NCBI GenBank assembly: GCA_049840735.1
Contig: JASGJN010000009.1
Location: 1 to 64,000, forward strand
Length of the DNA stretch: 64,000 bases
Direction: 5' to 3'
From: Anaeromyxobacter sp.
GTDB taxonomy: Bacteria > Myxococcota > Myxococcia > Myxococcales > Anaeromyxobacteraceae
How positions within the stretch are numbered: position 1 is the stretch's first letter; each line of letters starts with the position of its first letter. A program made the translations under genes and the position numbers. The notes beneath the pieces are model-generated. The model saw only the letters and a program-made list of their open reading frames with translations, did no database searches and was not told the origin of the DNA. Of the stretch, positions 1 through 64,000 are shown piece by piece.

Positions 1-12302: not shown

Positions 12303-13802
12303 GTGGCGACGCTTCCCCCCATCCTCACCGCCGAAGAGGCGGCCGGCCTCATCCAGCACAACCAGACCATCGGCTTCAGCGGCTTCACGCCCGCCGGCGC
12401 GGCCAAGGCCATCCCGTCGGCGCTGGCCGTCAAGGCGCAGGCCGAGCACGCCGCCGGCCGCCCGTTCCAGATCGGCGTCCTCTCCGGCGCCTCGACCGGC
12501 GCCTCGCTGGACGGCGCGCTGGCCAAGGCCGAGGCCATCCGCTTCCGCACGCCCTACCAGTCCGACCCGCTCCTCCGGCAGCAGATCAACGCCGGCAAGG
12601 TCCGGTTCGTGGACATGCACCTCTCGGTGCTCCCGCAGAACGTCCGCTACGGCTTCCTGGGCCCGGTCCACTACGCCGTGCTGGAGGCCTGCGACGTCAC
12701 CCGCGGCGGCGGCATCGTGCTCACCAGCTCGGTCGGCGCCTCGCCCACCTTCGCCAGCCGGGCGGAGAAGATCCTCATCGAGCTGAACGAGGCCCACACG
12801 CCCGAGCTGCTGGGCATGCACGACATCTTCGAGCCGCTGGATCCGCCGGCGCGCCAGGAGATCCCCATCTACGATCCGCGCGACCGGATCGGCTCGCCGG
12901 TGCTGGTGGTGGACCGCCGCAAGGTGGTGGGCATCGTCAAGACCAACAAGCCGGACGAGACCGGCGGCTTCTCCGAGCCCACGCCGGACACCATCAAGAT
13001 CGGCCAGAACGTGGCCGAGTTCCTGGTGGGCGAGATCCGCGCCGGCCGCATCCCGAAGAGCTTCCTGCCGCTCCAGTCCGGCGTGGGCGACATCGCCAAC
13101 TCGGTGCTGGCCGCGCTGGGCGCCCACCCGGAGATCCCGGCCTTCCAGATGTACACCGAGGTGCTGCAGGACTCGGTGCTGGAGCTGCTGGACAGCGGCC
13201 GCTGCTCCTTCGCCTCCACCTGCTCGATGACGCTCTCGCCCGCCGCCATGGCGCGGGTGGCCGGCAGCATCGACCGGTACCGGAACAAGATCGTGATGCG
13301 GCCGCAGGAGATCTCGAACCACCCCGAGATCGTCCGCCGGCTCGGCATCGTCTCGATGAACACCGCCATCGAGATCGACCTGGGCGGCAACGTCAACTCG
13401 ACCCACATCATGGGCCGGCAGATGATGAACGGCATCGGCGGCTCGGGCGACTTCACCCGCAACGCCTACCTGTCGATCTTCTCCTGCCCCTCCACCACCA
13501 AGGGCGGCAAGATCTCCACCATCGTCCCGCTGGTCAGCCACATGGACCACAGCGAGCACTCGGTGCAGATCGTCGCCACCGAGCAGGGCGTGGCCGATCT
13601 GCGCGGCCGCGATCCGCACGAGCGCGCCGAGCTGATCGTGAAGAACTGCGCCCACCCGGACTACCGCGACATGCTCATGGCGTACATCAAGCGCTCGGAA
13701 GGCGCCCGCAGCCCGCAGGCGCTGGACGCGGCCTTCGGGATGCACCGCCAGTTCCTGACCAGCGGTGACATGCGCCAGACCGACTGGAGCAAGCTGGTGT
13801 GA
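12303..13802 (+). CDS. Acetyl-CoA hydrolase / succinate CoA-transferase (ScpC/AarC family)
   Basis: FSGFTPAG..KA, RTPYQSD, DMHLS, PLQSGVG.IAN, RPQEISN.PE, NGIGGSGDF, VSH.DH.EH; AAGGAG RBS upstream. Confidence 0.95.
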   Translation: MATLPPILTAEEAAGLIQHNQTIGFSGFTPAGAAKAIPSALAVKAQAEHAAGRPFQIGVLSGASTGASLDGALAKAEAIRFRTPYQSDPLLRQQINAGKVRFVDMHLSVLPQNVRYGFLGPVHYAVLEACDVTRGGGIVLTSSVGASPTFASRAEKILIELNEAHTPELLGMHDIFEPLDPPARQEIPIYDPRDRIGSPVLVVDRRKVVGIVKTNKPDETGGFSEPTPDTIKIGQNVAEFLVGEIRAGRIPKSFLPLQSGVGDIANSVLAALGAHPEIPAFQMYTEVLQDSVLELLDSGRCSFASTCSMTLSPAAMARVAGSIDRYRNKIVMRPQEISNHPEIVRRLGIVSMNTAIEIDLGGNVNSTHIMGRQMMNGIGGSGDFTRNAYLSIFSCPSTTKGGKISTIVPLVSHMDHSEHSVQIVATEQGVADLRGRDPHERAELIVKNCAHPDYRDMLMAYIKRSEGARSPQALDAAFGMHRQFLTSGDMRQTDWSKLV

Positions 13803-13813
13803 CGGAGCCGCTG

Positions 13814-13981
13814 GGAATCCGCGCCGGGGTGGGGGCCCCGGCATGTGGCCGGGGGAGGGGCGAAGCCCCTCGGCGCTGGGTCGCGCGCAAGGCCGCAGGC
13901 CGCAGCGCGCCGGGACCCAGCGCAGCAGGGGGTGGGGCCCCGACGGCTTTGCCGGCGGGGCGGGGGGCGCAGCCCCCCGTG
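13814..13981. repeat. Composite palindromic (REP/RPE-like) element
   Basis: Hairpins GAGGGGC-GAA-GCCCCTC, GCGCTGGGTC...GACCCAGCGC and CGGGGGGC-GCA-GCCCCCCG. Boundaries are approximate. Confidence 0.7.
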
Positions 13982-14835
13982 AGATCCTGACCGCCGCGCT
14001 CCGCAACGTCGCGGCGGTCGTCGTCCTCCTCGCCGCCGCCGCGCTGGCCCTCCTCTGGCTGGCGCAGCGGCGGCTTCTCTATTTCCCCGCCCGCGCCACG
14101 CCCGAGGCGGCCGAGCGGCGGGCGCGGGCGATGGGGCTCCTGCCCTGGCGCGCCGGCGGCGCGCTGCTGGGGTGGCGCCAGGCGCGGCCGCCGGAGGGCG
14201 CCGCCGCGGTCCTGCTGGTGCTGCACGGCAACGCCGGCTCGGCGCTGGACCGCGGCTACGTGCTGGAGGCCTTCGCCGCCGCGGGCCCACCCCTCGAGGT
14301 CCGGCTGGTGGAGTACCCGGGCTACGGGCCGTGTCCGGGCGCGCCCGGCGAGCGGGCGCTGGTGGACACCGCGCTGCGCGCCGTCCAGGCGGCGCGGGCG
14401 GAGGGCGCCCGGCGCGTGCTCCTGCTGGGCGAGTCGCTGGGCGGCGCGGTGGCGGTGCTGGCCGCGGCCCAGGCGCCGGGCGCGGTGGACGGGCTGGTGC
14501 TGGTGGCGCCGCTCGCCAGCGTGCCCGCGGTGGCGCGCCGCCACTACGGCCCGGTCCCGGGCTGGTTCTTCCGCGATCGCCTGCGCGCCGACCTGGCCAT
14601 CGCCCGGGTGGGCGCGCCGGTGGCGGTGCTGGAGCCCGGCGCGGACGAGGTGGTCTTCCCCGACCTGATCCAGGCGCTCTACGAGGCGGCGCCCGGGCCG
14701 AAGCGGCTCTGGGTGGAGCCTGGCGCGACGCACAATGGGCTCGACTGGCGTCCCGGCCAGGGCCGCTGGCGGGAGATGATCCAGCAGGCGCTGGGCGAGC
14801 CGGGGCTCTTGCCGCTGCCGCAGCCCGGGCCGTAG
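13843..14835 (+). CDS. Membrane-anchored alpha/beta hydrolase (ABHD13/17-like); start uncertain
   Basis: TM helix then QRRLLYFP, LHGNAG, EYPGYG, nucleophile GESLGG, DEVV, GATHN. Confidence 0.88.
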   Translation: MWPGEGRSPSALGRAQGRRPQRAGTQRSRGWGPDGFAGGAGGAAPREILTAALRNVAAVVVLLAAAALALLWLAQRRLLYFPARATPEAAERRARAMGLLPWRAGGALLGWRQARPPEGAAAVLLVLHGNAGSALDRGYVLEAFAAAGPPLEVRLVEYPGYGPCPGAPGERALVDTALRAVQAARAEGARRVLLLGESLGGAVAVLAAAQAPGAVDGLVLVAPLASVPAVARRHYGPVPGWFFRDRLRADLAIARVGAPVAVLEPGADEVVFPDLIQALYEAAPGPKRLWVEPGATHNGLDWRPGQGRWREMIQQALGEPGLLPLPQPGP

Positions 14836-14913
14836 CCGCCCGGGGGCGCCCAAGACCCTGCCGCGAGGCAGGGCCGGTCCCTGGAAATCCAGGCAGCTAG
14901 GCAATTCCTGCCC

Positions 14914-14929
14914 AGGCGCGGTCCTTGCT
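14914..14929 (+). promoter_or_regulatory. Putative sigma54 (-24/-12) promoter
   Basis: AGGCGCG-GTCC-TTGCT with exact GG-N10-GC spacing, 47 nt before the ATG at 14976. Confidence 0.6.
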
Positions 14930-14975
14930 CCACCCGGCGTGTCGCACCGGGCGAAGCGCGCCCACAGGAGCCTGC

Positions 14976-15191
14976 ATGAACGCCATCGGTGGTGAGTGGG
15001 GCGTCGAGACCCAGAGCATCGGCAACCGCATCGAGAAGGAGCGGGGCCAGGACGCCGTGAAGCTGATCCAGTCCGCGGCCGGCGGCGCCTCCTCGGCCTC
15101 CCTCGAGACCCCGCCCACGGGCCGGTTCCCCCCGCCGCAGCCGGTCAAGGCCCAGCCGCGCGAGGGCAGCTCGATCGAGGTGATCGCCTAA
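14976..15191 (+). CDS. Small protein resembling YjfB-like putative motility proteins
   Basis: 71 aa, AGGAG RBS; helix ..EKERGQDAVKLIQSA, Pro-rich linker, C-terminal GSSIEVIA (G..ID..A-type tail). Confidence 0.6.
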   Translation: MNAIGGEWGVETQSIGNRIEKERGQDAVKLIQSAAGGASSASLETPPTGRFPPPQPVKAQPREGSSIEVIA

Positions 15192-15308
15192 GCCGTCCCA
15201 CCCCGGCTCGCCAGCCTCCTGGCGGCGCGGCGCCCACCGGGTGTCGCGCCGCAGGCGTCAAAGGGCTGACGATCGGCGCAACCCCGCGTGAACACGCGGG
15301 TGCGAGGC

Positions 15309-15324
15309 TGGCGCCCGGGTTGCA
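15309..15324 (+). promoter_or_regulatory. Putative sigma54 promoter
   Basis: TGGCGCC-CGGG-TTGCA; the predicted start site nearly coincides with the GTG at 15337. Confidence 0.7.
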
Positions 15325-15336
15325 GTTGTACCGCCC

Positions 15337-17241
15337 GTGGGAAGGTACGCGGTCACCATCGTCTCGCCCCCCGGCTACGTCCACGCCTCCGCCTTCATCG
15401 AGGTGGCGGAGACGCTGCTCCACGGCCTGCGCGCGCTGGGCCACGACGCCGTCCTCACCGACGACCCGCGCCCGCCCGGGCGGCGCCCCATCATCCTGGG
15501 CGCCAACCTCCTCGCCCGCGGCAACCAGAAGCCGGCCAGGGACGCGATCCTCTACAACCTGGAGCAGATCGACGAGGGCTCGAGCTGGCTCACGCCCGGG
15601 TTCCTGGCGCTGCTGGGCCGTCACGAGGTCTGGGACTACAGCCCGCGCAACGCGGCCCGCTACGCGGCGCTGGGGCTGCCGCCGCCGCGCGTGGTCCCCA
15701 TCGGCTACGTGCCGCAGCTGACCCGCATCCCGCCCGCGCCGGCGGAGGACCTCGACGTCCTCTTCTACGGCTCCACCAACCCGCGGCGGCAGCAGATCCT
15801 GGACGCGCTGCGCGCCCGCGGGCTCCGCGTGGAGGCGGTGTTCGGCGTCTACGGCGAGGCGCGCGACCAGCTCATCGCGCGCGCCAAGGTGGTCCTCAAC
15901 GTCCACTACTACGAGGCCAAGGTCTTCGAGATCGTCCGGGTCTCCTACCTGCTGGCCAACCGGCGCTGCGTGGTCTCCGAGCGCGGGGCGGACCCGGAGG
16001 AGGAGCGCGCGCTGGAGCAGGGCGTGGCCTTCGCCCCTTACGAGGAGCTGGTCGAGGCCTGCGCCCGGCTGGCCGCCGATCCCGCCGCCCGCGCCCGCCT
16101 CGCCGCCGCCGGCCACGAGCTGATGGCCCGCCGCGACGCCGCCGGCTATCTCCGCGAGGTGGTGGGCGAGGCCGCCCCGGCCAGCCCCGCGCCGACCCCC
16201 AAGACCCACGCCGCGCCCGCGGCGGCCAGGAGCCCTTCCATGATCCCGCTCACCCCGCCGCTCTCGCTGGAAGACGTCCTCTCGATGGTGGCCCCCGCCG
16301 GCAAGCGGATCCTGGACGTGGCCTGCGGCGACGGCGAGCTGGGGGCGCACCTGCTGAAGAACGGCGCCGAGCAGGTGGTGGGGCTCGATCCCTGCGCGCG
16401 CGGCCTGGCCCGGGCGCGCCTGACGGCCGTGTACGGGGCGTCGCCAGACGGCGCCCCGGCGCTGCCCTACCCGGAGGGCTACTTCGACGTGGTGCTGGTG
16501 GAGGACCTGTCCCGCCTGCTGGTGCCCGCCCAGAGCCTGCAGCACCTCACGCGCTGGCTGGCCGGGAGCGGCCGCGTGGTGGTGGTGGCGCCCAACGTCG
16601 GCCACGAGGCCGCGCTGACCGCCCTCCTGCAGCAGGGGAGGCTCCCGGCCGAGGCCGGGGCCCGGCCGCTGACGGTGGGCGCGGCGCTGGACCTGCTCGC
16701 CCAGGCCGGCCTCGAGGTGGAGGAGGAGGCGGTGGTGCAGCGGACCGAGCCGGGGGAGGCGGCGCCGGAGCTCGGGCGCGTGGCGGCCCTCCTGGGCGGG
16801 GATCCGGCCCAGCTCGCCGACAGCCTGACGCTGGTCCGCGCCGTGCTCGCGGCCCGCCCCCGGCAGCCGCAGGGCGGCCGCGCCGGCACGCTGGCCGATC
16901 CCTGGGCCGGCTCGCGCAGCGTGAAGGTGCTGGTGGCGCCGCAGACCGGCCGCGCCGACTGGGAGGGCGTGGTGGCCGAGCTGGCGCGGTCGCTGGCCGG
17001 CAACCCGGACGTCACGCTGGGCGTGGCCGTCCCGGCGGCCCTGCTCGACCCACCGCCGGCGGGGCTGCAGGCCGCCACCGAGGGGCTGAGCCTGGACCTC
17101 CTGCTCACCGAGGCGCCGCAGGACGCCGCCGGGTGGCAGCGGCTGCTGGGCGGCGCCAGCACCTACCTGGCCCTGGAGCCGCAGCCGCTCCTCGAGGCCT
17201 TCGCAGCGCTGGCCGGCGTGCCCGTCCAGCGGCAGGGCTGA
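15337..17241 (+). CDS. GT-B-like glycosyltransferase fused to a class I methyltransferase domain and a C-terminal accessory domain
   Basis: YNLEQ, VWDYS, DVLFYGS.N.RR, AKVVLNVHYY...FEIVR; then ILDVACGDG and YFDVVLV. Confidence 0.85.
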   Translation: MGRYAVTIVSPPGYVHASAFIEVAETLLHGLRALGHDAVLTDDPRPPGRRPIILGANLLARGNQKPARDAILYNLEQIDEGSSWLTPGFLALLGRHEVWDYSPRNAARYAALGLPPPRVVPIGYVPQLTRIPPAPAEDLDVLFYGSTNPRRQQILDALRARGLRVEAVFGVYGEARDQLIARAKVVLNVHYYEAKVFEIVRVSYLLANRRCVVSERGADPEEERALEQGVAFAPYEELVEACARLAADPAARARLAAAGHELMARRDAAGYLREVVGEAAPASPAPTPKTHAAPAAARSPSMIPLTPPLSLEDVLSMVAPAGKRILDVACGDGELGAHLLKNGAEQVVGLDPCARGLARARLTAVYGASPDGAPALPYPEGYFDVVLVEDLSRLLVPAQSLQHLTRWLAGSGRVVVVAPNVGHEAALTALLQQGRLPAEAGARPLTVGAALDLLAQAGLEVEEEAVVQRTEPGEAAPELGRVAALLGGDPAQLADSLTLVRAVLAARPRQPQGGRAGTLADPWAGSRSVKVLVAPQTGRADWEGVVAELARSLAGNPDVTLGVAVPAALLDPPPAGLQAATEGLSLDLLLTEAPQDAAGWQRLLGGASTYLALEPQPLLEAFAALAGVPVQRQG

Positions 17242-17253
17242 GCGAGGCCGGGC

Positions 17254-18105
17254 ATGCGGACCTCGCGCGCCACCCCCGCCGGCTACCCGCCCGGCCACTT
17301 CTACTCGCCCGTGCCGGACTTCGAGGAGGTGCGGCGCCGGGCGCCGGCGCTCTTCGACCGCTCCCGGCGGACCGTGGAGGGGATCGACCTCCGCGAGGAC
17401 GCGCAGCTGGCGCTGGTCCCCGAGCTGGTGGCCTGCCTCCGCGACCAGCCCTTCACCGATCAGCCCGAGGGCGGACGCCGCTACGGCTTCCGGAACGAGG
17501 CCTTCTGCGCGGTCGACGCGCTGACGCTCCACTGCTTCCTGCGCCGCCACCGGCCGCGCCGGGTGGTGGAGGTGGGCTCGGGCCACTCCAGCGCGATGAT
17601 GCTCGACACCGACGAGCTCTTCCTCGGCCGCGCGACGTCGCTGACCTTCGTCGAGCCCTTCCCGGACGTGCTGCGCGCCGTGGTCCGCCCCGGCGATCTC
17701 GAGCGCGCCACGCTCCTGCAGCAGCCGGTCCAGGACGTCCCGCTGGCGCCGTTCCAGGCGCTCGAGGCGGGGGACGTGCTCTTCATCGACTCGAGCCACG
17801 TCTCCAAGATCGGCAGCGACGTCAACCACCTCTTCTTCCGCGTCCTGCCGGCGCTGGCCCCGGGCGTGCTGGTGCACGTCCACGACATCTTCTTCCCCTT
17901 CGAGTACCCGGAGCAGTGGGTGCTCTCCGGCGGCTGCGCCTGGAACGAGGCCTATCTCCTGCGGGCCTTCCTGCAGTTCAACCCGGCCTTCGAGGTCCTG
18001 TTCTGGGGCCACTTCCTGTGGACCTTCCACGCGGAGCGGCTGTCCGCGGAGCTGCCGCGCTTCGCCGACAACCCCGGCGCCAGCCTCTGGCTGCGGCGGC
18101 GCTGA
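17254..18105 (+). CDS. Class I SAM-dependent methyltransferase (Methyltransf_24-like)
   Basis: GHFYSPVPD, VVEVGSGHSS, LFIDSSHV.KIGSDVN, HVHDIF, WNEAY. Confidence 0.9.
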   Translation: MRTSRATPAGYPPGHFYSPVPDFEEVRRRAPALFDRSRRTVEGIDLREDAQLALVPELVACLRDQPFTDQPEGGRRYGFRNEAFCAVDALTLHCFLRRHRPRRVVEVGSGHSSAMMLDTDELFLGRATSLTFVEPFPDVLRAVVRPGDLERATLLQQPVQDVPLAPFQALEAGDVLFIDSSHVSKIGSDVNHLFFRVLPALAPGVLVHVHDIFFPFEYPEQWVLSGGCAWNEAYLLRAFLQFNPAFEVLFWGHFLWTFHAERLSAELPRFADNPGASLWLRRR

Positions 18106-18132
18106 GGGGGCCAGCGGGGCCGTGCCCCCGCG

Positions 18133-19434
18133 CTACACGTGCTGCACGCGCCCGAGCTTCAGCGCCTGCGCCGCGCGGTCCACCGCGGCCGGGTCCGCCT
18201 GGAACAGCGGCGCGGGCTCGGCGCCGGCCAGCGCCTGCAGCGCCGGGCGCGGGCCGGCGGCGCAGAAGCCGGCCTGGCCCACCCGGACCACCGCCAGCGC
18301 CGGCGCCCGCTTGCCGTCCAGCAGCGCGGTGAGGTCGTCGAGGAAGCTGGCGTTGGTGCGGGCGGCGGGGAGCTGCACGCAGGTGGCGTGGCGGGCCGCC
18401 GCCAGCCCGGCGCGCGCCGCGGCGGGGAGCCCCGGCGCCTCGGCGCGGACGATCCGGACCAGCCCGGGGTGCGCCGCCGAGAACCGCTCCACGAACTGCA
18501 GCGTGCAGTCGGTGCAGCCGCCGTCGGCCACCACGAGCTCGTCCTGCGGCCCGGTCCCCAGCGCCAGGTCCTCCAGGCAGGGGCCGATGGCGCGCAGCGC
18601 GTCCAGCACCGGCACCACCAGCGACACCGGCGGGCGGCCGGCGCGCGGCGGACGGCGCGCGTCGGTCCGGCGCCGGTCCACGTCGAAGGCCTCGAAGCGG
18701 CCCATCCAGCGCCGCATCAGCCGGTCCTCGTTCTCGCGGGCGGAGAGGAACCGCCCCTCGCTCACCGACTCGTGGTGGTAGAGGACGCTCTCCGGCGTGT
18801 ACACGATCCGGTGGCCGCCGGCCCGCAGGGACAGGCACAGGTCCATGTCCTCATAGCCGTTCTTGAACCCCTCGTCGAAGCCGCCCACCGCGCGGAAGGC
18901 CTCGGCCCGCACCAGCACGCAGGCGGCGGTGACCGCGTTGAGCTCCAGCTCCTGCGTGGAGCGGTCCGCCGGCTGCCGGTACTCGAGGTGGAAGGGGTAG
19001 ATGGGCAGCGGGGCGGCGTAGGCGAAGGCCACGCCGGCGTGCTGCAGCGTGCCGTCCGGGAAGAGCAGCTTCGACCCGACCGCGCCCACCTCCGGGCGCT
19101 GATCCAGGATCCGCACCATGGGGGCGAGCCAGCCGGGCGTGGCCTCGGTGTCGTTGTTGAGGAAGAGGATGTAGGGCGCGCGCGCCAGGGCCGCCCCCTG
19201 GTTGCAGGCCCGGGCGAAGCCCAGGTTCTCGTCGTTGCGCTGCAGCCGGATCCCCTCCAGCAGCGGCAGCGCCTGGCGCGTCTCGTCCGACGAGGCGTTG
19301 TCCACCACGATCACCTCGTGGGGCACGTCGCGGGTGTGCTCCAGGAGCGAGACCAGGCAGCGGATCGTGTAGTCCCACTTGTTGAAGGCGGGGATGACGA
19401 TCGAGACCCTGGGCGCTGCGGGCGGCGAGGACAA
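18133..19434 (-). CDS. GT2 glycosyltransferase with a second partial GT2 domain
   Basis: VSIVIPAFN, IVVDNASSD, NLGFARACNQG, FLNNDT, GGFDE.F.NGYEDMD, HHES; TTG start with GGAG RBS. Confidence 0.93.
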   Translation of the reverse strand: MSSPPAAPRVSIVIPAFNKWDYTIRCLVSLLEHTRDVPHEVIVVDNASSDETRQALPLLEGIRLQRNDENLGFARACNQGAALARAPYILFLNNDTEATPGWLAPMVRILDQRPEVGAVGSKLLFPDGTLQHAGVAFAYAAPLPIYPFHLEYRQPADRSTQELELNAVTAACVLVRAEAFRAVGGFDEGFKNGYEDMDLCLSLRAGGHRIVYTPESVLYHHESVSEGRFLSARENEDRLMRRWMGRFEAFDVDRRRTDARRPPRAGRPPVSLVVPVLDALRAIGPCLEDLALGTGPQDELVVADGGCTDCTLQFVERFSAAHPGLVRIVRAEAPGLPAAARAGLAAARHATCVQLPAARTNASFLDDLTALLDGKRAPALAVVRVGQAGFCAAGPRPALQALAGAEPAPLFQADPAAVDRAAQALKLGRVQHV

Positions 19435-19635
19435 GGGCTTGACTCCGTGCCGCGGGCGCGGCCGTTCCCGGCGCGGCGCGGCCGCGTCAGGGTTTCGTCT
19501 GCCGGTGGACCATAGCAACCGCCGGGCCACCCGAAGCCCCGACCCGCGGTCCGGCCGCGCCGGCCGAGCGGAAATTGACCAGGGATTCCAGGCCCCTGGA
19601 TCCGGGCGGCCGCGTCTGATTCGTGACGCTCGGTG

Positions 19636-19651
19636 CGGCATCTGCGGTGCA
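19636..19651 (+). promoter_or_regulatory. Putative sigma54 promoter
   Basis: CGGCATC-TGCG-GTGCA, GG-N10-GC, 47 nt before the ATG at 19698. Confidence 0.55.
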
Positions 19652-19697
19652 AGGGGAGCGGCCAGCGGCCGGCGCCTGGCGCCGCCGAGGAGCCTCC

Positions 19698-20390
19698 ATG
19701 CCCGACGCCCAGCCCCCGCCGCCGTCGCCCGAGCGCCGCTCCGGCCTGCGCATCAACCGGACCTCGCCGCCGCCCGGCCAGCAGGTCTTCCGCGAGTCGG
19801 CGCTGGCGCACCGCCTGCTGGACGGCCTGCGTGGCCTGGAGATCGGCGGGGCCTCCCACAACCCCTTCGGCCTGGCCACGCGCAACGTGGACTACACCGG
19901 CGACCTGGACACGGTCTTCAAGCAGGAGGAGGCGCTCCGCGCCGGCCGGCCCATGCCGGTGGACCTGGTCGCGCCCGGCGACCGCCTGCCGGTGCCGGAC
20001 GGGAGCGAGGACTTCGTGGTGAGCTCCCACGTGCTGGAGCACTTCTTCGACCCCATCGCGGCGCTGCAGGAGTGGTTCCGGGTCATCCGGCCGGGCGGGT
20101 TCATCTTCGCCATCGTGCCGCACAAGGAGCGCACCTTCGACGCGCCGCGCCCGCGCACCACGCTGCAGGAGCTGATCGAGCGGCACGACGGCCGCCGCGC
20201 CCTGGCGCCGGGCGTGGACCTGCACACGCACCACAGCGTCTGGATCACCCAGGACCTGGTGGAGCTGATCCGCCACCTGGGCTGGCCGCTGGTGGCGGTC
20301 CAGGACATGGACGACAAGGTCGGGAACGGCTTCACGGTGGTGATCCAGAAGCCACCGCGCCCCGGGGCCGGGGCGGAGGTGCGCCCGTGA
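19698..20390 (+). CDS. Class I SAM-dependent methyltransferase (Methyltransf_11-like)
   Basis: GLEIGG, DFVVSSHVLEH..DPI.AL.EW.RVIRPGG, VPHKERTFD; GAGGAG RBS. Confidence 0.9.
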   Translation: MPDAQPPPPSPERRSGLRINRTSPPPGQQVFRESALAHRLLDGLRGLEIGGASHNPFGLATRNVDYTGDLDTVFKQEEALRAGRPMPVDLVAPGDRLPVPDGSEDFVVSSHVLEHFFDPIAALQEWFRVIRPGGFIFAIVPHKERTFDAPRPRTTLQELIERHDGRRALAPGVDLHTHHSVWITQDLVELIRHLGWPLVAVQDMDDKVGNGFTVVIQKPPRPGAGAEVRP

Positions 20391-22207
20391 GCGAGCCGCG
20401 CGCCGCGCCCGCCGTCTCCGTGGTGGTGGCCAGCGCCGATCGCTGGGCCTCGCTCCTGGCCACCCTGCACGCGCTGCTCTCCGGCGGCGCCGGCGTGGAC
20501 CACGAGGTGATCGTGGTGGACGACGCCTCGACCGACGAGACGGCGCAGGGGCTCCCCATGCTCCAGGGCGTGCGCCACCTGCGCACGCCGCGCCGGCTGG
20601 GCGAGGCGGCGGCGCGCCGCGAGGGGGCCGCGCTGGCCCGCGGCGAGGTGGTGGCGTTCCTGTCCGACCGCGCCCGGCCCGAGCCGGGGTGGCTGGCGGG
20701 GCTGGTGGCCGCGCTGCGCGCCGTGCCGGGCGCGACGGTGGCCGGCTCGCGGCTGCTCGACGAGGCCGGGGCGCCGCGCGGCGCGCCGGTCGCGGTGGAC
20801 GGCCCGTCCGCGCCGGCGGGGGAGGGCTGCCGGGAGGTGGTGGCGGTCGCGGCCGAGGCGCTGGCGGTCCCCGCGGCCGCGCTGGCGAAGCTGGGCGGCT
20901 GGCCGCAGGGGCACGCGGCCGGCGGCGACGGCGTGGAGCTCTGCCTGCGGGCGCTCGACGCCGGCGGCCGCGTGGTGCTGGCCGAGCGGAGCGCGGTCCG
21001 GCTCCACGGACCGGATCCCGTCCCCGCCGCGGTGGCGGCAGACGAGGGGCTGCTGCGGGCGCGCTTCACGGCGCTGTTCGGGGAGGCGCCGCCGCCGGCC
21101 CGCCCGGCCCGGGCGCCTCGCGCCCGGCCGCTGCGCGTGCTGGCGCTGAGCGTCGAGAAGCCGGAGTACGCCTGCTACCAGGTCCGGCTGGAGCGCCCGC
21201 TGGAGGCGCTGGGGGCCGAGGTGGAGCTGCGCCGTGGCGTGGTGTGGGAGGGCGAGAGCGCCCGCCTCGACGCCACCGTGGTCGACGGCTCCGACCTGGT
21301 GGTGGTGCAGCGCTCGTTCCCGCGGCGGGAGGTGGCGCCGTTCCTGGAGGCGCTGCGCGCCGCCGGCCTGCCCGTCGTCTACGAGACCGACGATCTGATG
21401 CACGAGATCCCCGCCGACAACCTCTGCCATGACACCGTGGCGCCGACCATCCCGTTCATCGAGGAGGCGCTGCGCCGGGCCGACCTGGTGACCGTGACGA
21501 CGCCGGTGCTGGCGGAGCGGATCGCCCGGTACGGCGCGCCCATCGAGATCGTGCCCAACCAGCTGGACGAGCGGCTCTGGGCCGGCGCGCCGCCGCGCCC
21601 GGAGGGCGGGCCGGTGGTGATCGGGTACGCCGGCACCGCGACGCACCTGGCGGACCTGGCCATCGTCGAGCCGGCGCTGCTGGAGATCTCCCGGCGCTTC
21701 GGCTCGGGCGTGGCCTTCCGCTTCCTGGGCTGCGCCACGCCGCAGCTGGCGGCGCTCCCGAACTTCTCCTACGTGAAGTTCGAGCACTCGTACCAGGCCT
21801 ACGCCCGGGCGCTGCCCGGCGCCGGCATCGACGTGGGGGTGGTGCCGCTGCTCGACACCCCCTTCAACGCCTGCAAGAGCGACATCAAGTGGCTGGAGTA
21901 CGCCGCCTGCGGGATCGCCGGCGTCTTCTCGGACCTGGCGCCGTACCAGGGGATCGCGCAGGGCCGCACCGGCCTGCGCGTGCCCAACACCACCGCAGCC
22001 TGGATCGAGGCGCTCGACCGGCTGGTCCGCGACGCCGCCCTGCGCCGCGGGGTGGCCGCGGCGGCGCGCCAGGAGGTGCTCACCGCGCGGACCCACGCCG
22101 CCACGGCCCGGCGCCAGCTGGCGCTCTACGAGGGGCTGGTCTCCGCCGCCCTCGAGCGCCGGCGCGCCGGCTCACCGATGGCGGCCCCCAGGGTGTCGGC
22201 GCCGTGA
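20387..22207 (+). CDS. Glycosyltransferase: degenerate GT2 N-domain plus GT-B domain
   Basis: VIVVDDASTD; then VVVQR, VYETDD, IGYAGT.TH..D, PL.D.PFN.CKSDIKWLEY; GTGA coupling to the upstream gene. Confidence 0.92.
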   Translation: MSEPRAAPAVSVVVASADRWASLLATLHALLSGGAGVDHEVIVVDDASTDETAQGLPMLQGVRHLRTPRRLGEAAARREGAALARGEVVAFLSDRARPEPGWLAGLVAALRAVPGATVAGSRLLDEAGAPRGAPVAVDGPSAPAGEGCREVVAVAAEALAVPAAALAKLGGWPQGHAAGGDGVELCLRALDAGGRVVLAERSAVRLHGPDPVPAAVAADEGLLRARFTALFGEAPPPARPARAPRARPLRVLALSVEKPEYACYQVRLERPLEALGAEVELRRGVVWEGESARLDATVVDGSDLVVVQRSFPRREVAPFLEALRAAGLPVVYETDDLMHEIPADNLCHDTVAPTIPFIEEALRRADLVTVTTPVLAERIARYGAPIEIVPNQLDERLWAGAPPRPEGGPVVIGYAGTATHLADLAIVEPALLEISRRFGSGVAFRFLGCATPQLAALPNFSYVKFEHSYQAYARALPGAGIDVGVVPLLDTPFNACKSDIKWLEYAACGIAGVFSDLAPYQGIAQGRTGLRVPNTTAAWIEALDRLVRDAALRRGVAAAARQEVLTARTHAATARRQLALYEGLVSAALERRRAGSPMAAPRVSAP

Positions 22208-23953
22208 CGACCGGGCACACACCCCGCGTGCTGATGGTGGCCCACGGCTACCCGCCCCACGGGCTGGGGGGCGTCGAGGTCTCGGTGCAGCGGCTGGCGC
22301 ACGCGGTGCGCGACCAGGGGTGGGCGGTATCCGTCCTCCACCCGGTGGAGACGCCGCCCGAGCCCGCCTGCCGGATCGCGCGCCAGGAGCTGGACGGCGT
22401 CGCGGTCCACCGGCTGCACGGCCCGCAGAACGACCTGGTCTCGACCCTCTCGCACCCCGGGCGCGAGGCCGCCTTCGCCGCCTTCCTGCGCGACGGGCGC
22501 TTCGACGTGGTGCACTTCCACCACACCTCCAAGCTGCCCATGCGGCTGGTCCGGGTGGCGCGCGAGGCCGGGCTGCCGGTGGCGCTCACGCTGCACGACT
22601 TCTGGTTCCTCTGCCAGCGCATCCACCTGTACGTGGCCGGCGAGCGGCGCGTCTGCCCCGGCCCCGCCTCCGCCGACGCCTGCGTGCGCTGCGCCACCGG
22701 CGCGGTCTGGGAGCGGCTCGCCCCGGCGCAGCAGGACGGGCTGGTCCGGTTCTCCGCCGCGCGCGAGGGGGCGGCGGCCGAGGCGCTGCGGGCCGCGCAC
22801 CTGCTGGCCGCGCCCTCCCGCTTCGTGGCCGGCGTCTTCGCGCGCTCGGCCGTGGGGAAGGGGCTGCAGGTGGAGGTGGCGCCCCTGGGGCTGCCCGCGG
22901 GGGCGCCGCCGCGGACGGCGCGCCCGGAGGGTCCGCTCACGCTGGGCTACCTGGGTACGGTGCATGAGCTGAAGGGCGTCTTCGAGCTGGTGGAGGCCTT
23001 CGCGCAGGTGCGGGGCGACGCCCGGCTCGTGATCCGCGGCGGCGGGGTCTCCGCAGACGTGGCCGCGCTGCGGCAGGCCGCGAAGGACCCGCGCATCACC
23101 GTGGGTGGACCCTACGCGCCGCCGGAGCTGGGCTCCATCCTGCCCCGGCTGGACGCGCTGGTGGTCCCGTCGCGCATCGAGAGCTACTGCCTGACCGCGC
23201 GCGAGGCGCTGGCGGCCGGGGTGCCGGTGATCGCCTCGCGGGTGGGCGGCCTGCCCGAGGCGGTGGTGCACGGCCGGAACGGGCTCCTGTTCGACCTGGA
23301 CGCGCCCGGCGAGCTCGCCCGGGTGCTGCAGGCGGTGGTGGACGAGCCGGCCCTGCTGGCTGGACTCCGTCCGGTGCCGGTGGCGCCCCCGCTGGCCGTG
23401 GAGGCCGCCGGCTGCGATCGCGCGCTACGAGCGGCTGTGCGCCCTGACCCGCACGCCGACCCCGCCGGCGACCAGGCCGGCGCCAGTGCCCCCTGCGCCC
23501 GCGCGACCCGCCGGTGAGCCGAGCCCCGCGCCGCCCGGCAGCCGCCTGGGGATCCTGCTCGAGCCGGACGCCGGCGCCTGGGAGGGGGCGGTGGCCGAGT
23601 ACCTCCGCGCCTTCCGGCCGGAGGACCCTGTGGCGCTGGTGGTCGCGCTCGACCCGCAGAACCCCTGGGCGCCGTCGGAGGAGCAGGCGGGGGAGCGGCT
23701 GGTGGCGCTCATCGGCCGCCTGGGCCTGGCCTCCTTCCCGGAGCTGCGGGTGGCCCGCGCCGGCGAGCTGCGGGCCGAGCTGGCGGAGTTCGGCCAGCTG
23801 CGCTGGGCGCCGCCCCCCGACGGGCAGGCGGGCAACCGCTTCGCCCGGTGGGCGCCGGCTTGGAGCCTGGCCGGCGGGGGCGCTACCATGCCGGCTGCGA
23901 CGGCCGGTGCAGCACCCGCCATGGGACGCCCGGCAGGGGAGGAGGCGGGATGA
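22204..23953 (+). CDS. GT4 glycosyltransferase plus C-terminal accessory domain; apparent frameshift near 23415
   Basis: HGYPP...GGVE, DVVHFH, TLHDFWFLC, KGV..LVEAF, VVPS..ESY.L..REA; continues into the 23486..23953 frame. Confidence 0.88.
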
Positions 23954-24825
23954 GGGCGTTGATCCTCGGCGGCGACGGGATGCTGGGCCACGCGCTCGCG
24001 GACGCCTGGCGCGAGCGCCACGAGCTCTGGACCACGCTCCGCCAGCCCGCTGCGGCCTACGCGGGCGTGGCCGGCCTGCGCCTCGACGAGCGGACGCTCT
24101 GCGGCCTCGACGTGCGCCACCCGGATGACCTGGCGGAGGCCTTCGCCCGGGCGCGGCCGGAGGTGGTGGTGAACGCGGTCGGGATCGTGAAGCAGCGCCC
24201 CACCGCCGGCGAGGCCATCCCCAGCCTCGAGGTGAACGCGCTGCTCCCGCACCGGCTGGCGCGCCTCTGCGCGGCCGCCGGCGCGCGGCTGGTGCACCTC
24301 AGCACCGACTGCGTCTTCTCCGGCGCCCGGGGCGGCTACACCGAGCAGGACGCGCCGGACCCGAAGGACCTCTACGGCCGGAGCAAGCTGCTGGGCGAGG
24401 TGGCCGAGCCGCACTGCCTCACCCTGCGCACCTCCATCATCGGGCTGGAGCTGTCGCGCCGGACCGGGCTGGTGGAGTGGTTCCTGGCGCAGCGCGGGCC
24501 GGTGAAGGGCTACCGGCGCGCCATCTACTCCGGCCTGACCACGCTGGAGATGGCGCGGGCCATCGAGGCCCTGCTGGCGACGGCGCCGGCGCTCTCCGGG
24601 CTCTGGCACCTGGCCTCCGCCCCCATCGACAAGCACGACCTCCTCACCCGGCTGGCGCGCCGCCTCGGGCGGACCGACGTCGAGCTCGCGCCGGACGACG
24701 CCTTCGTCTGCGACCGGAGCCTGGACGGCTCGGCGCTGCTGCAGCGGACCCCCTACCGCGTCCCGACCTGGGACGCGATGCTGGACGAGCTGGCCCAGGC
24801 GATCCAGCGGAGACCACGGCCATGA
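23950..24825 (+). CDS. RmlD-family NDP-4-keto-6-deoxysugar reductase (WbvR/QnlA-like)
   Basis: GGDGMLG, VVNAVGIVKQ, VNALLPH, STDCVFSG, YGRSK.LGE, LRTSIIG. Confidence 0.92.
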   Translation: MRALILGGDGMLGHALADAWRERHELWTTLRQPAAAYAGVAGLRLDERTLCGLDVRHPDDLAEAFARARPEVVVNAVGIVKQRPTAGEAIPSLEVNALLPHRLARLCAAAGARLVHLSTDCVFSGARGGYTEQDAPDPKDLYGRSKLLGEVAEPHCLTLRTSIIGLELSRRTGLVEWFLAQRGPVKGYRRAIYSGLTTLEMARAIEALLATAPALSGLWHLASAPIDKHDLLTRLARRLGRTDVELAPDDAFVCDRSLDGSALLQRTPYRVPTWDAMLDELAQAIQRRPRP

Positions 24826-25895
24826 TGAGCCTCCACGGCAAGCGGATCCTGGTGACGGGCGGGACCGGCTCGATGGGCAAGCGGCTGGTGCGGCGCCTGC
24901 TCACCGGCGAGCTGGGGGTGCCCAGCAAGATCATCATCCTGTCCCGCGACGAGGCCAAGCAGCACGTCATGCGCCTCTCGTACATGGACCGGAAGACCAC
25001 CACCGAGGAGGTCATCTACGAGAACTTCTCGCGGACCATCTCCTTCCGCATCGGCGACGTGCGCAGCTACGCCGACGTCTGCTCGGCCATGCGCGAGGCG
25101 GACGTGGTGGTGAACGCCGCGGCCATGAAGCAGGTGCCGACCTGCGAGTACTTCCCGGAGCAGGCGGTGGCCACGAACTGCCTGGGCGCCGCCAACATCG
25201 TCCAGGCCATCAAGGACCACGGCTACCCGGTGGAGGCGGTGGTGGGCGTCTCCACCGACAAGGCCTGCAAGCCGGTCAACGCCATGGGGATGACCAAGGC
25301 GCTGCAGGAGCGCATCTTCATCTCCGCCAACGTCACCGTCCCCAGGACCCGCTTCGTCTGCATCCGGTACGGCAACGTGCTGGCGTCGCGCGGCTCGGTG
25401 GTCCCGCTCTTCCTGGACCAGATCGCGCACGGCGGGCCGGTCACGGTGACGGTGCCGGAGATGACCCGCTTCCTGCTCAGCCTGGACACCGCGGTGGACA
25501 CGCTGCTGGCGGCGCTGCGCTCCGCCCGCGCCGGCGAGACGCTGGTGCCGCGGGCCCCGGCGGCCACGGTGATGGACGTCGCGAAGGCGCTGGTGGGCGA
25601 CCGCGACGTGCCCATCAAGGTGACCGGCATCCGCCCGGGCGAGAAGATGGACGAGATCATGATCTCCGACGAGGAGGCGCGGCGGAGCATCGCGCGCGGC
25701 GACTACTACGCCATCCTGCCCATGCTCCCGGAGCTGATCCGCGACGAGGACCAGCGCGCGCCAGCGGCGCTGCAGAAGGAGTTCTCCTCCGCCGACCAGG
25801 TGCTGGATCTGGAGGGGACGGTGGCGCTGCTCCGCAAGCACAACCTCATGCCCGACCAGGCCGTGGTGAAGGACGGCGGCGAGCTGCTGGTCTGA
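24822..25895 (+). CDS. fnlA: UDP-GlcNAc 4,6-dehydratase/epimerase (FnlA/WbjB/CapE family)
   Basis: TGGTGS.G, SRDEAKQ, AAMKQVPTCEYFP, STDKA..PVNAMGMTKA, RYGNVLASRGSV, MTRF, GIRPGEK. Confidence 0.92.
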   Translation: MMSLHGKRILVTGGTGSMGKRLVRRLLTGELGVPSKIIILSRDEAKQHVMRLSYMDRKTTTEEVIYENFSRTISFRIGDVRSYADVCSAMREADVVVNAAAMKQVPTCEYFPEQAVATNCLGAANIVQAIKDHGYPVEAVVGVSTDKACKPVNAMGMTKALQERIFISANVTVPRTRFVCIRYGNVLASRGSVVPLFLDQIAHGGPVTVTVPEMTRFLLSLDTAVDTLLAALRSARAGETLVPRAPAATVMDVAKALVGDRDVPIKVTGIRPGEKMDEIMISDEEARRSIARGDYYAILPMLPELIRDEDQRAPAALQKEFSSADQVLDLEGTVALLRKHNLMPDQAVVKDGGELLV

Positions 25896-25903
25896 GGGGC
25901 GAC

Positions 25904-27058
25904 ATGGCCGGAGACGGGACGGGCGGGAAGCTGAAGGTGATGACCGTGGTGGGCACCCGCCCCGAGGTCATCAAGCTGAGCCGGGTCATCGCCGCGCTGG
26001 AGCGGCACACGGACCACGTGCTGGTCCACACCGGCCAGAACTACGACTACGAGCTGAACGGCATCTTCTTCGACGGGCTGGGCATCCCGCGGCCGCGCCA
26101 CGTGCTGGGCGTGGGCGGGCAGGGCGTGGCCCAGGTGATCGCCGACGTGATCGCCAAGACCGACGCGGTGTTGGAGTCCGAGCGCCCGGACGCGCTGCTG
26201 ATCTACGGCGACACCAACAGCTGCCTGTGCGTGATCCCGGCCAAGCGCCGGAAGATCCCGGTCTTCCACATGGAGGCCGGGAACCGCTGCTTCGACCAGC
26301 GGGTGCCGGAGGAGCTGAACCGCAAGGTGGTGGACCACCTCTCCGACGTCAACATGCCGCTCACCGAGCACGCCCGCCGCTACCTCCTGGCCGAGGGGCT
26401 CAGGCCGGAGACGGTGATCAAGACCGGCTCCACCATGAAGGAGGTGCTCGACCACCACGCGCCGGACATCGCCGCCTCGCGCGCGCTGGAGGCGCTGGGG
26501 CTCGCCCCGCGCGGCTACCTCCTGGTCTCCGCGCACCGCGAGGAGAACGTGGACGATCCGGGGCGGCTGGCGCTGCTGCTCGCGACCCTGCGGGCCGCGG
26601 CCCGCCGCTTCGGCAAGCGGGTGGTGGTCTCCACCCACCCGCGCACGCGGGCCCGGCTGGAGGCGCTGGCGCCGCAGGCGCAGGCCCTGGCCGCGGAGGG
26701 GATCGCCTTCCTCAAGCCCTTCGGCCTGGCCGACTACGTCCGGCTGCAGCAGGAGGCCTTCTGCGTCCTCTCCGACAGCGGGACCATCACCGAGGAGTCG
26801 GCCCTGCTCGGCTTCCCGGCGGTGACGCTGCGCGAGGCGCACGAGCGGCCGGAGGGGATGGACGCGGGGACGCTGATCATGACCGGCCTCTCGGCCGACC
26901 GGGTGCTGCAGGGCGTGGAGGTGGTCACCTCGCGCCGTCCCGGTGAGCGCCCCGGGCTGCCGCCCGACTACCTCGAGCCGAACGTCTCGGCCAAGGTGGT
27001 GCAGATCATCCTCTCGTACGTGGACTACGTGAACCGGACGGTGTGGCGGAAGGCGTGA
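25904..27058 (+). CDS. wecB: Non-hydrolysing UDP-N-acetylhexosamine 2-epimerase (FnlC/WbjD/CapG-like)
   Basis: VGTRPE.IKL, HTGQNYDYEL, GDTNS, HMEAGNRCFD.RVPEE.NR, HREENVD, SDSGTITEE, HERPEG. Confidence 0.94.
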   Translation: MAGDGTGGKLKVMTVVGTRPEVIKLSRVIAALERHTDHVLVHTGQNYDYELNGIFFDGLGIPRPRHVLGVGGQGVAQVIADVIAKTDAVLESERPDALLIYGDTNSCLCVIPAKRRKIPVFHMEAGNRCFDQRVPEELNRKVVDHLSDVNMPLTEHARRYLLAEGLRPETVIKTGSTMKEVLDHHAPDIAASRALEALGLAPRGYLLVSAHREENVDDPGRLALLLATLRAAARRFGKRVVVSTHPRTRARLEALAPQAQALAAEGIAFLKPFGLADYVRLQQEAFCVLSDSGTITEESALLGFPAVTLREAHERPEGMDAGTLIMTGLSADRVLQGVEVVTSRRPGERPGLPPDYLEPNVSAKVVQIILSYVDYVNRTVWRKA

Positions 27059-27074
27059 GCGGAGGCCCCGCGCG

Positions 27075-28106
27075 TCACCTGGCCGGGGGCGCAGCCTGCG
27101 CGGCGGCCCAGTCCCTGGAGCGCCAGATCCGCTGGAACTGCTCGATGAGCAGCGCCGGGGTCTCCGGCACGACGCCCAGCCGCTGCAGCGGGCTCGCCCA
27201 GGCGAAGCGGACCTCCGCCTCGCCGGACCGGACCAGCGCGCCGCCGTAGAGCGGCAGGTGCGGGAGCACGTCCGCGTTGCAGATGTAGTAGGGGCGCTCG
27301 TCGAAGATGGGGATGGAGGCCGGCCCGGACGAGGCGCCGACGTGGAAGGCCGAGTGGCGGATGAGCGCCAGGTCCTGGATCACGTCGGTGTGGGCGTCCT
27401 TGGCGTACACCACGTTCGTGCAGCGGCGCAGCGCGTCGTCCACCTCCGCCGCCGCGCAGGTGACGAAGAAGCGGACCGGGAGCGGCTCGCAGGAGACGAA
27501 GAGCGCGCGCCAGGCGGCCAGGTCGGAGTTCCGGTGGTCGTGGAAGCGGCGGTTGCCGCGCAGGTTCACCGTGATCGGCACCAGCCCGGGCGCCTGCTCG
27601 GCCAGGAAGCGCCGGGCCCAGGCAGCGGTGGCCTCGGAGAAGCAGAGCCGCGGGATGGGCCTGCCGGCCTGGTGGTGCCGGTGCACGGCCTGGAGGATGT
27701 CGTAGTACATGTACCGCCTGGCCTCGATGGCCGCGCGCGGCGGCCAGACCGGGCTGCCGGCCCTGGCGTCGAGGTGGGCCAGGCACTCCTCCCTCCGGTC
27801 GAAGACGTGCACCGCACCGAGGCGCGGGCAGAGCTGGACCAGCGGCAGCAGCTCGAACAGGCGCTGCCGGTGCGTGTCGCGCGTGGCCAGGGCCGCCATG
27901 ATGGGATCGCTGCGCGGGTCGTCCGGATCCGAGAGCAGGCAGCAGTCGATGCGGTCCGCGCCGCAGGACTCCGCCGCCGCCAGGGCGCCGTTCAGGTAGA
28001 CGAGGAGGTCGCCGATGCTGAACGGCTGCACGGCGAAGTCGACCACGACCGTCAGCGTGGCGCCCGCGGGGGCCGGTGGTGGCTTCGGACCGATTCTCAA
28101 GGGCAT
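27075..28106 (-). CDS. Hypothetical protein, possible divergent GT-B glycosyltransferase
   Basis: Strong coding bias; SIGD near the N-terminus and C-terminal TVNLR..HRNSD...W and DLALI..SAFHVGASSGP, as in GT9-like folds. Confidence 0.6.
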   Translation of the reverse strand: MPLRIGPKPPPAPAGATLTVVVDFAVQPFSIGDLLVYLNGALAAAESCGADRIDCCLLSDPDDPRSDPIMAALATRDTHRQRLFELLPLVQLCPRLGAVHVFDRREECLAHLDARAGSPVWPPRAAIEARRYMYYDILQAVHRHHQAGRPIPRLCFSEATAAWARRFLAEQAPGLVPITVNLRGNRRFHDHRNSDLAAWRALFVSCEPLPVRFFVTCAAAEVDDALRRCTNVVYAKDAHTDVIQDLALIRHSAFHVGASSGPASIPIFDERPYYICNADVLPHLPLYGGALVRSGEAEVRFAWASPLQRLGVVPETPALLIEQFQRIWRSRDWAAAQAAPPAR

Positions 28107-28411
28107 CGCTGCTCCGGGCGGGCGCTGGAGCGGGCGCTGCCGCGCCGCGCCGCGGTGCCATCCTGCCAGAGGGGCGCCGGAGGCGGAATGCGCTGGCCGT
28201 CCGACCGGTGACGCCCGGCCGCGCGCGTCAGCCCGCTGACGCAGCCGACTCCACCGGGGGCTCGCCTGCCGGTTGCGGAATCCGCTTGTTCCACCGGGGG
28301 TTCGGTGGGGCAGGGGCGGCCCCGGCCCGCCGGGCGGCGGTCGCACCGGTTGTCACGGTCCTTGCTATGCAGCGAGCCGGGCCCCGCTGGCCCGCTCACG
28401 AGGTGCCCGCG

Positions 28412-30062
28412 ATGTCCCTGCGCGTCCTGCTCATGACCTCCAGCTCCGCGGCCGGCTTCCACGTCGCCCCGGCGCTGGGGCTCCATCGGCTCCGCCATCA
28501 CCTGGTGGAGGCAGGGTTCGCCTGCGACATCCACGATGCCGACATGGAGGCCGAGGGGCCGTTCCTCGAGGCGGTCGCGCGCGGCGCCTACCAGGTGCTC
28601 GGGTTCAGCGTCTCCCACTACAACCTGGCGCAGGACCTCGACCGGATTCTGGCGCTTCCGCGACGCGGCCGCGCCGTGCGCGCGGGCGCCGCTCTTCCTC
28701 GGCGGTGGCCAGGAGGCGACGATGAACGCCGCGCAGTTCCTGGCGGGCGGCCTGGAGCTCGTCCTGACCGGCTTCGCCGAGCGGTCCCTGGTCCAGCTCT
28801 GCCAGGATCTGGTCGCCCGCCCGGAGGCCACGCCCGCGGCGCGCGTCGCCGCCGTCGCGGGGGCGGTGGCCCGCCGCGCCGACGGGAGCCTGGTCTCCAG
28901 CCCGGCGCCGCGGCTGGACGGCGACGCGTTCCGGCGCCTCAACCACGACGCCGTGCTGCAGCTGGAGCTCCCGTACGCCGCCTACTGGGACAAGGTCCGG
29001 GGCGAGAGCGACGCGTTCCAGCTGGGCGGCGGAAGGTTCGTGGTGGAGAACGTGCGGCTGTACACCTCCAGCCACTGCCCGCGGCTGTGCGGCTTCTGCT
29101 CGTCGCAGGCCTTCCTGCCGGCTTCGCAGGGCGAGGGGCTGTCCATCCTGGCGCTCACCGGGGACGAGCTGCACGCCGTCGTGCTCGACCACCACCGCCG
29201 CTACCGGATGCGCGGCGTCCTCTTCTCCGACGACGACTTCCTCATCGGGACGCGCCCCGGGCTGGAGCGCGCCCGGCGCTTCTGCGAGCGCGTCACGGCC
29301 TCCAAGGCCGCCGGCGAGCTGCCCGGCGACCTGATGTTCAACTGCCAGGCCCGGGTGGCCGACTTCCTCCGCGGCGGCGCGGCGCGGCGGGTGGACCGCC
29401 CGCTCGTGGCCCAGCTCGCGGCGGCCGGCTTCCACAGCGTGGGGCTGGGCGTCGAGACCTTCTCGGACCGCCTGCTGCAGGCGCCCACCATCCACAAGCA
29501 GGGGATCTCCGCCGCCGACTGCCGTGCCGTGCTCGACGCGCTGCTGGAGGGCGGGCTCTGCCCGCAGATCAACATCATCCTGGGCATCCCGGAGAGCACC
29601 GTGGCCGACCTGGTCGGAACGCTGGAGGTGGCGCTCGGCTACATCCTGCGCGGCTGCCAGGTGGCGACCACCCCGTACATCCTCACGGTGCCGGGCGCGC
29701 CCATCACCCGGATGTCCGGGTACACCACCGTCCACCGGACCTGGCATCACCCGCTCACCGGCGAGGCGCTGCAGATCGCCGATCACCTCGAGCCGCACGA
29801 CCCGCTCATCGCCGAGGCCATGGCGCACCTGTCCGAGGACACCGACCGGGCCTCCGCCGAGCTGCTGGCGCGGAGCCGCTGGCCGGGGCCGGCGCTCCCC
29901 AAGACCGCGCTCGGGCTGGCCCGCTTCATGGGCCTGGCCCGCCGGGTGGGGGCCACCGCGCTGGCGGAGCGGCTCGACGCCACCGCGCTCCAGCTGCTCG
30001 CCGAGGCCATGCGGCGCCGCCCCGCCGGCCGCACGGCCACCGCCCGGGAGGCCCGACCGTGA
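28412..30062 (+). CDS. Cobalamin-binding radical SAM protein; apparent frameshift near 28647
   Basis: N-domain PALGL..L, VLGFS, GGQEAT; CPRLCGFC; FSDDDF; GLGVET; IILGIP. Confidence 0.9.
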
Positions 30063-31276
30063 CCGGCGCGCGCCTGGCGGCGCTGGCGCTCCACGGCGGA
30101 CCGCCGGTGCGGCGGGAGCCCATGCCGGCGCGCCGCGCGCTCGGCCCTGCCGAGCGCGCCGCCATCGAGGCCGCGCTGGACGAGTGCCAGGCGTCGGGGC
30201 GGGAGCTCGGCTACCAGGGGCCGCAGGAGGAGGCCTACACCGCCGCGTTCGTCGCCTACCAGGGCGTGCCCGGCCACGCCGACGCCGTGGCCACCGGCAC
30301 GGCCGGGCTGTACGTGGCCCTGGCGGCGCTGCAGCTACCCCGCGGCAGCCACGTGCTGGTCTCACCGGTGACCGACCCCGGCACCCTCAACGCCGTCGTG
30401 CTGAACGGGCTGGTGCCGGTGCTGGTGGACGCGCAGCCCGGCTCCTACCTCATGGGCGCGGAGCAGGCGGCGGCCCGGCTCACGCCCGCCGCCCGCGCGC
30501 TCCTGGTGGTGCACGCGAACGGCCTGGCCGCGCCCATGGGGCCGCTGCTCGAGCTGGCGGCCCGGCACGGGCTGCGGGTGGTCGAGGACTGCTCGCAGGC
30601 CCACGGCGCCTCGCTGGATGGGCGCAAGGTCGGGACCTTCGGCGACCTGGCCGTCTTCTCCACCATGTTCTCGAAGAACCACGCCACCGGCGGCTGCGGC
30701 GGCGTGATCTACACCCGCGACCTGGCGCTGCACCGGCTGGCGCGCGCACACGCCGACCGCGGCAAGCCGTTCTGGGATCCCGCCTTCACCGACCGCGATC
30801 CCAGCACGTACCTCTTCCCGGCGCTCAACCTGAACCTCGACGAGCTGTCCTGCGCCATCGGGCGGGCCAGCCTGGCCCGGCTCGACGAGGTCCGGACCAG
30901 CCGCATCGCCTTCGCGGCGCGGCTCCGGGCGGCGCTGGAGGGGCGCTCGCGCGCCTGCGCGCCGGAGCCGGTGCCGGAGAGCGCCTCGCCCTTCTTCCAG
31001 GTCGTCGCGTTCGACGCGACGCGGCTGCGCTGCGACAAGGCCACCTTCGCCGCCGCCCTGGCCGCGGAGGGCATCCCGGTGCGCGGCCACTACCCCCAGG
31101 TCGCCGCGGAGTGGCGGTACCTGCGGCCCCACCTGTCGGACGGCTTCGCCTGCCCCAACGCGGTGGCGCGGCGGGATGCCGTCTTCCACTTGCCGTTCAA
31201 CGAGAACCACGGCGATCGCGAGGCGGCCGACATCGCCGCCGCGATCGAGAAGATCGAGAGGGCCTACGCGCCATGA
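30059..31276 (+). CDS. DegT/DnrJ/EryC1/StrS PLP-dependent aminotransferase
   Basis: ATGTAGL, VEDCSQAHGA, GTFGD..FS...SKN..TGG.GG. Confidence 0.94.
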   Translation: MTGARLAALALHGGPPVRREPMPARRALGPAERAAIEAALDECQASGRELGYQGPQEEAYTAAFVAYQGVPGHADAVATGTAGLYVALAALQLPRGSHVLVSPVTDPGTLNAVVLNGLVPVLVDAQPGSYLMGAEQAAARLTPAARALLVVHANGLAAPMGPLLELAARHGLRVVEDCSQAHGASLDGRKVGTFGDLAVFSTMFSKNHATGGCGGVIYTRDLALHRLARAHADRGKPFWDPAFTDRDPSTYLFPALNLNLDELSCAIGRASLARLDEVRTSRIAFAARLRAALEGRSRACAPEPVPESASPFFQVVAFDATRLRCDKATFAAALAAEGIPVRGHYPQVAAEWRYLRPHLSDGFACPNAVARRDAVFHLPFNENHGDREAADIAAAIEKIERAYAP

Positions 31277-31992
31277 GCCACCCCACCGACGACCGCTCCG
31301 CCTTCTTCGGGAGCACCTCCAGCGCCGGCATCAAGCGGGTCTACGAGGACATCCCGCTGGAGGCCGCCGGCCGGCCCTACGTGCTGGGACCCTACAACTC
31401 CGAGAACCTGTGGCGGGACCCGCGCCGCATCGGCTTCATGCTGGCCCGGTACAAGTGGGTCGCCAAGATGCTGGACGGGAAGGCGAGCGTCCTGGAGGTG
31501 GGCTGCCAGGAGGGGCTGGGCACCACGCTGGTGGCGCGCGCCGTGGCGCGGATCACCGCGGTCGACTTCTACCGCCCGCACGTCGAGCACTGCCAGGCGC
31601 ACGTGGCCCCGGGCTGCCCCAACATCACGTTCCAGGGGCACGACATGCTGGATGGGCCGGTGGCCGGCGGGTTCGACGCGGGCTACACGCTCGATGTGCT
31701 GGAGCACATCGAGCCGGCGCAGGAGCACCTCTTCATGACCCACCTGGCCGCGAGCCTCGGGCCCAAGGGCGTCGCCATCGTGGGGATGCCGTCGCTCGAG
31801 TTCCAGCCGCACGCGTCTCCCGCCAGCCGGGCCGGCCACATCAACTGCAAGACCGGCCAGGGGCTGCGCGAGCTCTGCGGCCGCCACTTCGACCACGTGT
31901 TCATGTTCGCCATGAACGACGAGGTCGTGCACACCGGCTTCCTCCCCATGGCGTGCTACCTGCTGGCCCTCTGCGTCGGGCCGCGGAGGTGA
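31273..31992 (+). CDS. Class I SAM-dependent methyltransferase
   Basis: ARYKWVAKM, VLEVGC.EG.G, LDVLEHI, GHINCK, MNDEVVHTGF. Confidence 0.9.
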   Translation: MSHPTDDRSAFFGSTSSAGIKRVYEDIPLEAAGRPYVLGPYNSENLWRDPRRIGFMLARYKWVAKMLDGKASVLEVGCQEGLGTTLVARAVARITAVDFYRPHVEHCQAHVAPGCPNITFQGHDMLDGPVAGGFDAGYTLDVLEHIEPAQEHLFMTHLAASLGPKGVAIVGMPSLEFQPHASPASRAGHINCKTGQGLRELCGRHFDHVFMFAMNDEVVHTGFLPMACYLLALCVGPRR

Positions 31993-31996
31993 GGCG

Positions 31997-32809
31997 GTGA
32001 CGCCGCTCGGCCAGGACGACGTGGTGGCCGGGCTCGAGCGGCTGGGCCTGGCCGGTGCGCGGGTGGCGGTGCACACCTCGCTGCGCAGCTTCGGGGCGCT
32101 GGAGGGAGGCGCCGACGCGGTCGTGGGCGCGCTCCGGGCGGTGTGCGCCACGGTGCTCGCGCCGGCGTTCTGCTGGGACTCGAACGCCCCGCCACCTCCC
32201 GGCGATCGCCCGGCCCGCAACGGCTGCGACTACGCCTTCTACGACGGTTGGACCAGGCCGCCGCTGCCCTTCCGGGCGGAGGCGGCCGGCATCCAGCGGT
32301 CGATGGGGGCGGTGCCGCGCCGCCTGCTGGAGCTGCCCGGCGTCTGCCGGAGCGACCACGCCTGGCACTCCTGGGCGGCCTTGGGCGAGGGCGCCGGGGC
32401 GCTCACCGCCGACCACGGCTGGGAGACCACCAACCTCCCGCTGGAGCGGCTGGCGAGGGCGGGCGGGCAGGTGCTCCTGCTGGGCGTCGGGCTCGGCTCC
32501 TGCACCGCCATCCACTGCGCCGAGGAGCGGGCCGGCCAGCGTCCCTTCATCCGCTGGGCGACCGGGCGGGACGGGGTGGTCCGCCGCGTCCGCGCGGCCG
32601 GCTGCGCCAAGGGGTTCGACGCGCTGCTGCCAGGGTGCGCCGACCTGTTCCGCGAGGCCCACATCGGCCCGTGCCGCGCGCTGGCTGCGCCGCTCGAGCC
32701 GCTGATCGCCCGCGCCGCGTCGCTCCTCCGCGCCGACCCGGGCGCCGGGCGCTGCCCCACGGCCTGCCTGCGCTGCCGCGACGCCGCCCTGGGAGGTCCG
32801 GATGCCTGA
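31997..32809 (+). CDS. AAC(3)-family N-acyltransferase
   Basis: VHTSL.SFG..EGGA, MGAV, RS.H..HS.AA.G, VLLLGV...CTAIH.AE, terminal C..C..C. Confidence 0.9.
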   Translation: MTPLGQDDVVAGLERLGLAGARVAVHTSLRSFGALEGGADAVVGALRAVCATVLAPAFCWDSNAPPPPGDRPARNGCDYAFYDGWTRPPLPFRAEAAGIQRSMGAVPRRLLELPGVCRSDHAWHSWAALGEGAGALTADHGWETTNLPLERLARAGGQVLLLGVGLGSCTAIHCAEERAGQRPFIRWATGRDGVVRRVRAAGCAKGFDALLPGCADLFREAHIGPCRALAAPLEPLIARAASLLRADPGAGRCPTACLRCRDAALGGPDA

Positions 32810-33956
32810 TCACGCCGCCTGCGTCTGCTGCGGCGCCGCCGCGCTCGCTCCGCTCGGCCCGGTGGGCCTGCGCCCGGGCTCGGTCCTGTCCGACTCGCGC
32901 CCCTGCGCCATCCCCGCCCGCGTGGAGGTCTGCGAGGTCTGCGGCCACCTGCAGAAGCGGCACGACGAGGCAGACCGGCGCGCCATCGCGGCGCTCTATG
33001 CGGACTACCGGGCCCACCACCTCTCCCGCGGCAACGAGCAGCCCGCCTTCGCGGCCGGGGGAGCGCCCATGCCGCGGACGCAGGTGGCGCTGGAGCGGAT
33101 CCTGCCCCGCCTCCCCGCCCGCGGCCGGCTGCTCGACTTCGGCTGCGGGAACGGGGCCGCGCTCCGCTCCGCCAGCCGGCTGCTCCCGGGCTGGGAGCTG
33201 CATGGCGCCGACCTCGACGCGCAGCACCGCGAGGAGGTGCTGGCCATCCCCGGCGTGGCCCGGTTCCACCCCGGGGCGGTGATCCCGGCCGACGCGGCGG
33301 CGGGCGGATTCGACCTGGTGGTGCTCTGGCACGTGGCCGAGCACCTGACGGCGCCGGTCGAGGTGCTCCGGTCGGTGGGCGGGCTGCTGGCGCCGGACGG
33401 GCTCGTGCTGGTGTCCGTCCCGGACGTCCAGCGGACGGTGTTCGACCTGGCCGTGCTGGACCACGTCTCGCACTTCTCCGTGGCCGGGCTGGGCCGGGTG
33501 CTGGGGCGCGCCGGCTACGCGGTCGTGGAGGACGGGCAGGCCTGGCTGCACAACTGCGCCACGCTGCTCTGCCGGCGGGGAGCGGGTGGTCCGGAGCCGC
33601 GCCTGCTCCCGCCCGGAGATGGCGCCTGGCCCGAGGGGCGCGGCTGCGTCGAGGCGCTGCGATCGGTGACCGAGCGGTTCGAGGCGTGCGCCGCGCGGGG
33701 TCCGTACGCGCTCTTCGGGGTGGGAATGGCCAGCCTCTGGCTGCTGGGGCAGCTCTCGCGCGCGCCGGCCTGCCTGGTCGACGAGGACCCGGCACGCCAG
33801 GGCCAGCGGGTGGGCGGCATCCCGGTGGTCGCGCCGGCCCAGCTGCCCGCCGGCCTGGACCTGCTGCTCCCGTTCGCGCCGCCCACTGCGCGGGCGCTGG
33901 CGGCCCGGCTCGGGCCCGGCCTCCCCGGCCGCGCCCTGGTAGGTCCCGAGGGGTAG
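32802..33956 (+). CDS. SAM methyltransferase with N-terminal Cys cluster (sugar C-methyltransferase-like architecture)
   Basis: CVCC...CEVCGH, LLDFGCGNG, WHVAEH, DHVSHF, C-terminal ALFG.G and VDED...G. Confidence 0.87.
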   Translation: MPDHAACVCCGAAALAPLGPVGLRPGSVLSDSRPCAIPARVEVCEVCGHLQKRHDEADRRAIAALYADYRAHHLSRGNEQPAFAAGGAPMPRTQVALERILPRLPARGRLLDFGCGNGAALRSASRLLPGWELHGADLDAQHREEVLAIPGVARFHPGAVIPADAAAGGFDLVVLWHVAEHLTAPVEVLRSVGGLLAPDGLVLVSVPDVQRTVFDLAVLDHVSHFSVAGLGRVLGRAGYAVVEDGQAWLHNCATLLCRRGAGGPEPRLLPPGDGAWPEGRGCVEALRSVTERFEACAARGPYALFGVGMASLWLLGQLSRAPACLVDEDPARQGQRVGGIPVVAPAQLPAGLDLLLPFAPPTARALAARLGPGLPGRALVGPEG

Positions 33957-34050
33957 CGGCAGCGTCGGGCCTCATGGTCGGGCCCAGGGGAAGCTGCGGC
34001 GCTCCCGAGGCCCGGAGCCGGCTGTCTGCGAACGACGCGCCTGCCGCGGG

Positions 34051-34755
34051 TCAGGCCTGGTAGGCCGAGTCCAGCTGCGCCTCGGCGTACGCCTCGGGCG
34101 AGCCGATGTCGCGGTGGTAGATGGCGTTGTGGAAGGTGCACATCCGGCCGACGTAGCGCGGCAGGAGCTCGGTGGAGACGTCGGGCGCCTCCTTGCCCAG
34201 CGCCGCCAGCGCCTCCACCGCCTCCGGCTCGAGGATGTAGACCGCCCCGTTGGCCAGCCGGCTCCGCGGCGCGCGCGGCTTCTCCTCGAACCCGACCACC
34301 ACGCCCCGGGCGTCCACCTCGACGATGCCGCAGCTCTCCGGCGTGCGGGTCTCGAAGGTCATCATGGTCAGGGCGCAGCCGGCGGGCCGCGTCCGGTGGC
34401 GCGCGAGGAAGGCGGCCACGTCGAAGCGGGTCAGGTTGTCGGCGTGGGCCAGCAGGAACGGCCCGTCCCCGAGCAGCGCGCGGTGGCGGAGCACCGAGCC
34501 CCCCGTCCCCAGCAGCCGGTCCTCGTGCACCAGGTCCACGCGGGCGCGGTGCGGGCTCGACTCCACGAAGCGGACCACCTGCTCGGACAGGTAGTGCGTG
34601 TTCACCACCACCCGGTCGATGCCGCCCTGCGCCAGCAGGTCCAGCCAGTAGGCGAGCAGCGGCCGCCCGCGGATGGGCACCAGGCACTTGGGCACGGTGT
34701 CGGTGAGCGGCCGCAGCCGCAGGCCCATCCCGGCCGCGAGCAGGAGCGCGTTCAC
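34051..34755 (-). CDS. Sugar-1-phosphate nucleotidyltransferase
   Basis: LLAAG.G.RLRPLT...PKCL, NTHYL, LLGTGG, FEEKP, DIGSPE.Y. Confidence 0.93.
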   Translation of the reverse strand: MNALLLAAGMGLRLRPLTDTVPKCLVPIRGRPLLAYWLDLLAQGGIDRVVVNTHYLSEQVVRFVESSPHRARVDLVHEDRLLGTGGSVLRHRALLGDGPFLLAHADNLTRFDVAAFLARHRTRPAGCALTMMTFETRTPESCGIVEVDARGVVVGFEEKPRAPRSRLANGAVYILEPEAVEALAALGKEAPDVSTELLPRYVGRMCTFHNAIYHRDIGSPEAYAEAQLDSAYQA

Positions 34756-36245
34756 CGCGAGAGCTCCCGTGACAGCTCCTCCGGGGAGAGCGGCAGGTTG
34801 CCGACCCGCCCCACCTGCACCGCCGCGGCGATGGAGCCCAGGTAGCTGGCGAGCCAGATGTCGGCGCCGACCGCCAGCGCCATGGAGGCGGTGGTGAGGA
34901 AGGAGTCGCCCGCGCCGGCGGGGTCCTTGGCGGCGGTGTTGAGGGCCGGGAGCCGGTCGGTGGGCCAGCCGCCCGCCGCGCCCTCGCCGGACTGGACCAG
35001 GAGCCCCTCGGCCCCCAGCGTCACCACCACGTTCTCGGCCTCGCTCTTCTGCATCAGCTTCTGGGCCAGGACCACCAGGCCGGAGTCGAAGTCCTGCAGG
35101 GCCAGCCGGGCCTCGCGCTCGGTGGGCGTGACCAGCTTCATGCGCAGGAAGCGGGACACGTCGCCGGTCTGCGAGGAGGACTGGCTGTCGGCGGTCATCA
35201 TCACGCCGCGGCGGGCGCAGGCGTCCCGGATCCCGTCCACCAGGCCGGAGGGGAGGCAGCCGTAGTTGAAGTCGGCGAAGATCACCAGGTCGGTCCGGTC
35301 CAGCACCGAGGTGACGTCGGCCAGCAGCCGCTCCCGCAGCTCGGCGGAGACGTCGTGCTGGCGGAGGTGGCTGACCCGCAGCAGCGTCTTGCCGGCGGCC
35401 CGGAAGCGCTGCTTGAGCGTGGTCGGCCGGGTGTCGTCCTCGTGGAGGTGGGCGTCCACGCCGTACTCGCCCAGGCGCTGGCGGACGAAACCCGCCGCGT
35501 CGTCCTTCCCCAGCACCGAGAAGAACTCGACCTTGCCGCCCAGCCGGCGCGCGTGCGCGGCCACGATCCCGGCTCCGCCCACGAACCGGTCGGACTGGAT
35601 GGGCGTCACCACGATGGTAGGGTCCTCCTGCGACATGCCCAGCGGATCGCAGGACACGTACTCGTCCACGATGGTGTCGCCGATGACCGCCACGCGGAGG
35701 TTGCGGATCCGGTCCAGCGCGGCCAGCGCCGCCGCCGGGGTGATCCCGTGGCGGGCCAGGTAGCTCTTGGGCTGGCGGATGGTGGAGCCCACGCCGCGCG
35801 ACTCCTGGCGGAGCAGCTCCAGGGAGGAGAAGGAGACGTCGCCCGAGCCGAAGCGGAGCTTGCCGCCGTAGCCGGCGACCGCGGCCTCCTCCTCGTTGTG
35901 CGCCTCCTCGTGCTCCTTGCCCTTGACCACCACGGCGGGCTTGAGGCCGGTCACGAAGTCGGCGGGCCGGTCCCGCAGCACGAAGGCGTGGTCCACCCAG
36001 TGGATGGCCTGCACGCCCTCCAGCCGGTGCTCCTCCTGGAGGAAGGCGCCGGGCGAGCGGGCGTCGTTCACGCCCACCACCAGGTAGTCGCCGCACTCCT
36101 TGGCGAAGCGGAGGAGGCGCAGGTGGCCGGGGTGGAGGACGTTGAAGTTGCCCGAGACGAAGACCACGCGCTTGCCGCAGGCGACGGCGCCGACGTGGGC
36201 GATCGTCTGCGAGGAGGCGGGGTCGAGGGCGGCGGCAGCGGTCAT
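34752..36245 (-). CDS. Bifunctional cytidylyltransferase-fold plus PfkB kinase (HldE-like, reversed domain order)
   Basis: GNFNVLHPGH N-domain; IGDTIVDEY, GGAG.VA, TPTEREAR, DPAGAGD C-domain. Confidence 0.92.
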   Translation of the reverse strand: MTAAAALDPASSQTIAHVGAVACGKRVVFVSGNFNVLHPGHLRLLRFAKECGDYLVVGVNDARSPGAFLQEEHRLEGVQAIHWVDHAFVLRDRPADFVTGLKPAVVVKGKEHEEAHNEEEAAVAGYGGKLRFGSGDVSFSSLELLRQESRGVGSTIRQPKSYLARHGITPAAALAALDRIRNLRVAVIGDTIVDEYVSCDPLGMSQEDPTIVVTPIQSDRFVGGAGIVAAHARRLGGKVEFFSVLGKDDAAGFVRQRLGEYGVDAHLHEDDTRPTTLKQRFRAAGKTLLRVSHLRQHDVSAELRERLLADVTSVLDRTDLVIFADFNYGCLPSGLVDGIRDACARRGVMMTADSQSSSQTGDVSRFLRMKLVTPTEREARLALQDFDSGLVVLAQKLMQKSEAENVVVTLGAEGLLVQSGEGAAGGWPTDRLPALNTAAKDPAGAGDSFLTTASMALAVGADIWLASYLGSIAAAVQVGRVGNLPLSPEELSRELSR

Positions 36246-37321
36246 GGCGCCTCCGTGCGGAGATCGATCAGGCAGCGGCCGGCCACGGCGCCGGAGCGCA
36301 GCGCGGCGATGGCCTGGTTCACCTGGGAGAGGGGGAAGACGTCGGTGACCAGCGGCTCCAGCACCAGCTTGCCGGCGGCGGCCAGCCGCAGGTAGCGGGG
36401 GATGTCCTCGCCCGGCTGCGTCCCGCCGCCGTGCGAGCCGGTCAGGACCTTGCCGAAGTGGAGCGGCAGGGTGTGGAGGGTGGTGGCCGCCTCCGCCCTG
36501 GGCACGCCCACCAGCACCACGCGTCCCTGCGCGTGGGTCAGGCGGTAGGCGATCGCGATCAGCGCGGGGAGGCCGGTGTTGTCGATGACCACGTCGGCGC
36601 CGCGCCCTCCCAGCGCGGCGCGCAGGGTGGCCTCCAGCGCCTCGGGCGCGAGGCCGGCCGAGGCGACGGTGTGGGTCGCGCCCAGGCGCGCGGCCAGGGC
36701 CAGGCGGGAGGGGTGGAGGTCCACGCCGACGACGGGGTGGGCGCCGGCGAGCGCCGCGCCCTGGATCATGTTGAGCCCCACGCCGCCGGCGCCCAGGATC
36801 ACCACCGCGTCGCCGGGGCGGACCTGGGCGTCGTTCACCACCGCGCCCATGCCGGTGGTCACCGCGCAGCCCAGCAGCGCGGCCACCCGCCCGTCCACGC
36901 CGTCCGGGATGGCGGTGACGCGGTTCTCCGAGACCACCGCCCAGGTGTTGAAGGTGGTCACCCAGCCGGCGTTCAGCTGCTGGCCGCGCCAACCGTAGCG
37001 GGCTGGCTCGGCGTCGATGCCCGGCCCCTTCATCCAGTGGAGCACCACGTGGTCGCCCGGCTTCACGTGGCGGACGCCGGGGCCGATCTCCACCACGCGC
37101 CCCGAGCCCTCGTGGCCGAGCAGGTGGGGGAGGAACCGGTCCGGCCCCTTGGCGCCGTCGATCTCGCCCAGCTGCGAGCCGCAGATGCCGCTCCAGGCCA
37201 GGCGCACCAGCACCTGGCCGGGCGCCAGCGCCTCGGGGAGCGTGACCTCGTCCACCACCAGCGGCTCGCGCTGCGCGACGAGGAAGGCGGCGGTGGCGGT
37301 CCGGGGGCGGGGCTCGGTCAT
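36242..37321 (-). CDS. Zinc-binding MDR dehydrogenase
   Basis: SGICGSQ, LGHEG.G, LLGCAVTTG, GAGGVG; lacks the structural-Zn Cys cluster. Confidence 0.92.
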   Translation of the reverse strand: MTEPRPRTATAAFLVAQREPLVVDEVTLPEALAPGQVLVRLAWSGICGSQLGEIDGAKGPDRFLPHLLGHEGSGRVVEIGPGVRHVKPGDHVVLHWMKGPGIDAEPARYGWRGQQLNAGWVTTFNTWAVVSENRVTAIPDGVDGRVAALLGCAVTTGMGAVVNDAQVRPGDAVVILGAGGVGLNMIQGAALAGAHPVVGVDLHPSRLALAARLGATHTVASAGLAPEALEATLRAALGGRGADVVIDNTGLPALIAIAYRLTHAQGRVVLVGVPRAEAATTLHTLPLHFGKVLTGSHGGGTQPGEDIPRYLRLAAAGKLVLEPLVTDVFPLSQVNQAIAALRSGAVAGRCLIDLRTEAP

Positions 37322-37326
37322 GGCGG

Positions 37327-37989
37327 CTACTCGAAGAAGATGAAGCCGTGGTCGCCGGTGTAGCCGGTGCGCTCGAACCACCAGGCCCACTCCTGCGGCG
37401 TGTTGAAGGCCTCGCAGGTGAGCTGCCAGTAGAGGAGGTTCGCCTTCTCCTCCTCGTTCCGGTAGGACTCGACGCAGACGAAGCCGCGCCCGCGCCCGAC
37501 CCGCTGCAGCTCGCGGAGCGCCTGGTCGAGCTCGTGGCAGTAGAGGTTGTGGAGCGTGTTGATGGAGACCACCAGGTCGAACGCGCCGTCGGCGTAGGGC
37601 AGGTGGCTGGCGTGCCCGACGTCGAGGAAGGGGCGGACCTCGGGGACCGCGTTCTCGACCGCGTAGGCGGAGACGTCCAGCCCGCGCACCACCAGCCCCG
37701 GGACCGCCTGCGCCAGGTCGTGCAGCAGGAAGCCCTTCCCGCAGCCCACGTCCAGCACCCGGTCGCCGGCCTGGAGGCCGTAGTGGGCGGCCATCCTCTC
37801 CGCCACCGGGCGCCAGCGGCCGTCGTAGCGCATGCCGCCGTAGCCGACCCGCCGGTCGCCGTCCCAGTAGTCGCGGTCGAAGCGCTTGGCGATGCGGGCC
37901 GCCTCGGCCTTGGGGAACTCGTTCACCCGCCCCAGGTAGTCGCGCTTGGTCTTCTTGTGCAGCACGGAGATGAAGTCGAGCTCGGCCAT
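37327..37989 (-). CDS. Class I SAM-dependent methyltransferase
   Basis: DYWDGDRR.GYGG, VLDVGCGKGFL, FDLVVSINTLHNL. Confidence 0.92.
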   Translation of the reverse strand: MAELDFISVLHKKTKRDYLGRVNEFPKAEAARIAKRFDRDYWDGDRRVGYGGMRYDGRWRPVAERMAAHYGLQAGDRVLDVGCGKGFLLHDLAQAVPGLVVRGLDVSAYAVENAVPEVRPFLDVGHASHLPYADGAFDLVVSINTLHNLYCHELDQALRELQRVGRGRGFVCVESYRNEEEKANLLYWQLTCEAFNTPQEWAWWFERTGYTGDHGFIFFE

Positions 37990-37993
37990 GGCG

Positions 37994-39010
37994 TCACGCT
38001 CCCTCGACGGTCCGCAGCAGCGCGCGGGCCCGCTCCAGCTGGGCGGCCCGGCGCTGCGGCGCCCCGGCGGCGGCGAAGGCCCGGCGGGCCCCGTCCACCG
38101 CGGTGAAGTGGTTCAGCAGGATGCAGCACCACTTGATCCCCAGCGCCGGGCGGAGCAGCGCCGTCCGGGCCAGGGCGCCCTCCGGGTCCCGCACCAGCGC
38201 GGCCACGCCGCGGGCGAAGGCGGCGAAGGTGTCCGCCGGCGCCGGGACGGCGGGCTGGAAGTAGAAGTCGTTCACGAGCTTGGCGGGATCGTCCCAGCCG
38301 GCGTACTCGAAGTCGAGGAAGGCCAGGCGACCGCCCTCCTGCCTGAGCGCGTTGTGGAACCCGAAGTCGGACGGGGAGAGGACGCGGTCGGCCTCGCCCA
38401 GCGGCTCGGCCCAGCCCGGCGCGGCCGCCAGCCCGGCCTCGGCCGCGGCGCGGACGCGGCGCCAGGCGGGGACGAGCGCCGCGGCCACGAAGCCTGCCGC
38501 CTCGGCGCTGGCGTCGTCCTTCACCGGCAGGCCCTCCAGCCGGGCCACCCGGGCGGCGACCCGCGCCAGGTGCTCGCGGACGCTGAAGCAGGCCTCGGCG
38601 GCCGGGCGGAGCGAGGCGGCGGACGCCCGCACGCGCCGGTCCAGCTCGACCAGGAAGCCGAGCGCCTGCGCCACGTCGTCCGCGCCCGCCTCGCCGGGCA
38701 GCAGACGGCGGCCGGGGACGAACGCGTAGACGGCCGCGCCGGCCCCGTCGTCGCGCCCCACCGGCTCGGGGATGTTGCGCAGGCCGCCGTCCCAGGCCAG
38801 CCGCAGGAAGGAGAACTCCGCCTGGAGCCGGTCGTGGGGCTGCGCCGGGTGGCGGAAGTAGTGCTTGAGCACGCAGCGGCGGCCGGGCGCGTCCAGCAGG
38901 TAGAGCCGGTTGTTCCCCCCGCCGGGCAACGGCGCCAGCCCGGCCTCGGCCGGGACCAGGCCCGGGAGGCAGCGGGCGGCCAGCGCGGCCGGGGAGGGCG
39001 AGGCGCTCAC
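37994..39010 (-). CDS. Aminoglycoside-phosphotransferase/choline-kinase-fold kinase
   Basis: GGGNNRLY, LK.YF, SPSDFGFHN, FLDFEYAGWDDP. Confidence 0.88.
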   Translation of the reverse strand: MSASPSPAALAARCLPGLVPAEAGLAPLPGGGNNRLYLLDAPGRRCVLKHYFRHPAQPHDRLQAEFSFLRLAWDGGLRNIPEPVGRDDGAGAAVYAFVPGRRLLPGEAGADDVAQALGFLVELDRRVRASAASLRPAAEACFSVREHLARVAARVARLEGLPVKDDASAEAAGFVAAALVPAWRRVRAAAEAGLAAAPGWAEPLGEADRVLSPSDFGFHNALRQEGGRLAFLDFEYAGWDDPAKLVNDFYFQPAVPAPADTFAAFARGVAALVRDPEGALARTALLRPALGIKWCCILLNHFTAVDGARRAFAAAGAPQRRAAQLERARALLRTVEGA

Positions 39011-39634
39011 GCGACCTCCCTCGCCGCGAAGCCGAGCAGGGCCGGCAGCTCGGCCCACCCGCGCACGCGGGTCAGCGCGGCAGCGGGGCTGGCGGCGCCG
39101 GGGGCGAAGTGGAGGCGGCGGGTGGCGGCCGGGAACCCGGGGGCGAGCAGCACCTCCGGCAGGTCGTCGAGGAAGTGGGTGCAGCCGGCGGCCGCGATGG
39201 CCGCGAGCTTGGCCTCGCGCGTCTCGGCGAAGATCACGTCCTCCGGGCGCAGCCCCACCCCGGCCGGATTCGAGCAGGCCGTGCGCCTGGAGCCATCCAA
39301 GGGCGGCGGCGTGCAGATCGGCCCGGGGCCCGCGGAAGGGCCAGCGCGTCTTGTGGCTGATGATGCGGACCGGCACGCCGTCGCGCACCAGGCCCGCCAG
39401 GATCCGCAGCGCGTCCTCGAAGGGCCGGGCCTCGCCGATCCGGGCGCCGTACACCAGCCCCTGCAGCTCGGTCCAGTCGTCCTCGCGCCCGGCGGTCCGC
39501 AGGTGATCGCGCACCGCCTCCTTGCTGGCCGGCACGGCGGCGGGGACGAGGCCGCGCTCGACGGCGATCCGGTGGAACACGCCGTCGTAGCAGATGAGCG
39601 TGTTGTCGAAGTCGACGCCGAGGCGGAGGCTCAC
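39007..39634 (-). CDS. HAD-superfamily hydrolase; apparent frameshift near 39269
   Basis: GVDFDNT, ISHKT, then K and FLDDLPE in the 39007..39300 frame. Confidence 0.87.
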
Positions 39635-40587
39635 GGCCGGCCTCCCGCGCGCACCGCGGTCGGGCCGGGGCGGTCGAGCGCGGCGGCCACGCCGGCCACC
39701 ACGCCGGCGGCGGTGAGCCCCAGCGCCTGGCGCGCCCACTCCTGCGTCCCGACCTGCCCGAGGAAGCGGTCGTCGGTGCCGAAGCGGAGCAGCCGGAACG
39801 GCGCCTGGTGGTCGGCGGCCCACTCGGCCACCGCGCCGCCCAGGCCGCCGATGCGCGAGTGCTCCTCGACCGTGGCCACCACCGGGCAGCGGCCGGCCAG
39901 CCCTTGCAGCAGCCCCTCGTCGAGCGGCTTCACGGTGTGGACGCTCTCGACGCGGGCGGAGACGCCGCGCGCCTCGAGCGCCGCGGCGGCCTCCAGCGCC
40001 AGCCCCACCGCGCCGCCGGTGGCGAGCAGGCAGGCGTCGTCGCCGGGGCGGAGGGTGAGGGCCTTGCCCAGCTGGAAGTCCGGCTCGCCGGCGTGGAGCC
40101 GCGGCTCGCCCTTCTTGCCCAGGCGCAGGTAGACCGGGCCGTCGTGGCGGAGCGCGGCGCGCAGCGCCAGCCGGACCTCGACCGGATCGCAGGGGCAGAC
40201 CACGGTCATGTTCGGCAGCGTCCGCAGCAGCCCCACCTCCTCGCAGGAGTGGTGGGTGGGGCCGAGCTCGGCGTAGGAGAGGCCCGAGCCGGTCCCGACG
40301 ATCACCACCGGCAGCCGCGGGTAGCAGAGGTCCACCCGGATCTGCTCCAGGCAGCGGACGGTGGCGAAGGCGGTGATGGTGTAGGTGACCGGCCTGAGCC
40401 CCATGGCGGCCAGCCCGGCGGCGGTGCCGGTCATGCTGGCCTCGGCCACGCCGCTGTTCAGGAAGCGGCCCGGGGCCACCTGCTTCAGCTCGTCGAAGAG
40501 CCGGTTGCCGATGTCGCCGGAGAGGCAGACGACCCGCGGGTCCTCCGCGGCCAGCCGGGTCAGCTCGCGGGCGAAGGTGTTGCGCAT
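39631..40587 (-). CDS. Transketolase, C-terminal (pyrimidine-binding) subunit
   Basis: RFLNSGVAE, EQIRVD, GPTHHS.E, PVYLRLGK, HTVKPLD, VEEHS.IGGLG. Confidence 0.94.
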   Translation of the reverse strand: MRNTFARELTRLAAEDPRVVCLSGDIGNRLFDELKQVAPGRFLNSGVAEASMTGTAAGLAAMGLRPVTYTITAFATVRCLEQIRVDLCYPRLPVVIVGTGSGLSYAELGPTHHSCEEVGLLRTLPNMTVVCPCDPVEVRLALRAALRHDGPVYLRLGKKGEPRLHAGEPDFQLGKALTLRPGDDACLLATGGAVGLALEAAAALEARGVSARVESVHTVKPLDEGLLQGLAGRCPVVATVEEHSRIGGLGGAVAEWAADHQAPFRLLRFGTDDRFLGQVGTQEWARQALGLTAAGVVAGVAAALDRPGPTAVRAGGRP

Positions 40588-41414
40588 CACGCCACCCCCA
40601 GCTCGCGCTTCGCCCGGGCGATCTCGTCGGGCGTGGGCGTGCGGTAGTGCCAGTTGTTGTCGTCCTCCATGAACGACACGCCCTTGCCCTTCACCGTGCG
40701 GGCGATGAGCGCGCGGGGGCGGCCGCTGCCGTCGGCGGGGCGGGACAGGGCCTGGAGCAGGGCGGGCAGGTCGTGGCCGTCCACGGGGGCGGCGTCCCAG
40801 CCGAAGGCGGCCCACTTCTCCACCAGCGGATCCAGCGCCAGCACCTCGCGGCTGCGGCCGGTGGCCTGCCAGCCGTTGAAGTCCACCACCGCCGTGAGCG
40901 ACCCGAGCCGCTGGGCGGCGGCGGTCATGGCCGCCTCCCAGACCGAGCCCTCGTTGCACTCGCCGTCGCCGAGCAGCACGTAGGTGCGGGACGGGAGCCC
41001 CAGCAGCCGGGCGCCGTAGGCCATGCCCACCCCGACCGGCAGGCCGTGGCCGAGGGAGCCGGTCGCCGCCTCGACGCCGGGGACGCCGTGCGCGGGCGGG
41101 TGCTCGCCCAGCAGCGTGCCGTCGGCGCCGTAGTCCTCCAGCCACGCGGCCGGGAAGAAGCCCTGCGCGGCCAGCACCTGGAAGAGCGCCGGGGCGGCGT
41201 GCCCCTTGGAGAGGATGAACCGGTCGCGGGCCGGGTCGTCCGGGCGCGCCGGGTCCACCCGCAGCACGGCGCCGTAGAGCGCCACCAGCACGTCCACGCA
41301 GGAGAGGCAGGAGCCGAGGTGCGGGACCCCGGCGCGGCCGGAGGTCTCCACCACCGCGGCCCGGAGCCGGGCGGCCAGGGCCGTGAGGTCGGAGGCGGCG
41401 GCGGGGGTGCGCAT
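40587..41414 (-). CDS. Transketolase, N-terminal (ThDP-binding) subunit
   Basis: HLGSCLS, DRFILSKGH, TGSLGHG, GDGECNEG, TVKGKG, WHY. Confidence 0.94.
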   Translation of the reverse strand: MRTPAAASDLTALAARLRAAVVETSGRAGVPHLGSCLSCVDVLVALYGAVLRVDPARPDDPARDRFILSKGHAAPALFQVLAAQGFFPAAWLEDYGADGTLLGEHPPAHGVPGVEAATGSLGHGLPVGVGMAYGARLLGLPSRTYVLLGDGECNEGSVWEAAMTAAAQRLGSLTAVVDFNGWQATGRSREVLALDPLVEKWAAFGWDAAPVDGHDLPALLQALSRPADGSGRPRALIARTVKGKGVSFMEDDNNWHYRTPTPDEIARAKRELGVA

Positions 41415-41417
41415 GGC

Positions 41418-42359
41418 TCAGGCCAGGCCCTGCTGCTTCATGGCCTTCACGTTGTGGCAGTCGTCGGCGATGCGCAGCGCGCCGGCGCGGTAGGCGGCGA
41501 CCACCTCCTGGATGGCGTCCCGCACCGTGTGGCGCGGCGCGAAGCCGGTGGCCAGCAGCTTGTCCGAGTTGAGCCGGTAGGAGCGCGGGTCGTTGGAGGG
41601 GGAGACCACCACCTCGGCGGGGACGAACTCGGTCACGGTCCGGGCGATCTCGTTGATGGAGAGGTTCTCGAACCCGGCGTTGTAGATCCCGGTGGCCCGC
41701 GGCCCCGCTGCCAGCAGGTGCTGGTAGACGCGGACCATGTCGCGCAGGGTGATGTTGGGGCGGATCTGGTCGCCGCCGAAGACGGTGATGCGCTGGTTCT
41801 GCAGCGCCTGGACGGTGAGCATGTTGACCGACAGGTCGAGGCGCATGCGCGGCGAGACCCCGCACACCGTGGCCGGGCGGACGATCTGCAGCGTGATGCG
41901 GTCGGCGTAGCTGAGCAGCACGCGCTCGCTGACCATCTTGGTCTTGTTGTAGTCGCTGATGGGGACCAGCGAGAGGTCCTCCGTCACCTGCGGCTCCTGC
42001 TTCACGCCGTAGACGCTGCCGGAGCTGGCGTGGATGAACTGGCGCACGCCGCTGCGGATGGCGTGCTCCACCAGCGCCATGGTGGCGAGCGCGTTCACCT
42101 CCCAGGAGAGCTTGGGGTTGAGCTCGCTGCAGGGGTCGTTGGCCACGTTGGCGAGGTGCAGCACGGCGTCCACGCCGCGCAGCGGGATCCGCTCCGCCTC
42201 GCGGACGTCCAGGCGCAGGACCTCCAGCGCGGGGTGGGGCGTGAGGTGGTTGCCGAACCACTGGGCGTCCACCACGGTCACGCGGTGGCCGTCGGCCAGC
42301 AGGGCCTCGGTGAGCTTGGTGCCGATGTAGCCGCAGCCGCCGGTCAGGACGAGGTTCAT
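41418..42359 (-). CDS. NAD-dependent epimerase/dehydratase (extended SDR)
   Basis: TGGCGYIG, ASSGSVYG, YNKTK, RPATVCG.SPRMRLDL. Confidence 0.93.
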   Translation of the reverse strand: MNLVLTGGCGYIGTKLTEALLADGHRVTVVDAQWFGNHLTPHPALEVLRLDVREAERIPLRGVDAVLHLANVANDPCSELNPKLSWEVNALATMALVEHAIRSGVRQFIHASSGSVYGVKQEPQVTEDLSLVPISDYNKTKMVSERVLLSYADRITLQIVRPATVCGVSPRMRLDLSVNMLTVQALQNQRITVFGGDQIRPNITLRDMVRVYQHLLAAGPRATGIYNAGFENLSINEIARTVTEFVPAEVVVSPSNDPRSYRLNSDKLLATGFAPRHTVRDAIQEVVAAYRAGALRIADDCHNVKAMKQQGLA

Positions 42360-42371
42360 GTGCGTGGGTTC

Positions 42372-43364
42372 CTAGGGCTTGTGGACGTAGTCGAGGGGCT
42401 GGGCGAGCAGCTCGCCCTGGTGCGTGCGCACCCAGGCGATGGTCTGGTCCAGCCCCTCCTCCAGCGAGATGCGCGGCTCCCAGCCCAGCTCGCGGCGCGC
42501 CCTGGCGCTGTCGAGCAGGTAGGCGGCGTCCTTGCCCGGGCGGTCGGCCACGATCTCGACGTGGTCCTCGAAGCGCACGCCCAGCCGGCGGGCCACCAGC
42601 TCGACCAGCTCGCGGATGGAGACGTTGAGGGTGGTGGAGAGGTGGAGAATCCCGCCCGGCGCGCCGTCGCGGGCCACGGCCAGCGTGGCGCGGGCCACGT
42701 CCTCGGCGTGGATGAAGGAGCGGACCGAGCGGCCGCCGCCGTGCAGCTGGAGGGTCCGGCCGGTGAGGAAGAAGAGCACCGCGCGCGGCACGATCCGGTA
42801 CAGCTGCTGCCCCGGGCCGTAGACGTTGGCGGCGCGGGTGAAGGTCACCGGGAACCCGTAGTTCCGGTGGAAGGTCATGAGGCTCAGGTCGGCCGCGGCG
42901 CGGCTGACGGCGTAGGGCGTGCTCGGGTTGTACTGCGTGTGCTCGGGGACCAGCCCCTGGCAGGCGCCGTACACCTCGGGCGTGGAGACGTGGACGTACT
43001 TGCGCAGGAAGGGGCGGCGGCGCAGCCCGTCGTGCAGCTTCACGGTGGCCACCACGTTGGTGGACATCCAGTGCTCGGGGTGCGCCCAGCTCTCCGCCAC
43101 CATGCTCTGGGAGGCGAAGTTGATCACGTGGTCCGGCCGGAAGTCGTCCACCGCCGACAGGATGGCGTCCAGGTCGTGGTTCAGGTCGAGCTGCCGGAAG
43201 GTGAAGCGGCCGGGCGCGTCGGCCCAGCGGTAGGGCAGGAAGACCCGGTGCGGCTCGGGCGAGCGGCTCACGCCCAGCACCTCGCAGCCCTGCCGCAGCG
43301 CCTCGGCCACCAGGTGCGCGCCGGTGAAGGAGTTGGAGCCGAGGACCAGCACGCGGTCGGTCAC
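42372..43364 (-). CDS. NDP-hexose 4,6-dehydratase-like extended SDR
   Basis: GSNSFTG, AS.SMV.ESW, STPEVYG, PSTPYAVSR, ANVYGPGQ, DRPGKD.AY. Confidence 0.9.
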   Translation of the reverse strand: MTDRVLVLGSNSFTGAHLVAEALRQGCEVLGVSRSPEPHRVFLPYRWADAPGRFTFRQLDLNHDLDAILSAVDDFRPDHVINFASQSMVAESWAHPEHWMSTNVVATVKLHDGLRRRPFLRKYVHVSTPEVYGACQGLVPEHTQYNPSTPYAVSRAAADLSLMTFHRNYGFPVTFTRAANVYGPGQQLYRIVPRAVLFFLTGRTLQLHGGGRSVRSFIHAEDVARATLAVARDGAPGGILHLSTTLNVSIRELVELVARRLGVRFEDHVEIVADRPGKDAAYLLDSARARRELGWEPRISLEEGLDQTIAWVRTHQGELLAQPLDYVHKP

Positions 43365-43975
43365 GGGTAGAGCCCTCCGGCGACGACGCGGAGCGGGGTG
43401 GTCACCTCGCCCTCGACGGGCGGGTTGGCGGCCAGCCACTGGGTGATCATGTGGCCGACGAGCATCTGGACGTCCTCGGCGATCTGCATGTCGTCGAGGC
43501 GGAGGTGGATGGCGTGGTCGGCCAGCGCGAGGCACTTGCCGCCGGAGAAGCCCAGGACGGCGAAGCTCACCAGCCCGCCGCGCCGCGCCGCCTCGATGGC
43601 CGCCACGACGTTGGGGGAGTTGCCGCTGCCGGACAGGACCACCAGCAGGTCGCCCGGGCGGCCCAGCACCTCCAGCTGGCGCGAGAACACCGCGTCGTAG
43701 CCGACGTCGTTGGCGAGGCAGGTGGTGACGGCCTGGTTGGCGGGGAGCGCGATGGCCCGCAGCCCCTTGCCGCCGTTGGCCCTGCCGGCGCCGAAGAACA
43801 GGTCGTTCACGAGGTGGAGCGCGTTGGCGGCGCTGCCGCCGTTCCCGCAGACGAAGACCTGCCGGTCCTCGCGCCAGGCGGCGCGGAGGGCGGTGGCCAG
43901 TCGCTCGACCTCGGCCAGGTCGAGGGACGCCATCGCGCGCTGCGCCTTGGCGACGTAGGCTTCGAAGTGCGTCAT
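43361..43975 (-). CDS. gmhA: SIS-domain phosphoheptose isomerase-like protein
   Basis: CGNGGSAA, ANDVGY..VF..QL, SGSGNS.NV, GFSGG, MQIAED; AGGAGG RBS. Confidence 0.88.
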   Translation of the reverse strand: MTHFEAYVAKAQRAMASLDLAEVERLATALRAAWREDRQVFVCGNGGSAANALHLVNDLFFGAGRANGGKGLRAIALPANQAVTTCLANDVGYDAVFSRQLEVLGRPGDLLVVLSGSGNSPNVVAAIEAARRGGLVSFAVLGFSGGKCLALADHAIHLRLDDMQIAEDVQMLVGHMITQWLAANPPVEGEVTTPLRVVAGGLYP

Positions 43976-44016
43976 GCAGGTCCTCCTGGCGCCGGGGAGG
44001 GCGCGGGAGGACGGTC

Positions 44017-44032
44017 TGCAAGTCACTGGCCA
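44017..44032 (-). promoter_or_regulatory. Putative sigma54 promoter of the 11-gene sugar operon
   Basis: Minus strand TGGCCAG-TGAC-TTGCA, 42 nt upstream of the ATG. Confidence 0.75.
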
Positions 44033-44179
44033 GGGCAGCTTCCCCGGGAGTTCCGGCGGGTTGGGCCGCCGCCGGCCGTACGCCGGGCCCGGCTCGTCAG
44101 CCCGGTGACGGGTCCGGCGGTCCGCGGTCGTCAGCCCCGTGACGAGCAGTGCGGGCCGCGGCGAGCGTGGCCCGGCGCG

Positions 44180-45557
44180 TCACGCGCCCTTGCGGCGGAT
44201 CCAGAAGCTGCCGCTCTGCGTCGGGCTGCGCTCCGGATCCCAGGCCGGGAAGGCGGCGCGGAAGGCCGGCAGGTGCTCCTGCTGCAGCCAGCCCAGCCCC
44301 ATCAGCACCTCGAAGCGATTGTTGCAGGCCAGGAACGCCTGCAGGAGGTAGGCCTCGGTCCAGAACACGCGGAACTTCGGGTTGGTGTAGTAGGCCCGCC
44401 CGTACTCGAAGGGCAGCGAGATGTCGTGGATGTGCACCAGCACCCCCGGCGCCAGCCGCGGCAGCACCTCGAGGTACAGGAAGTTCACGTCCCCGCCGAT
44501 CTTCACCACGTGGCTGGAGTCGATGAAGAGCAGGTCGCCGTCGCCCAGCCGCTCGAACCGCTCCAGCGAGGTCTCCTCCACGCGCTGCGGCACCAGCTCG
44601 GAGATCCCCGGCAGCGCCCGGATCACCGGGCCCGGGTACGGGTCGATCACGGTGTAGTCGGCCGGCGGCGCACCCTCCGCCGCGTTGCGCGCCAGCGCCG
44701 CGGAGATGACCCGCGTCGACCACCCGGAGCCCACCTCGATGACCCGCCGCGGGCGGGAGCGCCGGATGAAGGCGTGGGTGGAGGCGGCGCAGCCGTAGGA
44801 GAAGCTGCCGTTCTCGAGGTGGAAGGCGCGCGGATCGGCCGGCGGCTGCACCGGCCAGGCGCACTCCGCGCCGAAGCGGCGCCCCAGCTCGGCCAGCAGC
44901 TCGAGCTGGGCCTGCTCGCGGAAGTCGATGCCGGCCAGCGGGCTGCGCCGCCCGAAGACCTGGCGGCGATCGAGGTCCGGGAGGTCCGGGACCGGCGAGT
45001 AGTAGTGCACCTGCATCGGCAGGGCGCCGGCGGCCAGGCAGGCGTCCGTGCCCTCGCCGCTGAAGGCCATGTGCCGGACCAGCGCCGGGAGGTCGGCGGC
45101 GGAGAAGGTCTGGCCCGGCGGGAGCGACGGCAGGAGCGACGGGCCGGGGGGCGGCCGCGGCGGGGCAGGGGCGGCCTCCGGCGGCCGCAGGGCCGCCGCC
45201 AACCGGGCCGCGGCGCCGTCCGGCGCGGCCGCCAGCGGGCCCACCGGGTGGACGGGGTCGAACTGGCGCAGCGTGTCGAGCAGCTCGGTGGCGGCATCGA
45301 CGATCAGCACCTCCGGCACCTCGGCGCGCCCGCTCTCGCGGACCAGCGCCAGGACCGCGTCACCGGCCTGCTCCGGCGTGGGCCGGCCCGGGCCGGCCTC
45401 CAGCGCCAGCACCAGCGCCACGGGGTCGGTGGGCGCGAAGGCGCGGAAGTAGGCCGCGACCACCCGGCGCCAGCCGGCGCCCTGCCAGTCGGGGGTCAGG
45501 AGCAGCGCCTCGCGGCGCGCCGGCGCCGCCCGTGACCGCCTGGGATTCGATCCTCAT
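44180..45557 (-). CDS. Methyltransf_24-like methyltransferase with N-terminal accessory domain; apparent frameshift near 45546
   Basis: HYYSPVPD, IEVGSGWST, FIDSSHVVKIGGDVN, HIHDI, WTEAY; paralog of 17254..18105. Confidence 0.88.
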
Positions 45558-47333
45558 GACGCCCTCGCCTCCAGCCCGGTGCTGCGCGTGTCCTTGATCA
45601 TGCGGAGGTAGCGCTGCACGGCCGCGGCCTCCAGGGCCGGCCCCTCGCGCTCCAGCCGCGCCAGGTGGGCCTCGATCAGCGCCAGCGGCTCGCGCGGCTC
45701 GAACCGGAACCCGCCGGCCGGGACCGTGGCCAGCCGCTCCACCAGCGCGCGCACCGCCGGATCGCCGGCGGTGGGCAGCGCCTGCCGGAGCTGTCCCTGG
45801 AGCGACGCGCGCACCGGCTCCCCGGCGCGCGCCAGCCAGTCCACCAGCCGGTCCTCGAGCAGCGGCGCGTACCCGCAGCGCGTCACGAACGCCTGCGGCT
45901 GGAAGCGGGCCTGCAGCGTGGCCATGAGCGCGGCCGCGGCGTGGTCGGGCTGGGTGAGATCCAGCGCCGGGAAGAGCGCCTCGAACGGCTGGGTGTCCAG
46001 GAACGCGGCGGCGGCCCGGGCCGAGTCGTAGATGCCGGCCTCGGTGAAGAGGGCGGTCCCCTGGTTCGGGTGGAGGCGGGTGACGCTGGTGGGCCGGTCC
46101 AGGAAGCGCGCGCGGTAGCGCGCGCTGATCCGCAGCCACAGGTCGTAGTCCTGGCCGTAGCGGAAGCGGAGGTCGAAGCGGCCCACCGCCTCGAACACCT
46201 CCCTGTGCACCGCCACGGTGATGCCGTTCACGTAGTTGACCATCAGCAGCCGGAGCACCTGCTGCTCCACCGGCGGGATGACGTGCGGGACGGAGAGCCC
46301 GGAGGGCTCGACGGCGCCGGACGGCTCGCGCAGGAACCGGTAGTTGGTGTGCATGAAGCGCAGGCCGGGATCGGCCCGCGCCGCCTCGCGGTGGAGCGCC
46401 AGCTTGTCCGGCAGGAACAGAATCGTCGGAGGAGAGCCAGCAGATCCAGTCGCCCCGGGCCTCGGCCAGCGCGCGGTTGAGGGCGCTGGCCACGCCGCCG
46501 TTGGCCTGGCGGAAGGGGCGGATGCGCGGGTCCCGCGCCGCGTAGGCCGCGGCCACCTCGGAGGTCGGGTCGGTGGAGCCGTCGTCCACCACCAGCGCCT
46601 CCCAGTCCGGATCCGTCTGGGCCAGCAGCGAGTCGAGGGCCGCGCCCAGGAAGTGCGCCTGGTTGTAGCAGGGGACCATCACCGAGAAGGTCGGGCGGTC
46701 GCGGCCCGGCGCCACGCCTGCGGGTGCGGGAGCGGCGGGGGCGCGCCGGACCAGGCGCGCTCCGGGGACCTGCACCAGCCGGGCGCCCGCAGCGCGCAGC
46801 CGGCCGGTCAGCGCCTCCGCGGCGCCGTCCCCGGCGCCGGCATCGAGGCCGCCCGCGGCCCGGTAGAACGGCGCGCGCAGGGCGAGGCCGTCGAGCGGGA
46901 GCGACGCCGTCCCGCCGCCTGCGGCCCGCTGCAGCGGGAGCGGGAGCCCCTGCGCGTCGAGGTGCGTCGCGCCTGCGGCCGCCAGGTGAGGGTCGGCCGC
47001 CAGCGGCGCCAGCAGCGGCCGGAGCCAGCCCGGCTCCGGCTGGACGGCGGAGGTGAGGAACACCAGCAGCTCGCCGCGGGCCAGCGCGGCGCCAGCGGCG
47101 GCGGCGCGCGCCGGCCCGAGCGGCGCCGGGTTCCGGTGGAGGATCAGGCCGGGCAGCCGCTGCAGCGCGGCGGCCGTCTCGTCGGTGGTCCCGTCGTCCA
47201 CCACGATGGTCTCGGCCGCGAGGCCGCGGGTCTCCTCGAGGAGCCCCATCAGCAGCGCGAAGGTGTGATCCCAGCCGCCCTGGACGGCGATCACCAGCGA
47301 GACGAGGGGGGCACCGGGGGTGGGCTGGGGCAT
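45554..47333 (-). CDS. Tandem GT2 glycosyltransferase (degenerate plus intact domain); apparent frameshift near 46421
   Basis: SVMVPCYN, VVDDGSTD, NGGVASALN, WLSSDD(LFLPDKL), QDYDLWLR. Confidence 0.9.
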
Positions 47334-47393
47334 GGGCTCAGGGGCTAGGAGGGCATGGCTGACGCGGAGTGGAGGCGCGCCGCCGGGCAGGTG

Positions 47394-47409
47394 TGCAGGA
47401 ACCCTGCCG
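47394..47409 (-). promoter_or_regulatory. Putative sigma54 promoter
   Basis: Minus strand CGGCAGG-GTTC-CTGCA, GG-N10-GC, about 60 nt before the ATG at 47333. Confidence 0.5.
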
Positions 47410-47639
47410 CGGCGCAGCCCCTGGTTCCAGACACTTGCGCCGGGCCGGGCCGTCATTCGGCTGACGTTCGGCGGGGCCGCCGGGGCCCAGGGCCGCGGGG
47501 GGCGCACGCCGGCGGCGAGTCCTGCGCCGCGGGCGTCAGCCGGGTGACACGGACCGGCCCTTGCCGTGCGCGCAGGGTCGGGCCCGGGCGGGCCGGGAGG
47601 ACGGATGCGCCGTCGTCCGGCTCATCACGGCCGGGACCC

Positions 47640-47872
47640 CGCGCCGCTGCCTCCAGCTCACCACCAACGCCTCGCTCCTGACCGAGCCGATGGCCGAGCG
47701 GCTGGCGCCGCGGCTGCACCACCTGGTGGTCTCGCTCAACGCGGCCTGCGCCGACACCCACGAGCGGGACATGAGCAACGGCGAGTGGGAGCGCGTCCCG
47801 GGCGTCTCGCTGGACTCGCGCAACGGCGCGTACCTGCAGGACGCGCAGCGCCTCGCCGCGCGCGCCGGGTAG
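47640..47872 (+). pseudogene. Internal fragment of a radical SAM gene
   Basis: LQLTTNASLLTE...LVVSLNAA..DTHER matches the TTNG...ISLD core; no CxxxCxxC and no credible start. Confidence 0.6.
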
Positions 47873-47954
47873 CGGCCCGCCCCCGGGCCGACCCGGAGGG
47901 CGGCACCGCAGACGGGCCGGACGCCCGGGCGCCGCCCTGCTATGTTCTGTGGCG

Positions 47955-48884
47955 GTGAAGCCCTACCTCGTCGTCAACCCCGCCAGCGCCTCCGGCCGGA
48001 CCGGCCGCCACTTCGACGCCATCGCGCGGGAGGTGCGCGCCGCGGTGGGGGACTTCGAGTACGCCTTCACCGAGCGCCGCGGCGACGGCGTGCGGCTGGC
48101 CCAGCAGGCGCTGGCGGCCGGCGGCAAGCTGGTGGTGGCGGTGGGCGGCGACGGCACGGCCAGCGAGGTCATCGACGGCCTCACCTCGCACACCGGCCCG
48201 CGCGATCCGGAGGCGCTGTTCGGCTTCATCCCGCGCGGCACCGGCGGCGACCTGCGCCGGACCATCGGGATCGGCGGCGACGTGGCCGCGGCGGCCCGCA
48301 CCCTGGCCAGCCGCAGCGTGGCGGTGCTGGACCTGGGCCGGATCGAGTTCGTGGGGCGCGACGGCCGCCCGCAGGTGCGCCACTTCGCGAACGTGGCCGG
48401 GTTCGGCGTGTCCGGCGTGGTCTCGGATCACGTCAACACCGGGCTCAAGCTCCCCAGCGGGAAGCTCTCCTTCATGCTGGCCAGCGCCCGGGCGCTGCTC
48501 ACCTGGTCGGACCGACCGGTCCGCTGGCGGGTGGACGGCGGCCCCTGGCAGGAGGAGCGGGTCACGGCCCTCTCGGTCTGCAACGGGCGCTACTTCGGCG
48601 GCGGCATGCTGGTCGCGCCCGACGCGCGGATGGACGACGGCCTCTTCGACGTCGTGGTCTGGCAGGGGCTGGGGATCGGCGACTTCGTGCTCAAGAAGCA
48701 CAAGCTCTACGACGGCACCCACACCGAGCTGGCCAACACCCGCGTCCTGCGGGGGCGCACCGTGGAGGCCGAGCCGGCGGGGGACGTCGACGTCCCGCTG
48801 GACGTGGACGGGGAGGGGCCGGGCCGGCTCCCGGCCCGCGTCACCCTCCTGCCCGGGGCGCTCCGGATCCGCGTGGGGGCCTGA
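47955..48884 (+). CDS. Diacylglycerol/sphingosine-kinase family lipid kinase (YegS/BmrU-like)
   Basis: VVNPAS, VGGDGT.SEV, PRGTGGD, NGRYFGGGM, DDG.FD, VDGE. Confidence 0.94.
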   Translation: MKPYLVVNPASASGRTGRHFDAIAREVRAAVGDFEYAFTERRGDGVRLAQQALAAGGKLVVAVGGDGTASEVIDGLTSHTGPRDPEALFGFIPRGTGGDLRRTIGIGGDVAAAARTLASRSVAVLDLGRIEFVGRDGRPQVRHFANVAGFGVSGVVSDHVNTGLKLPSGKLSFMLASARALLTWSDRPVRWRVDGGPWQEERVTALSVCNGRYFGGGMLVAPDARMDDGLFDVVVWQGLGIGDFVLKKHKLYDGTHTELANTRVLRGRTVEAEPAGDVDVPLDVDGEGPGRLPARVTLLPGALRIRVGA

Positions 48885-48914
48885 CCCTCCGCACCGCGTC
48901 GCAACGGGACTACC

Positions 48915-49847
48915 ATGCGACGCATGGTCCTCCCGCTCGCCTTGCTGCTCGCCGCCACGCCCATCCCAGTCGTCGCCCCCGCGCCGGTCGTGCCGCGCCA
49001 GGTGGACGGCCCGGGCGAGCTGAAGGCGCTCTGCGCCCGGCTCACCCCCACCGAGCAGCTGCGGCTCGAGGGCGACGCCGTGGAGCGCGGGGAGCGCGAG
49101 GCGCGCCACGAGGAGGAGCGGCAGGCGGCGATCACCGGGCGGTACCTGGTCCGCGTGGACGGGCGCGGGCTGGCCTTCGCGCCGTACGACGGCCCCGAGC
49201 GGCGCCTGACCCTGGCGGAGCCGGCGGCCCTGCCGCTGGAAGGCGGCGCGGTGCGGCTCTGGATGACCGAGGAGCGCGGGCTGCCGGTCAAGGTGGACGC
49301 AGGCGCGGCGAGGGCCATCCTGGCGGCGCAGCGCGCCGGGACGCTGGCCCTGCTGCTCACCTTCGACCTGCCGGACGAGGCGCAGTGCGGAGCCGCCACG
49401 GCCGGGAAGCGGTTCACGCTGGGCGCCGAGCCGGTGGAGTGGATCTGGCTGGACGGCGCGCAGCCGCTGGCGCAGGGCGGGGCCGCCGCCGAGCGGCCGG
49501 TGCTGGACGCCAGCCGCGGCGCCCGCCCGCGGGTGGACGTGGGCGACCCGCTGGCGGGCGGGGCCGAGCTGAAGAAGGCGGTGCTGGCGCGGGCCGAGGC
49601 GCTGGAGGGCTGCTACAAGGACGCCCTGCGCGCGGCGCCGGCGCTGGACGGCGTGCTGGTGGTGGAGCTGGGGGCGCCGCAGCCGGCGGTCTCGGCCGAC
49701 TCCACCGGCTCGGCCGAGCTGGCCGCCTGCGTGGCCCGGGCGCTTGCGCCGGTGACGGCCGGCATGGGGACGGTGCCCATCCGCTTCGAGCTGCTGCCCC
49801 CGGGCGCCCCGCTCCCGGCGTCGGCCGGCAGCGGCGCGTCGCAGTAG
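48915..49847 (+). CDS. Exported hypothetical protein with AgmX/TonB-C-like C-terminal domain
   Basis: Signal-like N-terminus; LEGCYKDALRAAPALDG.LVVEL...LAACV pattern. Start may be 48924. Confidence 0.65.
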   Translation: MRRMVLPLALLLAATPIPVVAPAPVVPRQVDGPGELKALCARLTPTEQLRLEGDAVERGEREARHEEERQAAITGRYLVRVDGRGLAFAPYDGPERRLTLAEPAALPLEGGAVRLWMTEERGLPVKVDAGAARAILAAQRAGTLALLLTFDLPDEAQCGAATAGKRFTLGAEPVEWIWLDGAQPLAQGGAAAERPVLDASRGARPRVDVGDPLAGGAELKKAVLARAEALEGCYKDALRAAPALDGVLVVELGAPQPAVSADSTGSAELAACVARALAPVTAGMGTVPIRFELLPPGAPLPASAGSGASQ

Positions 49848-49922
49848 CCGCGGCCCCGGCGCTGGCCCCGCGGCGCCGCGCCCGACCGCGCGGGCGCCGG
49901 ACGTGCCACAATGGCGGCCTGC

Positions 49923-52190
49923 ATGGACCGCCTCCGCGACCGGCTCCGGCCCGGCGACCTCGTCCTCACCGCGCTCCTCGCCACCGCCTGCGGGCTGACG
50001 CTGGCGCGCTGGCCCGCCCACCCCGAGGTGCTGGCGCCGCTGGTGCGCCACGCCGCGCTCCTGGCCGGGTTCGGCGGGCTCCTGGCGCTGGCGGTCGCCG
50101 GCCGGCTGCCGGCCTCCTCGGCGGTCCGGGTGGTGGCGAGCCTGGCCGTCATGTTCTCGCTCTACGAGAGCCTGGGCCGGCTGGGGTTCCTGCTGCACGA
50201 CGGCACCGCCGACGCCGCCCTCTCGCGGCTCGACCGGGCGCTGCTGGGGGTCGAGCCGGCGCTGTGGCTGGACGGCCGCGCCGGTCCGGCGCTGGTCGAG
50301 GCCATGAGCTTCGTCTACCTGTTCTTCATCGGCTGGGTGTACCTGTCCATCGCCCTGGAGTGCCTGGGGCGCGAGGAGGAGGACCGCGAGGCCTTCCTGC
50401 TCGGGCTGATGCTCACCTACTGCCTGGGCTACCTCGGCTATGTCCTGCTGCCGGCCCAGGGGCCGGCCGGCTTCCACACCCAGCTGGCGGCGCTGCAGGG
50501 CGGCCCCATCCACCGCGCCATGCGCGCGGCGGTGGAGGGCAACGGCGGCGCCATCGGCGCCTTCCCCTCGCTCCACGTGGGCGGCGCGCTCTACCTCTGC
50601 CTCTTCGACCTGCGGCGCAACCGGATGCGCGGCCTGACCTACGTGCCGGTGGTGCCGCTGGTGGCGCTCTCCACGGTGATCCTGCGCTGGCACTACGTGG
50701 TGGACTGGCTGGGCGGGGCGGCCATCGCGCTCCTGGCACTGGCCGCCACCGGGCCGCTCTCGAGGGCCTGGCGCGGCCTCCCGCGCCCGGCCGCGGCGCC
50801 GCGGCCTGCGCCCGCCGCCGCCACGCCCGGCCTCTTCTACCGCGCCTTCCGCGGCCACGTCCGGCGCGTGCTGCGGGTCTTCTTCCGCAGCCTCGAGGTC
50901 AGCGGGCTGGAGCACGTGCCGGCCGAGGGGCCGGTGCTGGTGGTGGCGAACCACGTCAACGGGTTGGTGGACCCGCTCCTGTTCCTGGCCGCGCTGGACC
51001 GGCACCTGACGCTCTCCGGCAAGAGCACGCTGCGCAAGAACCCGCTCCTGCGCCTGCTCATGGGGGCGCTGGACATGGTGGTGTTCCACCGGTCGCAGGA
51101 CCGCGGCAAGGGGGCGGAGCTGCGCGAGAACGCCCGCAGCATGGCCCGCTGCCAGGCGCTGCTGGCCGCCGGCGACGCGCTCCTCATCTTCCCGGAGGGC
51201 GAGAGCCACTCCGACCCGGGCATGCGCCCCTGGAAGCCGGGGGCCGCGCGCATCGCCGCCGAGTTCGCCCGCCGCCACCCGCAGGCGCGGCTGGCGGTGA
51301 TCCCGGCCGGCCTCTACTTCACGCAGAAGGACCGCTTCCGCTCCGGCGTGGCGCTCCGCTTCGGCCCGCCGCTGCCGCTCCCGGCGCTGCTGGCCGAGGC
51401 CGAGCGCGGGGCCGAGGCGGTGCGCGCGCTCAACGGCGCGGCCGACGCCGCGGTCCGCGAGCTCTCGCTCAACCTCGAGACCGAGCGCCAGTCGCAGGTG
51501 TTGGGCTGGGCCGCGGAGGTGCTGCTGGCGCGGCTCAACGGCCCGCGCCTCCCCGGCGAGCTGGTGGCCACCGCCGCCGAGGAGCTGGAGGTGAAGCGGG
51601 CGCTGCACGCCGGCCACCGCGCGCTCTCGGCCCAGGACCCGGCGCGGCTGGCCTCCCTGGAGGCGCGGGTGGGGGGCTACCACGCCAGGCTGCGCAGGCT
51701 GGGGCTGGAGGCGGCGGAGATCCGCGTCCACCACACCGCCGCCCGCTCGGTGCTGTTCGCGGTGCGCGAGCTGGAGCTCTTCGCGGTGGGGCTGCCCTGG
51801 GCGCTGCTCGGCCTGGCGGGGAGCGCGGCGCCCTATCTCCTGGTGGACGGCTTCGCCCGGCTCACCGCCCGCGACCTCGACCACTGGGCGGCCCACAAGA
51901 TCTACCCGTCGCTCCTGGTCTACCCGCTCTGCTACCTGGCCGAGGCGGCGCTGGTGGGCGCCTGGCTGGGGCCGTGGGCCGGGCTGGCCGCGCTGGCGCT
52001 CCTGCCCGCCGCCGGCGGCTACGCGCTGCTCTGGCGCGAGCGCATGCACGACGCGGCCCGGCGGGTCCGCACCTTCCTGGCCCTCGCCGCGCGTCCGGGG
52101 CTGGCCCGGGCGCTGGTGGAGGAGGGCGACGCCATCCACGAGACTCTGGCCGAGGTGCAGGGCCAGCTCGGCCTGCTGCGAGGAGCCTGA
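49923..52190 (+). CDS. Fusion of a PAP2-family (Aur1/PAP2_3-like) membrane domain and a PlsC-like acyltransferase
   Basis: PAQGP, AFPSLH, RWHYVVD; then ANHVNGLVD, LIFPEG.SH, IPAGL.F; continuous ORF with an Ala/Pro linker. Confidence 0.88.
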   Translation: MDRLRDRLRPGDLVLTALLATACGLTLARWPAHPEVLAPLVRHAALLAGFGGLLALAVAGRLPASSAVRVVASLAVMFSLYESLGRLGFLLHDGTADAALSRLDRALLGVEPALWLDGRAGPALVEAMSFVYLFFIGWVYLSIALECLGREEEDREAFLLGLMLTYCLGYLGYVLLPAQGPAGFHTQLAALQGGPIHRAMRAAVEGNGGAIGAFPSLHVGGALYLCLFDLRRNRMRGLTYVPVVPLVALSTVILRWHYVVDWLGGAAIALLALAATGPLSRAWRGLPRPAAAPRPAPAAATPGLFYRAFRGHVRRVLRVFFRSLEVSGLEHVPAEGPVLVVANHVNGLVDPLLFLAALDRHLTLSGKSTLRKNPLLRLLMGALDMVVFHRSQDRGKGAELRENARSMARCQALLAAGDALLIFPEGESHSDPGMRPWKPGAARIAAEFARRHPQARLAVIPAGLYFTQKDRFRSGVALRFGPPLPLPALLAEAERGAEAVRALNGAADAAVRELSLNLETERQSQVLGWAAEVLLARLNGPRLPGELVATAAEELEVKRALHAGHRALSAQDPARLASLEARVGGYHARLRRLGLEAAEIRVHHTAARSVLFAVRELELFAVGLPWALLGLAGSAAPYLLVDGFARLTARDLDHWAAHKIYPSLLVYPLCYLAEAALVGAWLGPWAGLAALALLPAAGGYALLWRERMHDAARRVRTFLALAARPGLARALVEEGDAIHETLAEVQGQLGLLRGA

Positions 52191-52191
52191 C

Positions 52192-54684
52192 GTGCCCACC
52201 CCCTCCGTCGTCCGCTTCCTGGAAGAGCCCGCCTGCACGCTGTCCCGCGACTGCGGCGGCAAGGGGGCCAACCTGGCCCGCCTGACACAGGCCGGGTTCG
52301 CGGTGCCCGCCGCCTTCGTGGTCACCGGCCAGGCCTACGCGGCCCTGGTGCGGAGCCTGCCCGGCCTGGCCGGGCAGATCGCCGCCCTGCAGGGGCTCCC
52401 GGCGGCGGAGCTGCCCGCCCGCGCGGCCGCCATCCGCATGCGGCTGGCCGCGACGCCGCTGCCGGCGGCGCTGGCTGCGGAGCTGGCGGCGGCGGTGACC
52501 CGGCTGGGCGCGCAGCGCGTCTCGGTCCGCTCCTCCTCCACGCTGGAGGACCTGGCCGAGGCGGCCTTCGCCGGCCAGCACGACACCTACCTGGCGGTGG
52601 CGCCGGAGGACGTTGCGGCCCGGGTGCGCGACTGCTTCGCCTCGCTCTTCGAGGAGCGGGCGGTCCTCTACCGGGCCCGTCTCGGCTTCTCCCACGCCGA
52701 GGCCCGCATGGCGGTGGTGGTCCAGCGCATGGTGGAGAGCGCCGTCTCCGGCGTGGCCTTCACCCTCGACCCGGTCTCCGGCGCGCTGGACGAGGTGGTG
52801 GTGGACGCGGCCTTCGGGCTGGGCGAGGCGGTGGTCTCCGGCGAGGTCACCGCCGATCACCACCGGCTCTCGAAGGCCACCCTGGCGCCGCTGGAGGAGC
52901 GGATCGGGGCCAAGGAGGTGCAGATCCGCTCCGGCGAGAAGGGCACCGTCACGGTGCACGAGGCCGCCGCGGACCGGCTGGCGCTGACCCGCGCGCAGCT
53001 GCAGGAGGTGGCGCGCACGGCGGTCCGGATCGAGGAGGCCTTCGGCTTTCCGCAGGACGTGGAGTGGGCGCTGGACGCGGGCGGGGCGCTGCACGTGCTC
53101 CAGGCCCGCCCGGTCACCACCATCCCGCCGCGCTGGACGCGCGACGAGTCGGCGGAGCGGTTCCCCAACGCCATGACGCCGCTGGGCTGGGACTTCGCGG
53201 AGGCCGGCTTCCACGAGTCGCTCCGGCACTCGCTGGCGCTGATGGGCTTCCCGCCCTTCCCGGGGAAGTGGTTTGGGCTCTTCGACGGGTACGTCTACGG
53301 CAACGAGAGCGCGGTGAAGCTCTTCCTGGGCGCGCGCCGCTTCCCCTTCCGGACCGCCGACGAGCTGCGGGCGCTGCTGCCGCGGGCGCGCGAGGCGTAC
53401 GGCTGGGTGTTCGAGCTGCCGCCGGCCTGGGCCCGTGACCTGGACCGCTACCTGGTGGGCGTGGGGCGGCTCGGGGGCGAGCCGGCGCCGGGCGCGGACC
53501 CGCGCGCCCACTGGGCCCGGGTGCTGCGCGTGGAGGCGCTGGGGCGCGAGTACTTCCGCCCCAACATCGCCATCTCCATCACCCACGGCTTCCTGCACCG
53601 CGCGCTCTTCCAGGCGCTGGCGCTCTTCTTCCCCGCCGCGGAGGCCCGCGCGCTCTACGACCGGCTGACGCGCGTCTGCGACACCAAGACCTCGGCCGTG
53701 AACGCCGACCTGGCGGCGCTGGCGCGCGCCGCCCGCGCCGACCCCGGGCTGGCCGCGGCGCTGCGCGAGCGCGACAGCCGGGCGCTGGCCGCGCCGGCGG
53801 GGCTCTCGGACTGGCCGGCCTTCCAGGCGCGGTTGGAGCGGTTCCTGGAGGACCACGGCCACCGCGAGAACGATCCCGATCCCTACCAGCCGACCTGGGG
53901 CGAGGCGCCCTGGGTGGTGCTGGACCAGCTCAAGGTGCTGGTGGCGCGCGAGGAGGAGGAGGCGCCCGGCGACCGCGAGCTGCGAGCCCGCGCGGCCCAG
54001 GCCGAGGCCGAGCTGGAGCTCCTGCCGCGGCTGCCCGAGGACCTGCGCTTCTTCTTCTCCGAGCTCCTGCGGCTGGCCCGGGCCTACTCGGCCCTGGACG
54101 ACCTCGAGCACTACCAGTCCACGCGGCTGCAGCGGCTCTTCCGCCGCGCGCTGCTGGAGATGGGGCGGAGCCTGGCCGGCCAGGGGCTCCTGGCGCGCGA
54201 GGACGACCTCTTCTTCGCCCGGCGCGCCGAGCTGGAGGCGGCGGTGGCCTCCGGCGACTTCGGCCCGCTCCGCGCCGCCGCGGCGGCCGGGCGGACCGCC
54301 TACGACGCCGCCCTGCGGCGGTCGCCGCCCTGGACGCTGGGCGCGGACGAGCCCGCCGCCGCGGCGGAGGGGGCGCTGCGCGGGATCCCCGGCTCGCCGG
54401 GCGTGGCCGAGGCGCCGGTGTTCGTGGTCCGGTCGGTGGAGGACTTCCCGCGCTTCCCGCGCGGCGCGGTGCTGGTGGCGCGCACCACCAACCCGTCCTG
54501 GACGCCGCTCTTCCACGCCGCCGCCGCGGTGATCACCGAGTCGGGCGGGCCGCTCTCGCACGGCGCCGTGACCGCCCGCGAGCTGGGGCTGCCGGCGGTG
54601 ATGGCCGTGAAGGGCTGCATGGCGCTGCCCGACGGCGCGGTGGTGCGGGTGGACGGCGCGCGCGGCGAGGTGGTGCGGCGGTAG
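52192..54684 (+). CDS. PEP-utilising-enzyme superfamily dikinase with RPH/PigC-type architecture
   Basis: ATP-grasp motifs GGKGANL, VRSS..ED...AFAGQ, DVEWA..LQARP; helical middle; C-terminal GGPLSHGAVTARE; no PEP/pyruvate TIM barrel. Confidence 0.9.
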   Translation: MPTPSVVRFLEEPACTLSRDCGGKGANLARLTQAGFAVPAAFVVTGQAYAALVRSLPGLAGQIAALQGLPAAELPARAAAIRMRLAATPLPAALAAELAAAVTRLGAQRVSVRSSSTLEDLAEAAFAGQHDTYLAVAPEDVAARVRDCFASLFEERAVLYRARLGFSHAEARMAVVVQRMVESAVSGVAFTLDPVSGALDEVVVDAAFGLGEAVVSGEVTADHHRLSKATLAPLEERIGAKEVQIRSGEKGTVTVHEAAADRLALTRAQLQEVARTAVRIEEAFGFPQDVEWALDAGGALHVLQARPVTTIPPRWTRDESAERFPNAMTPLGWDFAEAGFHESLRHSLALMGFPPFPGKWFGLFDGYVYGNESAVKLFLGARRFPFRTADELRALLPRAREAYGWVFELPPAWARDLDRYLVGVGRLGGEPAPGADPRAHWARVLRVEALGREYFRPNIAISITHGFLHRALFQALALFFPAAEARALYDRLTRVCDTKTSAVNADLAALARAARADPGLAAALRERDSRALAAPAGLSDWPAFQARLERFLEDHGHRENDPDPYQPTWGEAPWVVLDQLKVLVAREEEEAPGDRELRARAAQAEAELELLPRLPEDLRFFFSELLRLARAYSALDDLEHYQSTRLQRLFRRALLEMGRSLAGQGLLAREDDLFFARRAELEAAVASGDFGPLRAAAAAGRTAYDAALRRSPPWTLGADEPAAAAEGALRGIPGSPGVAEAPVFVVRSVEDFPRFPRGAVLVARTTNPSWTPLFHAAAAVITESGGPLSHGAVTARELGLPAVMAVKGCMALPDGAVVRVDGARGEVVRR

Positions 54685-54687
54685 GGC

Positions 54688-56016
54688 TCAGCGCGCCGCG
54701 GCCGTGTCCCCGCCCGCGGGGATGCGCGCCGCGGCGGCCGAGAGCTCGGTCCGCAGCGCGGCGCGCTCGGCCCGGACCCGGGCCAGGGCGGCGCCGCCGC
54801 GCAGGCGCAGCCAGGCGGCGTGGAGCAGCGCCCGCAGCGGCTCGCTCCCCTCGTCGAAGGCCAGCGCGGCCGCGGCCGCAAGCGCCGCGCCCAGCGCCGC
54901 CAGCCAGCCGGCGGCGGCCCCGCGCCAGAGCCCGGCGGCCAAGCCGGCGGCGGCCCAGGTGAGCGGGAAGAGCAGGAGCCCGTAGCCCAGCTTGAGCGTG
55001 GCGAACATGGAGAGGTCGCCGCGGGCCGAGCGCCGCGCCAGCAGGTCCACCGCCCTCCACGCCGGCCAGTGCACCAGCGCGCCCAGCAGCGCCGCCGGGG
55101 CCAGCAGCAGGTGGAGCCCTGCGCGCGCCAGCGCCGCGGCGCGGAGCCGCTCCAGGGGATCCGGGCCGGCCAGGCCGCAGGCCTCGCGCAGCGCCTGGTG
55201 GCGGCGCAGCCGGTCCTCCAGGCTGGCCAGCGCCTCCGGGTCGTGGGCCGCCAGCCAGGAGCGCCCCCCCAGCAGCCGCTGGCGCAGCGCCACCCGCTCC
55301 GCCAGCGGCGCCGCCTCCTCCTCGGTGAAGAGCCGCTCCGCCGCGCCCGCCAGCGCCAGCGCGCCGTCGCTCTCGGCCTGCAGCACCAGGGCGTCCAGGC
55401 CGGCGCGGATCCCGCCGGTCAGCGCGCGCACCTCGGCCGGCGCCGGCTCGCCCTCCGGCGAGAGCGGGGCCGGGTTGACCTCGATGGGCGGCCCGAAGGC
55501 GATCAGCACCTCGCTGCGGAAGGTGCCCTTGTCGGTGAAGACCAGCCCCGCCGGCACGATCGAGAGCGGCAGCCCCTCGCCGGTGGAGGCGGCGCCCAGC
55601 GCGATGCGCGCCGCGCCGGACTTGAGCGGCTTCATCCGGGGATCGTCGTGCGAGGTCCCCTCGGGGAAGAGGGCCAGCACGCCGCCGCGGCGCAGCAGCG
55701 CCCGGGCCGCGGTGAAGGTGGCCGCGTTCCTGCGCGGGTCGGCGCCGTCCATGGCCCGGTAGACCGGGATGGCGTCCAGCGCGCGCGCCGCGGCGCCCAC
55801 CACCGGGATCCGGAAGAGCGGCTCCTTGGCCAGGAAGGAGACCGGGCGGTCCACCCAGGCGAGCAGCAGGATGGGATCGATCAAGGCGCTGGGGTGGTTG
55901 GCCACCACCACCGCCGGCCCCGCCGCGGGCAGGTGGCCGGCACCGGTGAGCTCCACGCGCCGGAAGAACACCCGCAGGAGCGCGCGAAGGGTGGGGCGGA
56001 GGACCGCGCGGATCAT
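54688..56016 (-). CDS. Lysophospholipid/glycerol-phosphate acyltransferase family protein
   Basis: ANHPSALID, FLAKEPLF, IPVYR, LFPEG.SH, VPAGL.F; C-terminal TM helices. Confidence 0.9.
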   Translation of the reverse strand: MIRAVLRPTLRALLRVFFRRVELTGAGHLPAAGPAVVVANHPSALIDPILLLAWVDRPVSFLAKEPLFRIPVVGAAARALDAIPVYRAMDGADPRRNAATFTAARALLRRGGVLALFPEGTSHDDPRMKPLKSGAARIALGAASTGEGLPLSIVPAGLVFTDKGTFRSEVLIAFGPPIEVNPAPLSPEGEPAPAEVRALTGGIRAGLDALVLQAESDGALALAGAAERLFTEEEAAPLAERVALRQRLLGGRSWLAAHDPEALASLEDRLRRHQALREACGLAGPDPLERLRAAALARAGLHLLLAPAALLGALVHWPAWRAVDLLARRSARGDLSMFATLKLGYGLLLFPLTWAAAGLAAGLWRGAAAGWLAALGAALAAAAALAFDEGSEPLRALLHAAWLRLRGGAALARVRAERAALRTELSAAAARIPAGGDTAAAR

Positions 56017-56165
56017 GCGGTCCCTCGGCGCTCGCGCCCGCCATGCCACGCCTCGACGAGCAGGTCTACGAGGGTGAGCACCCCCGGCGCATGCCCCGCG
56101 GCGCCGGCGAGGAGCGGCCGGCGGGCCTGGGCGGGAGGAGCGGTCGACGCGGCGGGCACGGGCAT
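56013..56165 (-). pseudogene. Internally deleted copy of the MFS gene (50-codon minigene)
   Basis: MPVPA...LL.GAAG.A..VLTLV matches the MFS N-terminus; EAWHGGR matches its C-terminal EAWLGRR; shared upstream GCTGCTATCCT. Confidence 0.75.
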
Positions 56166-56560
56166 GGAGCGCGGAGGATAGCAGCCGGGACGGCCGCTCC
56201 GGCAAACCGTGCGCGCCACCTCCACCCCCGCGAGGCGCATGGCCGGAACGCGGCCAGGTCCTGGCCTCGCCGCAGCGCGCCAGGCTTCACCGGGATCAAG
56301 CTCCTGGGACGCCGCCTGGGGGCCTTGCCCCAGCGGTGCGGCAGAGACCCGCTCCGGCGCAGGTCTTTCGTCCGGAGTGAACGCCGCGCCGCAACGCCCC
56401 CGGGAATTCGGCCGCGATCTCCGCAGCTTGTTCGCGCCTGGCGCCGCGGCTTTGACTGAACGCATCGTGAAGCCTCAGGGTCGCGCGCATCCGCATGGAG
56501 CGCCTGGAGGGCCAGGCGCGGGCCCACCAGGGAAGGGCCGGAGTCACCTTGGAGAATGCC

Positions 56561-57457
56561 ATGACGAAGAAGATCGAGGAGAAGTCGGACCTGACCCGCC
56601 GCAACCTGCTGGGCCGCGCCGGCCTGGCGCTGGGCGGCCTCGTCTCGCTGGGCGCGCTGCAGGGCTGCGGCGACGGCGGTGGGACCACCGAGGAGCCGCC
56701 GCCCCCGCCGCCGACCGGGCCGCAGGTCAACGAGTTCCCGTACCAGCAGCACCTGCCGGACGGCTACGCCATGGCGGACCTCCCGGCGGTGCAGGAGGCC
56801 GCCTACCACGGCTACTACGCGGGCGGCTGCTGCCACGGCGCGTACAGCGCCATCCTGGCCAAGCTGGCGGCCGACGTGGGCGCCCCGTACGACAAGCTGC
56901 CGCTCGACTTCGGCAAGTTCGGCGGCGGCGGCATCGCCAGCTACGGCTCGATTTGCGGCGCCGTCCTGGGCGGCGTGCTCCACATCAACATGATGGTCGC
57001 GGACGCCACCGCCCGCGGCAACATGATGACCGACCTCATGCGCTGGTACGAGCGGACCGCGTTCCCGATGTACAGCCCCGCCGCGGTGGACGCGGCCGAG
57101 ACGGGCCTCACCCTGGACTTCTCGCAGAGCAACCTGGTCCAGCTGGGCGTCGTCCCGGGCACGCATCTCTGCCACGGCTCGGTCACGCGCTGGTGCTCGG
57201 AGATGGGCGTGGCGGCCGGCGGCGCCGACAAGAAGGCGCGCTGCGCGCGGCTCACCGCCGACGTGGCGGGCAAGGTCGCCGAGATGCTCAACGCCTACCT
57301 GGCCAACGCCGCCTACACCCCGGCCGGCCGCGACGACACCTCGAACACCTGCGTGGCCTGCCACACGCCGGCGACGACCAACAAGCCGCCGGTCGCCTCG
57401 GGCATGGAGTGCGCCTCGTGCCACTCCGACAAGGTCGAGGGGCACCCGGGCCTCTAG
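56561..57457 (+). CDS. Split-Soret cytochrome c-like (C-GCAxxG-C-C family) Tat lipoprotein, diheme
   Basis: TRRNLL Tat motif, LQGC lipobox, GGCCHG, GSICGAVLG, LCHGSV..WC, RCARL, CVACH and CASCH. Confidence 0.88.
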   Translation: MTKKIEEKSDLTRRNLLGRAGLALGGLVSLGALQGCGDGGGTTEEPPPPPPTGPQVNEFPYQQHLPDGYAMADLPAVQEAAYHGYYAGGCCHGAYSAILAKLAADVGAPYDKLPLDFGKFGGGGIASYGSICGAVLGGVLHINMMVADATARGNMMTDLMRWYERTAFPMYSPAAVDAAETGLTLDFSQSNLVQLGVVPGTHLCHGSVTRWCSEMGVAAGGADKKARCARLTADVAGKVAEMLNAYLANAAYTPAGRDDTSNTCVACHTPATTNKPPVASGMECASCHSDKVEGHPGL

Positions 57458-57466
57458 GCCATCGAG

Positions 57467-57508
57467 GCCCCCGCGCTCCCCGGCCAGCTTCCCGGGGAGC
57501 GCGGGGGC
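57467..57508 (+). terminator. Strong hairpin after the cytochrome gene, no U-tract
   Basis: 17-bp perfect stem GCCCCCGCGCTCCCCGG/CCGGGGAGCGCGGGGGC. Confidence 0.6.
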
Positions 57509-57619
57509 GCTGCCCTCGGGGCGCCGGGCGATGTAGGTGAGTCACCCTCCCGCGCGCGGGAACTGGCCCCACGCGTCTGGCGCCGGGCCTGGCCCCGTGC
57601 GAACCTCTGCGCCGCGCCC

Positions 57620-59035
57620 GTGGCGCTCACGGGCGCCCACCGCCGGAGGTCACCGCTGTCCGCACCCCTGCCGTCGCCCGCCGCGTCGCCGTTCCTGGGG
57701 TTCGGGAGCGAGGAGGCGCTGCGCGCCACCGCCGCCGCGCTGCCGGAGGGGCTGTTCACCACGGACCTGGACGGCCGGGTCACGCACTGGAACGCCGCCG
57801 CGGAGCGGATCACCGGCTGGTCGCCCGCCGAGGCCATCGGCCGGACCTGCTCCCTCCTCTCCGGCGACGTGATCAACGGCTGCGCCTGCGGCGCCGGCCC
57901 GCTCCGGTGCGCGCTCGCGGCCACTGGACGCTCCTCCAAGACCTGCACCATTCGCACCAAGGACGGGCGGCTCCTCCTCATCGTGAAGAACGCGGTCCGG
58001 CTGCTCGCGCCGGGCGGCGAGACGGTCGGGGCGCTGGAGACGTTCACGCCGGTCGGCCCGGCGGGGCAGGAGGCCGGGACCGGGTGCGATCCCGCCCTGC
58101 CGGCGCCCGGCGCGCTGGTGGGCCGCCACCCCACCGTCCGCGAGCTGCAGCGGGTCATCGGCCTGGTGGCGCGATCGTCGGCCACGGTGCTGGTCGTCGG
58201 CGAGAGCGGGGTCGGGAAGGAGCTGGTGGCCGAGGCCATCCACGCGGCCAGCCCGCGGGCGGAGCGCCCGCTGGTGCGCGTCCGCTGCGCGGCGCTCGGC
58301 GAGGTGCAGCTGGAGCGCGAGCTGTTCGGCGCGGCCGGCGGGGCCGAGGGCGAACTGGTGCGGGCCCGCGGCGGGACGCTCCTCCTCGACGAGATCGGGG
58401 ATCTCCCGGCCCGCGTGCAGGCCAAGCTCCTCCGCGTACTGGAGGCCCGAGAGGTCCTGCGCCCCGGCGACGAGCGGGCCCGGCCCGTCGACGTCCGCCT
58501 GGTGTGCACCACGCACCGCGAGCTCCGCGCCCAGGTGGACGCAGGGGTGTTCCGCGCCGACCTCTACTTCCGGCTGGCCGCGTTCCCGGTCCACGTGCCC
58601 GCGCTGCGCGATCGCGTGGAGGATCTCCCGCTGCTGGTCGGCGCCTTCCTCCGCGCCGAGGAGCCGGCACGCCCCCACGTGCGGCGGGTACGGCCGGCGG
58701 CGCTGGCCGCCCTGGCGGCGTACCGCTGGCCGGGGAACGTGCGCGAGCTGCACAACGTGCTCGCCTACGCGATGCTCCAGGCCGGCGACGGTGAGCTGGA
58801 CGTCCCGCACCTGCCCGGCCACGTCCGCACCCGGCGTCCCCTCCCGCGCCCGCGCCCGGCGGCGCCGGTGGACGAGGAGGCCGGCCGGCTGCGGGCGCTG
58901 CTCGACGCGTGCGGCTGGAACCGCGCGGAGGCGGCGCGACGCCTGGGCATCTCCCGGGTGACGCTGTGGAAGCGGCTCAAGGCGGCCCGGATCGGCCCCC
59001 CGCCGCCCCCAGGGCCGGCGCGGCGGCGCTCCTGA
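57620..59035 (+). CDS. PAS-AAA+-Fis HTH regulator (NtrC-like) lacking GAFTGA
   Basis: WNAAAERITGW PAS; GESGVGKE; LLDEIG; FRADLYFRL; WPGNVREL; WNRAEAARRLGISRVTLW. Start is uncertain. Confidence 0.92.
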   Translation: MALTGAHRRRSPLSAPLPSPAASPFLGFGSEEALRATAAALPEGLFTTDLDGRVTHWNAAAERITGWSPAEAIGRTCSLLSGDVINGCACGAGPLRCALAATGRSSKTCTIRTKDGRLLLIVKNAVRLLAPGGETVGALETFTPVGPAGQEAGTGCDPALPAPGALVGRHPTVRELQRVIGLVARSSATVLVVGESGVGKELVAEAIHAASPRAERPLVRVRCAALGEVQLERELFGAAGGAEGELVRARGGTLLLDEIGDLPARVQAKLLRVLEAREVLRPGDERARPVDVRLVCTTHRELRAQVDAGVFRADLYFRLAAFPVHVPALRDRVEDLPLLVGAFLRAEEPARPHVRRVRPAALAALAAYRWPGNVRELHNVLAYAMLQAGDGELDVPHLPGHVRTRRPLPRPRPAAPVDEEAGRLRALLDACGWNRAEAARRLGISRVTLWKRLKAARIGPPPPPGPARRRS

Positions 59036-59059
59036 GCCGCGTCAGTGCCCGCGGTCACC

Positions 59060-59195
59060 CGCGCCCGGACCCAGCGCTGCCGGGCCTGCTCGCGCTCCCT
59101 CGTGCGTCGGGAGGTCGGCGTGCGCGCCGTGAGCGCCGCCAGCAGCGCGGCGGTGGCGGCGGCCACCTCGTCCACCGCCCGCTCGGACGCCGCGC
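59060..59195 (-). pseudogene. 3' remnant of a second DUF2277 gene
   Basis: Translates ERAVDEVAAATAALLAALTART...REQARQRW versus ERAVDAVAEATTALLGGLTART...LEKARARW at 60599..60865. Confidence 0.8.
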
Positions 59196-59221
59196 AGAGT
59201 CGGGCGGACGAGCGCGGAGCA

Positions 59222-60496
59222 TCACGCCGCGGTCGCCTTTCGCCGGCCGAGCCAGGCCTCCAGGCACCAGAAGAAGCCGGCCAGCAGGACCGCCACCGGG
59301 ACGATCAGCACGGCCCGCCCCAGCGTCGAGTGATCCGAGATCCAGCCGATCATGGGCGGGGAGGGGACGTCGCCCAGCAGGTGGATGGTGAGGATGCTGA
59401 GGGCCACGGCGGTGGCCCGCTCGCCGGGCTTCACCACGTTGACGATCTCGGAGTTGATGGGGCCGGTGGAGGCGAAGAGGAGCAGCTCGGCCAGGATCAC
59501 CGCCGGCAGGTAGATTGAGGGGCTCTCCGCGACGAAGACCACCCAGGCCAGCGGCGCGGCCAGCAGCGCCGCGATCCCGGAGAGCCAGAGGTAGGCCTGC
59601 GCCGAGCGCTTGAGGAGGCGGTCCCCCAGCCAGCCGCCCGCGAAGGTGCCCACGAAGCCGGTCACCACCACGATGGCGCCGAAGAGCACGGTGGCCTGCT
59701 GGGTGGGAACGTTCCGTTCACGCTCGAGGAAGGCCGGCATCCAGAAGGCCATGCCGCCGATGGCGAAGGTGTACGCGGCGTAGCCGATCACCGTGAGCAG
59801 GTAGGTGCGGTTGCGGAGCAGGTCGAGGTAGGTGGCGAGCAGGTTCGGCGGAGGCGCGTGGGCCTCGTCGTGATCCTGGGCGCCGCGCGGAGGGTCCGGC
59901 AGGCGCAGGCAGAGCAGCGCCAGCAGCAGCCCGGGCAGGCCGGCGATGAAGAAGGCGGCGCGCCAGCCCAGGGCGTGCTCCACCAGCCCCCCGATGACGA
60001 ACCCGAGCGCCGAGCCGATGGGGATGGCGCAGAAGAAGAACGCCATCACCCGTCCCCGCAGCGTCTTCGGGTAGAGGTCGGCCAGGAGCCCCGGGGTGAT
60101 GGTGCCGTAGGCGGCCTCGCCCACGCCCACCGCCGCGCGGGCGGCGAAGAGGCCGAGGAAGCTGCGCGCGAAGCCGGCCAGCGCGGTGGCCAGGCTCCAG
60201 ATCAGCACGCCCAGCGCCACCAGCCGCGGGCGGCGCAGCCGGTCTCCCAGCGCGCCGAAGACCGGTGAGGTGAGCATGTAGACCACCACGAAGCCGGTCA
60301 TGAGCAGGCCGGCCTGGGTGTCGCTGAGCCTCAGCTCCGACCGCTTCAGCGGCTCGACCAGCGCCGAGACCACGAAGCGGTCGAGGTAGTTGAAGAGGTT
60401 GACGAGGGTGAGGACCACGAGCGCGCGGCCGGCCGCGCCGACGAGCAGGGACCGTGGGGCCTCGGCGGGGGCGGGGACAGGGGCGGGGACGGGCAT
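59222..60496 (-). CDS. Spinster-like MFS transporter
   Basis: NLFNYLDR, SDTQAGLL, G.LGDR..R, RAAVGVGEA, WRAAF..AG.PG, HLLGD..SP; about 12 hydrophobic helices. Confidence 0.92.
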   Translation of the reverse strand: MPVPAPVPAPAEAPRSLLVGAAGRALVVLTLVNLFNYLDRFVVSALVEPLKRSELRLSDTQAGLLMTGFVVVYMLTSPVFGALGDRLRRPRLVALGVLIWSLATALAGFARSFLGLFAARAAVGVGEAAYGTITPGLLADLYPKTLRGRVMAFFFCAIPIGSALGFVIGGLVEHALGWRAAFFIAGLPGLLLALLCLRLPDPPRGAQDHDEAHAPPPNLLATYLDLLRNRTYLLTVIGYAAYTFAIGGMAFWMPAFLERERNVPTQQATVLFGAIVVVTGFVGTFAGGWLGDRLLKRSAQAYLWLSGIAALLAAPLAWVVFVAESPSIYLPAVILAELLLFASTGPINSEIVNVVKPGERATAVALSILTIHLLGDVPSPPMIGWISDHSTLGRAVLIVPVAVLLAGFFWCLEAWLGRRKATAA

Positions 60497-60598
60497 GGAG
60501 GGCGCAGGATAGCAGCGCGGCAGGGGCCCCGGGGGTGGTGTGCGGCGGGTCGGGTGGCCGCGGACCGTGGCCGCGGATCGGTGGGGTGGCTCCCCGCG

Positions 60599-60865
60599 TC
60601 AGCGCGTCCGCCGCGCCCAGCGCGCCCGGGCCTTCTCCAGCTCGCCCTCGCGCGTCCGGATCACGGTGCGCGCGGTCAGCCCGCCCAGCAGCGCGGTGGT
60701 GGCCTCCGCCACCGCGTCCACCGCCCGCTCGAAGGCGGCGGTGTCGGCGGCGGAGGGGCGGGGCAGCCCGCTCACCTTGCGCACGTACTGCAGCGCGGCG
60801 GCCCGGATCTCGTCGGCCGTGGTGGGCGGATCGAAGTGGTGGAGGACGCGGATGTTGCGGCACAT
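60599..60865 (-). CDS. DUF2277 family protein
   Basis: MCRNI..L..FDPP.T.DEIRAAALQYVRKVSG signature. Confidence 0.9.
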   Translation of the reverse strand: MCRNIRVLHHFDPPTTADEIRAAALQYVRKVSGLPRPSAADTAAFERAVDAVAEATTALLGGLTARTVIRTREGELEKARARWARRTR

Positions 60866-60920
60866 GGGCCGGATCTAGTCCGCGCCCGCGCCGCTGGCAC
60901 GCCCGGCTGGAGCGGGCGCG

Positions 60921-61604
60921 CTACCGCCCGTCGCCGATCCGCCCGGCCGCCGCCCGGGCCAGCAGGGCCAGGCGGGCCAGGCCGTGGCCGGTCAGGAGGC
61001 CGACGAAGCCGGCCGTGCCGAAGGAGCCGAGCAGGATCAGCGCCCCGGCCACCGGGTTGTCGCCGCGGGACGGGAGCGCCGGGAAGACGCCCAGCAGCGA
61101 GAGCAGCGGCCGGCCCAGCTCGCTGGGGCCGGACACCAGCACCAGCAGCGCCATGGCCAGCCCGCCGCAGGCGGCCACGATGGCGTACGCCTCGCCGCCC
61201 AGCTTGAGCCAGGCCGCCGCGACGCCCAGCGCCACGTGCTCGTCGCCGGGCAGCTCCGCCACCTCGCGGGCGCGCAGCCAGCACGCGTGGACCAGGGCGT
61301 AGAACATCACCAGCGTGAGCAGCTGGAAGACGATCAGGCCCACCACCTCGCCGCCCTCCATGCCGCTCGCGTCGCGCCAGGTGAGGAACCACTTGGCCGC
61401 GCCCACCAGCGCCAGGACCGCCGCCGTGGCCTGCAGGACCACCGCCCCCAGCCGCTGCAGCAGGGGCCCGCGGTCGAGCGCCGGCAGGATGCGGCCCATG
61501 AACAGCCAGGCGGTGAGCGGTCCGCCGCTCGAGAGGACGGCGCCGCAGCGGGCGCAGCTCTCGGCGCCGTCGGGGTTGGGGGATCCGCAGAGGCGGCAGT
61601 TCAT
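60921..61604 (-). CDS. Zinc-ribbon membrane protein
   Basis: CRLCG..N......CARCG followed by 4 or more hydrophobic helices. Confidence 0.8.
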   Translation of the reverse strand: MNCRLCGSPNPDGAESCARCGAVLSSGGPLTAWLFMGRILPALDRGPLLQRLGAVVLQATAAVLALVGAAKWFLTWRDASGMEGGEVVGLIVFQLLTLVMFYALVHACWLRAREVAELPGDEHVALGVAAAWLKLGGEAYAIVAACGGLAMALLVLVSGPSELGRPLLSLLGVFPALPSRGDNPVAGALILLGSFGTAGFVGLLTGHGLARLALLARAAAGRIGDGR

Positions 61605-61709
61605 GGCGAGCTCCGGTCAGGGCCGCGGCGCGGCCGGCAGGCGGTTCGGCGTGGGGCCGGGGCGGCCACCCTAGCACGGGGCGGGCTGCGGTGGACCTCG
61701 CCGCAACCG

Positions 61710-62987
61710 TCAGCGGCAGAGTTGCATCCCACCGGCCGCCTCCAGCGCGGCGGCGCGCGAGGCCAGGTGGCCGCCGTCGGTGGTCGGGCTGGTCTGGTCC
61801 CCCTGGCCCGCGCCGAAGGCCACGCCCACCGCGCCGGCGTTGGCCAGCCGGTCGGGGTGATCGAAGAAGTAGTCCAGGCGGTTGTCCCGGTAGTGCTGGG
61901 CGCCGCCGGGCAGGGACATGTTCCCCACCGGCACCTGCCACCAGACCAGGGGCTTCCCCACCGCGACCGCGACCGCCTCGCCCCAGGCCAGGATCTGCTC
62001 GAAGTCGGGCAGCGTGGCGTCTGTGGGATCGAGCCACCTGTTGCTGTACTGCGCGTCGCGATCGGCCAGGTCGGCCACCACCACGTCGCCCTGGCCGGCG
62101 CCGCAGGCGGCCAGGAACGCGCCCACCTTGGTCCCCTCCACCGCCGGGTCCACCGACGGATCCGTGTTGGTGCCCAGGTCGAAGCGGCTGCCCCAGGGCG
62201 AGGCGTGGAGCGCCACCTTGGCCGCGGGCGCGTACTTGCGGACCATGGCGACGTAGCAGCGCCCGAGGCCGGCGATCGAGTCCTCCAGCCCGGCGCAGTC
62301 GGTGGGATTGGCGGTGGCCACCTGGGCCGGGAGCGCGTGCGGGTCGGCGCCGGCGTACTGCGCGTAGCCCCAGAAGTCGGGCTCGACGTGCACCAGCGCC
62401 GGCGCGCTGCCGATCTTCTGCAGGAGGAAGCGGAAGTCGGCCAGGTAGCGCTGCATGAAGGCCAGGTTGCGCGCGGCCTGCGTCACCTCGGGCGTGCCCT
62501 CCTGCACGCCGCTCGACTGGAGGAGCACGTAGTACGTGAACATGGGCAGGAGCCCCTCGCCGGCGCTCGTCGACACGAAGTCGGTCGCGAACTGCCCGGG
62601 CGCCACCTGGTCCCACTGCCAGCAGCCCCACCAGCTGCACCCGCCGCTGGCGTTGGCGCAGGACTGCCCGCCGGAGCTGCAGCTCGAGGCGCAGGAGGCG
62701 CAGGGGCCGGCGCCGTCCGGCAGGCCACCGGCGATGTACTGGTAGCGGAGGTCGAAGCCGGCGCCGGAGGCCACCACGTCGCTGTCGGTGGAGAGGCCGA
62801 TGAGCAGGTGGTCGGGCGCGAAGCCCGGCGCGGCCGCGCCGGCGCAGCTTGTCGGTCCCGTCGGTCCCGTCGGTCCCGTCGGTCCCGTCGGTCCGGTCGG
62901 GCCGGTAGGACCGGTCGGCGGGGTGCTGGCGTCGCCGCAGGCGGCCAGGATGAGCAGGGCGGCCAGCGCGGTGGTGCGGGTCGTCAC
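61710..62987 (-). CDS. Lipoprotein with (GPT)n linker and putative glycoside-hydrolase-like domain
   Basis: LILAAC lipobox; PTG repeats; Cys/Trp-rich loop; HVEPDFWGY; WWQVPVGN. Confidence 0.75.
   Translation of the reverse strand: MTTRTTALAALLILAACGDASTPPTGPTGPTGPTGPTGPTGPTGPTSCAGAAAPGFAPDHLLIGLSTDSDVVASGAGFDLRYQYIAGGLPDGAGPCASCASSCSSGGQSCANASGGCSWWGCWQWDQVAPGQFATDFVSTSAGEGLLPMFTYYVLLQSSGVQEGTPEVTQAARNLAFMQRYLADFRFLLQKIGSAPALVHVEPDFWGYAQYAGADPHALPAQVATANPTDCAGLEDSIAGLGRCYVAMVRKYAPAAKVALHASPWGSRFDLGTNTDPSVDPAVEGTKVGAFLAACGAGQGDVVVADLADRDAQYSNRWLDPTDATLPDFEQILAWGEAVAVAVGKPLVWWQVPVGNMSLPGGAQHYRDNRLDYFFDHPDRLANAGAVGVAFGAGQGDQTSPTTDGGHLASRAAALEAAGGMQLCR
62851..62919. repeat. 9-bp coding tandem repeat (GTCGGTCCC)n encoding Gly-Pro-Thr
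   Basis: Four exact and several degenerate units. Confidence 0.9.
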
Positions 62988-63063
62988 CGGCTGAACATAG
63001 CGTACCCGCGGTGAGGGCGCCGGGGTCGAGCGGGGCGGAGCCGCCGGCGCTAAGGATGAAGGG

Positions 63064-63470
63064 ATGCAGCGTCCTACACCAGCCTCCATCGTCGCGCTGC
63101 TCCTGGCGGGGGTCGCGGCCACCGCCGCGGCGCAGGGTCGCCGGGCCTACCCGGCCGACGCGCGCCCGGTGGACCTGCAGCAGGGGCAGTGCGAAGGCTG
63201 CGACGGCCCGGCGGCCAAGGCCGCGTGCCGCGCCTTCTCGCTCACCGCCGCGCAGGTGCAGGCGCTGCTGCGCGAGGGACGGTTGGTGGGGCCGCCGACG
63301 CGCCGGAGCGCGTCCCCTGCCGCGTCCGCGGCCGGCTGGTCTGGGAGGGCGGCGAGGCCGGGCTCGACGTGGACGCGAACCTGACCGCGCAGCTGACCTT
63401 GCCCGGAGACCGGCAGGTCCTGGTGGCCTGCGAAGGGCCCTGCGCGGCGGCGGTGGCGCGGGCCCGCTGA
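63064..63470 (+). CDS. Small exported Cys-containing hypothetical protein; apparent frameshift near 63295
   Basis: Signal peptide ending AAA; C..F.LT..QV; continues PCRVRGRL...CEGPC in the next frame. Confidence 0.6.
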
Positions 63471-63488
63471 GGCACGCGAACAGGCGGG

Positions 63489-64000
63489 CTAGACGCAGCG
63501 CCAGTACGCGGTGGCCACCAGCGTGCGCCGCTCCTTCACCTCGCTCTTCTTCTTGAGCTCGGCGATGGCGCGATCCTTCTCGGCGTAGCGGGTAGCCTCG
63601 AGCGCGCGCAGGTCGTCCAGCTTGCGCCGGTACTCGCGCTCGGCCCGCTCCAGCAGGGCGCGGCGGTCGCGCAGCGGCAGGTCGCTCTTGTCGCCCAGCG
63701 CGCCGCGGGCGCGCGTCCAGGCGGCGCGCGCGTCCTCGACCGACTTGCGGGGCGCAGCCAGGGCGTCCTCCACCGCGCGGTCCCAGCGGTCGCGCGAGGC
63801 GTCGTAGGTGCTCCCGATCCGCTCCTGCAGGTCGGCCACCAGCCGGGCGTGGAGCGCGCCGAGCGCCTCCTCCTGCGCCTGGCCGATGGAGACGGTCGCG
63901 CCGCGGGGCCCGGCCTTGCTCTCCTCCGCCTGCAGCGTGGCGAAGGCCTCGGCGTCCTCCTGCGACAGCGCGAAGAACCGCTCGCCGTCGAACCAGAGCA
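63489..64000 (-). CDS. C-terminal coiled-coil part of a larger protein, truncated by the window
   Basis: Open frame to the window edge, charged helical sequence; possibly an SNF2-helicase-type tail (unverified). Confidence 0.6.
   Translation of the reverse strand, partial: LWFDGERFFALSQEDAEAFATLQAEESKAGPRGATVSIGQAQEEALGALHARLVADLQERIGSTYDASRDRWDRAVEDALAAPRKSVEDARAAWTRARGALGDKSDLPLRDRRALLERAEREYRRKLDDLRALEATRYAEKDRAIAELKKKSEVKERRTLVATAYWRCV

Follow-up and report, generated by a model that had tools for sequence, protein, structure and literature searches.

A conserved PAP2-acyltransferase-dikinase cassette in an Anaeromyxobacter sp. and its possible role in salvage of single-chain glycerolipids

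A 64,000-nucleotide stretch of an Anaeromyxobacter sp. contig (the window, to which all positions refer) carries within 12.5 kb several genes that resemble lipid enzymes and transporters. Do they form one lipid-remodelling system, as an earlier note on this DNA had proposed, and what would such enzymes act on? Every ORF named in that note, including a DAG/sphingosine-kinase family gene, is present; a 310-aa hypothetical gene, a split-Soret-like cytochrome c and a PAS sigma-54 activator, omitted there, also lie within the span.

Three gene units in the span

The features are arranged as follows.

47949-48884, + strand: YegS/DAGK-family kinase; outside the cassette, genus backbone pair with the hypothetical gene
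48915-49847, + strand: 310-aa hypothetical protein; outside the cassette, backbone partner of the kinase
49911..50780, + strand: Aur1-like PAP2_3 domain of the fusion protein; core cassette
50811..52190, + strand: HX5D-type glycerolipid acyltransferase domain (AT1) of the fusion protein (Pfam PF01553 and motifs); core cassette
52192..54684, + strand: RPH-architecture dikinase; core cassette
54688..56016, - strand: second HX5D acyltransferase (AT2); separate unit, paired with the Spinster-like MFS
56495..59035, + strand: split-Soret-like cytochrome c and PAS sigma-54 activator; non-lipid, between MFS and AT2
59222..60496, - strand: Spinster (Spns)-like MFS transporter; separate unit, upstream of AT2 on the same strand

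The GC content is 76%, and GC3 is 0.96-0.99 across all eight ORFs.

The single system proposed earlier splits into three unrelated units. The YegS/DAGK-family kinase and the hypothetical gene form a pair that belongs to the genus backbone, and the cassette lies behind them. The pair occurs without the cassette in 14/14 same-genus 15-kb regions, and a DAGK gene was found at none of 155 cassette loci, which removes the kinase from the cassette. The 310-aa gene is present in 31 of 36 genus genomes, the dikinase in none of them.

AT2 and the MFS are a true pair of a separate unit. AT2 is indeed a paralog of the convergent AT1 domain (40% identity over 289 aa), and the best solved relative of the MFS is human SPNS2 (phmmer E 1.4e-55), in agreement with its reading as spinster-like; the membership of both in the cassette system does not hold. 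AT2 clusters with the MFS-linked acyltransferases of relatives and away from the cassette acyltransferases (trees were made with FastTree), and its partner is the MFS, so that it is neither a local duplicate of AT1 nor a cassette member. The MFS adjoins the AT2 homolog in all 5 AT2-homolog regions fetched, while an AT2 homolog adjoins 12 of 29 MFS loci of relatives, with no cassette genes in their 1.5-kb flanks. Across the order, 84 of 151 genomes carry a Spinster-like MFS gene. Long open frames suggested MFS-AT2 fusions in relatives, which were discarded because the MFS lies in another frame. The cytochrome c and PAS activator genes between MFS and AT2 are probably an insertion, since both are absent from the MFS-AT2 pairs of relatives.

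A conserved three-enzyme cassette

The fusion ORF (49911-52190, + strand) is continuous and codes for 759 aa, with PAP2_3 at aa 103-278 (E 3e-21) and Acyltransferase at aa 328-465 (E 2e-20). A single nucleotide, as described earlier, separates its TGA (last base 52190) from the dikinase GTG at 52192; GAGGAG is found just 5' of the dikinase start, within the fusion gene. The fusion is no local artefact, as full-length PAP2-acyltransferase fusions are present in further records (P0122 at 73%, P0130-P0141 at 34-48%). Close kin (L090) also have the two as separate genes.

A survey of gene neighbourhoods, as suggested in the note, ties the dikinase to lipid genes. Among loci with at least 4 kb of upstream flank, PAP2 and acyltransferase lie just upstream of the dikinase in 59/62 genome loci and 40/42 metagenome loci, whereas next to other RPH-type dikinases in the phylum of the window PAP2 is absent (0/10 loci). 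The cassette spreads over 12 named phyla. Two gene orders exist, the commonest being acyltransferase-PAP2-dikinase (51+35 loci) and the other PAP2-acyltransferase-dikinase (18+22 loci), together with five kinds of fusion: PAP2-AT, AT-PAP2, AT-dikinase, AT-C92 and LplT-like MFS-AT, the last in L088. Pairwise distances of the three proteins co-vary, with Spearman coefficients of 0.77-0.90 (52/69 loci) that are inflated by kinship. The PAP2-acyltransferase fusion and the dikinase are one conserved three-enzyme cassette. Dikinases of the family without PAP2 and acyltransferase are found at L035, L044, L135 and L162, and L018 is without PAP2.

Aas and/or LplT adjoin the cassette in 14/77 genome loci, which belong to two or more dikinase clades; both score above cut-offs only as neighbours in other loci and neither is found in the window's unit. 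Genes for permuted-papain C92 proteins accompany 13/77 genome loci. No backbone or headgroup gene conserved with the cassette was found among neighbours, nor a recurrent biosynthetic cluster among the neighbours of the 155 loci. There were no cassette matches in plasmids, viral contigs or PADLOC, and no triple PAP2/AT/dikinase fusion among proteins of 1454-4150 aa, the latter being weak evidence. In a 251-genome Verrucomicrobiota sample the dikinase was present only in the centre genome, which leaves the co-occurrence test without power.

Features of the three enzymes

The dikinase (830 aa) begins with PPDK_N (21-312), followed by a helical middle domain; the PEP-utilizers domain (755-825), with His790, is C-terminal. 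Its best solved relative is RPH (Foldseek E 4e-42); it shares domain order and fold with RPH-Lm (PDB 5FBS/5HV1; NF041857), and K24, R113, T132 and H790 (RPH K22, R117, T136 and H825) are invariant. The fold and the ATP/His machinery of an RPH/PigC-type dikinase are thus as the note had it, but identity with RPH or PigC is not. RPH R666-E667-x-x-K670, whose Arg666 is described as essential (PMC4844700), is replaced by D636-D637-x-x-H640 in 86/86 rows. Profile scores stay below the cut-offs for RPH (NF041857, 348.9 vs 999; NF000283, 236.4 vs 1700), PigC (296.7 vs 1300), RedH (333.1 vs 1350) and PEP synthase (TIGR01418, 330.9 vs 739.75). The layout also departs from PEP synthase/PPDK: the His domain is C-terminal, with no PEP-utilizers_C match and no PEP-binding barrel. 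Judged by its sequence the dikinase is neither RPH, PigC nor PEP synthase, which supports the expectation of an acceptor other than pyruvate.

The putative acceptor site comprises R317-D-E-S-A-E322-R323 and D636-D637-x-E639-H640. D636, D637, E639 and E322 are invariant (86/86 rows), as are R317, R323 and R645, and the outgroup W-x-N-x-N-x-x-E reads W-T-R-D-E-S-A-E-R in cassette dikinases. The clustering of these residues in one site is suggested by the alignment to RPH, to which residues about 317-487 do not align. Such an acidic site might bind an amine or a metal just as well. The cassette dikinase further differs from RPH-Lm in being fused to or adjoining membrane lipid enzymes; the accounts consulted of RPH-Lm, PigC/HapC/RedH, HpeHI, CreHI and PpsAB report no glycerolipid substrate. 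Full-text searches, with subscription journals and supplements outside their reach, found no lipid-acting RPH-type dikinase and no description of this cassette, and dikinases are absent from the portion consulted of the lipocone paper (PMC12419801).

The PAP2_3 domain passes the Pfam cut-off and has the H-H-D triad (His222/His261/Asp265) and fold of the LPT superfamily, with 8 predicted membrane helices. Its closest relative is yeast Aur1 (PDB 9IVC/9VJ4; identity 16-17%), which supports the Aur1-type assignment. Of the fungal IPC synthase motifs IPCS1 (DhhnWxxYxxxHxxxP) and IPCS2 (YxxxGxxxGLxRxD; bioRxiv 10.1101/2023.07.07.548115), the first aligns at its Tyr and Pro alone, and the second meets a gap or unrelated residues. 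The domain thus keeps IPCS1 of Aur1 proper in part only and lacks IPCS2, and it also differs from Aur1 by its fusion to an acyltransferase; no Kei1 partner was seen at the cassette loci. Aur1 is reported to have cytosolic termini and a luminal active site (PMC12122681), a topology that fits both fusion orders. The active site of the cassette domain is predicted to face outward. Phosphatases of the PgpB/LpxE type carry motifs C1 KxxxxxxRP and C3 SRxxxxxHxxxD, in place of which PAxGP is found at C1 and S/A-T instead of SR (T255 in 52/52). An Arg two residues ahead of the nucleophilic His (51/52), at position 259, might substitute.

AT1 features H348-V-N-G-L-V-D354, R394, FPEGESH and C-terminal membrane helices; His348, Asp354, Arg394 and FPEGxSH are invariant in 38/38 rows. 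It has motifs I-IV of fungal-type HX5D GPATs, with five residues between His and Asp (motif table in PMC4207751). Compared by motifs, it resembles Sct1/Gpt2 in HxNxxxD (I), the motif II Arg, FPEGxSH (III), xxPxG (IV) and the C-terminal helices, but is bacterial, has a short motif II-III spacing (about 33 residues), occurs in hosts that keep PlsY and in relatives forms fusions with PAP2, dikinase, C92 or an LplT-like MFS.

Possible salvage of single-chain glycerolipids and competing explanations

On the leading explanation, the cassette would salvage or detoxify single-chain glycerolipids, rebuilding phosphatidic acid (PA); the probability of this reading is roughly 45%. On the outer face, as the Aur1 fold and topology suggest, His261 would attack the phosphate of a lysophospholipid, releasing monoacylglycerol and passing the headgroup to water or another lipid alcohol. 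The neutral monoacylglycerol, the cell's own or from the medium, would flip inward without a transporter. On the inner face the dikinase, with RPH chemistry and a presumed lipid substrate, would convert ATP, lipid-OH and H2O to lyso-PA, AMP and Pi via phospho-His790, with Asp636/His640 as the base required by an aliphatic alcohol; the two high-energy bonds spent would make scavenging irreversible. AT1, judged by its fungal GPAT motifs, would then add an acyl chain to the free hydroxyl, probably a primary one, and the resulting PA would enter the CDP-DAG pathway.

Linkage, fusions, distance co-variation and the Aas/LplT neighbours count in favour of salvage. An acyltransferase would be needed only if the intermediate is single-chain, and two DgkA matches in genome G000 would make plain DAG recycling redundant there. 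The C92 neighbours would fit by analogy with LnsA, of the same permuted papain-like class, which removes the sn-1 chain of PG (PMC13559823). The pairing of sister HX5D acyltransferases with a Spinster-like MFS likewise recalls human SPNS1, which moves LPC for re-esterification (PMC10115416). LplT/Aas would share the purpose of re-acylating single-chain lipids at the inner face, but there the lysolipid crosses whole through LplT and is acylated by Aas with its phosphate unchanged, whereas the cassette has a phosphotransferase and a kinase and itself encodes neither a flippase nor an acyl-ACP synthetase. LplT/Aas are reported to handle LPC poorly (PMC8590670), leaving room for a complementary route.

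Several observations count against salvage. Aur1 is described as a ceramide headgroup transferase, not a hydrolase (PMC13133130), and the described acceptors of Sct1/Gpt2 are glycerol-3-phosphate and DHAP rather than lyso-PA (PMC7613133). In 4/5 small-genome carriers no DgkA was found, which fits a DAG-kinase role instead. Neither Aas nor LplT is near 63/77 genome loci, some family dikinases lack the partner genes, and the commonest gene order differs from the proposed reaction order. PlsY (in G000, and in 4/5 and 5/5 carrier genomes of two sets sharing one genome) and FabZ/FabA (5/5 carriers) are retained, so salvage is not forced; their presence also excludes the cassette as a replacement of de novo PA or fatty-acid synthesis.

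The main rival, unlikely though not far-fetched, is that PAP2, acting like Aur1, takes a phospho-headgroup from PE/PG/PC and places it on a lipid alcohol that the acyltransferase helps to make, yielding an undescribed membrane lipid, while the dikinase either readies the acceptor for acylation or phosphorylates the by-product DAG again. A self-contained pathway to such a lipid, in which a histidine-swivel lipid kinase and an HX5D acyltransferase make the precursor inside and a bacterial Aur1 relative adds or exchanges the phospho-headgroup outside, is similarly doubtful. The lack of a conserved backbone or headgroup gene argues against such a lipid, as do the DgkA matches in G000; AT1 retains motifs II and III, which bind phosphate, so that its product should be phosphorylated and no ready acceptor, and the repeated Aas/LplT links favour repair. 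Sphingoid or other amino-alcohol lipids handled from outside inward, in line with the sphingosine and ceramide named in the note, are an improbable substrate: PAP2 would remove headgroup or phosphate, C92, where present, would deacylate, the dikinase site would bind the amine and the acyltransferase would re-acylate. Yeast sphingoid-phosphate uptake follows the order phosphatase, kinase, acylation, Aur1 and SMSr are ceramide enzymes, and the four invariant acidic residues suit an amine. However, the two alpha-oxoamine-synthase genes found in G000 by a motif search, which could miss an SPT, are scored as BioF and Kbl and reach none of the SPT cut-offs, the DAGK/sphingosine-kinase gene and Spinster MFS lie outside the cassette, C92 accompanies few loci and HX5D enzymes are known as O-acyltransferases.

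LpxT passes the terminal phosphate of C55-PP to an acceptor, and a comparable trans-membrane shuttle, in which the dikinase makes a lipid pyrophosphate from PA or lyso-PA inside and PAP2 passes its terminal phosphate to a periplasmic acceptor, is very improbable. DDxEH and the three invariant Arg could bind metal and an anionic acceptor, and the predicted positions of the two catalytic sites are on opposite sides of the membrane; yet a flippase is required that the cassette does not have, PAP2 lacks the usual monoester-binding residues and no acceptor pathway is linked to the cassette. Least credible is a dikinase that uses pyruvate or serves to inactivate rifamycins or some other small xenobiotic, beside incidental lipid genes. 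RPH is the best solved relative, automatic names read 'rifampicin phosphotransferase' or 'pyruvate, water dikinase', and a search of G000 with the dikinase as query gave no full-length PEP synthase paralog. The profile scores far under the cut-offs, Asp in place of Arg666, the C-terminal His without a PEP-binding barrel and a near-universal lipid-gene linkage, fusions included, speak against it.

If salvage is true, the dikinase would be a kind of lipid kinase absent from the literature searched. Were the cassette instead to make an undescribed lipid, this would be a new membrane lipid in a dozen phyla, the lipidomes of which have for the most part not been studied.

Gene units of the 12.5-kb span

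The window opens contig C9; the genome measures 6.67 Mb and has a GC content of about 74%. The genes that an earlier note had joined into one candidate lipid-remodelling system were all found where it had placed them, and are listed here with their neighbours:

47949-48884 (+): YegS/DAGK-family kinase (DAGK)
48915-49847 (+): hypothetical gene, 310 aa
49911-52190 (+): PAP2_3-acyltransferase fusion, acyltransferase domain AT1
52192-54684 (+): dikinase, 830 aa, GTG start
54688-56016 (-): second acyltransferase, AT2
56495-59035: split-Soret-like cytochrome c, then PAS sigma-54 activator
59222-60496 (-): Spinster-like MFS transporter

The span is a backbone pair (DAGK and hypothetical gene), a cassette (fusion gene and dikinase, three enzymes in two genes) and a separate Spinster-acyltransferase pair. 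The fusion ORF is uninterrupted; the single nucleotide between its stop and the dikinase GTG, together with a GAGGAG element within its 3' end ahead of that start, suggests that the two genes are translationally coupled. PAP2-acyltransferase fusions are present in other records and close kin have split genes (L090): the fused state is natural, but not obligatory.

DAGK and the hypothetical gene adjoin, with cassette genes absent within 15 kb, in all 14 same-genus regions fetched. DAGK has no homolog in 155 cassette loci and is thus dismissed as a system member; homologs of the hypothetical gene and the cytochrome are likewise absent from these loci, and those of the MFS are weak ones only. The hypothetical protein has a hydrophobic segment near its N-terminus and matches no Pfam or NCBIfam family. 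Its gene occurs in 31/36 genus genomes, directly behind DAGK in the 14 regions.

AT2 and the MFS, both seen in the note, are a real pair and are not members of the cassette. AT2 was rejected as a sister of AT1 and belongs with the MFS, which adjoins an AT2 homolog in 5/5 AT2-homolog regions and in 12 of the 29 best MFS loci of relatives; in the window the cytochrome and activator genes separate them. What looked like MFS-acyltransferase fusions in three relatives turned out to be shadow frames. The MFS matches human SPNS2 (E 1.4e-55); its similarity to SPNS1/2 (E about 1e-55) exceeds that to 6E8J, a bacterial MFS of solved structure (E 1e-34). Pairs of a Spinster-like MFS and an HX5D acyltransferase recur in the window's order (L183, L194-L197, L202-L227 and the window), tandem in some families and convergent in others, and are likely an analogue of LplT/Aas. 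The cytochrome scores 155 bits (below the cut-off of 400) and has a twin-arginine-like leader.

Outside the span, GC is 0.55-0.64 at the contig start (1-4000) and about 0.75 in the rest of the window. Positions 39600-47900 hold sugar-nucleotide/glycosyltransferase genes (epimerase/dehydratases, a phosphoheptose-isomerase-like gene, a methyltransferase; names read from translations); a short fragment at 47561-47872 closes this stretch. The protein encoded at 61710-63122 looks secreted, contains PTG repeats and several cysteines, and matches no Pfam family.

Conservation of the cassette

A search with the dikinase middle domain returned 986 proteins; among the 120 listed, six close relatives are followed by matches of 48-55% identity, and two (P0020, P0098) begin with an acyltransferase domain that shares 42% identity with AT1. 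With a 44-member dikinase alignment, the best 80 of 512 genome matches gave 77 loci and the best 80 of at least 647 metagenome matches gave 78, some duplicating genome loci. Where at least 4 kb of upstream sequence was available, PAP2 and acyltransferase genes both lie within 5.5 kb of the dikinase on the same strand in 59/62 genome and 40/42 metagenome loci, which bears out its proposed tie to lipid genes. Exceptions are L018, with an acyltransferase but no PAP2, and L035, L044, L135 and L162; the last four are family dikinases without upstream PAP2 or acyltransferase, three having a DUF255 thioredoxin-domain gene there instead. In ten control loci (9.6-17 kb), which hold RPH-type dikinases of other kinds from the window's phylum, there was one weak acyltransferase match and no PAP2.

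The order acyltransferase-PAP2-dikinase (51 genome and 35 metagenome loci) and the order PAP2-acyltransferase-dikinase (18 and 22) use different acyltransferase subfamilies. Fusions comprise PAP2-acyltransferase, acyltransferase-PAP2, acyltransferase-dikinase, acyltransferase-C92 peptidase and LplT-like MFS-acyltransferase. The distances of the three proteins correlate with one another (Spearman 0.82, 0.77 and 0.90; 52/69 loci with long enough sequences), kinship alone explaining part of this. Four Longimicrobium loci (L027, L028, L057, L079) have one or two 210-245-aa genes without Pfam match between acyltransferase and dikinase.

Record titles place the cassette in 12 phyla, some labels being doubtful (rows labelled Actinomycetota fall inside Verrucomicrobiota or Pseudomonadota groups). 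It was found in 0/36 genomes of the window's genus, 1/91 of its family, as a broken remnant (G283), and 1/251 of a Verrucomicrobiota sample. Because it is so rare inside groups, we infer an accessory module spread by transfer. The remnant (L182, contig C111, 8434-9485) is 81% identical to the window's dikinase, split over two frames and without the ATP-grasp part; its locus has neither PAP2 nor acyltransferase, a Spinster-like MFS lies 3 kb away, and it looks like a decayed cassette.

In 14/77 genome loci Aas and/or LplT adjoin the cassette; nine of these assignments come from a family scan and five from cluster membership. Another 13/77 loci, none of them shared with the first set, have a C92 permuted-papain gene whose His and Cys are conserved. 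The C92 companion (L013, L024, L025, L033, L037, L046, L051, L060, L066, L073, L076, L082, L086) is a 480-aa protein whose N-terminal part is long and helical; L033, L082 and L117 carry it as a fusion with the acyltransferase.

Predicted chemistry and a proposed outside-in path

The RPH-type architecture proposed for the dikinase holds: its model (pLDDT 88.5) best matches RPH (E 4e-42) and its middle domain has the Rph_4th fold. Among 86 non-redundant full-length rows, of 118, K24, R113, T132 and H790 (RPH K22, R117, T136 and H825) are invariant, so conversion of ATP to AMP and Pi via phospho-His is expected. The acceptor site differs. The second transfer of RPH-Lm requires Arg666 and Glu667, and its study identified no general base (PMC4844700); the equivalent Arg is retained in HapC (PMC13534948). 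Outgroups keep this R-E; the dikinase family of the window has D636-D637-x-E639-H640 in 86/86 rows, and an invariant R317...E322-R323 in place of the outgroups' W-x-N-x-N-x-x-E. With RPH's fold and ATP/His residues the enzyme would work like RPH, but it is not RPH. It scores far below the family cut-offs of RPH, PigC, RedH and PEP synthase, and antibiotic or pyruvate chemistry is the least probable reading of all. A tblastn search of the source genome, with the dikinase as query, gave one weak match on C22 (34% over 158 aa) and no PEP synthase paralog of full length. The related dikinase HpeHI is described as a high-affinity scavenger (PMC12167813).

AT1 has an HX5D motif I, R394 and FPEGESH, the pattern of the fungal GPATs Sct1/Gpt2 (PMC4207751, PMC7613133), which makes a phosphorylated acceptor likely. 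A housekeeping GPAT role was rejected because carriers retain PlsY and FabZ/FabA.

The simplest closed path using the three enzymes on their predicted sides leads from lysophospholipid outside to PA inside, and we give it a probability of roughly 0.45. PAP2 would convert lysophospholipid to monoacylglycerol at the outer face; monoacylglycerol would flip inward spontaneously, the dikinase would phosphorylate it to lyso-PA and the acyltransferase would complete PA. No transporter is needed and the constant presence of the acyltransferase is accounted for. Against this path count that Aur1 is a transferase, that yeast relatives of AT1 acylate G3P, that DgkA was not found in 4/5 small-genome carriers and that most cassette loci are without Aas/LplT. 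Synthesis of a new lipid is a less favoured, rather doubtful reading. Sphingoid salvage is improbable, a motif search of the source genome having found no SPT; a small share is left to readings not thought of, and a lipid-pyrophosphate shuttle is very unlikely.

The cassette is not described in the full-text literature searched, whose coverage is without subscription papers and supplements. What is new here is that the window divides into three units, that the dikinase acceptor site is altered and that a second gene order exists, with acyltransferase-dikinase fusions; the outside-in model, which can be tested, is also new. If true, the outside-in path would complement LplT/Aas, a system that handles lyso-PC poorly (PMC8590670).
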